Source of the DNA: Saccostrea echinata
Taxonomy: Eukaryota
Direction: 5' to 3'
DNA: 64,000 nt
Assembly (NCBI RefSeq): GCF_033153115.1
Contig: NW_026889762.1
Coordinates: 5,788,496-5,852,495, forward strand
Shown here: piece after piece, positions 1 to 64,000 of the stretch
Position numbering within the stretch: position 1 is the first letter of the stretch
How the letters are laid out: every line of letters begins with the position of its first letter
The notes under the pieces: generated by a model
What the model saw: only the letters and a program-made list of their open reading frames with translations
Told to the model about the DNA's origin: nothing
The model's database searches: none
Program-made: the position numbers and the translations under genes

Positions 1-13589: not shown

Positions 13590-13725
13590 GAAACGTCCCA
13601 GCGCGAAAGGTCTTTTGGGGCGAATGGTCTTGGTGCGAACCGTCAAATGGAGCGAAACGTCCTATTACCCGGTGGGTGCTCTACCAAGTGAGCTATCCAG
13701 GCTGATATCCACGGCCCAAACCATT
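13590..13725 (-). mobile_element. tRNA-related SINE-like fragment
   Basis: Minus strand reads ...cctggatagctcacttggtagagcac... (tRNA A-box-like TAGCTCANTTGGTAGAGC) followed about 55 nt later by ggttcgcacc (B-box-like). No clean cloverleaf. Confidence 0.3.
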
Positions 13726-15985
13726 ACATAACATTACCGACCAAACTGACTTAATTCAATTTTATAATTTTCAATCAGATAAACTTGTCCCCTTTTAAAC
13801 AACCTGTAATAGGCGGTTTTGTTTGGGGGGCTCAAAACGCCAGGGTACAAATTCAGGACGAGATGAAAATTCAAAAGAAGTTCCGATTGTTTTCGGAAAG
13901 CCTTGTACTTTTATATAAACAAGAAATCAATGAGGAAATATCCGTAAATAAACATTGACTAAATACATGTAACCGACAACTTGTCACACGACTTGTGTTC
14001 TAGCCTATGTAAGTATAGCAGTTTGCACGATTTTTGCAAAACCTTGTTTCTGCTGACAGTCCCTTTGACGAGTGCAAAAGTATTTTCTTCTGAAACCCCG
14101 TAAGTATAACACGGTCATGGAAACTTAATCTGTATACACCTGTAAAGCTGTATGCTTTACTTCCTTTTTCGACTGTTTACGTCGTCTTTATCATTTGCAC
14201 GGGTATATGCACAAAACAATAGCACTGTTCTTTTAAAGCTATTTCGTAAGAGATGGGGAATACCCCTTCCAATTTTTGAAGAAGAAAAAAAAAACTAGGA
14301 CCTTTACCAGTTTACATTTTTTTGCGCTTTTTATATGCATACATTTACGAGGTAAATCTTTTCACTTTTATTTATTATATGCTTAATGACAACCGTCATT
14401 GAATAATGTTTTTGTTTATTTATATTTATTTTTTTTTAATTTTAGACTCACAATCTAAGTGCTTTTGAAACACTGTACTTTTTGTAATTTGTAATACTGA
14501 AAAATAGGAATCGGTATTAACGGAACTAGCTGCAGATCTGTAGCTCACTGGTCCGAAAAAATTGGGATGGGCAACTATAAGTGAACTAGAAAGCTACAGG
14601 TCCATCCATGATTGAATAAAAAAAAAAGGACATATAAAATGAGCACACTTGGGGAGTAATATCTCCTGATGTTTAAACTGTCACCTCAAAATATTTAATA
14701 CCAAGCTTACATGTTCCTGTCAATCCCGACAAAATTTTTGGCTACTTCTAAGATAAAATGTACATTCATCTCAGCCCTAGCCCAAGCATGCCTTAGTGGG
14801 CATGAGATTGACAATAAAAATTTTGGCATATTTATAGCTGCCATTTTTGAATGGATGTATACCGTCAACAACCAAATTTTTACTGCTGTTTGTGCCAATG
14901 TAATTTTGTGGTTAACACCAACTTGTATTCAGTTTAGTGAACTGACATGCTGACAAAGTAATTGCTTATGGGGATGTAAATTTGTGGAAAAGGATTAACC
15001 ATAAAATCCATGAATATTGGTACTCAGGAACAATGACTGAGCAAATCAATAGTACCTTCATTGATAAGTGAATCAGATGTGTCTCAGTTGAAAAAATTGG
15101 TCAAAATGAAATGACTAAGTGCTAATAAAGAGTCATTGAAAGGGGGGTTGGGGATGCTGCATCTACATTAAGTGAATAATAGTGTGTCCAAGTACCTGTA
15201 GATTTTCTCTGCAGGGATGTCTTGCTCGTTCTCTATAGTACCATGGATGGACAGTCTATTGTCGTATAGCGTCAGTAAACAGCTTGTACAATGTCACAAA
15301 ATGTATGGTGGCTGAAATTTTTTGAAATATATAACCAGTGGCTGCTACATGTAAATTTTTAAATCACCAGAAATCTTCTTTATAATTACTATGCTTAATA
15401 ATTACTCGTAATACTCTCAGGGTATTTTAGGGGTCATAGAAGGCCTGTATTCTGCCCCATTCCCAAGGTAAAAAGTATGTGTTTTTCCCAATTTCATAAA
15501 AGAAAATTACCAAAACACAATTGAAACAAACAAAAATGGTAAAAAGGATTCCAAAATCAGTAACTTGTATATCAGGAGTGGTGTTCAAATAAAATGTAAA
15601 AGGCATACTCCAAAAACTGATTGACTGAATGTAAATTAAGTCAATAAATTCTTTGCAAATGAAAAAAACCCCAACCTTTTATTTGAATTTATTTAGAAAA
15701 GGTTAAATATGATATTATCCCTAATTTCAACCAAGTGTCACTATTTTTCCCAAATGGAAAGACCAAGGCCCTTGATTTTAAGACCTAAGAAAAAACCCTG
15801 ATACTGTAGCAATAAGATTGCATTTTAGATGCACTTTGCACAAGTCTGTCAAAAATTTACTTATTAATTATTTCTTCTAAACAATTTTGTAAGAAATTTG
15901 GTTTTAAGAAATTGTAACACTGAAAAAATGACATCAAAGTTTTGTCTTTATCACAGTTGAGGTGGGCGTGTTTACACTGATCATC

Positions 15986-16123
15986 ATGACAACAGAGGGA
16001 GTGTTTGCTGGTTGTCAGGTAGTCCTTGACCTCAGCACCAGTGTAGGTTTCAAGAAGAAACAGGAAGTCAGGAAAACCATCACAAACAATGGTGGAATTA
16101 TCTCGTACATTGTCACAAAAAAG
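15986..16123 (+). CDS. PARP4: PARP4-like exon 1 (start codon; BRCT domain N-part) MTTEGVFAGCQVVLDLSTSVGFKKKQEVRKTITNNGGIISYIVTKK
   Basis: Aligns with human PARP4 N-terminus MVMGIFANCIFCLKVKYLPQQQKKKLQTDIKENGGKFSFSL. Exon opens after acceptor at 15955-56; ATG at 15986; donor AAG|GTAAGA at 16124. Frame stays open upstream of the ATG, so a further 5' exon is possible. Confidence 0.7.
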
Positions 16124-16402
16124 GTAAGAAGCATATTTTTATAATTATTTAAATTAAAATTATTTTTTGCAAGGTTAAAATATCTACACTTGTAAAAGTG
16201 TTGAAGTGGTGTACAAAATTGACTGTTTTAAATGAAGCAGAAAGGTTTAAAAGTTTTTAAAATTCTCAAAAAGTACATGCATGTATTTTGCATATGAATT
16301 GGGTCATTAAGCGGCCCCATTTATAGACAACTGAGAGCCCTGATGAAGGGCCGCTATAAGCTAATAAGATTTACGCATTCTTAATGCCGACTTTTCTTAC
16401 AG

Positions 16403-16601
16403 AGTACCCATGTTGTGCTCAATGATCCAGAAAAAGCTGATGTCAGCTACAAATGTAAAATGGCTGAGAAGTTCCGAATCCCCGTGGTGTCCCTCGATTT
16501 TATTTTTGACTGTGTTGACCAGGGGAAGCAACTCAACACTGACAATTATCTCCTAGTGGGTAAAACGAAGGCCCAGGAATTCAGCAGCGGCAAAATTATG
16601 G
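16403..16601 (+). CDS. PARP4: PARP4-like exon 2 (BRCT domain) STHVVLNDPEKADVSYKCKMAEKFRIPVVSLDFIFDCVDQGKQLNTDNYLLVGKTKAQEFSSGKIMG
   Basis: Matches human THIILDNADVLSQYQLNSIQKNHVHIANPDFIWKSIREKRLLDVKNY. Acceptor ttttcttacAG at 16401-02; donor G|GTAAGG at 16602; ends phase 1. Confidence 0.85.
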
Positions 16602-18187
16602 GTAAGGATGAGAAAAAATAAAAATAGAATCTCAACAGCTGTTTGAGACTTTCTGCAGTATAAGGAAGGTTCGTCGGCCATTGTTTGGCTTTACATCACT
16701 TTGAGAATGCTGAGTCATCATTAATTAATTGTTGGTTGAGAGCTGTAAAATTTAGACCTATACATAGCATTTAATTATGAGGAAGGAATTCAAATAGGGA
16801 AGTTGTACAAAGACTGAAATGCTTTTAGAATTATATTTTTTGTGTCAGGTTCTTTCTTGTTCTAATTATTTATTCATGAACAAGTTCATTGATGATTATG
16901 AAAGTCGATCTGTTATGACATTTTAATTGATGATTAGTGCATTGCACATTAACAACATAAGCAACATTTACATAAACTTAAACATTTTTGATACATCTGT
17001 AAAGAACTTTTAAAAAACAAAGGTTATTGATTAGATGTTTATTTTACAAAATGAATTTTAATTTCTATATCAATGAATTAATTTCAAATTGGTAAAAAAA
17101 AAAGGATAACATCCATTTCGCAGCTAGGTTAAGGACTCCCACATATACGTCAGCCTATGCAGAGGTTTGGTAAAGTTATTATGACGTCACGTTAAAACAA
17201 TACAAATGAATCTCGATGAATAAATACCATATTTTCTTTTTAAAACACACTAAATACTTTCGTTTATCATAAATATTATAAAGATAAATGGATGTGCAAC
17301 CTATCTTCAAGTTGCCATAATAGCACTTAGCGTATATAGAATGAAAGCATGAAGCTTGATCTCGCTGTACTTACTGAGATGACGTCATTTCTTAGTTTGA
17401 CACGCAATTTCTCTGTACTTGAGGCGTGGATCAAGCTTTTATTGTAGCTTGTAGAAATGAAAATAAATACGAAACACGTGTAGTCGGACCAAAAGAGAGA
17501 AATATTCTGAAGTATATTAATCCACATTTTATTGTCAAATTAAATTGATAATGTGTAGACTTTATATAAAGCCGTAGGGAGCACATTTGTACAGTAACGT
17601 GCTAGAATGACAGGTCCAGCCCCTCGAAAATATCAAAAGTTCAACGATATCCGCTTCACTATAAATTCTGAATTTTTAAACACGTATAGCTATTATTCCT
17701 GCTATTCTGAAAAGTGCTGGGAGCTGGTTTGCATTGTTGATTTATTCCGTAATGTAACATTATTCCAATGCGAATTACATTTTTGACTGGAGTTTATAGA
17801 AAGACGGCTAAATTTTAAACAATTCCCGAGCATGAGGAAGTTGCTCCCGGCACTTTTCGTGTTAAGGAATTTGTCTCAAAGAAAACAGAACAAATCTTAT
17901 AGCCGAAAAATGCCCGTATATTGTTGAACTTTTATGACCTTTGTAGTAGTACATATATGTTCTAATTTTAAAACTGTCACGTGACAAACAGCTGATGTAA
18001 GCGATGTCGCTTTGGCTGAACTCAGCAGAGTCCCGATATATACAAGTGCAAACACCACAAATCACATTTATCAAAACTAATGCTGTTAAAAAAAATATTA
18101 AAATTGTATTCATTTTCCCTGAATATATTAAGGCGTATATTTCATGGGCGTCCTTAACCTAGCTGCGTTTTTTTTCTTTTTGAAAAG

Positions 18188-18336
18188 CTGGGAAATCTGG
18201 ACCTAAACCTGAGGGGAAAAAGAAGAAAACGGTGTCTAGTTTTAATCCAAAGTCGGTGAGAGTTTGGCAGGAGAGGGATAAGAACATGCCCCAGTTTGAT
18301 GACGGAAGTGAATTGGCCAAATTTGCCATGCTTCAG
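18188..18336 (+). CDS. PARP4: PARP4-like exon 3 (linker) AGKSGPKPEGKKKKTVSSFNPKSVRVWQERDKNMPQFDDGSELAKFAMLQ
   Basis: Phase-1 entry completes GCT. Poly-pyrimidine acceptor ...ttttctttttgaaaAG. Donor CAG|GTCGGT at 18337. Confidence 0.7.
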
Positions 18337-18564
18337 GTCGGTTATACACTATCGATCATGTCTTTGGTTAAAAAAAATTCCACTGTTGAATATTTTTATG
18401 GTACATTTAGCAAATTTTTAACAAGTACTAAACTGCAAAAAATTGAAAGATCTTTATATGTTTCTGATCATGTTTGATTGATACCAGAGAATTATTATTT
18501 TTAGACAAATTGATCAAAATTGTGAATAATCTAGGATCCTTACAGATATTTATCTGTTTTACAG

Positions 18565-18705
18565 AAATATGACAAGAAAACACAAATAACACAGTTCTGT
18601 GTGTTAGAGATTCATGCATCCAGAAGAGTTATTGCCCTTGACAACAAGGAACAGTCCCCTAGGTTCTGTATTTGCTCTCACCTTGGCAGTGTGCAGGAAG
18701 TACAG
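18565..18705 (+). CDS. PARP4: PARP4-like exon 4 KYDKKTQITQFCVLEIHASRRVIALDNKEQSPRFCICSHLGSVQEVQ
   Basis: Similar to human ...VVVELQCSRDSRDCPFLISSHFLLDDG. Acceptor tatctgttttacAG at 18563-64. Donor CAG|GTGTGT at 18706. An alternative acceptor at 18544-45 is not excluded. Confidence 0.65.
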
Positions 18706-18821
18706 GTGTGTTACATATGAAATAAATGAACATATTGAATGTGACAAAATATTACATTTGAATTTGGCCAATGGGAGACTTTTGGGTACATATATAATCA
18801 TGTATTTTCTTAATTTTCAAG

Positions 18822-18986
18822 GACAAGCCAGGTAGTGGCACTAGAGAGTTCCGTTTTGTACAGACATCGGAGGAAGCCCTGAGTGTGTTTAGTGCCCTCT
18901 ATAAACAGATGACAGAGTCCCCTAATGGCATGACCATCTGTCGGAAACCCCCATGTCAGAATATAGGATCAAAGAAATTCCAAAAG
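18822..18986 (+). CDS. PARP4: PARP4-like exon 5 DKPGSGTREFRFVQTSEEALSVFSALYKQMTESPNGMTICRKPPCQNIGSKKFQK
   Basis: Resembles human RRQFAIKKTSEDASEYFENYIEELKKQGF... Acceptor aattttcaAG at 18820-21; donor AAG|GTAGAG at 18987. Confidence 0.75.
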
Positions 18987-19255
18987 GTAGAGAGAAACAG
19001 GAGATATTGATACAGTATACAATATATCTTTTAACTTTATAGATTGTTACATCATTCCTAACCATATGCATATGATCATGTCATTTTACAAAAATATGAA
19101 ATACAGCTGACCTTATACATGTATGTAGTTGTGAAAATATCAAGCAAACAATTATTACTTTGAGAATGAATTTATTCAGAGTACTATTATGATTTCTAGT
19201 GTAAACTATGTGGTAAATTGAATCTTTGAATTAATTTTTCTTCCATAACATTCAG

Positions 19256-19393
19256 ATGATGGTGGAGTATGGTATGGAGGATACAGAGTTATCTACCCCT
19301 GTGAAGGAGTTGATGCATCACATCTGGCAGGAAGCTGGGGGCGAGATAGAGGAAATCTTAAGTAGCCCACTACAGTCACTGAAACTGGACCAG
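19256..19393 (+). CDS. PARP4: PARP4-like exon 6 MMVEYGMEDTELSTPVKELMHHIWQEAGGEIEEILSSPLQSLKLDQ
   Basis: Matches human LSQEVSDLVEMIWAEALGHLEHMLLKPVNRISLNDVSK. Acceptor cataacattcAG at 19254-55; donor CAG|GTCAGT at 19394. Confidence 0.85.
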
Positions 19394-20320
19394 GTCAGTA
19401 GGTTAGGTCACTGCTATACAGTTACTGAAACTGGACCAGGACAGTAGGTCACTACAATAAATGAAACTGGACCAGGTCAATAGGTCACTACAGTCACTGA
19501 AACTGGACCAGGTCAGTAGGTCACTACAATAAATGAAACTGGACCAGGTCAGTAGGTCACTACAATAAATGAAACTGGATGAGGTCAGTAGGTCACTACA
19601 GTCACTGAAACTGGACCAGGACAGTAGGTCACTACAATAAATGAAACTGGACCAGGTCAATAGGTCACTACAGTCACTGAAACTGGACCAGGTCAGTAGG
19701 TCACTACAAATGAAACTGGACTAGGTCAGTAGGTCACTACAGTCACTGAAACTGGACCAGGTCATTAGGTCACTACAATAAATGAAACTGGACCAGGTCA
19801 ATAGATCACTACAGTCACTGAAACTGGACCAGTTCAGTAGGTCACTACAATAAATGAAACTGGACCAGGTCAGTAGGTCACTACAATAAATGAATCTGGA
19901 CCAGGTAATTGGTCACTTCAGCCACTGAAATGGTATCAGGACAACATGTCACAGCAGTCACTGAAAATGGAATCAGGTGAATAGTTGCTACAATATTGAC
20001 ACTGGACCTGGTCAATACACTCTCTGAAAAATGAATAAGGTCAATAGGCCACTACAGTTGGTGAAACTGGACCAGGTCAAGAGGTCACTAAAGTTACAAG
20101 AAATGGACCAAGTAAGTGAGTCATACAGTCACCAGGAGGTTAGGTCACTATAGTCACTGGACCAGGTCAGTAGGTCACTACAGTCACTGGACCAGGTCAG
20201 TAGGTCACTACAGTCACTGGACCAGGTCAGTAGGTCACTACAGTCACGGGATCATGTCAGTAGGTACCATAAGTACTGAAACTGGACCACACCATTAGCT
20301 CCATACAGTCACTGAAACTG
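19372..20320. repeat. Intronic minisatellite of about 25 copies of a 36-bp unit (two alternating variants in a 180-bp higher-order period), derived from the exon 6 / intron 6 junction
   Basis: Unit tcactaca(gtcactg|ataaatg)aaactggaccag|gtcagtagg. Every unit repeats the last 14-17 nt of exon 6 plus the GTCAGT donor. Lines at 19441 and 19621 are identical (180-bp period). A degenerate 30-bp variant repeats four times at 20150-20260. Confidence 0.9.
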
Positions 20321-20519
20321 TGACAATAGATTTAGTGGTTATTTAATAGTACTCAGTTTCTGTAGTCTTGCAACAATTAGTCAAATATCACTTGACAAAG
20401 CAACAGATATTGTCATAAAGTAAATCTGACATCCCTATTTCTAATTTGAAAATGTTAGGTTAACTTTTCAAGAAATTCCACAGACCAGTTAAATGAAAAA
20501 TAAATGACGTTCATTGTAG

Positions 20520-20687
20520 GTGGAGAAGGCGACGGCCATTTTGTCAGAGATGAAGGAACACCAATCAGATGAGAGTAAGCTACAGAGTCTGTTTACAGAA
20601 TTCTACTCCACCCTCCTCCACAATCCCCAGCACAAGACAATGACCTTCACCATGTCGTGGCTGGCCAGAAAACTGGACCTTTGTCAG
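20520..20687 (+). CDS. PARP4: PARP4-like exon 7 VEKATAILSEMKEHQSDESKLQSLFTEFYSTLLHNPQHKTMTFTMSWLARKLDLCQ
   Basis: Strong match to human AEGILLLVKAALKNGETAEQLQKMMTEFYRLIPHKGTMPKEVNLGLLAKKADLCQ. Acceptor ttcattgtAG at 20518-19; donor CAG|GTACAA at 20688. Confidence 0.9.
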
Positions 20688-21538
20688 GTACAATTTTTAA
20701 TTCAAATTTAATGCTTGTTCTTGATATGGAATTTCATTGTTCCAATATTCTGACGTGGAAGTTATCGATGATTTTGTTCAATATGTAAGAAAAAGACAAC
20801 CATTTACTGTAGAAATTACTTCTGGATGCATGTTGTGAATTGATATGAAACTGATTTGCAGGAAATTTTAAGTATAAAAAATTGCATGGTATTCAGTTTA
20901 CTTGTATATTTTTTAAAGCTGACTTTTATGTTATTTAAGAACATTACATATTTCATTAAATTTATAGGCCAAGATTTAATATATAGATAGTATTAGAAAC
21001 TCACAATAAAACAAGCTAGACATGCAGGGATGCCTGCTAAAGTTTTTAGTCTTGCTAAAAAAGATCTTCTAGCCCGAGAAAATAACAGTGATCATGAGAC
21101 TGGGACCAGGACATCATAACTTTGATCCCAAATCAACTGACTGATGAATTTTGCCCCATGGCTTGTTATCCCCTTGCACTGGGGGGGGGGGGTATAGTTA
21201 TGCAATTGTTTGTGGGTATGTAATGTCCAGTGCAAAAATGGAAGTGACGTAATTTGTATCAAGATCGATGTTGAATGCTGCCTTGATTTATGGATATGCT
21301 CTTTGCAAGGGGATGCTCCACTTTGCAGTATCCTTGTTATACCTTGCTACAGGTGCTATCAGTTGATTAAAGACTGGCTTTTTAAAAAGTGTACATGTAT
21401 TTTGAATATTGGAAATTTTAAAACATCCAGCCTGGCATTGATAAATGCAAAAGTGTTCATCTATGGCAGTGCGTCTCGGGTTGTTAGATGCACTGTTATT
21501 CACACACTGATTTAGATGAATGAATTTTTGTCTTTTAG

Positions 21539-21687
21539 CTGATTAAGGATGTGGTGTCAGTAAGTGAAGGCACAGACTGGTCTACGCGGGGGAACACGGA
21601 GGCCCAGTATAAAGCCCTCCGATGTCAGATATCACACGTCCCCGGGGGTCTCCCAACACCAGTCAAAAATGTCCTCAATCTGAAAGA
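21539..21687 (+). CDS. PARP4: PARP4-like exon 8 LIKDVVSVSEGTDWSTRGNTEAQYKALRCQISHVPGGLPTPVKNVLNLK(D)
   Basis: Matches human LIRDMVNVCETNLSKPNPPSLAKYRALRCKIEHV. Acceptor tttgtcttttAG at 21537-38; donor GA|GTAAGT at 21688; ends phase 2. Confidence 0.9.
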
Positions 21688-22575
21688 GTAAGTACAAACC
21701 TGTGATATAAGTCAGATACAAGTATGCTGTTGAGTCTGATACAGACAGTCAAACATGTCTTTAATACATGTATTAAAGAGTTATATTAGAGGGGCTGCAT
21801 GGTTTCCTGTAACAATAACTAATTACTGGTTAGCTTTGAAAAACAAAAATATCATTCCATATATAATAAACAACATCTAATTTCCTTTGATATAAACTTT
21901 TATCCTTGAATAGTAATAAGAAAGTATCAAAAAGTAACCTAAAAAAATACCAATTACATGTACATGGATAAAGAATTTTGTGGGAATATGTTGAGTATCT
22001 AAAGCAGTTAAAAAAAAAAAAACATAATGTGCCATTACAAAGCACATTTTTAGAGTATTGGATAAATTGTGGCTGTTATATTGCATTCTGAAAATAGAGC
22101 TCAGGGATAATAATAGAACAACCAATAAAGTGAAATAATGTTTTTATAATCAAGAGCTTTCATTGAATCAACCAACAATCAACTGATTTTGGATTATAAG
22201 ATTAGAACAACACTACTAGGGAATTCATATTCAGTTGCATGAGTATGAATTATCAGATCCCAGATATCAATTATACCTGATGCTCTGCATGCCTAGGAAA
22301 TAATGGATATCTTAATATGAAAGTTTAAGAACTCACAGAAATTAGCTTTTAAATTTAGAAAATGTATAGAATTCAGATATCACTTGTACACTGGCTTAGT
22401 GGTCTGTCCTAGCTGAACAGAATATCAAAGGAAGTTAAAACATATCATGTTCAGATTTGATAAACACAGGGGCCTAATACATAAAGATATTGTTATCCAT
22501 GGTGAATAGGGGCTGATTTGTTGTACAGAAAACATCTTCATATTTCATGTACGTATTGCTTTCTCTTTATTTCAG

Positions 22576-22710
22576 TGAAGATAAGTTGAATGTTCAGAAT
22601 GTTTACGCCGTTCATCGTCCTGGAGAAAGTGAGGTGTTCCGGTCAGATTTGGATCATAGACTTCTCTTTCATGCATCCAATGTGGAGAATTTTGTTGGAA
22701 TTCTATCCAG
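22576..22710 (+). CDS. PARP4: PARP4-like exon 9 (PARP catalytic domain start; H of H-Y-E) (D)EDKLNVQNVYAVHRPGESEVFRSDLDHRLLFHASNVENFVGILS(R)
   Basis: Matches human ...LGNVRPLLHGSPVQNIVGILCRGLL. The conserved HGS motif reads HAS here. Acceptor ctctttatttcAG at 22574-75; donor AG|GTAATG at 22711. Confidence 0.9.
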
Positions 22711-22921
22711 GTAATGAATGCTAGGCATTACCTTTGATGCCAATTGATGCATTTTCATTTGTGTAATGTTGATGTATAACATCATTGTGATTGATAGACA
22801 TGGGATAGAGTGAGTCTGCCTGCCATTGATAAAATCATTCTAGATCTTTATTTTGCTTTATCAACAATTTAAACTTAAAAATGAGCCCAGTTATTGACTT
22901 TCTTGAATGGATGTTTAACAG

Positions 22922-23020
22922 AGGTCTCTTGATGCCAAAGGTCGTTGTCGATGACTACGGAGGGAAGAGAACAGACCCAGGAATGCTGGGAAATGGAATT
23001 TATTTTGCCAGTTCTGCCAG
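22922..23020 (+). CDS. PARP4: PARP4-like exon 10 (PARP catalytic) (R)GLLMPKVVVDDYGGKRTDPGMLGNGIYFASSA(R)
   Basis: Matches human RGLLLPKVVEDRGVQRTDVGNLGSGIYFSDSLS. Acceptor gtttaacAG at 22920-21; donor AG|GTCTGT at 23021. Confidence 0.9.
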
Positions 23021-23476
23021 GTCTGTCTATATATAAGTAATGACAACGTCAAATTTATTTAAAAACAAGACATTTTACTTGAAATGATGTATTTAAATTA
23101 AAACCTGTGTTACCTGAAATATTGTGAACAGGTTCAGATCGCAACATTATTATATTTTAATGAGTAAAAATTGAGAAGGCTTTGTTATAGACAGACAAAC
23201 ATAGAATTATAGGGGGAAAAAGGGGAATTTTTAAAATTTTTCACAGTGAAAGTGTATTATTGTTCCTTTTAATTGAAAACAATGAGAACTTGGAACAGTA
23301 AAACAGTAAAAGTTATATAAATTTATCTATTTGCAGTAATGTAGTCTAATGGTTAGACAGATCAACTGCCCAACTTTTGTAAAATAATTTTTTTTTTGTA
23401 CAGTATTAATAATAAAAAAGTGGATAATTATAATGTCTAATACAATTCAATATGTATGTTTTCATCCTTTGTCAAG

Positions 23477-23660
23477 CACAAGCATAAAATACTCAAAGCC
23501 AAGTAAAACCCGGAACACACGAATGATGCTAGTCAATCTGGTGGCACTGGGGAATACAATGGACGTCTACACGTATCAGAGGGACCTGACAGCTCCACCT
23601 AGTGGCTATGACAGTGTTCACGGAGTGGCAGCTTCTGAGGGTGTAGAATCAGACTTTAAG
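23477..23660 (+). CDS. PARP4: PARP4-like exon 11 (PARP catalytic) (S)TSIKYSKPSKTRNTRMMLVNLVALGNTMDVYTYQRDLTAPPSGYDSVHGVAASEGVESDFK
   Basis: Matches human STSIKYSHPGETDGTRLLLICDVALGKCMDLHEKDFSLTEAPPGYDSVHGVSQTASVTTDFE. Acceptor tcctttgtcaAG at 23475-76; donor AAG|GTGAGT at 23661. Confidence 0.9.
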
Positions 23661-24092
23661 GTGAGTTAATTGAGGAGATCTCCATCCCAAATTAATGTAC
23701 TTGAGAAGGGATAAGGATCCTGTTGTGAAGTAATTTTAGTATGTTTCTTGTAATGGAGTGATTGATGTTTCAAGGCATACACAAACAAGTGACAATGGTA
23801 ATTACAATAATGGTACATGTATAACCAAGAAAAAACAGACCCCCCCCCCCCCCAAAGACCCCCTCCCCCCAAACAGCCTAACCCACCCTAACATACCTAG
23901 AAAACATTTTATTGAAAATAGGATGAAGAAAAATAAAATGACAACCAGATATAGCTTGATATTAGGATTGTACAAGTCAATAGTAAGATGACTTCAATAT
24001 GAATATGCACACAATACTGTGAAACTCTGTGCTTGATCTACTGAACTTTGATACTGTGTTCCCCTTGAGTACATTTGTACCTTTTATGATAG

Positions 24093-24234
24093 GATGATGA
24101 GTATGTAGTGTACAATACAAACCAGCTGATGTTGAGTTATTTAGTGGAGTTTACCGTGGGAGGGGAGATACCAGACGAGCTGTCGATGGAGGAGGAGATA
24201 GAAAGGGAGACAACTGACTCAGACACTGATGTTG
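24093..24234 (+). CDS. PARP4: PARP4-like exon 12 (catalytic Glu; end of PARP domain) DDEYVVYNTNQLMLSYLVEFTVGGEIPDELSMEEEIERETTDSDTDV
   Basis: Matches human DDEFVVYKTNQVKMKYIIKFSMPGDQIKDF. Acceptor ccttttatgatAG at 24091-92; donor G|GTTAGT at 24235; ends phase 1. The alternative phase-0 donor gives an immediate stop in the next exon. Confidence 0.85.
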
Positions 24235-24392
24235 GTTAGTTCAATCATTTGAACTATAATTGTTATACTACGTGTATATTAATATACAGAATTTTAATAA
24301 ATATACTGTATGAAAATTTTAATTGTTTCTAAAGGAAAAGTAACTAGTGTATTTTGTATGTGACTGTCCTCATTCATAGAAATCTTTTGATT

Positions 24393-25441
24393 AGGGTGAA
24401 TTCACCATGCGTCCGACACCCTCCTACCTCAACAAGTTCTAGCAATATCGCTACCGATCGAATATCATCATAATAGAGTTTAACATGTAGTATGGGATTA
24501 AAATATAAATTTTTGACTCAGATATATGCAATTTATTGAGAAAATATCACTAAAAACAGATTTTTTTTTTAAATGAGCCAGATTTCACCATGGATCAGAC
24601 AATGCTCTCCATGCATCGAACAAATGGTATTTAATCTGAGAAAATGTCATACCTTTATCTCTGCAGTGCTTTAAAATTAATGATCTGGAAATATTTTTAC
24701 CTTTTATTTAAAATTAACCTTCTAGTTAAATTTGATTGACTACATCGATCCACAAATGTGGGAGATTTTAATTGCATCACATCGTATTAGAAAGGCTTTA
24801 CAATGCGATTTATTTGTCAACTCGTACCTTTGTCTCGTGGGTTATCATACTCTGGTTTGTAAAAATAAATTGAGTCCAATTCTAGATGTCATGTATCGAT
24901 AACTTGTATATTCACAGAAAATTTACAGTTTTTATTTTCTATTTCTGCAAAAAACAACTGTCAGTTGAGTACTATATGAAAATGGAAGTGATTACCCATG
25001 CATCGGAAAGTGTCCGATGCATGGTTAATTTGTGTCCGATGTACAGTGAAATGAATATACTAGTAAAGAACAACTCTGAAAAAAATTATACAAACATAGA
25101 AGTAAAATTTCTTTAAAAGTTCTGTAAATTTGTCAATCATTGACAAATTTCACCTAAGTCCAACTCGTTCCATTTAAGTAAAAGGGCAACTCTAAAAATT
25201 TGCAAAATCATAAAATTCTGGTTATCCCCCTTTGATGATGTAAAATATGACATAACTTCAAGGCCATTCTCAGGGTATTTTTATCACAACATGATAATAA
25301 AAATCGGCATCATTAAAAAGTTTAAATCTTTAGCTTCAAAACAGAAACAAGTAAAAACACGGGAATAATCAGGTTTAAAGAAAGTTTATTGCTTGAAGTT
25401 GTCTGAAGCGAGGTATGTGTCTGATGCATGGTTAACTCACC
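24393..25441. mobile_element. Tc1/mariner-like TIR element copy 2 (inverted relative to copy 1), inside intron 12 of the PARP4-like gene
   Basis: GGGTGAATTCACCATGCGTCCGACACCC ... GGTATGTGTCTGATGCATGGTTAACTCACCC. Collinear reverse complement of 3672-4724; TA flanks on both sides. Confidence 0.75.
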
Positions 25442-25630
25442 CTACATGTATTGAAGAGTATTCAAAATTTCGCACAAAAGTAAAATTTAGAATAAATAGG
25501 GCTGTTCTGAACTGCCTTAGTTCATGTTTGCTTTATTTATGTGTATAAAATTGATTTTGGCAATGATCATGAGTCACATGAATTTGAACCTGCTAAAAAA
25601 CAAAGAAACGGTAATTTGTTTGTTTTGCAG

Positions 25631-25761
25631 ACATCAATGATGTAAAAAATGTGACAGACCCTCTGACAAAGGTCAAGGTCGGACTGGTATCCAATGATGA
25701 CACTCCTGTATCTCTCATAGAAGCCCACATTAGAGCAAAGTTGATTGACCTTGCAGGAGAG
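25631..25761 (+). CDS. PARP4: PARP4-like exon 13 (VIT domain start) (D)INDVKNVTDPLTKVKVGLVSNDDTPVSLIEAHIRAKLIDLAGE
   Basis: Matches human SGNLVPLEDVHIKGRIIDTVAQ. Acceptor ttgttttgcAG at 25629-30; donor GAG|GTAATG at 25762. Confidence 0.8.
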
Positions 25762-26306
25762 GTAATGGAAACCAAAATGGATGAAGTAACATAAAAAATA
25801 ATTGTTGTTGTTTTAATTAATCAGTCAATATCCTTTAACACAAAGACACGTTATAAGCCATCAGAGATATAGAGTCAAAATTTCTTATTTTTCAATCAGA
25901 TTATCCATGTACATTACAATATTATTCTTTGTTGAACATTCTATAGATACATGTAATATTCACCATTTTTTAGTACTGCTTGGTGCCAAATATGACTTAA
26001 ACAATGTATAAACATGAATTTAATTTATCAATAATCAAGTTTGTTCTACTACCATATAAGGGAATTTTCAGTGAGACGCAAATTTAGCGATTTGTCCTTC
26101 AAAATCAGTATTTAATATCGGAAGAAGTAACTTAAGCAATTTTATGGCACATGGAAAGATAATGATAACCTCTAAATAATGGTCAGGAATAAATTGTAAG
26201 CGATTTTTAATTTTAACGATCTCAGTACCCTTACTAAAAAGCCAAATTGAATCCTTGCCAAAATTTTGGCTTATACGGTATGTATTCTTGTGTTTGAATA
26301 CAACAG

Positions 26307-26531
26307 GTTGTAGTTCTACAAGAGTACCACAACAACAGTGACAAAGCTCTGGAAGCCAAGTATGTCTTCCCTCTGGATGATATGGCTGCTGTCTGTGGGT
26401 TTGAGGCCTTCATCAATGGTAAACACATCATAGGGGAGGTGAAAGAGAAAGAGACAGCACATAAAGAATACAAACAGGCCATAAAGGAGGGGCACGGGGC
26501 ATACCTAATGGACCAAGACGAGGAAACTCCA
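26307..26531 (+). CDS. PARP4: PARP4-like exon 14 (VIT domain) VVVLQEYHNNSDKALEAKYVFPLDDMAAVCGFEAFINGKHIIGEVKEKETAHKEYKQAIKEGHGAYLMDQDEETP
   Basis: Near-identical stretch to human VIVFQTYTNKSHVPIEAKYIFPLDDKAAVCGFEAFINGKHIVGEIKEKEEAQQEYLEAVTQGHGAYLMSQDAPD. Acceptor tacaacAG at 26305-06; donor CCA|GTAAGT at 26532. Confidence 0.95.
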
Positions 26532-26942
26532 GTAAGTAAAAATAATGTGGAGAAATCATGAAATGTTTTGGCGTCTTTTCTCTTTTGTAACTGTGAAGCA
26601 AAGCGTTATTGTGAGTTTTTTTTATTACCTAAAAATGCTCCTTATTTACATTGAAAAGTGAGCACTTAACAAGCATTTTTAATGATTTTAATTTCTTGAG
26701 ATTTGCATCTTCATATGTCTTTTAGATTTCTAATCAAGAGCATTATGTTTTCAAAGAATACATTTTATTAAATTTTAAAATTGATTATCTGTTGGTATTA
26801 TGTTAATCTGTATTGTAGCTCAGTTGTATTCATGTAGGTTTACAAGAAAGTGTCATTGGTTAGCTTTACATAAATTCTACACATTATTAAGCTAAACTGC
26901 CTGGGTAAATAAAGTGAGCACTCAGTTTTGATTTCTTATTAG

Positions 26943-27113
26943 GAAGTTTTTACGGTGAGTGTAGGAAACCTTCCCCCTAAGGCTACAGTCATCATTAAGA
27001 TCACCTACGTCACAGAGCTACAGGTCGAGGGGGAACTCATCAACTTCCGTCTCCCTGGCAGCGTGGCGCCATGGAAACAGAAGTATGTCGTTGCTCCAGA
27101 ATTCAAAGACAAG
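26943..27113 (+). CDS. PARP4: PARP4-like exon 15 (VIT domain) EVFTVSVGNLPPKATVIIKITYVTELQVEGELINFRLPGSVAPWKQKYVVAPEFKDK
   Basis: Matches human DVFTVSVGNLPPKAKVLIKITYITELSILGTVGVFFMPATVAPWQQDK. Acceptor tttcttattAG at 26941-42; donor AAG|GTTTGT at 27114. Confidence 0.95.
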
Positions 27114-27437
27114 GTTTGTGCATTTTAAAATAAGGACACAGAACTGAGATTTGCAGTTTTGATATATAAGTTATTAAATTCAGCTATCAGGGGGAAAATG
27201 TTGAATTGTCCAATTTTCTGAAAATGGAGTTATTATAATACAAAAGAAGTTTAAGAAATGATACAGTCTAAAGTGCTCTTTCAAATAGTTTGTGTTTTGA
27301 CATGTTGGTATGACTTGTTCATGTATGATGTGTATGTTAAACAACCCTCAATTGTTTGATCGATGCACAGTGCTAAAATGGAAAGAGGAAAGATTAAGTG
27401 TAAGAAGTAATATGATGATTTCTGTCTTTCATATCAG

Positions 27438-27548
27438 GACTGGGATACAGTTCAAGTCGAGGACACTGACTGCAGTGTACAGGTTTACGTGGACATGCCT
27501 TTTGACATCAGGAGTCTGGAATGTCCAACACACAAAATACTTGTTAAG
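27438..27548 (+). CDS. PARP4: PARP4-like exon 16 DWDTVQVEDTDCSVQVYVDMPFDIRSLECPTHKILVK
   Basis: Resembles human ...FSLTMSIEMPYVIEFIFSDTHELKQK. Acceptor tctttcatatcAG at 27436-37; donor AAG|GTATGA at 27549. Confidence 0.8.
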
Positions 27549-28727
27549 GTATGACCGTCATTATACTTGTCTGGTAAAATTTGATGAAAAGTACAATGTA
27601 CTATTGCATTAGACCTTTGGCATTGTATTGTATTACATTGACAGGGAGTCTGTTCATGACAGGATAACAGGAACTCTTTTTTTTCATAACTTATTTTCTT
27701 CTTATGTTAATCCTGAATTGTACGTTCGTAATAAATACGTTTTACCAAATGTGTTGAAACTAAATTTAGTGTCAATATTAACCCAAGCTTTCTTACGCTT
27801 GGTGTCTGGATCAATGTTCATAGTTAATTACATTTACAAAACTACCCGATTAATTAAGAAATAATTAAGTGAAATTAACTCTTTCACCAGTCTGTCCAAG
27901 CGTATGCTCATCAGTGTATCAATTAATTTTAATTATACGGCGACATTAAGTGTAAATAGGTAATTTTTTTATGTCTACTTTGGATGAATAAAGAAACAAT
28001 TTGAATGCATGCTTTGTTGCTGTGTTAATTTATTTAATATGTGACCAAAAAAAAAAAAAAAAAAAAAAACCAAACGAAACATTGGTAATTTGAATTGACC
28101 ATAAATTAAAAATGAAAGTAGATCAAAATAAACAAGATGGATGCCAAGGGATCTAGAAGATTGAGTTTGAAGAGTATTAAGCTTTATTTAAGTGAATTTA
28201 TTTATAATAAAAACTTGAAACAGTAAGTAAATATTGTGAAATGATATGTCAATTAAAACTTGTATTTCAAATAAACCTAAAAAATCGAAATTATATGTAA
28301 CGTAAGATGTATAATACATCCAATAATTTACACAAACGTCGTATCGTCAGCCGTCCGACATGAATTTCATCCAACTATGGTTATTATAAAAGTCGCTTAT
28401 TATAAAGTTTTGGCCTGACAAATAAACTATGATAATAAACGAATTGTACTGTATTTTGAAACCTCTACTTAGTTAATAGACAAAACATTTTCTTTTTAAC
28501 GAAAGTTTGGTTTGACATTAAAATGCTATAGGTAGTGATGACACCTTAAAAATTTTTGAAATTATACCTTAGGTAAAATATTTTGTGAAAACTTCCACAT
28601 ATGTAGGTAGTAAAAATGTACAGGCATTAACTGCACAAGGTGTTAAGTACATTTTAGGTGGTGTATTTTGTAGAGGACTGCCACACAAGGTGTTTAATAC
28701 ATTATTTTATTTTGTTGCATTTTGTAG

Positions 28728-28862
28728 AGAACTGCCACTAAAGCTACTGTAGAGATGAAAGAGGACCAGACAATAGAAGATGGCTTCCAGTTGCTGATAG
28801 GTCTAGCAGAGATCCACGTGCCGCGAATGTGGGTGGAATCGGACGAAGGCGAAGATTCACAG
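28728..28862 (+). CDS. PARP4: PARP4-like exon 17 RTATKATVEMKEDQTIEDGFQLLIGLAEIHVPRMWVESDEGEDSQ
   Basis: Matches human RTDCKAVISTMEGSSLDSSGFSLHIGLSAAYLPRMWVEKHPEKESE. Acceptor ttgcattttgtAG at 28726-27; donor CAG|GTATTC at 28863. A partial copy of the acceptor plus the first 14 nt lies 50 bp upstream (28650-28665: ttttgtagaggactgccaca). Confidence 0.9.
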
Positions 28863-29217
28863 GTATTCCATAATAGTTGTGTATTTACCTTTTCCTTATT
28901 ATCTCAACTAAAAAAGAATAAGCTTGATAAATGCTTAAAAAGCATATTAAGTACAAGAGCAAGTTAAAGGAATTTAATTAAACTTAGCCTTTGAAATTAA
29001 TTTTTTTGATTTTAAAAGGATTATGTTGTAACAGTTTTTAAAGAGCCAAAATTAGATAAAAGACATATACTTTGTATATGCGTAAAATTTCTTTTTCAGC
29101 AAAGCATATATTAACTGCAAATTCATTCATGATACAATTTTTAAGGAAGTCTCAGATAAACGCACTTTTAGTTCTGAGATTTGAATTAAGATTTTGAATG
29201 CCACTGAGGCTAGACTC

Positions 29218-30087
29218 TCACAAATGTTTTACTGAGTCTAGTTTTCTGTTAGTTAATCACTGCTGGATTGTCAGTGAGTTACTTAACAGGCCTGTGTGCT
29301 GACCTATTACCCTGAGTCTTATTCTCTCTCAGTAAGTCACTGTTGATATGTTTACTGGTTTTATTACAGGCCTGTATGCTGACCTTTTACCCTGAGTCTT
29401 ATTCTCTGTCAGTTATTCACAGTTGATATGTTTACTGGTTTTATTACCAGGCCTGTATGCTGACTTTTTACTCTGAGTCAAATCCTCTGTCAGTTATTCA
29501 CAGTTGATATGTTTACTGGTTTTATTACCAGGCCTGTATGCTGACTTTTTACTCTGAGTCAAATTCTCTGTCAGTTATTCACAGTTGATATGTTTACTGG
29601 TTTTATTACCAGGCCTGTATGCTGACTTTTTACTCTGAGTCAAATCCTCTGTCAGTTATTCACAGTTGATATGTTTACTGGTTTAATTACCAGGCCTGTA
29701 TGCTGACCTTTTACCCTGAGTCTTATTCCCCGTCAGTTATTCACAGTTGATATGTTTACTGGTTTTATTACCAGGCCTGTATGTTGACTTTTTACTCTGA
29801 GTCAAATCCTCTGTCAGTTATTCACTGTTGATATGTTTACTGGTTTTATTACCAGACCTGTATGCTGTCCTTTTAATCTGAGTCAAATCCTCTGTCAGTT
29901 ATTCACTGTTGATATGTTTACTGGTTTTATTACCAGGCCTGTATGCTGACCTTTTAAGTATCTGAGTCTAATCCTCTGTCAGTTATTCACTGTTGATATG
30001 TTTACTGGTTTAATTACCAGGCCTGTATGCTGACCTAATTCTCTGTCAGTTATTCACTGTTGATATGTTTACTGGTTTTATTACCAG
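29218..30087. repeat. Intronic tandem repeat of about 10.5 copies of an 80-82-bp unit that ends exactly at the exon 18 acceptor. Each unit contains the acceptor and the first about 30 nt of exon 18
   Basis: Unit ...gttgatatgtttactggttttattacCAG|GCCTGTATGCTGACCTTTTACCCTGAGtcttattctctgtcagttattcaca. The last unit runs straight into exon 18 (ACMLTFYPE...). Upstream units carry an in-frame TGA (cacagtTGAtatg). Confidence 0.9.
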
Positions 30088-30274
30088 GCCTGTATGCTGA
30101 CCTTTTACCCTGAGTTTGAGGCCGAGGAGGAGTCAGAGGTCGAGGTCATTTTGATGATTGACAGCTCCAACTCCATGAAAGGCTCCGCCCTACAACAAGC
30201 CAAGAAGGCTGCTCTATTGACTCTTCACCTCATGGAGTCCAGTTGGAGATTTAATGTGGTGTCTTTTGGAACAG
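30088..30274 (+). CDS. PARP4: PARP4-like exon 18 (VWA domain start, MIDAS-like DSSNS) ACMLTFYPEFEAEEESEVEVILMIDSSNSMKGSALQQAKKAALLTLHLMESSWRFNVVSFGT
   Basis: Matches human EACMLVFQPDLDVDLPDLASESEVIICLDCSSSMEGVTFLQAKQIALHALSLVGEKQKVNIIQFGTG. Acceptor ttttattaccAG at 30086-87; donor ACAG|GTACAA at 30275; ends phase 1. Confidence 0.9.
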
Positions 30275-30626
30275 GTACAATTTGGGGAGATGAATATACA
30301 TTAAAAAAAACAGTAATAACAAACCTGCCTATAATGAATTCATGCTAACAGCCAAGTGATTTTCATTCCCTGTGATTTTAAAAAATTCTATTATGAACTT
30401 ATCTGGAATTACAAATTAGGCTTGTAACAAAATCAGAATTGTTTGTCTCTGTCACTTTGCTTAAATGTGTTTTTCTCATACTCTGTCTGTTGAGAGACAT
30501 TGTTCCAGATAATATGTGTCTCCATTATCTGTACATATTTTTTTTAATTTTTCAAAAATGAATTATGCAAAAGTACTGTCATCATTGAAATTCAAGTTAT
30601 CTTTTGTTGAATTTTGTATGTTTCAG

Positions 30627-30700
30627 CTTTCCAAGAGCTTTTCCCATCCAGTCAGCCTGCTAGTAAATCCAACATACAGACAGCAAAACAGTTCATACAG
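30627..30700 (+). CDS. PARP4: PARP4-like exon 19 (VWA) (A)FQELFPSSQPASKSNIQTAKQFIQ, followed by a GC donor
   Basis: Matches human YKELFSYPKHITSNTMAAEFIMSA. Acceptor ttgtatgtttcAG at 30625-26. The only donor compatible with the phase-0 start of exon 20 is CAG|GCAAGA at 30701-02 (GC-AG intron); no in-frame GT is available before the TAA at 30722. Confidence 0.7.
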
Positions 30701-30792
30701 GCAAGAAATAAGAATTACTAACACCCAGGATCAGTGAAAATTAATACTGCTTGTATATTTATTATTAATTTTTCTTTTGATTTCTCCTTCAG

Positions 30793-30980
30793 AGGCTGCA
30801 AGCAGATCAGGGTAACACAGAACTTTGCCGACCTTTGAACTCTTACTACCTCCTAAAGCCAGAAAGTTACACCAGAAATATATTCCTCATCTCTGATGGC
30901 CATATTAACAATGAGGAGACTACTCTGTCCAGAATCACCCAAAATTACCAGCACACAAGGGTCTTTACATTAGGGGTCAG
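30793..30980 (+). CDS. PARP4: PARP4-like exon 20 (VWA) RLQADQGNTELCRPLNSYYLLKPESYTRNIFLISDGHINNEETTLSRITQNYQHTRVFTLGV
   Basis: Matches human MGNTDFWKTLRYLSLLYPARGSRNILLVSDGHLQDESLTLQLVKRSRPHTRLFACGIG. Acceptor tttctccttcAG at 30791-92; donor AG|GTAATG at 30981; ends phase 2. Confidence 0.9.
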
Positions 30981-31989
30981 GTAATGTCAGAATATATTTT
31001 ATGAATTTTATGAAAAATAACATCTTCACAATTATCTAGTTAGTAAATTGATTAATTAATTACTTTTTTAAAGGGGGGGGGGGGATTGCAAAAGTTAAAA
31101 TATTACAACATTTCTGACTTAACTAGGCCGAGTCTAATTATTTCTACCCTAGAGTTTTTGATAAATTTTCTTGAATTAATTTTTACTATAATTATACATG
31201 TATTTATTGTTTTAAGATTAAAAAATGAATGTTTACCATCCCGGTTTCTTAGGGGGCCATCTCAAAAGTTGTCAAATTTTACTATAGGACCCTATGGGAA
31301 TTTGTTGGAAAAGCACCATATTACCTCATTTTCCCCATATTTTTTGTATTTCTGCCCTAGAGAGCCAAGAACATGAAAGGTATTGTAAAAAATCACCTAA
31401 TTGTGAAATTTCAAAAAAGTTGACCATCTAGGTTGGTGTAGGAATTATTACAAAGCTTATTTTTCAATGCTCAATGCCTCAAAAATTGTCATATTGTGGT
31501 ATATGTATATATCTGTGCAGATGAATTATCGGCACAGATGAATTATTTTGGTAAAAAATAGCAATGTTTAGGTTGCTAGTATGTTTCTTTTGATGTTCTG
31601 CCAACAGTTCTTAGTCAAATATCCATGGAAATCTTGAATATACAAGCAAGTCATGTGCAATTCTTCAGCGTCATGCATTGCTTTCAAAATCGGAAAACAG
31701 TGACGTCGTTAGAGCCATTTCAGCGTTTTTCCTTAATTATTGTCGTAAAAGCACATTTTCAGACTCGAAGGCGTTATAGATAATGTTAATTTTGTATTAA
31801 AATCACAATATTTGGGAAAGGTGTAATGTCGCACATATGACAGTATGAAATTAAAAAGCTGCGCAAAGTCATGCACACTCGAATTAGACTCGGCCTCATT
31901 AAATTTTATTAGATTTACAGTAACTGTCTACTCTTTTGTTTATAATAAGTATATTAATAATTTTATTACTTTTTTTCTCATTTTTACAG

Positions 31990-32089
31990 CTCTGTGGCTA
32001 ATCATCACATACTGAAAGCTGTTGCCAGAGTAGGAGCAGGGTCATTTGAGTTTTACGACTCCAAGTTCAAATCGAAGTGGGAGGATAAG
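31990..32089 (+). CDS. PARP4: PARP4-like exon 21 (VWA end) (S)SVANHHILKAVARVGAGSFEFYDSKFKSKWEDK
   Basis: Matches human STANRHVLRILSQCGAGVFEYFNAKSKHSWRKQIEDQ. Acceptor ctcatttttacAG at 31988-89; donor AAG|GTAAAC at 32090. Confidence 0.9.
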
Positions 32090-32433
32090 GTAAACATTAC
32101 AGTAAAACTTTGTTATCTCAAACTCAATGGGACCTAGAAAAAACTGTCAGATTTCCAAGAATTCGAGACATCAGGCGAAAAATATTAAAGAATAAGTGGT
32201 TTGGACTTCCAAATCACTTGGACATATCCATGATATTCGGCATATCTGTGTTTGAGATTCCAAAGTTTAACTGTATTTATAAAATTGAAAAAGATAATTT
32301 TTAAATGTCTTTTTGTGGCAGCGATTTTCTTTCTCCCTATTTTTTTCTCCTCTACAATCAACCTTATTGACTTGTGTTAGCTTTTTTCCCTCCTTCTCTG
32401 CAATTAGATCATATATTATTTGTCTGTTTTAAG

Positions 32434-32601
32434 ATCAAGTCCCAGTTACAGAAAGCTGCCCAACCAGTGTTGACCTCTGTGTCTGTTGATTGGGGCCATG
32501 ACGACCAACACCCAGCTCCCATCCAAGCTCCGCAGCAAATAACAGCTCTGTTCAGTGGGTCCCGACAAGTCATCTACGGCTTTGTGGACAATTGTTACAT
32601 G
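32434..32601 (+). CDS. PARP4: PARP4-like exon 22 IKSQLQKAAQPVLTSVSVDWGHDDQHPAPIQAPQQITALFSGSRQVIYGFVDNCYM
   Basis: Matches human MTRLCSPSCHSVSVKWQQLNPDVPEALQAPAQVPSLFLNDRLLVYGFIPHCTQ. Acceptor tctgttttaAG at 32432-33; donor ATG|GTTTGT at 32602. Confidence 0.9.
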
Positions 32602-32833
32602 GTTTGTACTACATGTATTTTACAAAAAGAAGCCATAATATTGGATGGCTTCTTGTGGGAGTTTTCATTAAAAGAATAATTAATTTCAGATTTTTTGGTC
32701 CTACTTATTTGTGAAGATACAGGGACCATTATTTGTGAGATTATGTACCAGTCAAAGAAAAGTGCTTTGTCTAGTGTATATATTTTGTGTTATATTAACA
32801 TTCTAACTTAATGACATTGTGTTACTATTTCAG

Positions 32834-32914
32834 GCAACTCTGAAAGCAGAAGTCGGAGGTCAAGAGATATCAACTGTTGTGTCGACCTCTGACCTTAGTG
32901 TCACAAAGGGCAAG
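32834..32914 (+). CDS. PARP4: PARP4-like exon 23 ATLKAEVGGQEISTVVSTSDLSVTKGK
   Basis: Matches human ATLCALIQEKEFRTMVSTTELQKTTGT. Acceptor ttactatttcAG at 32832-33; donor AAG|GTCAGT at 32915. Confidence 0.85.
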
Positions 32915-33146
32915 GTCAGTTTCACAATTCACAGATAAAAACAAAACCATCCTCAGGCTGATAGGATGCTAGAAATAAACAGAATGTTTGGCTTTGTGCT
33001 ATAAATTACATCAATTCTAAACCCTCAAGAGATTATACTTGTATAAGACAACTTTCTGATGATCTTTTAATTTTCTTCTGAATTCAGCGCAGCTCCCTAT
33101 GTACCATTATGTACAAACATCAGCCATGATTTTGATTTATTTTTAG

Positions 33147-33227
33147 ATGCTGCACAGACTGACTGCGAAAGGGGTGATAAGAGATTGGGAAGATGGAGTT
33201 CTTTCCCCTGACAGGACAGGACATGAG
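33147..33227 (+). CDS. PARP4: PARP4-like exon 24 MLHRLTAKGVIRDWEDGVLSPDRTGHE
   Basis: Matches human MIHKLAARALIRDYEDGILHENETSHE. Acceptor gatttatttttAG at 33145-46; donor GAG|GTAAAA at 33228. Confidence 0.9.
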
Positions 33228-33756
33228 GTAAAAAAAAACAAAAATAGAATTTGTTATATATTGCCATTGGTGAATCATTTTCTAAGCCATAGGTATCTTA
33301 AAATGCTTAAAAACATAATTTTATATATTGCTTTGTAAATTAATGTACAAATAGGTACCAATAGGACCTGATTTGTACGCACTCTTCTATTATCATGTGA
33401 CATTTCTAAAGTACAAAAATGCAAACATCATACATACCGGTACATGCATATGTATGTATGTTTGGATGTTTTACAGTATGTGCAAATTTATGGAAAATAA
33501 GAATTCAGCATTAATATAAAAAGAGTTAAGAATGGAACAGTCCAGCTGGTTAAAATAGGCATTTTATACTGTAATCACATTAATCATTCACCTGTATATT
33601 CAATTCTGATTTTTTAATAAATATTTTATTGTTTAAACAGGTAATTAAGGAATGAATAAATCATATAACTGACAAGTTACATGTATTTGATTTTAATAAT
33701 TATGAAAATGTATTATTCACTACAGTATGTACTAAACTATTTTTTCTGAATATCAG

Positions 33757-33858
33757 GTGAAGAAAATGAATCTGAAGCAGTATATTATAGAGTTGAGTAA
33801 GAAATATACCATAGTCACATCACTCACCAGCTTTGTCGCCATCGAGAAACGAGAAAAG
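33757..33858 (+). CDS. PARP4: PARP4-like exon 25 VKKMNLKQYIIELSKKYTIVTSLTSFVAIEKREK
   Basis: Matches human MKKQTLKSLIIKLSKENSLITQFTSFVAVEKRDE. Acceptor ttttctgaatatcAG at 33755-56; donor AAG|GTAATC at 33859. Confidence 0.9.
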
Positions 33859-34237
33859 GTAATCACTTCTGAAATCTGGTAATTATTACATGTAACATAC
33901 TGACTTTTTAAAGCAAAAATCTCGGATAATTTTCCTTCTAAATTCTATGGATCTCACACCAAGAAGAACAACAGATCAGAACAATCTTTATAGATTATTG
34001 TACATTTTTTCTTTATTATAATTTTACTATATGGTAGTTGAGATTTATTTTACAAACTGAGAACATCAACATTTAAATGTAAGCACTTTTCTTAAATATT
34101 GACTCCTTATACCTTTAAATCTTTAGTATCTAATATTCTACCCATTGAACACCTACAGGCACAAGATTCCACTTTGAAATTTACAATTTATATACATTGT
34201 AACTTTGTAATGGATCTCTGGATTAATTAAATTGCAG

Positions 34238-34333
34238 GATGAGGTTATCCCTGAGGATGCTCCAGATATTTGGGACCTCCTGGAAAATGAGGATGTAGAT
34301 CAGCTAAAGTATTTATCATGGGAAGGAGAGGAG
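34238..34333 (+). CDS. PARP4: PARP4-like exon 26 DEVIPEDAPDIWDLLENEDVDQLKYLSWEGEE
   Basis: Resembles human PFPDIPKVSELIAKEDVDFLPYMSWQGEPQE. Acceptor ttaattaaattgcAG at 34236-37; donor GAG|GTACAT at 34334. Confidence 0.8.
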
Positions 34334-34739
34334 GTACATTGAATAGAACTCACATTAGAAAAAGTCACATGACCATTGAATTCTATTTATACACATTTAT
34401 TATACCTAATTTTATAGATAGTTTGGTAAACTTTTCATTATTTCGAATTTTGTTCATTTTACAACTTTTCTAAATTTTTATGTTTTTAATTCTCTGTTGG
34501 ATGATCATATGATATGGATTCACAAGACCTGCTACATTTCAGACAAATATATTGACTTTTGATTGCTCTGTTTATCTTATAATAGAGAGGGCTCATGGAG
34601 GGTATAACTGATGGACAAGGGGATGCTTGCTTCTCCTAGGCCCTTGATCCCGACTCTGGTGTATTACCAGAGTTCCATGTTTTTATGGCATGTTCACATT
34701 TTGTGTTACATAAAGGATTTATGAGATAAATCACCGATT

Positions 34740-35049
34740 GTTATCTTCACCTCTAGTCATAGGAGTATACAATGGAATGTACATACATGTGATCTATAAC
34801 AACTGTTTCTTATACCAACAGAAAAATAGGAGAAGAATAAAAAATTCATTGTGAAATAAGATATATATTTATATTTTGTTTTCTACCAAGGATGAGAGTT
34901 CACCTCCACTCATAGGAGTATACAATGAAATGTACATACATGTAATCTGTAACAACTGTTTCTTATACCAACTGAAAAAAAGGAGAAAAATAAAAAAAAA
35001 TCCTTGTGAAAGCAGATATATAATTATTTATATTTTGTTTTCTACATAG
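34740..35049. repeat. Tandem duplication (2 x about 150-165 bp) ending at the exon 27 acceptor. The upstream copy carries a pseudo-acceptor plus first 12 nt of exon 27
   Basis: 34860-34892 tattttgttttctaccaAGgatgagagttcacctcc parallels 35030-35066 tattttgttttctacatAGgatgagagttcagagag. The bodies (agtcataggagtatacaatggaatgtacatacatgt... / actcataggagtatacaatgaaatgtacatacatgt...) are also collinear. Confidence 0.85.
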
Positions 35050-35103
35050 GATGAGAGTTCAGAGAGTTCAAGCGATGAAGGAGAAACGGAAGAGTCTTCC
35101 ACG
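35050..35103 (+). CDS. PARP4: Acidic-tail exon 27 DESSESSSDEGETEESST
   Basis: Phase-0 open frame between acceptor ttttctacatAG (35048-49) and donor ACG|GTAAAT (35104); Ser/Glu/Asp-rich. No vertebrate counterpart identified; assignment rests on phase continuity. Confidence 0.55.
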
Positions 35104-48433: not shown

Positions 48434-48496
48434 GAACAAAACCTGTTGTAGGAAGAGTTTTGGAAGAGTATTCTTCAAAACATATATTTATGGAAG
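48434..48496 (+). CDS. Short exon (G)TKPVVGRVLEEYSSKHIFME, unassigned
   Basis: Acceptor ttttttatAG at 48432-33; donor GAAG|GTAATG at 48497. Phase 1 in and phase 1 out, the only open frame; no similarity recognised. Confidence 0.35.
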
Positions 48497-49149
48497 GTAA
48501 TGCTTTATTTCTAATAAGGAAGCCTTGCTGCTAAGAACAAAATTAATATTACTAAATTAAAACTACAGAAATTGTATTTAAGAATGCCATGGTCACATTA
48601 AAATAAAAAATGCATATAAAGAAATGAGAACATATGTTCACGGGTATTTGAAAAAAAGTGTTTTTTATGACAATGACTATAAAAACTGTCACCTGAAAAA
48701 AATCATTAGCATACATTTCATAATATTTTTAAGCTTGATGTAATTTCATCACCATTAAAGCAAAGTTTAAAGGTGTTTTACACCATTTCAATAACCTATA
48801 TTGTGATAAGAACAAATTAATATTACACATAGTAACGTATTTGATGTTGGCAATGATAAGATAAATGTAGCATGTATTTTAGGATATCAGTTGACATATC
48901 TCATTGAGTTTACAATAAGTTGTTTGCATGGTTATAATTAACATTAATAACCATCTATCAAAATTTTGAAATTCAAGGCTTCTTGACTTTATGGTGCAAT
49001 CCCAAGTAAAGAACTAAGTTGGTCATTTGTTAAACATATGACAGGTTTGAAAATCTTGTTTCTCATTTAAATGTTGCAGAGCAAATTTAGAACACAAGCT
49101 GGATGAATGTGTTAAAAGATGAAAGCTTCAATACACAGCACTTTATTTT

Positions 49150-49750
49150 TCTTCTGTGTCCAGACCTGTTTCTAGTGGGATCACAATAATCTTAGCATAA
49201 GAATTCCATGATACTTGGGTGGTCTCAACCTGATCAGTAGTCTAACTTGAGTAATGGTCTTAACCATAACAGGAGTCTAATCTTAATCTGAGCAGTAGTC
49301 TTAACCTGATCAGTTGTCTAGCCTGAGTAGTTGTCTTAACCTGATCAGTTGTCTAACCTAAGTAGTTGTTTTAACCTGATCAGTTGTCTAACATGAGCAT
49401 TTGTCTAATGTGAGCAGTTGTCTAACCTTAGCAGTTCTCTAACCTGAGCAGTAGTGTTATAACCTGAGCAGAGGTCCTAACCTGAGCAGTAGTCTAAGCC
49501 TGAGCTGTAGTCTTTACCTGAGCAGTTGACTAAACCTGATCAGTAGTCTTAACCGGAGCAGAAATCTTAACCTGAATAGTTGTCTAAGCCTGAGCAGTAG
49601 TCTAACCTGAGCAGTGGCCTCAGCCTGAGCAGTTGTCTTAACCTGAGCAGTAGTCATAGCCTGAGCAATAGTCTTTACATGAGCAGTTGTCTTATAACCT
49701 GAGCAGAAGCCTTAACCTGAGCAGTTGTTTTAACCTGAGCTGTAATCTAA
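49150..49750. repeat. Intronic minisatellite of about 33 copies of an 18-bp unit TAACCTGAGCAGTWGTCT
   Basis: Direct read; imperfect units (cctgagcagtagtct / cctgatcagttgtct, etc.). Confidence 0.9.
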
Positions 49751-49995
49751 GCTGAGAAAATCATTGATAATACTCGGGTGTCAAACAAGACCCATGAGCA
49801 ACTTGTCCAAACTTCATGAAATGTATGAAAGACAAGTGTAGTAAAAATTTCAAGTCTTGAATGCATGTAAACATAGGGACTACTGGTGAAACTGTAGAAT
49901 ACTTTCCACATGTTTAACTCTTTTAAGTTTGTTAACATAATATTGAAATAACAAAAGACACTGTTTATAGAATGTTCCAGTCTTTTTGTTTTTAG

Positions 49996-50075
49996 AAGAC
50001 ATTGGTGAAACTTTGGAATCCCCTGAATCAGAATATGAGGGATCCTCGGAGGAAACCCCATCTAAGAGTTTGTAA
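49996..50075 (+). CDS. Candidate terminal coding exon (E)DIGETLESPESEYEGSSEETPSKSL then stop
   Basis: Acceptor tttttgtttttAG at 49994-95; phase-1 entry (g + aa = GAA) matches exon 33. TAA at 50073-75. A paralogous exon lies at 58555-58704 with the same frame conserved (...ESSESEPEGAYESL*). With this exon the whole 34-exon CDS is 4335 nt (1444 aa). Confidence 0.4.
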
Positions 50076-50412
50076 TTTTAGTATTATTTTTTTTACCCAG
50101 ATACATTACTTAATAAGATAAAAGAAATGTAAAACTTTTTTTGTGACACTTGCATTGCACACAAATTCTATGCTAAAAAAATTTAAAATATCTTTCCTAA
50201 CAGGACCTGATTTTAATTTCAATCCCGATTTTTGTTTCCCCCCAGGTCATGAGGATTGGACAAGTGAACGTATGTATTACTTTGCTTCATTACAGTAAGG
50301 TAAAAATTCAAATAGAAGTACACTGCCTACCAATTTTTGTGTAATTATACCCCACACAACAAGTTGCGGGGGTAAAATGTTTCTGACCCGTCCGTCAGTC
50401 AGTCAGTCCTGT

Positions 50413-50900
50413 TTTTTTGTCGGCGCAACTCCTCATAAACGGCTGCACAGAATTTCGCCAAACTTTGTAGATATTTATGACACAATGTGTAGATGTGCTT
50501 ATTACCAGGAAATTCTGATTCCCTTATTTTTCTGGGAATTTTGGCACTTTTCAACTTAGATTTTTGGCCATATCTTGAATATAGAGATGGACAGTTTGTC
50601 AGTGCAACTCCTCTTAAACCGCTGCACAGAATTTTGCCAAACTTTGCAGATATTTAGTACACAATGTGCAGATGTGCATATTGTCAGGAAATTTCAATTC
50701 CATTATTTTTCTCGGAATTCCGGCATTTTTCAACTTAGATTTTTGGCCATGTCTTGTAAATAGAGATCGACAGTTTGTCAGTGCAACTCCTCTTAAACCG
50801 CTGCACAGAATTTGGTCAAACTGCAGATATTTAGTACACAATGTGTAGATATGCATATTACCAGGAAATTCCAATGCCATTATTCTTGCCCTAAGAGTTT
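50413..50900. repeat. About 2.7 copies of an approximately 184-bp tandem repeat, preceded by a TATACCCC...GGGGGTA hairpin motif and a (GTCA)n tract (MITE-like head at 50336-50412)
   Basis: gtcagtgcaactcctcttaaaccgctgcacagaatttngccaaactttgcagatatttagtacacaatgtgcagatgtgcatatt... recurs at about 50413, 50597 and 50781; a degenerate copy at 51236-51360. A diverged homologous array sits at 59610-60000 in the duplicated segment. Confidence 0.8.
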
Positions 50901-53373
50901 TGTCTATTGTTGAAGAAACTTTCCAGCTAGGTAATAAGGAAATCCACTGGAATCAGCTTTTGTAATGAAATTTTATGTGAAATATTTTATGACCTTAAAA
51001 GACCCCTATTGATTTTGAGACCGAAATATTAAGGATTTAACACACACAAAAAATTTTGGAAAGTTCTCACCCCCCTCCCCCCTTTTCAAATTGGTGCTTT
51101 GCCTTAAATAATTTCACAAGTACAGTATATAAAGTTCATATGACTACATCATAATTTTGTTTCCATCAATTATTTAAATGTGTAAATTGTCATGTGTTGG
51201 ACTTACACTCATTAACAAATCGAAATCACTGAGGAATTTAAATAACAGTTTGTCAGCATAACTCCAGCACTGAATTTCCTGAAACTTTGTAGGTATTTCA
51301 GACATAATGTATAGATTTGTATATTACCAAGAAATTTTGATTCCATTATTTATTTACAAACTTCGGCCCAGTTAAATTGGTAACATACAAGGATTTGAAT
51401 GTCCTTATATGCAAGAAGTTTTGATGTGATGATTTTTTGCAAGTAATGCCCCTATTTGAATTATACTGTGTATTTAAAATGCACTGTGCCATTTATTACG
51501 TGTTGCATTGTCGAGTTTTGGAGGAGCTTGGGGTATGTGAGCTTGCTCACTTTTTCTTTTATTTTTTATTTGATTTAGTGGACATAAGTAAAAATCATTT
51601 ATAAAGGACTTGCATATAGAGAAATACCAGTTTTCAGGAAACTTTTACAATTCCAATGGAAAACTTTCTACTCTCACCCTTAGGCTATTGTGATTTAGAT
51701 ACAAGACAAGTGGTCTTGGATGACTCATTCAAATCTTGTAGGTAGAACCAGTTTTATAAATAAAATTTTCAACAAACAGGAACTTGATATAGTCTTTTAA
51801 ATACCATTACAAGATGTGTTTGTGAAACACCAAAGTCCCTGTGTGGTAGCAGCTCAAGCCCAAGGTTAAAGATTTTCAAATGTAGGTCAGACTCCAAAGT
51901 AAATAGTTTTAAATTGTTGGTAACCGAAGAAAAATACTGCCAAAAGGTAATTAACATGTGACAAGGACAAGGGCCCTAGCACCAATCATTAAGAAGATAT
52001 GGCCAAGATTAAAGTTTAGTAAAATTTTTCAAAAGTATGCCAAACTGGTAGGTCAAAGTCAAGAGGTCAGATGTATTTGTACTCAAAGAAGGTCTTGTCA
52101 CAAGAAATAAATGTGAAATATGAAAGCCCTAGCATTCACCATTCAATAGTGACGAACAAGTATAAAGTTTTTGCAAACAAACAAATTTAACAGACAGATG
52201 GACAGACCAAAAACTGTATACCTCCGTATCTTCTAGACATAAAAATGGGGAAAGGGGGGTCGAGATGAAGTTTGCTTTTGTGATAAGTTACAGCAAAGCA
52301 TTGTGCTTGATAGCAACTATTTCACTCAGTCACCCCTAAACCTGTAGTATTTATAGTAACCATAATGCAAAACAATTGTATTATCTGATTTGACAGTTTA
52401 TAAATCACCTTGTAACTTAGTGCGATGCCAGAAAATATAGTTTCTAATGCAAGCATGTTTGTCCAAAGAGAAAGTTTATTACATAACTGCAAAAAAATGT
52501 CAAAGAATCACTGATTAAAGAAGTTTGAATGAATTCTTGAAAGAGATTAAATACATTTCTTCTGATATTGTGAATTGGTGAAAACTGAAATGTAACATTA
52601 CTTTCCTGTTTACCCTGCGTCCATATTCTAGTCACTTCCTAGCCACACTTCAATGAATGATTTACCAGTCCATTAACAGTCTCACAGTAGTCTTACTTAA
52701 TTTCATCAGAGCTACTTTGAACTCTTCGGGTATTATAGTATGCGGAACACTGTAAAATAAAAGGTTCTGAACACATTTGTAGGGATGACTTTGTTCCTTG
52801 TATTGTCTGTAGAACACTGTTTATCCTCACCTGTTTTATTATATGTATGAAATATGAAAATAACGAACAGTAATCAAGCTCAAAAGTCCATTGAAACAAT
52901 AAAAATTTGAAGCAGGGCAAACACGGACCTCTAAAAATATTGGAGGTGGGATCAGGTGCCATGGAGGAGTGAGCATCTCATTTTATGGAAATAAAAAATC
53001 TCGGTGTTAAGGAAAGAAGATTCCAGGTCCCAATAACTGAAAAATCCTAATCTTGCTGATTAAATAAAAATGAAGATTGACTTACCTTCATTATGGTAAA
53101 AATGTATGAGAAACATGCATATACGCACGTGCATGCACGTGCGTTATGCTTATTTAACACTATCATCTTGTGTACACCACAAAGATATGTTTGTATTCTG
53201 AGTTCAAAGCATTTGATCACAGAACAGGGAAGTTAAAGCTTTTTCAATTATACATGTACCTGCTAATAATGAAATTATACTATGTCACTTAGAAGTTCAA
53301 AGTAAAGAATAAGATAATTATGATTCAGGGATGTAACGAAGAGAATTCAGCTGTCTGAAATTACGTGTTCTAT

Positions 53374-53374
<1 letters not shown>

Positions 53375-53407
<33 letters not shown>
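53375..53407. repeat. Poly(T) tract, 33 nt
   Basis: Direct read. Confidence 0.9.
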
Positions 53408-53408
<1 letters not shown>

Positions 53409-55026
53409 GTGAATTAAATATAAAAGGTTGATATATGAATTATTACTCTGATTTCCCTTATATTTCGAGTGATTTTTAACAAAGTTTTAACAACAAAATA
53501 AATTTAAGTTTAAATATTTATATAGTAAATTTACAAAGCTTTCAAATGATATATTGCTTTATTATGTTATCTCTGAAAACAGGATTTACACGCAATATAA
53601 ATTCTGACAATAAGAAATTAAACCTTTGTTTTATCCTTAGATTTTCATACTTGTAGTTGCATGTCATAAGGCAATTTTCACAACAAAACTTGAGATTTAC
53701 TAATCAAGTTCTTGAATAAATGTTTACTAAAAGTCTCAGAGTTATTCTAATTTTGACCAAAAAAGTCAACTAATAGCTGACAGAACACTTATAGCAACAC
53801 GATCATATTTTATGTGTTTTGTTTTATATTTAGACTATATTTAGACTATGTATATGGATCAGTGGAAAGGAGGAGGGGGCATTTATTCTCATACTATCAG
53901 TTCTAATTTTGATTTTAAGAAATGATAATTTTTTTTTTATTTTTCACAGACATTTTCGTGAAAGTATTTTCAAACAGTCATTGTATCCAAACAATCACTT
54001 GATTAAAAAAAATAAAAAACTACAGTAATCTTGTATATATTTCTTGTATAAATTTGTATAATAACAAAGGATAACTAGATCTCATGAGGTGTTCGTTTTC
54101 TTCACATGCTCAGAATGGCACGAATATAATAATCAGGTTGATTATTCTGATCTTGAAGCTGAAATAGAGGAAGAGATGAGTTTTTGTCTTCCTGAAGATG
54201 GTAGGGCAAGTATGTATTTGTTACATACGTAGATCAGTTTTAAAAATTATCGAAATAATTTTCATGAATATTGAATTTTCAGGTAGTAAATTGTTTGTTT
54301 GTTTGTTTTCTTCAGTGGAATTGCCAAAGAAAAAAGCACAACAAACAGAAGTAAGTATGGATCTGAAAAAAATATACTGTAAAGGCAATACATTTGGCTG
54401 TGATTTCTCTTTAGCATCTTTGGCGGAATGCAACTGCAGCTAAATCAACTGCTGCATATTAAATGTTTTGCCACATAAGTAATCAAAATTTATCATGAGA
54501 ATATACGAGAGGTTATCAAGAAGTTCGTGGACTGACGCCATAAAATTAAAACCGCTTTAGGTATATCAGTGAATTTGTTGCACATTTATTCAACACCATA
54601 CAGAATAAACTGTAAGAAACACGGTTTATATTTGAATAAATTGTAAATGTTTCCAATAGCAATGGTATGACCACACGACGCAACCTCAAAAACGTTTTTC
54701 ATTTTTAGTGAGTATAAAGGAAACAATTTTATAAATTCTCAAACATGTGCATTTGTCATCCAATAATCAGTTAAATTCACTTGTGTGATGTACCATAACT
54801 GTTACAATTTACAATTTTTACCTCATTTCGGCAGTTCTGAAAAACCTTTTAGTAAATTAATAAGGGGTGCTAAAATTTAGCGGTTTAAAAAAGACGCCGG
54901 AAAAGGGGGGGGGGGGATTTCCGCCGCATTATATAGTTCCAATTTAAAAAAAAAACCAACTCACATAGACTTAAGAAATATCAGAACAGGCATGAAGGAG
55001 ACAAAACTAGTCCACATTACACATTT

Positions 55027-56150
55027 TTAGCTCACCTGAGCTCAAACTCAAGTGAGCTTTTCTGATTACCGTCGTCCGTCCGTCCGTCTGTCTGTCTGCC
55101 TGTCCGTCCGTCTGTAAATTTTTCATATTTTCAACTTCTTCTCAAGAACCACTGAGCCAATTTTACCAAAGTTGGTACAGAGCATCCTTGGGTGAAGGGG
55201 AGTTTAAATTGTTAAAATGAATGGCCATCCCCCTTTGTAAGGGGAGATAATCATAAAAAGACAAAAATAGGGTGGGGTCATTAAAAAACCTTCTTCTCAA
55301 GAACCACTGGGCCAGAAAAGCTGAAACTTATGTGGAAGCATCCGGGGGTAGTGTAGATTCCAAATTTTTCAAATCATGTCCCCCGGGGGTAGGGCGGGGC
55401 CACAATAGGGAATCAAATTTTTACATTGAAATATATAGGCAAAATCTTTAAAAATCTTCTCAAGAACCACTGGGCCAGAAAAGCTGAACCTTATGTGGAA
55501 GCATCCTGGGGTAGTGTAGATTCCAAATTGTTCAAATCATGGCCCCCGGGCCCTCGGGGGTAAGGCGGGACCGCAATAGGGATTGATTGATTGTATGTTG
55601 TTTTATGTCCCATTCGAGAATTTTTCACTCATATAGAGACGTCACCATATACCGGTGAAGGGCTTCAAATTTTGACCTTTACTCGGCACTTAGGGCCATT
55701 GAGCAGTGAGGGATCTTTATCGTTCCAACGCCTGCCGTGACACGGGGTCTCGGTTTTTAAGGTCTCATCCGAAGGACCCACAACTTTCACTTCAAAGTGC
55801 CGAGCGCATGGCGAAGGAACAGTTGCTACCCTTTTTTTATCGACTTAGGTCAGTCGCGGCCGAGATTCTAACTCACAACCTCCCGATCACGAAGCGAGCG
55901 CTCTACCGACTGAGCTACCATGGATGGTCCACAATAGGGCATCAAAGTTTTACATTGAAATATATAGGCAAAATCTTTGAAAATCTTTTTCTCAAGAATC
56001 ACTGTGCTAGAAAACCTGAAACGTATATGGAAGCATCCTTGGGTAGGGCGGGGCCGCAATAAGTATTACGAGGGAGGGGGGTCTGGTGAAGAAGAACAGG
56101 GCCAAAGTAACTCAGGTGAGCGTTGTGGCCCATGGGCCTCTTATTTAATG
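55027..56150. mobile_element. Full-length copy of the TTAGCTCACCTGAGC MITE family, interrupted by a SINE insertion
   Basis: 5' ttagctcacctgagctcaaactcaagtgagct plus (GTCC/GTCT)n, 166-bp-type units, 3' ...aactcaggtgagcgttgtggcccatgggcctc. A G11 tract lies about 120 bp upstream. Confidence 0.8.
55581..55930 (-). mobile_element. tRNA-derived SINE (tRNA-Lys/Arg-like head) inserted into the MITE, with 8-bp target-site duplication CAATAGGG
   Basis: Minus strand from 55930: ggaccatccatggTAGCTCAGTCGGTAGAGCgctcgcttcgtgatcgggaggttgtgaGTTAGAATCtcggccgcgac... (A-box and B-box-like), body about 330 nt, tail (CAAT)n on minus = gattgattgattg at 55581-55593. Host sequence ccgcaataggg|...|acaatagggcatc repeats caataggg on both sides. 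Confidence 0.75.
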
Positions 56151-56759
56151 TGACAAATGATTCAAAGAGAGGAGATATATCTTGAATGCTGATTTGTGAT
56201 TTGCTGTGTCCAAAGTCAGTCAAGTCAAACAGTAACGTTACCACTGTGCGGTAGAAATGGAACTCTAGTGAGTGGATACAGCTGCAAAAAATGAATTGAG
56301 GATCTTTATCTTTAGCATAGATCCACTTAGAATATTATGTTTTGAAATCAGCTGTTAATGAAACTTTTACGTCGTATAAAGAATATGAGTTTCAATCAGT
56401 ACTGTTTAGAAACAATTTATTACTGGGGTATCTTGTCAAGAAGTGTATTGAGGCAGAAGGCGAGTATATCAAAAAGCAATGACGTTATCAAACGTCTTAA
56501 AACAAAACGGCGACAGCGGCGGATGATCATGTAACGTCTCTTGTATTTAACAATAAACTGGTACATTATCAACGTACCAAGCTAAAATTTTCAACAATTT
56601 TTTAACGTTTGCTGTTTTATGGTCCTTATAAATTTTGTAAGTACAGCATATGTAGTGTTAATTTTATCCAATCAGTCCACGACCTTCTTGATAAGCCCTC
56701 GTATAGGGAATAGTCTTGTTGAACCAACTAGTCACATACAAGCAGCCACATATTTTGTA

Positions 56760-57780
56760 AAAATCATGCCTCCTGGAGATATAGTTGGGCCACAATAGGG
56801 GCTCAAAGTTTTACATTACAATATAATGAGAGAAAAAAAATTTCAAACTTTGCTCAAGAAGAGCAAATCCATGGTTAAGTATATCATTACACAATCGGCC
56901 AAAGGTAAATTCAGCTTTGTTAAGCATGTTCCTTGGGGACAGGGGAGGTTGAGGCACAATTTTGGATCAGTTTTACTTGGGAATACAGAGAAAATTCAAG
57001 CAATTCTTTTTCCAAGAGTAGAATGTCCACACAATCTTAAGTTGTGTGGATTAATGTTTTTTTTCTTGAAATTACGAATGCCGACTTTGAGTTAGGATGG
57101 GTTTTTTATGTATACAAGAAAAAGTTTTCTCAAGAACAACATGGACATTTTAGACTGACATATTATTATTGAAATATCTCCATGGAGTCAAGTTCATTTC
57201 ATAACCCTTTTAGACCAGGAAGGGGTCTCAGTATGGGGTCAAAATTTTTTTATGGGAATAAAGAGTTAAAAATCTTTTTATACAGTATGTTAATACTTAT
57301 GTTATGGCGTTCATGTCCGTCTGTCTGTCCATCTGTCTGTCTGACCGTCCGTCCGTTCGTCTGTAAACTTTTCACAATTTCAAATTCTTTTCAAGAACCA
57401 CTGGACCAATTTTAACCAAAATTGGTACAAAGCTTCCTTGGGCGAAGGGGAATTTAAATTATTAAAATGAAGGGTCAAACCCCCTTCCAAGGGAGATAAT
57501 CAAGAAATCACAAAAATAGGGTGGGGTCATTAAAAAATCTTCTCAAGAACCACTGGGCCAGAAAAGCTGAAACTTATGTGGAAGCATCCTGGGGGTAGTG
57601 TAGATTCTAAATTGTTCAAATCATTACCCAAGGGGTAGGGCAGGGCCACAATAGAAAATCAATAGTTTTGCATTGAAATATGTAAAAAAAAAATCTTTAA
57701 AAACCTTCTTCTCAAGAACCACTGGGCCAGAAAAGCTGAAATTTATTGCAAGCATCCTGAAGTAGTGTAGATTCTTACAT
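56760..57780. mobile_element. Degraded / partial copies of the same MITE-satellite family (includes a (GTCC/GTCT)n head at 57310-57365 and 166-bp-type units to 57780)
   Basis: ...gggccacaataggggctcaaagttttacattacaatataatgag... at 56790; ttcatgtccgtctgtctgtccatctgtctgtctgaccgtccgtccgttcgtctgtaaacttttcacaatttc at 57310; units with cttctcaagaaccactgggccagaaaagctgaaa. Confidence 0.65.
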
Positions 57781-58554
57781 CGCTATATCTTGTATATGTA
57801 TACATGTACATGCCCTCAGTTACATATACACTAACTTACAGATAAAATAATTTGCGCCAAATATTGAACAAAAAAATATAATACATTTATATTTTCCTTA
57901 TGTATGTTTTACATTCTATGTTTTTTCAATGTGAATATTGAGCTGTGTGCAATATTAAATGTTTTCTCAATTCAATCAAACTGCTGCTCAATGGAAGTAT
58001 CAACGGTAAATAATTATAGTAAAATTTGAAAGTGTGAGAGATTATGATCCATGTTTTGTTAAATACGAGGGTTGTCCCATAAGAACACAAACTTTTTAAA
58101 TATTTAATAAGCTACCTTTAATTTACCAAAGTTATTCATTTTTGGCACAATGTTGGGAAATGATATTTTCGTCATTTTGTGTACTTAATATAAGGTTCTA
58201 ATGTCATATCATTAAAAAAAAAAACATTTAAAGAGTGTTAGATAATGATGGTCGATGATGAAAGAATTAAATCAATTTAGACTAATATTGTTAAAAAGGG
58301 TTATCAACTAACTCTTTCCGTGCATTAACGTAAAGCTTACTTAAAAAAATATAAATAGATTTAGAATGGATTGTTTAGTATTTATTTTAAGATAATTTAC
58401 ATTGTAAACAATTATGCGCAAGAGCAAGCTAAAGTCAGAGACATTCCAAGATATAGAATCATCGTACTATTTCATTGAGGGGTAGTTTCACAAACACACA
58501 AGCAAACGATTTTTGCTTTCATTTAATCATGAATAAATAAATTTCAAGTTTCAG

Positions 58555-58704
58555 GTAAGAGGATCATCTCGACCTCGTCGCAGAATAGCACTTTCTGGTG
58601 TATGTAGTGCACCACCTCGATGTCAGAGGGCTCCACCACCACCACCACCACCACCAATGGAATCTTCTGAATCAGAACCGGAGGGAGCATATGAAAGTTT
58701 GTAA
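58555..58704 (+). CDS. Paralogous candidate terminal exon VRGSSRPRRRIALSGVCSAPPRCQRAPPPPPPPPMESSESEPEGAYESL then stop
   Basis: Acceptor atttcaagtttcAG at 58553-54; phase 0; poly-Pro (CCA x8 at 58626-58649); TAA at 58702-04. The last 15 codons align in frame with the exon at 49996-50075. Confidence 0.3.
   Translation, partial: VRGSSRPRRRIALSGVCSAPPRCQRAPPPPPPPPMESSESEPEGAYESL

Positions 58705-64000: not shown

Follow-up and report, generated by a model that had tools for sequence, protein, structure and literature searches.

Several human genes, namely F7, IFI6 (6-16), CBS, LMNB2, and PDGFA, carry minisatellites whose first monomer lies across an exon-intron boundary (PMC1557585). The 37-bp VNTR in intron 7 of F7 presents 5 to 9 identical donors, of which only the most upstream is used (Borensztajn et al. 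2006; PMC1557585), and both the splicing and the polymorphism of this repeat have been demonstrated by experiment (PMC1557585). According to the account of Turri et al. 1995 given in PMC1557585, the two proximal pseudo-sites of the 12-nt IFI6 minisatellite are constitutively used and add residues in frame. The same source mentions a 31-bp VNTR in CBS intron 13, a 100-bp repeat in LMNB2, and an 81-bp repeat in PDGFA intron 4 as reiterations of an exon/intron junction (PMC1557585). A related process, as outlined in PMC2891723 and PMC4974935, is intron sliding or gain by tandem duplication of DNA with splice signals, after which one copy is kept in the transcript and the other becomes intron.

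We analyzed a window of 64,000 nt (the whole stretch of DNA examined here), for which an initial annotation had proposed an intronic minisatellite made of reiterated copies of an exon-end/donor junction. This description is borne out, because the unit combines 26 exonic with 10 intronic nt, two units agree with the true junction at all 36 positions, and orthologues lack the array. As far as its sequence allows a class to be assigned, the array belongs to the known class of junction-spanning intronic minisatellites, and three structural properties read from one haplotype place it there. It is a head-to-tail array of units in the 10- to 100-nt range inside an intron (periods 36 and 30), its first monomer (19368-19403) crosses an exon/intron boundary whose exon end is validated by orthologues, and the authentic donor is reiterated as pseudo-5' splice sites. 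The origin of the array had also been called unusual. We disagree, because the same architecture is found in human F7, IFI6, CBS, LMNB2, and PDGFA (PMC1557585), and because three more junction-spanning duplications, one of them putative (35050), occur in the same gene.

The closest parallel is to F7, where an authentic donor is likewise followed by identical pseudo-5' splice sites in units of nearly the same length (37 nt in F7 and 36 nt here). The two arrays differ in that the F7 monomer holds 4 exonic and 33 intronic nt, whereas the unit described here holds 26 and 10, and in that F7 has 5 to 9 copies, compared to ~27 copies here, which fall into subtypes and include a decayed core as well as a 30-nt derivative. 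In addition, the behavior of F7 is known experimentally and in human, whereas the present array is known from sequence and resides in an invertebrate PARP4 host. IFI6, in the secondary account cited above, shares with our locus a series of ~25 pseudo-donor sites after the authentic one and a repeat that starts from the exon/intron border. Its proximal sites are described there as in frame, whereas the GT-keeping pseudo-sites of our array lie behind an in-frame stop and are nearly all out of frame. CBS, LMNB2, and PDGFA, so far as that source describes them, also have a reiterated junction; they are mammalian genes with documented VNTR status, whereas our array was read from one haplotype and its first complete downstream copy carries a GT>GA change. 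As in intron sliding or gain in the form outlined above, tandem duplication included splice signals, but that process moves or creates an intron, whereas here the intron has kept its position and an array grew from the duplicate.

The host gene is a PARP4 orthologue

By its domain content and homologues, the host gene reads as an orthologue of PARP4 (vault PARP) and most resembles the oyster gene. Pfam matches to plus-strand open reading frame (ORF) pieces include BRCT (1.7e-9), PARP catalytic (1.8e-25), VIT (4.7e-19), and partial VWA (4e-4) domains, and the gene has the order BRCT, PARP catalytic, VIT, and vWA that marks PARP4. Homologues carry the name PARP4, with all of those matches shorter than 600 aa. 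Among the named matches, Crassostrea gigas PARP4-like ranks first (82.5% identity over 286 aa, six exons), which suggests a bivalve fairly near the oysters as the probable source of the DNA. The exon map obtained by tblastn runs from 19.2 to 33.9 kb on the plus strand, and upstream coding exons are located at ~15990-16144 and 16415-16600 (BRCT) and at ~18820-18990.

The array follows a 138-nt exon at 19256..19393 (plus strand; 46 codons ending ...SSPLQSLKLDQ), which is supported by its open frame, its AG/GT borders, and orthologous ORFs (P0001 and P0002, 85-87% identical to it). The next exon, at 20520..20687 on the same strand, has 56 codons (VEKATAILSEMKEH...ARKLDLCQ; VEKATAILSEM...), and its join to the preceding exon is conserved in related species. 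Both exons fall in the helical regulatory region, where a weak PARP_reg match was obtained (E = 6e-4). These two consecutive exons end similarly, with ..GAAACTGGACCAG/GT (KLDQ, 19380-19393) and ..AAAACTGGACCTTTGTCAG/GT (KLDLCQ, 20669-20687), where the slash marks the splice junction; this similarity could be a coincidence or could reflect an old internal similarity.

Organization of the donor array

Alignment to the concatenated 36-nt unit places the array at 19368-20325 in 30 segments, of which segment 1 is the true junction and segments 2 and 28 are fragments, and the junction is present in ~27 tandem copies. The unit, CACTACAGTCACTGAAACTGGACCAG/GTCAGTAGGT, consists of the last 26 nt of exon 19256-19393 and the first 10 nt of the intron. 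Its authentic copy occupies 19368..19403 on the plus strand (36/36 to the unit; donor GT at 19394-19395). Tandem Repeats Finder (TRF), which had been suggested as a check, recovers the array at 19426-19917 with a period of 36 (13.8 copies, 87% matches; alternative periods 72 and 108) and a second block at 20141-20265 with a period of 30 (4.2 copies, 95%).

Four zones follow the authentic copy, all on the plus strand. TRF, unit alignment, and lag identity define a 5' block at 19404..19913, which comprises a 12-nt fragment and 14 units of 36 nt. Its units are of two subtypes, A (..CAGTCACTG.., exon-like) and B (..CAATAAATG..), and units 5 (19486) and 10 (19666) match the true junction at 36 of 36 positions. 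The middle of the array (19914..20145, units 17-23) is degenerate, with indels and 61-86% identity to the unit, and probably contains the oldest copies. It is followed at 20146..20265 by a sub-array, seen by TRF and unit alignment, of four 30-nt units that correspond to the 36-nt unit minus 6 nt; units 25 and 26 are identical, unit 24 is one base off, and all three retain an intact CAG/GTCAGT. Unit alignment ends the array with two decayed terminal units at 20266..20325. The unique intron tail, read from the sequence, extends from 20326 to 20519 and ends with the acceptor AG at 20518-20519. Overall, the array makes up 83% of the 1126-nt intron.

The initial annotation counted about 25 units that each contain AAACTGGACCAGGTCAGTAGG. 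This count is generous: ~17 good copies can be recognized, and ~8 are degenerate. The 21-mer itself occurs 5 times exactly, 12 times with at most one mismatch, and 18 times with at most two. Similarly, the core 23-mer ACTGGACCAGGTCAGTAGGTCAC has 18 occurrences with at most 3 mismatches, all of them within the array (0 expected), and the remaining 63 kb of the window hold no match longer than 11 nt to the array unit.

A proposed 180-bp higher-order repeat is real but only partial. At a lag of 180, the 96 nt at 19428-19523 recur with 100% identity at 19608-19703, and five-unit blocks are 93-94% alike, compared to 82% at lag 36. Regardless, the unit types run in the order ABABB-ABAB-ABABB, which has no clean 180-nt period.

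The heterogeneity of the units is ordered, comprising two subtypes, diagnostic variants at lag 180, a 3-nt deletion, the degenerate core, and the separate 30-nt block. This order bears on whether the assembly wrongly expanded a short tandem duplication or mis-estimated its copy number. Tandem arrays are indeed error-prone in assemblies, but artefactual expansion usually yields identical units, and we consider an artefact very improbable given such structured variation.

The junction predates the array

For comparison, we used contigs of two related species (L001 and L004), which were reached via the short ORFs 85-87% identical to the exon. The orthologous intron is 171 nt long in L001 and 759 nt long in L004, and in neither is there an array at the junction. 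By alignment, AAACTGGACCAG/GTCAGT is invariant in the three species, whereas the introns diverge beyond +6, and the KLDQ/VEKATAIL join is kept in both relatives. In the orthologous introns of L001 and L004, the array units match only the junctions, with identity reaching 94% over 33 nt. Furthermore, the units share the synonymous states of the window's own exon (TCA CTG, versus TCC CTC or AGC ATC) as well as the window's own intron bases +7 to +10. Because the relatives keep the exon end and the donor without an array, these comparisons indicate that the junction is ancestral and constrained and that the array was derived from it. The distant PARP4 loci L010 and L011 were set aside for intron comparison because PARP4 is almost intron-less there.

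A 5-mer repeat at the junction has the spacing of the array. The exon contains AGTAG at 19361..19365 (plus strand), and the same 5-mer recurs at intron positions +4 to +8 (19397-19401), exactly 36 nt away, which equals the unit length.

The related species also hold isolated junction-like sequences. At 615-633 of L004 (also at 706-724 of L005), the donor junction has a single isolated copy, AACTGGACCTAGTCAGTAG, ~350 nt into an intron that otherwise does not align, and the score of this copy in L004 was reached by 0 of 500 shuffles. The history of the array thus either predates the species split or recurred, with the L004 copy being either a relic or an independent duplication; in both cases, it argues against a history made up of just one recent event in the lineage of the window. 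In L001, the short orthologous intron includes a degenerate copy of the start of the next exon (~1215-1240, GTAGAGAAACTTAACAGCCTCATTT). The following intron of L001 begins with GTCAGTAGGTCCACTGTCACTG (1438-1459), which agrees at 22 of 24 positions with the unit-to-unit boundary of the window array. Two acceptors in L001 have weak exon-start copies in their introns, with scores of 21 and 23 (2/500 and 0/500 shuffles, respectively). A candidate relic copy of an acceptor junction in L009 was dropped as not significant, since 128 of 1000 shuffles did as well against its own junction.

These comparisons also speak to whether the array is a dispersed satellite or transposon-borne repeat that landed beside the exon, or whether the exon end was instead recruited from such a repeat (exonization). 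Transposon-like satellites do occur elsewhere in the window (the 166-nt array at 36005-38718 and the related 153-nt units at 45497-45925), and the 22/24 match in another L001 intron is unit-like. Yet the array begins precisely at the junction and lacks terminal repeats, and its 26 exonic nt encode the conserved PLQSLKLDQ, also found in species that lack the array. No other copies are present in the window, and no arrays in metagenome contigs: a search of 241 million metagenome records with the array-specific 20-mer CCAGGTCAGTAGGTCACTAC returned only two single matches, both in GC-rich, bacterial-looking contigs. These two matches are due to chance, and neither a second allele nor a dispersed family was seen there. 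On the combined window and metagenome scan, the array does not qualify as a dispersed satellite or transposon-derived repeat, and we regard both versions of this origin as extremely improbable.

Pseudo-donors and their predicted consequences

There are 25 junction-equivalent positions after the true donor, and these had been described as a series of about 25 near-consensus cryptic 5' splice sites. Near-consensus sites are indeed present, yet their number was overstated: 7 of the 25 carry a 9-mer identical to that of the true donor, ~6 are comparable, and 4 have lost the GT that is kept in the other 21. The identical sites have CAG/GTCAGT, which is complementary to U1 at 8 of 9 positions; accordingly, CAGGTCAGT occurs 8 times in the window, always in the array (once as the true donor and 7 times as a pseudo-donor). 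Three other pseudo-donors keep GTCAGT with GAG, TAG, or CAT upstream, and three more score similarly with GTAATT, GTGAAT, or CAA/GTAAGT. The two closest neighbors of the true donor are compromised, with GT>GA in unit 3 (dead) and +5 G>A in unit 4, which gives GTCAAT (weakened).

The reading frame through the array supports two earlier claims. Reading through from the exon, the ORF spans 19256..19447 and ends after 17 codons at a TAG (19445..19447, plus strand), as stated. All GT-bearing pseudo-donors are located 3' of this first in-frame stop, and splicing from any of the downstream copies would indeed be predicted to truncate the protein. Furthermore, the spacer before the first pseudo-copy is 46 nt rather than 36 nt, which puts every copy that keeps GTCAGT +1 out of frame; 22 of the 25 junction equivalents, including all of these copies, sit 1 mod 3 from the true donor. 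Splicing at a pseudo-donor would thus add 82 to 862 nt of frame-shifted (+1) sequence containing the TAG. Such a product would be a substrate for nonsense-mediated decay and would not yield a protein isoform. The frame and the stop of these products are read directly from the DNA, and their splicing and decay are what we would predict from them.

The same arithmetic applies to the idea that downstream donors are productive and generate protein isoforms as in human IFI6. A pure A unit is open in frame (GTC AGT AGG TCA CTA CAG TCA CTG AAA CTG GAC CAG = VSRSLQSLKLDQ), as this idea needs, but the 46-nt first spacer shifts every GTCAGT copy and every GT-bearing copy lies beyond the TAG at 19445-19447. 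We therefore rejected in-frame isoforms, which are contradicted by the frame and stop codon of the real sequence and are hardly credible for this locus.

Two ways in which the array might influence splicing were considered and dropped. Folding of the RNA from 19340-19640 showed no extra stability relative to shuffles (z = -0.93), which removed donor sequestration by RNA structure from consideration. Recursive splice sites (ratchet points) have a polypyrimidine tract and an AG adjoining GTRAGT and are found in very long introns. Each unit of the array has AG/GT, but a polypyrimidine tract is absent, the 15 nt upstream being purine-rich (CTGAAACTGGACCAG), and the intron is only 1126 nt long.

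Between 19474 and 20237, each good unit also holds AGGTCAnnAGGTCA, a direct repeat of the nuclear-receptor half-site with 2-nt spacing. Perfect copies of AGGTCAnnAGGTCA number 13, all inside the array, compared to 0.01 expected. The AGGTCA motifs arise automatically from the sequence CAG/GTCAGTAGGTCA, and the direct repeats are probably a by-product of it.

One could read the array as a selected cis-element, either a cluster of U1 snRNP sites that follows a donor whose +3 base is C or an intronic enhancer built from nuclear-receptor half-sites. Such a U1 cluster would make exon definition stronger or shield the pre-mRNA. What speaks for selection is the density of U1-complementary sites (7 exact and ~6 comparable, at 8 of 9 positions, in 930 nt), the 13 half-site repeats confined to the array, and the enrichment of junction duplications in the host gene. 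However, the two related species have the same GTCAGT donor without an array, the middle third of the array is decaying, several of the pseudo-donors are dead, and the AGGTCA motifs need no selection because they come with CAG/GTCAGTAGGTCA. A selected element is improbable on this evidence.

Further junction-spanning duplications in the host gene

Within 20 kb of the host gene, at least three and probably four junctions have duplications of a splice site together with 12 to 28 nt of exon. The first is the donor duplication at 19393 (36 nt, ~27 copies). The second is an acceptor array at 29267-30115 with ~10 copies of an 81-nt unit, which combines the last 53 intronic nt (..ttttattaccag) with 28 nt from the start of the vWA exon (GCCTGTATGCTGACC..). 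The true exon start at 30088 is confirmed by homologues, which align as DSQ/ACMLTF. In front of the real acceptor, this array places ~10 pseudo-3' splice sites, each followed by an in-frame TGA, and the orthologous introns of L008 and L009 have no 81-nt array.

The third is an acceptor duplication at 28620-28743 (54-nt unit, ~2.3 copies; exon start 28728, confirmed by homologues with KTDTKAV). Its unit consists of 38 intronic nt (..ttttgtag) and the first 16 exonic nt, with the junction ttttgtag/AGAACTGCCACTAAAG, and the upstream pseudo-copy of this acceptor, AGGACTGCCACACAAG, is itself directly 5' of a GT. The fourth, a putative acceptor duplication at 34746-35061, has two copies of a 153-nt unit and a putative acceptor at 35049/35050 (AG at 35048-35049). 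It includes the first 12 nt of a putative short acidic exon (GATGAGAGTTCAGAG..., 35050-35104) and has TTCA microhomology at its borders.

When 40 junction segments were scanned against their own introns, exactly these 4 were significant, with scores of 37 to 91 compared to a null maximum of 33. None of 222 control segments of 50 nt from intron interiors reached 35, and one reached 33. The difference (4/40 versus 0/222) gives a one-sided Fisher P of ~5e-4, a post hoc value for segments that are non-independent, and a crude model of placement gives ~1e-3. In addition, all tandem duplications with a period of at least 30 nt between 15000 and 36000 of the window span a splice junction. A purely random, neutral origin would not lead one to expect this excess. 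That the splice junctions of the host gene, and perhaps of its bivalve lineage, are preferred seeds for tandem duplication is a tentative and rather unlikely reading, and we treat the junction bias as a lead, not a conclusion.

Arrays unrelated to junctions are also present elsewhere in the window. An 18/36-nt minisatellite at 49222-49756 (GTCTTAACCTGAGCAGTA, ~25 copies, 75% matches) has no adjoining coding exon and is a counterexample to the junction pattern; we rejected this 18-nt array as a fifth junction repeat because none of the three frames is open in its left flank. At 9156-9308, a 66-nt unit is repeated 2.4 times, and each copy holds GTGTGTTTTATTGC...ATATTGCAG and then ~21 nt, so that a segment bounded by GT and AG is followed by a short spacer; this repeat gave no evidence of coding. 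Satellite-like arrays with units of 150 to 180 nt are located at 36005-38718, 45497-45925, 45998-46525, 50416-50884, and 59723-60013, and these are presumably transposon-associated satellites of the kind reported in bivalves. The first of them has 16.5 copies of a 166-nt unit, whose start (TTAAAAATCTTCTTCTCA...CCCCGGGGGTAGGGC) is common to the 153-nt array at 45.5 kb.

Proposed history of the array

The array is, in our judgment, quite likely a lineage-specific, VNTR-type intronic minisatellite that arose from a tandemly duplicated exon/intron-boundary segment of the PARP4 orthologue and that is most likely neutral. In the founding event, a 36-nt boundary segment (26 exonic and 10 intronic nt) would have been tandemly duplicated, probably by slippage between the two AGTAG 5-mers. 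The duplicate would then have expanded by replication slippage or unequal exchange. As the pattern of units suggests, this expansion could have left the two subtypes and the partial blocks of five units, together with a degenerate core of old copies and a more recent sub-array of 30-nt deletion derivatives.

Throughout, the most upstream copy would have stayed the working donor, because only this copy yields the conserved KLDQ/VEKATAIL protein. By analogy with human F7 IVS7, where the most upstream site alone is used, the 25 downstream pseudo-5' splice sites are expected to be largely silent. Silencing would be achieved by first-come 5'-to-3' selection together with definition of the 138-nt exon, and the changes in units 3 (GT>GA) and 4 (+5 G>A) would have disabled the nearest copies. 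Both the use of the first donor and the silence of the others are what we infer from reading frame and orthology. The array most likely has no function of its own and is neutral or slightly deleterious. Length polymorphism and splice noise, which the initial annotation had suggested, are plausible outcomes of such a repeat.

The class of junction-spanning minisatellites has been described from a few human genes, and this array extends it to an invertebrate. With an authentic donor followed by 7 identical and ~14 variant copies, the array is a natural experiment in 5' splice-site choice, and it is suited to asking whether the rule seen in human F7, that the most upstream site wins, also holds in mollusks. 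The pattern of junction duplications suggests that a genome-wide survey could show tandem duplications to be biased in their sites of origin or persistence. If there is a mutational bias (for example, one coupled to transcription or splicing, or one based on AG/G microhomology) or selection for extra splice-site copies, then such duplications would be a general route of intron growth and a general source of cryptic sites. Such a bias would bear on intron growth, on the load of cryptic sites, and on annotation errors in repeat-rich bivalve genomes.

Follow-up and report, generated by a model that had tools for sequence, protein, structure and literature searches.

Minisatellites whose first unit spans an exon-intron boundary and reiterates a splice site have been described in several genes. 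One is the 37-bp minisatellite in intron 7 of human F7, which begins with a unit lying across the exon 7/intron 7 boundary (Borensztajn et al. 2006, PMC1557585). The pseudo-donors are experimentally functional yet lose to the most upstream site, for which the authors invoke 5'-to-3' scanning (PMC1557585). The first monomer also spans the boundary and reiterates the donor in IFI6 (6-16) intron 2, CBS intron 13, LMNB2 and PDGF intron 4, and at two of these loci, IFI6 and CBS, splicing constitutively employs the pair of pseudo-sites closest to the exon (PMC1557585). The donor of exon 18 is likewise part of a 25-bp VNTR in intron 18 of human ABCA7 (De Roeck et al. 2018, PMC5954066); when a decoy is used, as happens occasionally, a single unit stays in the transcript and causes a frameshift and a premature stop (PMC5954066). 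Internal tandem repeats at exon-intron boundaries have moreover been noted in human segmental duplications (PMC2812944). All published cases that we found are located on the donor side, which is not the location of the array in intron 17 of an oyster gene described here, and a limited literature search returned no precedent for a natural boundary-spanning minisatellite on the acceptor side.

This array lies in a 64-kb stretch of Saccostrea echinata DNA (the window, meaning the whole stretch that was analyzed), in which an earlier note had reported a tandem repetition of the exon 18 acceptor. We conclude that it is a boundary-spanning minisatellite, a known kind of element, in an acceptor orientation that is rarely or never reported. 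It is probably a lineage-specific intronic minisatellite that was born in place, an explanation that needs neither a function nor a junction-specific mutational mechanism.

The host gene was identified from ORF fragments on the + strand, which gave Pfam matches to, in this order, the BRCT (1e-10), PARP (4e-31), VIT (3e-35) and VWA_3 (1.5e-6) domains. This is the domain order of PARP4, the vault poly-ADP-ribose polymerase (BRCT, PARP regulatory/catalytic, VIT, VWA). The best match to the concatenated window protein was 'protein mono-ADP-ribosyltransferase PARP4-like' of S. echinata (P0005), and the second was PARP4 of Crassostrea/Magallana gigas (78% identity). An exon map, for which GT/GC-AG introns and exact translation were the criteria, comprised 33 coding exons between positions 15986 and 50072, and its spliced product equals P0005 over 1406/1406 residues, so that the exon and intron numbers given in the earlier note are exact. 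The protein reads ...LKLDQ/VEKAT... at the end of exon 6 and ...DEGEDSQ/ACMLTFYPE... at the exon 17/18 junction. Its gene model uses the first donor of an array at exon 6 and the last acceptor of the array at exon 18; that this last acceptor is used is a prediction from homology and from a computational gene model. The parts of the gene that flank the two arrays are:

19256..19393, + strand: exon 6 (MMVEYG...SPLQSLKLDQ), of which the last ~26 nt and the donor seed a 36-bp array.
28728..28862, + strand: exon 17 of the PARP4-like gene, of which the donor TCACAG/gtattc pairs with the exon 18 acceptor in the exon map.
28863-30087, + strand: intron 17, 1225 bp.
30088..30274, + strand: exon 18, 187 nt (ACMLTFYPEFEAEEE...VVSFGT), where the VWA domain begins; the array repeats the first 28 nt of this exon (30088-30115).

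Dissection of the span 29209-30087 yielded one decayed edge unit and 10 units of 80, 81, 84 or 67 bp, each of which ends in ...ttttattaccag/ and has as many as 28 nt of exon 18 behind it. The arrangement is that of a head-to-tail, minisatellite-sized array within an intron, and its terminal unit spans the exon-intron boundary and reiterates the splice site together with adjoining exon bases. A pattern search for the junction core cag/GCCTGTATGCTGAC found 11 copies, namely 10 intronic decoys and a last copy that abuts an ORF. The first exon-like base of the decoys is at 29290, 29370, 29451, 29532, 29613, 29694, 29775, 29856, 29937 and 30021, and that of the authentic copy at 30088. Intron 17 is thus composed of the following elements:

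28863..29208, + strand: 346 bp of unique sequence in the 5' part of intron 17, outside the repeat and about as long as the entire ancestral intron.
29209..29289, + strand: decayed edge unit u0, ending in ...acttaacag and aligning to the 81-bp units with many differences.
29290..30087, + strand: ten decoy units of 80, 81 (seven units), 84 and 67 bp, from TRF, unit dissection and alignment.
30086..30087, + strand: AG of the authentic acceptor, farthest downstream among the 11 copies, conserved in 7 other taxa and used in the P0005 model.

The array was confirmed by TRF, which reported 29283-30034 (period 81, 9.3 copies, 92% matches) and 29968-30103 (period 67, 2.0 copies), the latter representing one unit with a 14-bp deletion. 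The start at 29218 and the count of about 10.5 units proposed in the earlier note were fair, because the decayed edge unit aligns to the left of the complete ones. Its unit length of 81 bp applies to seven units but not to the remaining three, and the exon start is shared as it had stated, although unit-by-unit comparison set the length of the exon copy at 28 nt and not 30 nt. That the last unit holds the true 3' splice site of exon 18 was borne out by the position of the boundary in seven orthologues and by the spliced translation, which equals the annotated protein. Each decoy unit starts with up to 28 nt of the exon 18 start and continues with ~53 nt of intron tail, in which branch-point-like TTGAT/TTTAC motifs, the pyrimidine tract ggttttattacc and an AG are present. 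The exon-derived 28 nt match exon 18 completely (28/28) in units 2 and 6 only, and at 20-26/28 positions in the others. The central units are 96-99% identical and the edge units the most diverged; such a homogenised centre with decayed edges is the pattern that unequal exchange usually leaves in a real array. Differences between units are unit-specific and non-periodic; the units form two subtypes, and a 3-bp insertion and a 14-bp deletion each occur once.

All ten decoys retain a pyrimidine tract and an AG, and the 11 acceptors do not differ over a stretch of at least -20 to +16; their intrinsic strength as 3' splice sites therefore cannot tell them apart. Translation from every decoy AG meets a premature stop, as the earlier note had stated, but the in-frame TGA that it assigned to the upstream units occurs only in units 1-7 (at codon 19), the stop being TAA in units 8-10 (at codons 7, 7 and 6, respectively). 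In addition, the distance to exon 18 is out of frame for units 2-10. Use of a decoy would therefore lead to a stop within 6-19 codons, and the transcript would presumably be cleared by nonsense-mediated decay. A difference between the authentic copy and the decoys was found immediately downstream of the duplicated segment, in the following element:

30116..30155, + strand: purine-rich GAR tract TTGAGGCCGAGGAGGAGTCAGAGGTCGAGG..., starting right after the duplicated segment and present only at the authentic copy; candidate exonic splicing enhancer.

After the duplicated 28 nt, the purine fraction was 0.62 with 6 GAR at the authentic copy and 0.35-0.40 with 0 GAR at the ten decoys. The decoys run into pyrimidine-rich intron, whereas the authentic copy runs into the GAR tract and the 187-nt exon with its donor. 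From this we infer that the last copy is chosen by exon definition via the candidate purine-rich enhancer; the authentic copy would win because it alone precedes the GAR tract and the remainder of an exon with a donor. We also compared variability within the decoys and found variable columns at 6/43 positions in the splice-signal half and at 13/38 in the exon-derived half (P=0.04), a comparison that is confounded by unit ancestry. The lower variability of the splice-signal half could hint at constraint and, as such, is an observation that counts against an origin in place without function. Selection on the decoy splice signals was not retained as a conclusion, as results were mixed across arrays and confounded by shared unit ancestry.

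The history of the array was examined in exon 18 orthologues from short contigs of related bivalves (L001, L002 and L009) and in the complete genes of Mytilus galloprovincialis, M. edulis, Pinctada imbricata, Mercenaria mercenaria and Ylistrum balloti. Exon 18 starts at the same codon in all orthologues (ag/GCN TGY ATG ...), conservation across species begins exactly at the first base after the AG, and the exon is 187 nt long in 5/5 mapped bivalve genes. No array was detected at the exon 18 acceptor in seven of these taxa (L001, L002, L009, M. galloprovincialis, M. edulis, P. imbricata and M. mercenaria). In four of them intron 17 measures 291-468 bp (468 bp in L001, and 291-338 bp in both Mytilus species and Mercenaria) versus 1225 bp in S. 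echinata, and in Pinctada it is 2792 bp long without an array. This comparison of orthologous introns, which had been proposed in the earlier note, indicates that the expansion in S. echinata is lineage-specific, since the boundary is common to seven taxa that do not have the array. Intron gain by the Rogers model was rejected because the intron 17/exon 18 boundary is at the same position in all relatives examined. Likewise, the exon 6 donor GGACCAG/gtcagt is found in four further contigs (L017, L018, L020 and L022), and intron 6 is ~170 bp without an array in relatives versus 1126 bp in the window gene. The unique remainders of the two introns (~190 bp in intron 6 and 346 bp in intron 17) are comparable to the ancestral intron lengths, and both window arrays appear to be recent, lineage-specific expansions of short ancestral introns. 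An alignment of intron tails across species, aimed at the in-situ origin of the intronic half of the unit, was not obtained because these sequences are too diverged to align. Two candidate duplications in the related contigs were rejected: a suspected additional exon 18 acceptor, degenerate in sequence, in L002 (~390-412) was not significant (score 19 in the junction-echo scan), and positions 1083-1161 of L009 are a 79-nt exon-internal fragment copied 250 bp upstream with 92% identity, which was counted as non-junction.

An origin in place would have started with an ~81 bp tandem duplication across the intron 17/exon 18 boundary, which took in ~53 nt from the end of the intron and 28 nt from the start of the exon. 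The number of copies would next have risen to ~11 by slippage or unequal exchange, with a short ancestral intron growing to 1225 bp. Because such a duplication leaves one copy contiguous with the remainder of the exon, a normal mRNA would still be possible if the most downstream acceptor is used, as it is in the public gene model. Published precedents in which it is likewise the exon-adjoining copy that serves are F7, IFI6, CBS, LMNB2 and PDGF (PMC1557585) and ABCA7 (PMC5954066).

The exon 18 acceptor is not the only duplicated boundary in this gene. The earlier note had pointed to a mirror-image array at the donor of exon 6, which was corroborated by enumeration of 18 extra junction copies, and two older two-copy duplications were found at other acceptors:

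19394..20330, + strand: donor-side junction array in intron 6, with 36-bp units, a 72/108-bp higher order and a 30-bp variant at 20141-20265; from TRF and enumeration.
28634..28743, + strand: old two-copy (~50-54 bp) duplication at the exon 17 acceptor, 84% over 31 nt plus an in-register 18/20 block.
34746..35061, + strand: two-copy duplication of 153-159 bp at the exon 27 acceptor, from TRF, a repeat search (90% over 42 nt) and the exon map.

The authentic donor of exon 6 is at 19393/19394 and the extra copies extend up to 20255. GT is kept in 15/18 of them, all are out of frame, and read-through meets a stop at 19445. This array lies on the donor side, as do the boundary-spanning minisatellites of the literature. 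At the exon 17 acceptor, the duplicated junction reads TGGTGTATTTTGTAG/AGGACTGCCACACAAG and the real one TGTTGCATTTTGTAG/AGAACTGCCACTAAAG. At the exon 27 acceptor, the decoy reads ...TTTTCTACCAAG/GATGAGAGTTCA and the real site ...TTTTCTACATAG/GATGAGAGTTCA, with exon 27 starting at 35050. Junction arrays were also present in related contigs, at the exon 19 donor of L002 (55 bp x2), the exon 20 donor of L009 (130 bp x3) and the exon 16 donor of L007 (40 bp, at least 17 copies).

From this kind of recurrence the earlier note had suggested a mechanism that repeatedly duplicates exon boundaries, such as replication slippage seeded by the junction sequence. The recurrence itself stands, with four boundary duplications in the window gene (exons 6, 17, 18 and 27) and many in other molluscs. 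Early seed-placement tests, performed on the 5' half of the window and on short metagenomic contigs, pointed to an enrichment of arrays at boundaries (5/8, P=0.004; 6/10-12, P=0.0007-0.008). This enrichment was withdrawn because it was not replicated in complete genes, and it is explained by ascertainment bias, since the contigs were short and exon-centred and the part of the gene analyzed was compact. We therefore surveyed whole PARP4 genes of six other molluscs, with exact exon maps in five species and a tblastn map for abalone, using an unbiased all-window echo scan in which fragmented events were merged and each junction was verified. Boundary-spanning arrays amounted to 8/118, while 11.2 were expected by random seeding; the probability of at most 8 was 0.19, which indicates neither enrichment nor clear depletion. 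In the full window gene, 2 of 11 arrays span a boundary by the strict count (4 when the two-copy cases are included), and 2.15 were expected. Mollusc PARP4 introns hold dozens of minisatellites, of which ~7% span an exon boundary. Whole-gene counts thus match random seeding, a special mechanism targeting or seeded by junctions is not needed and was not supported, and the recurrence is accounted for by the very high density of minisatellites in mollusc introns together with tolerance of those that span a boundary.

An array at the same acceptor was found in the scallop Ylistrum balloti, where a 33-bp unit, yTAG/GCCTGTATGTTGACATT.TAC..., is repeated 28 times and fills intron 17 (1046 bp). The unit consists of 21 nt of exon and ~12 nt of intron, units are 82% alike and a higher-order period of 165 bp is present. 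As in the oyster, the array is located at the intron 17/exon 18 acceptor, the authentic acceptor is the last copy, all decoys run into in-frame stops, and the exon continues into a purine-rich tract (purine fraction 0.60 past the authentic site, with a contrast to the decoys like that in the oyster). However, the two arrays differ in unit size (33 versus 81 bp) and in the breakpoint within the exon (+21 versus +28). These differences, together with the seven other taxa without an array, argue for independent origins in scallop and oyster. An independent scallop array at the same junction is an observation that counts against a chance birth in place; the coincidence of both multi-copy acceptor arrays at one junction would occur about 1 in 32 times by chance, in a post hoc calculation. 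The intronic half of the oyster unit matches the scallop unit at 19/23 positions (P = 0.006), and an older junction copy may be nested in the oyster unit; a sub-repeat within the 81-bp unit was not significant (P=0.27). In abalone, intron 17 is expanded from its donor end by ~25 copies of a ~70-bp unit. Among the clearly verified boundary arrays, ~12 are donor-side and 2 acceptor-side (binomial P ~0.02), numbers that change to ~14 and 6 with weaker cases added.

These arrays raise the possibility that the intron 17/exon 18 junction is itself a mutational hotspot prone to tandem duplication, a proposal near to the seeded slippage discussed above. Candidates for promoting it are, for example, the CAGGCCTG palindrome found at the junction, or direct repeats formed by the branch-point-like TTTAC of the intron tail and the TTTTAC that encodes Phe-Tyr. 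A hotspot would fit the apparently independent multi-copy arrays of oyster and scallop at homologous acceptors, the expansion of the abalone intron from its donor side, the similarity between the oyster and scallop units, which suggests an older nested junction copy, and an exon 18 start of AG/GCCTGTATG that occurs only in the two array-bearing species. Yet seven other taxa have a very similar exon start and no array, whole-gene counts fit random seeding, the coincidence was tested post hoc and the sub-repeat test in the oyster was negative, and we therefore consider the hotspot unlikely. Alternatively, the array may serve a function, either because decoy 3' splice sites tune PARP4 through unproductive splicing/NMD or intron retention, or because the units recruit U2AF or a branch-point factor in aid of exon 18. 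Consistent with this, a pyrimidine tract and AG are kept in 10/10 decoys, the splice-signal half varies less than the exon-derived half, the scallop has an array at the same junction, the donor core of the L007 array is almost invariant (0.22 versus 1.84 differences per column), and the length of the ABCA7 VNTR alters splicing (PMC5954066). The array is nevertheless absent from close relatives and most bivalves and so does not belong to the conserved features of the gene. Shared unit ancestry and higher-order repeat structure confound the conservation signals, the splice core in the exon 6 donor array is preserved no better than the other positions (0.89 versus 0.81), with GT lost in 3 units, and the frequency of boundary arrays equals chance. 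We thus regard a functional array as very unlikely. A broader reading is that at this junction from 10 (oyster) to 27 (scallop) intact upstream 3' splice sites are bypassed in favor of the most distal one, the reverse of what donor arrays have shown, and that its two origins reflect either a duplication hotspot or a selected decoy function. Behind it are the location of both multi-copy acceptor arrays at one junction and the better conservation of the splice-signal half of the decoys, and we hold it to be rather doubtful. A local hotspot or function may exist at the intron 17/exon 18 junction alone.

Tandem repeats are error-prone in assemblies, and the array could in principle be a collapsed or inflated repeat. 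This is highly improbable, because its differences are unit-specific and non-periodic, with two subtypes, an insertion and a deletion, its flanks pass seamlessly into unique intron and conserved exon, and similar arrays are present in independent assemblies of five other molluscs; alike central units and decayed edge units also fit a real evolving array and not an artefact. Equally, the window contains dispersed-looking satellites, including a 166-bp array at 36005-38718 with related units at 45497-45925, and the array might be an inserted mobile element or satellite, an alternative-exon cassette or a snoRNA/miRNA cluster. However, 28 nt of the unit have their homologue in exon 18 of the orthologues, and the unit passes without a break into exon 18 itself. 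No further copy of the 81-bp unit was found within the 64-kb window, an Rfam gathering search returned no match in the acceptor array or in the exon 6 donor array, no frame is open for more than 53 codons on either strand across the acceptor array, and no donor-like site matching at least 7/9 of the consensus is present within the decoy units. RNA folding of three units gave z = -2.4 versus shuffles, with 5-6-bp stems that are present at the authentic site too. With neither other copies, Rfam matches, long frames nor donors, and with only this mild fold, a mobile element, a structured-RNA cluster and an alternative-exon cassette are unsupported, and we give them almost no credence. The in-place minisatellite hence remains the explanation that we prefer.

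Where a minisatellite repeats a splice site, nature has set up a competition experiment on the choice of that site. The published donor arrays lent support to a 5'-to-3' rule by which the first site wins. This rule cannot explain an acceptor array in which the authentic site is the last of 11 in the oyster and the last of 28 in the scallop, and the acceptor arrays point to exon-definition cues located just past the duplicated 21-28 nt. Since boundary duplications are neither enriched nor depleted, duplication of a junction is apparently about as harmless as plain duplication within an intron, and it is a routine route by which short introns can grow three- to seven-fold. Arrays at boundaries are also likely error spots for gene predictors and short-read assemblies. 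The oyster array, then, offers a natural setting in which the choice of a 3' splice site can be tested, and it illustrates how short introns grow; it is not a new kind of element.

Among the known systems, F7 resembles the oyster gene in that an authentic site lies beside several identical pseudo-sites in the intron and the copy contiguous with the exon is normally used. It differs in being donor-side and in having 5-9 copies of a unit made of 4 nt of exon and 33 nt of intron, whereas the acceptor-side oyster unit comprises 28 and 53 nt, respectively. The winner also differs, being the most upstream site in F7 and the most downstream of 11 in the oyster gene model. The ABCA7 VNTR likewise includes the splice site of the flanking exon, and use of its decoys results in a frameshift and stop, as predicted for the oyster. 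Unlike the oyster array, this VNTR lies on the donor side, varies widely in the population (12-427 units) and is documented to affect both exon skipping and the risk of disease. The oyster array is described from a single haplotype, and the collections searched contained no other contig of the species. The arrays of IFI6, CBS, LMNB2 and PDGF are comparable to the oyster array in unit size (up to 81-100 bp) and copy number (10-25), but all are donor-side. Finally, intron changes through tandem genomic duplication of the Rogers type (PMC3265369, PMC4974935, PMC2812944) have in common with the oyster a tandem duplication that carries splice signals and does not show in the mRNA, since splicing removes the extra copy. 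In those cases a new intron was formed from duplicated exon sequence, whereas in the oyster an ancestral, positionally conserved intron was lengthened.

Tandem arrays at intron 17 of PARP4 were also found in other molluscs, at its acceptor side in a scallop and at its donor side in an abalone:

L024 20356-21298: Ylistrum balloti (scallop) PARP4 locus, intron 17 array, 33 bp x 28
Window 30040-30087: oyster segment compared with the L024 unit
L028 20513-22461: Haliotis rubra (abalone) PARP4 locus, intron 17 with its 5' end filled by a donor-side array, approximately 70-bp units, approximately 25 copies

The scallop units include the acceptor and approximately 21 nt from the start of the exon 18 homolog. 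This array, at the same intron 17/exon 18 junction, appears to be independent of the oyster array. When the last approximately 25 nt of the intronic half of the oyster unit (GTTGATATGTTTACTGGTTTTAT) were compared with the scallop unit (GTTGACATTGTACTGTTTTAT), 19 of 23 positions matched (shuffle P = 0.006), and the same comparison in the other six species gave P values of 0.06 to 0.9. An older, decayed junction copy may be nested within the oyster 81-bp unit. In the abalone unit, the homolog of exon 17 contributes its last approximately 40 nt, followed by GTAGGC... Downstream of the exon 14 homolog (boundary at 16975), H. rubra has a second donor array, in which 11 extra copies are spaced 70 bp apart.

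Donor arrays recurred at two further junctions, the donors of exon 16 and exon 19, each of which carries an array in two different taxa:

L007 2996-3698: exon 16 donor array in a short contig of a related mollusc, 40 bp x at least 17
L026 12761-13036: exon 16 donor array, Pinctada, 67 bp x 4
L002 998-1112: exon 19 donor array in a second such contig, 55 bp x 2
L027 26761-27217: exon 19 donor array, Mercenaria, 40 bp x 10

With approximately 14 events on approximately 64 junctions, chance alone allows about this many coincidences.

Within the oyster gene itself, acceptors were also duplicated in only two copies:

Window 28634-28743: old two-copy duplication of approximately 50 to 54 bp across the exon 17 acceptor
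Window 34746-35061: two-copy duplication of 153 to 159 bp across the exon 27 acceptor

In the exon 17 duplication, a decoy acceptor (ttttgtag|AGGACTGCCAC) lies 54 bp upstream of the real one (ttttgtag|AGAACTGCCAC), and the reading frame that it opens hits a stop at codon 8. The exon 27 duplication copies 12 nt of the exon together with the pyrimidine tract (90% over 42 nt). In the 81-bp array, unit 1 (window 29290-29337) is the only unit with a consensus-like donor core (TCA|GTAAGT), located 42 nt past its AG. It would delimit a stretch of 42 nt (ACVLTYYPESYSLS) that keeps the frame and contains no stop, but the unit 1 acceptor has a poor pyrimidine tract; that this stretch could serve as a micro-exon is conceivable but purely speculative.

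A copy of a different kind was observed in L009, a short contig with PARP4 exons, in which a 79-nt exon-internal fragment homologous to the start of window exon 20 occurs twice (1083-1161 versus 1333-1407, 92% identity), once within the exon and once as a copy in the intron upstream, at a distance of 250 bp. This exon-derived copy is not a junction array. The same contig lacks the intron between window exons 19 and 20. In the oyster, this intron has an unusual donor:

Window 30627-30700: exon 19, followed by a GC donor (ATACAG|gcaaga) at 30701-30702

This is the sole non-GT donor among the 32 introns of the gene. Without it, the spliced translation would not match the annotated protein exactly; in L002 the corresponding donor is a normal GT.

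At its end, the gene model has an acidic tail and an actin-like fragment (exon 31, 47925-48093). The PARP4 models of M. gigas, Pinctada, Mytilus edulis, Ptychodera, Nematostella and Rhopilema likewise have the Pfam actin domain (PF00022) among their listed domains, which suggests that invertebrates share a conserved C-terminal feature where vertebrates have the MVP-interaction domain. Outside the annotated PARP4 product, an ORF fragment in intron 30 (...NDVWEIQQIMKENIENVLERGEKLDSLIEKSELM..., window 47567-47725) resembles the SNARE motif of synaptobrevin/VAMP.

Other features of the window, mostly repeats, are the following:

Window 36005-38718: 166-bp satellite, 16.5 copies, intron 27
Window 45497-45925: 153-bp units related to the 166-bp satellite, intron 30
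Window 49222-49756: 18/36-bp array, approximately 15 to 25 copies, 75% matches, unit GTCTTAACCTGAGCAGTT, intron 32
Window 55858-55919, minus strand: borderline tRNA-like Rfam match scoring 29.9 bits (cut-off 29 bits), in a region rich in repeats

The minus strand of the intron 32 array reads CTCAG|GTTAAGAC, which is donor-like in appearance, and no link of this array to an exon was found on the plus strand. The tRNA-like match, possibly a tRNA-derived SINE, is the sole Rfam hit at gathering level within the window. Positions 35700-36000 were grouped with the 166-bp satellite region, and GTCT/CCGTCTGT microsatellites repeatedly adjoin these satellites (35805, 43918, 55069 and 59660). The 166-bp and 153-bp satellites resemble the common bivalve satellites of 160 to 170 bp linked to Helitron-like elements.

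Follow-up and report, generated by a model that had tools for sequence, protein, structure and literature searches.

The window, by which we mean the whole 64-kb stretch analysed here, is A+T-rich eukaryotic DNA with a G+C content of 30-39%. Translated open stretches of its + strand match PARP4, the vault poly(ADP-ribose) polymerase. The gene was modelled by combining tblastn searches with PARP4 homologues, a chain of splice sites with matching phases, and an in-frame coding sequence, which together delimit the following region.

15986-35103, + strand: homology-supported part of the PARP4 coding region; 26 coding exons, 3570 nt in frame, 1190 aa

In a Pfam analysis, the 1190-aa model has the domain order of PARP4 (BRCT, PARP catalytic, VIT, and VWA). 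The exons are designated throughout with the labels of an earlier reading of the same DNA (the sequence-only reading), which correspond to the coding-exon count plus one. A PARP4-like protein of Crassostrea gigas is 85-90% identical to the model over exons 13-17, and a partial PARP4-like protein of Saccostrea cucullata is nearly identical over exons 24-26. The identity of the introns between the window and S. cucullata is approximately 75-83%, so the DNA belongs to an oyster that is closely related to S. cucullata without being the same species.

Several splice sites of the model deviate from the usual pattern. The intron after exon 19 (30701-30792) appears to be of the GC-AG type (CAG/GCAAGA ... 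TTCAG/AGG, where the slash marks the junction), and this boundary is needed for Lingula and other PARP4 proteins to align collinearly. AAG rather than YAG is found at four of the 25 modelled acceptors (18188, 18822, 23477, and 32434). Of these, the one at 32434 is anchored by a collinear protein alignment, whereas the other three represent the splice-site choice of the model.

Downstream of 35103, where exons for the C-terminal major-vault-protein interaction domain of PARP4 would be sought, no conserved exons were found by tblastx against three other PARP4 loci. An extension of the gene past exon 27 via the candidates 35383-35423, 39110-39198, and 40225-40282 was dropped because their phases were inconsistent. 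Approximately 4 kb of the window (35285-39300) is absent from S. cucullata, in which the counterpart is located at 7100-7170 of contig L001. This segment holds a satellite-bearing element together with the acidic/basic candidate "exons" 35383-35423 and 39110-39198, and these two candidates are doubtful because S. cucullata lacks the segment. Because the gene model could not be extended past exon 27, the junction statistics described below are limited to 15986-35103.

The satellite in this segment has a 166-bp unit and occupies 36005-38718 (16.5 copies, within a region of 35700-38740), with a (GTCT)n microsatellite before it and poly-C after it. Related arrays of approximately 150-180 bp are located at 45497-45925, 50416-50884, 55135-55582, 57382-57775, and 59713-59997. 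We take the 166-bp satellite to resemble the satellite-carrying MITE/Helitron-type elements of bivalves. Farther downstream of PARP4, a synaptobrevin-like fragment (47567-47725, + strand) and, approximately 150 nt from it, an actin-like fragment (47874-48095, + strand) were each detected by Pfam with an E-value of approximately 1e-10. An open reading frame of 446 aa on the − strand (6206-7546) has no Pfam match. At 9156-9308, there is a 66-bp tandem repeat (2.4 copies) whose unit contains TTGCAG/TCCAGAAAAACGTTTATAAAG/GTGTGT, i.e. acceptor-like and donor-like sites flanking approximately 21 nt.

The boundary between intron 26 and exon 27 is duplicated in tandem, and the features concerned are as follows.

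34746-34902, + strand: upstream (decoy) copy of the exon 27 unit; decoy AG at 34889-90, copy of the exon start at 34891-34902 (12 nt)
34899-35061, + strand: downstream copy of the exon 27 unit; authentic AG at 35048-49, first 12 nt of exon 27
35050-35103, + strand: exon 27; 54 nt, phase 0-0, DESSESSSDEGETEESST

The duplication (34746-35061, 153/159 bp) repeats the 3′ end of the intron and 12 nt of exon 27, and its two copies are 91% identical. Tandem Repeats Finder (TRF) reports the same interval with a period of 153, 2.0 copies, 87% matches, and a score of 473, whereas the direct-repeat search resolves it into a 99-nt pair (92%, spacing 153) and a 42-nt pair (90%, spacing 159). The decoy motif, CTACCAAG followed by GATGAGAGTTCA, is located at 34883-34902, and the real one, CTACATAG followed by GATGAGAGTTCA, at 35042-35061, with an offset of 159 nt between the two acceptor AGs. 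Two matches to the motif were reached in none of 100 shuffles. The repeat finder, the repeat pairs, and the shuffles thus all agree with the sequence-only reading, which had described a decoy acceptor with 12 nt of exon sequence upstream of exon 27. The real acceptor is supported by the annotated protein of S. cucullata, in which the orthologue of exon 27 (NESSESSGGSSDEGEMEEEYSS) follows exon 26.

The ends of the unit are marked by a short direct repeat. TTCA is present at the left end (34746-49) and within the exon (35058-61), and the copies join at this motif: the TTCA that ends the upstream copy is also the start of the next one. Exon 27 starts with a 9-bp coding repeat, and the exonic TTCA coincides exactly with the end of its first GAGAGTTCA copy. 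This repeat has two copies here (35053-35070) and three in S. cucullata (L001 6942-6968), suggesting that the start of the exon is prone to slippage and explaining why this acidic, serine-rich exon differs in length between the species. A reading of the 153-bp unit as a non-coding RNA was also considered and rejected. The unit has no match in Rfam, and it folds weakly better than its shuffles (z-score −2.2), with no strong fold.

The acceptor of exon 17 is duplicated in a similar manner on a smaller scale.

28634-28684, + strand: upstream unit of the exon 17 duplication; decoy AG at 28672-73, copy of the exon start at 28674-28684 (11 nt)
28685-28738, + strand: downstream unit of the exon 17 duplication; authentic AG at 28726-27, first 11 nt of exon 17
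28728-28862, + strand: exon 17; RTATKATVEMKEDQTIEDGFQLLIGLAEIHVPRMWVESDEGEDSQ; residues 250-290 of the C. gigas protein P0006 align from 28728, as in the gene model

The repeated segment (28634-28738) is 54 bp long and consists of 43 nt of intron and 11 nt of exon 17. Its two 19-mers, TTTTGTAGAGGACTGCCAC at 28666-28684 and TTTTGTAGAGAACTGCCAC at 28720-28738, have a spacing of 54 nt, and no shuffle contained two matches to the motif. The sequence-only reading had correctly recognized an acceptor copy in front of exon 17, but it placed the decoy at 28650-28665, approximately 15 nt too far to the left, and gave a distance of 60 bp instead of 54. At the same site, another block (20 nt, 90%, spacing 50) aligns collinearly, indicating that the whole unit of approximately 54 bp, and not just the acceptor motif, is repeated approximately 2.2 times. 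The ends of the unit carry ACTGCAC and ACTGCCAC. The C. gigas PARP4-like protein (...THKILVK/RTATKA...) aligns exactly and without gaps across 27548/28728, which supports the real acceptor.

Two further junctions of the gene are contained in minisatellites.

19368-20265, + strand: 36-bp minisatellite at exon 5; unit of the last 26 nt of exon 5 and 10 nt of intron with the donor
29232-30115, + strand: 81-bp minisatellite at exon 18; approximately 11 units

The 36-bp array shows higher-order periods of 72/108 bp and a 30-bp variant. Exon 5 ends at 19393, and its real donor junction lies in the first unit of the array. In the 81-bp unit, 53 nt from the intron 3′ end, acceptor included, are followed by 28 nt of exon 18, which encode ACMLTFYPE. 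The real junction of this exon, whose first base is 30088, lies in the last unit. As both minisatellites also copy junctions, the count of four locally duplicated exon boundaries in one gene, as proposed from the sequence at the outset, is correct.

All four events consist of head-to-tail units, one of which overlaps the authentic boundary, as fixed by homology. The exon sequence included amounts to 11 nt (exon 17), 12 nt (exon 27), 28 nt (exon 18), and 26 nt (exon 5). No copies of any of the four units were found elsewhere in the window; because they occur only as local arrays, they are not transposon-borne. The unit lengths (36, 54, 81, and 153/159) are all multiples of three, for which the chance probability is 1/81 in a post hoc calculation. 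The inserted sequences all contain in-frame stops, and no coding explanation for such lengths is apparent.

The contig of S. cucullata (L001) has a single copy of the exon 27 unit, and the sequence to its left is orthologous to that flanking the upstream copy in the window. The single copy is interrupted in its middle by an insertion of approximately 640 bp in intron 26 (L001 6265-6905), which belongs to S. cucullata and is not present in the window. The Jukes-Cantor (JC) distance between the two copies in the window is 0.095, compared with 0.21-0.24 to S. cucullata, indicating that the duplication is younger than the split between the two lineages. Very roughly, it would have arisen at approximately 40% of this divergence. 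The polarised changes number four in the decoy copy and seven in the real copy, a pattern resembling symmetrical neutral decay, with no sign of constraint or of accelerated decay in either copy. Compared with CTACCTAG, the sequence of the outgroup at the acceptor, position −4 is altered in the real copy and position −3 (T to A) in the decoy.

For exon 18, the comparison was made with three Crassostrea-like Logan contigs (L003-L005), one of which matches the C. gigas peptide SDEGGSQ. All three include the end of exon 17 and exon 18, and the intron 17 between them is complete, measures 321-473 nt, has one acceptor, and shows nothing of the 81-bp array. Thus, the two of the four events that were compared with relatives, namely the exon 27 duplication and the exon 18 array, are lineage-specific as judged from these contigs.

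The relatives have local duplications of their own. In intron 25 of S. cucullata, there is a duplication of approximately 250 bp (L001 4896-5265), the second copy of which is partly deleted. Its left end lies approximately 7 nt downstream of the exon 25 donor, near the junction without spanning it, and neither of the two local repeats in L001 spans a junction. In three PARP4 loci of other animals (L006-L008, 20 kb each), there are approximately 17 local repeats, of which approximately 1-3 span a junction or lie directly against one, compared with approximately 2.4 expected, as counted by eye with approximate exon ends and a rough expectation. The clearest junction-spanning case among these loci is a 326-bp partial-exon duplication across a donor in L006 (12730-13213, 89% identity), which comprises approximately 145 nt of a VWA exon, the donor, and 13 nt of the intron. 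In L008, a G+C-rich PARP4 orthologue, a minisatellite of approximately 26 bp of the GTGAGGG type (11334-11786) starts at a donor, and a 22-bp duplication (12877-12915) starts at +2 of another donor. Junction copies in the other loci occur at approximately the chance rate, which argues against a property specific to PARP4, and nothing in the sequences compared supports a conserved or gene-specific mechanism.

To evaluate the clustering at junctions, the 64-kb window was scanned for ungapped direct repeats with offsets of 10-400 nt and scores of at least 14 after removal of low-complexity sequence. The scan found 20 local duplications, compared with 0-1 in shuffled windows, and the hits added at lower thresholds were at noise level. 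The density of local duplications is approximately 1 per 5 kb in the gene and approximately 1 per 6 kb outside it (non-transposon events). Within 15986-35103, there are exactly four events, and all four span an exon junction. Self-alignment of the junctions against their own introns, the check suggested by the sequence-only reading, gave the same picture as the scan: 4 of 50 junctions are duplicated, with an own-intron copy at 21/24 or better, and the other 46 reach at most 17/24. In control windows deep in introns and outside the arrays, 0.3-1% are duplicated and 0.3% have a match at 20/24 or better.

The null model is event-based. Founder units of 36, 54, 81, and 153 bp were placed randomly in the array-collapsed gene (17.2 kb, 51 boundaries), which gave per-event probabilities of spanning a junction of approximately 0.06-0.12, 0.11-0.18, 0.19-0.25, and 0.36-0.41, respectively. 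The expected number of junction-spanning events is therefore 0.7-0.96, compared with the observed four, and the probability that all four span a junction under random placement is 7e-4 to 2e-3, calculated post hoc for one gene. If the non-junction repeats at 39109 and 41319 belong to the gene, the value becomes 5e-3 to 1.5e-2. Taken alone, the exon 17 and exon 27 events are unremarkable (p of approximately 0.11-0.18 and 0.37-0.41, respectively). A position-based null, in which duplicated sequence accounts for approximately 12% of the intron positions sampled and 8% of the junctions, was set aside in favor of the event-based one because the arrays themselves are junction copies. The repeats at 4497, 9159, 10431, 41319, 48412, and 49222 were set aside as controls because they lie in regions without an exon map. 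The earlier claim that the four duplications exceed chance therefore holds nominally over the whole range of 7e-4 to 1.5e-2, but the test is post hoc and its hypothesis came from the same data. We regard the clustering as suggestive for this single gene.

The predicted competence of the decoy sites was estimated with a position weight matrix (PWM) built from the 25 acceptors of the gene itself. The scores of decoy and real sites are 3.7 and 4.0 for exon 27, and 9.3 and 6.3 for exon 17. The acceptor copies of exon 18 are identical to the real site (11.0), and seven downstream donor copies in the exon 5 array keep CAG/GTCAGT. The T-to-A change at −3 turns TAG into AAG in the exon 27 decoy, and the possibility that this disabled the site was rejected, because AAG is also present at 4 of the 25 modelled real acceptors and the PWM scores are equal. 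Use of the exon 27 decoy would add 159 nt and lead to a stop after 49 novel residues, and use of the exon 17 decoy would add 54 nt and lead to a stop after 3 residues. All decoys of exons 18 and 5 are likewise predicted to give a premature stop. Because every decoy does so, transcripts using them are expected to be unproductive. As the decoys are not visibly weakened, their silence in normal transcripts is assumed here.

Competing acceptors from local duplication are familiar from NAGNAG tandem acceptors and from experimentally duplicated splice sites, in which proximity and exon context decide between the sites. The NAGNAG sites lie 3 nt apart and give in-frame isoforms, whereas the paired acceptors of the oyster gene are separated by 54 and 159 nt, with stop codons in the sequence that would be inserted.

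The closest parallel is a 37-bp minisatellite in intron 7 of human F7, the first unit of which extends across the boundary of exon 7 and intron 7 (2006, PMC1557585). The identical downstream pseudo-donors of F7 are functional yet silent, because it is the most upstream site that is chosen (PMC1557585). As in F7, the oyster arrays are head-to-tail, their units carry an exon end with its splice site, and the authentic site is accompanied by identical pseudo-sites. The similarity is greatest for the exon 5 array, in which the authentic donor is also the most upstream unit and the unit is 36 bp instead of 37 bp. In contrast to the donor array of F7, the exon 17 and exon 27 events are two-copy acceptor duplications, and the 81-bp array at exon 18 is an acceptor array with the authentic site most downstream. 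The silence of the F7 pseudo-sites is an experimental result, whereas the oyster decoys are known here from sequence alone.

Internal tandem duplications with splice signals are also an established way for introns to arise or splice sites to shift (the proto-splice-site AGGT model), as described by Lehmann et al. 2010 (PMC2891723) and Hellsten et al. 2011 (PMC3265369) and for the potato RdRp gene (PMC4974935). A length that is a multiple of three and nonsense-mediated decay have been named as factors deciding the outcome (PMC2891723). The oyster events resemble these cases in being small intragenic tandem duplications that carry splice signals, with an outcome set by the copy used, the length, and nonsense-mediated decay. 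In the AGGT model, however, the duplicated segment is exonic and the new intron has the length of the unit, whereas the oyster duplications only lengthen an intron and add decoys. The duplicated units contain intron sequence that existed before, and S. cucullata has intron 26, just as the Crassostrea-like contigs have intron 17; because these introns pre-exist in relatives, the oyster cases do not fit intron gain by AGGT duplication. Tandem repeats near splice sites have also been associated with splicing variation in human (spl-TRs; Hamanaka et al. 2023, PMC10078293). These are likewise intronic repeats near junctions that may influence the choice of splice site, but they are mostly short repeats acting via their length and not copies of a junction.

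Based on these observations, we consider it probable that the four events arose independently of one another as lineage-specific tandem duplications, each of a short local segment that happened to include a splice junction, and that they are probably neutral. Replication slippage or unequal exchange between short direct repeats is the most likely origin of the 36-, 54-, 81-, and 153-bp duplications. In the acceptor cases, the copy adjoining the exon body would keep the frame and stay the functional site, and the upstream copy would remain within the lengthened intron as a pseudo-acceptor. The authentic acceptor is probably favored by its position beside the exon body (exon definition), and in the donor array, the authentic site is probably favored as the first in a 5′-to-3′ choice. 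We infer that a transcript using a decoy would be unproductive and probably removed by nonsense-mediated decay, and that the duplications, having no dedicated function, would decay neutrally. Several observations do not sit easily with this account: the decoys are not visibly weakened; pure neutrality does not predict unit lengths that are all multiples of three; and random placement predicts approximately one junction-spanning event instead of the four of four observed (P of about 7e-4 to 1.5e-2), in a gene whose introns hold almost no local duplicates outside the arrays.

The last of these observations speaks for a junction-proximal mutational hot spot, in which the tandem duplications and minisatellites of this lineage would preferentially be founded, or have their end points, at exon edges. 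Possible causes are that exon ends form islands of higher G+C content within introns of 68% A+T, polymerase pausing, R-loops, or nucleosome edges. The excess over 0.7-1.0 expected events and the deep-intron duplication rate of just 0.3-1% outside the arrays would both follow from such a bias, and the S. cucullata duplication beginning approximately 7 nt from a donor, the L008 arrays that begin at donors or a few nt away from them, and the L006 duplication spanning a donor point in the same direction. However, the statistic is post hoc and comes from a single gene, the number of junction repeats in L006-L008, as judged by eye, is close to the rough expectation, neither of the two repeats in L001 spans a junction, and introns are so short in L007 and L008 that repeats necessarily fall near exons. 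We therefore regard a hot spot as possible, though rather unlikely. If junctions were indeed the founders, approximately 70-80% of the length of introns 5 and 17 would derive from junction arrays. The broader notion that introns in the oyster lineage may grow by amplifying their own junctions, with dozens of decoys tolerated via positional choice of splice sites, appears doubtful to us.

Selection for the decoys themselves, either for unproductive splicing that tunes the dosage of PARP4 or for recruitment of U1/U2AF in exon definition, could explain why many decoys have an intact consensus (the identical exon 18 copies and the seven exon 5 donors) and why all unit lengths are multiples of three. 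It is nevertheless improbable, because both comparable events are missing in related oysters, the copies of the exon 27 unit decay at similar rates, every decoy yields a stop codon, and the pseudo-sites in the F7 precedent are simply silent. An artefact, in which assembly errors in repeats or a wrong gene model would make the junctions unreal, could be suspected most readily at exon 27, which is short, acidic, and of low complexity without deep homology and ends the model at 35103 (with 35285-39300 absent from S. cucullata). This explanation is very improbable: the two-copy duplications have diverged by 9-16%, which collapse or expansion of an assembly does not produce; the boundaries of exons 17 and 18 are set by protein alignments that run collinearly across them; the annotated S. 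cucullata protein P0095 includes the orthologue of exon 27; and the 26 exons form an open 1190-aa frame with the domain order of PARP4. It is even harder to believe that the units came from a mobile element or satellite family inserted beside the exons. The window does contain many satellite arrays of approximately 150-180 bp with (GTCT)n flanks, but unlike the 166-bp array, none of the four units is copied elsewhere in the window, each contains conserved coding sequence of the adjoining exon, and S. cucullata keeps the single-copy ancestral arrangement of the exon 27 unit.

Independent duplication of short local segments thus remains our preferred explanation, and the duplicated acceptors are best described as a correct observation of ordinary biology: recent, lineage-specific duplications that include a junction, of the type known from F7, and probably neutral. 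If so, their value is practical, in that gene predictors and variant callers can choose the wrong one of several identical splice sites. The junction arrays are also natural test cases for the choice of the spliceosome among identical sites, as in human F7. If the clustering at junctions were found genome-wide, it would point to a mutational bias that lengthens introns from their edges, and it would imply a standing load of decoys that nonsense-mediated decay and the positional choice of splice sites hold down.
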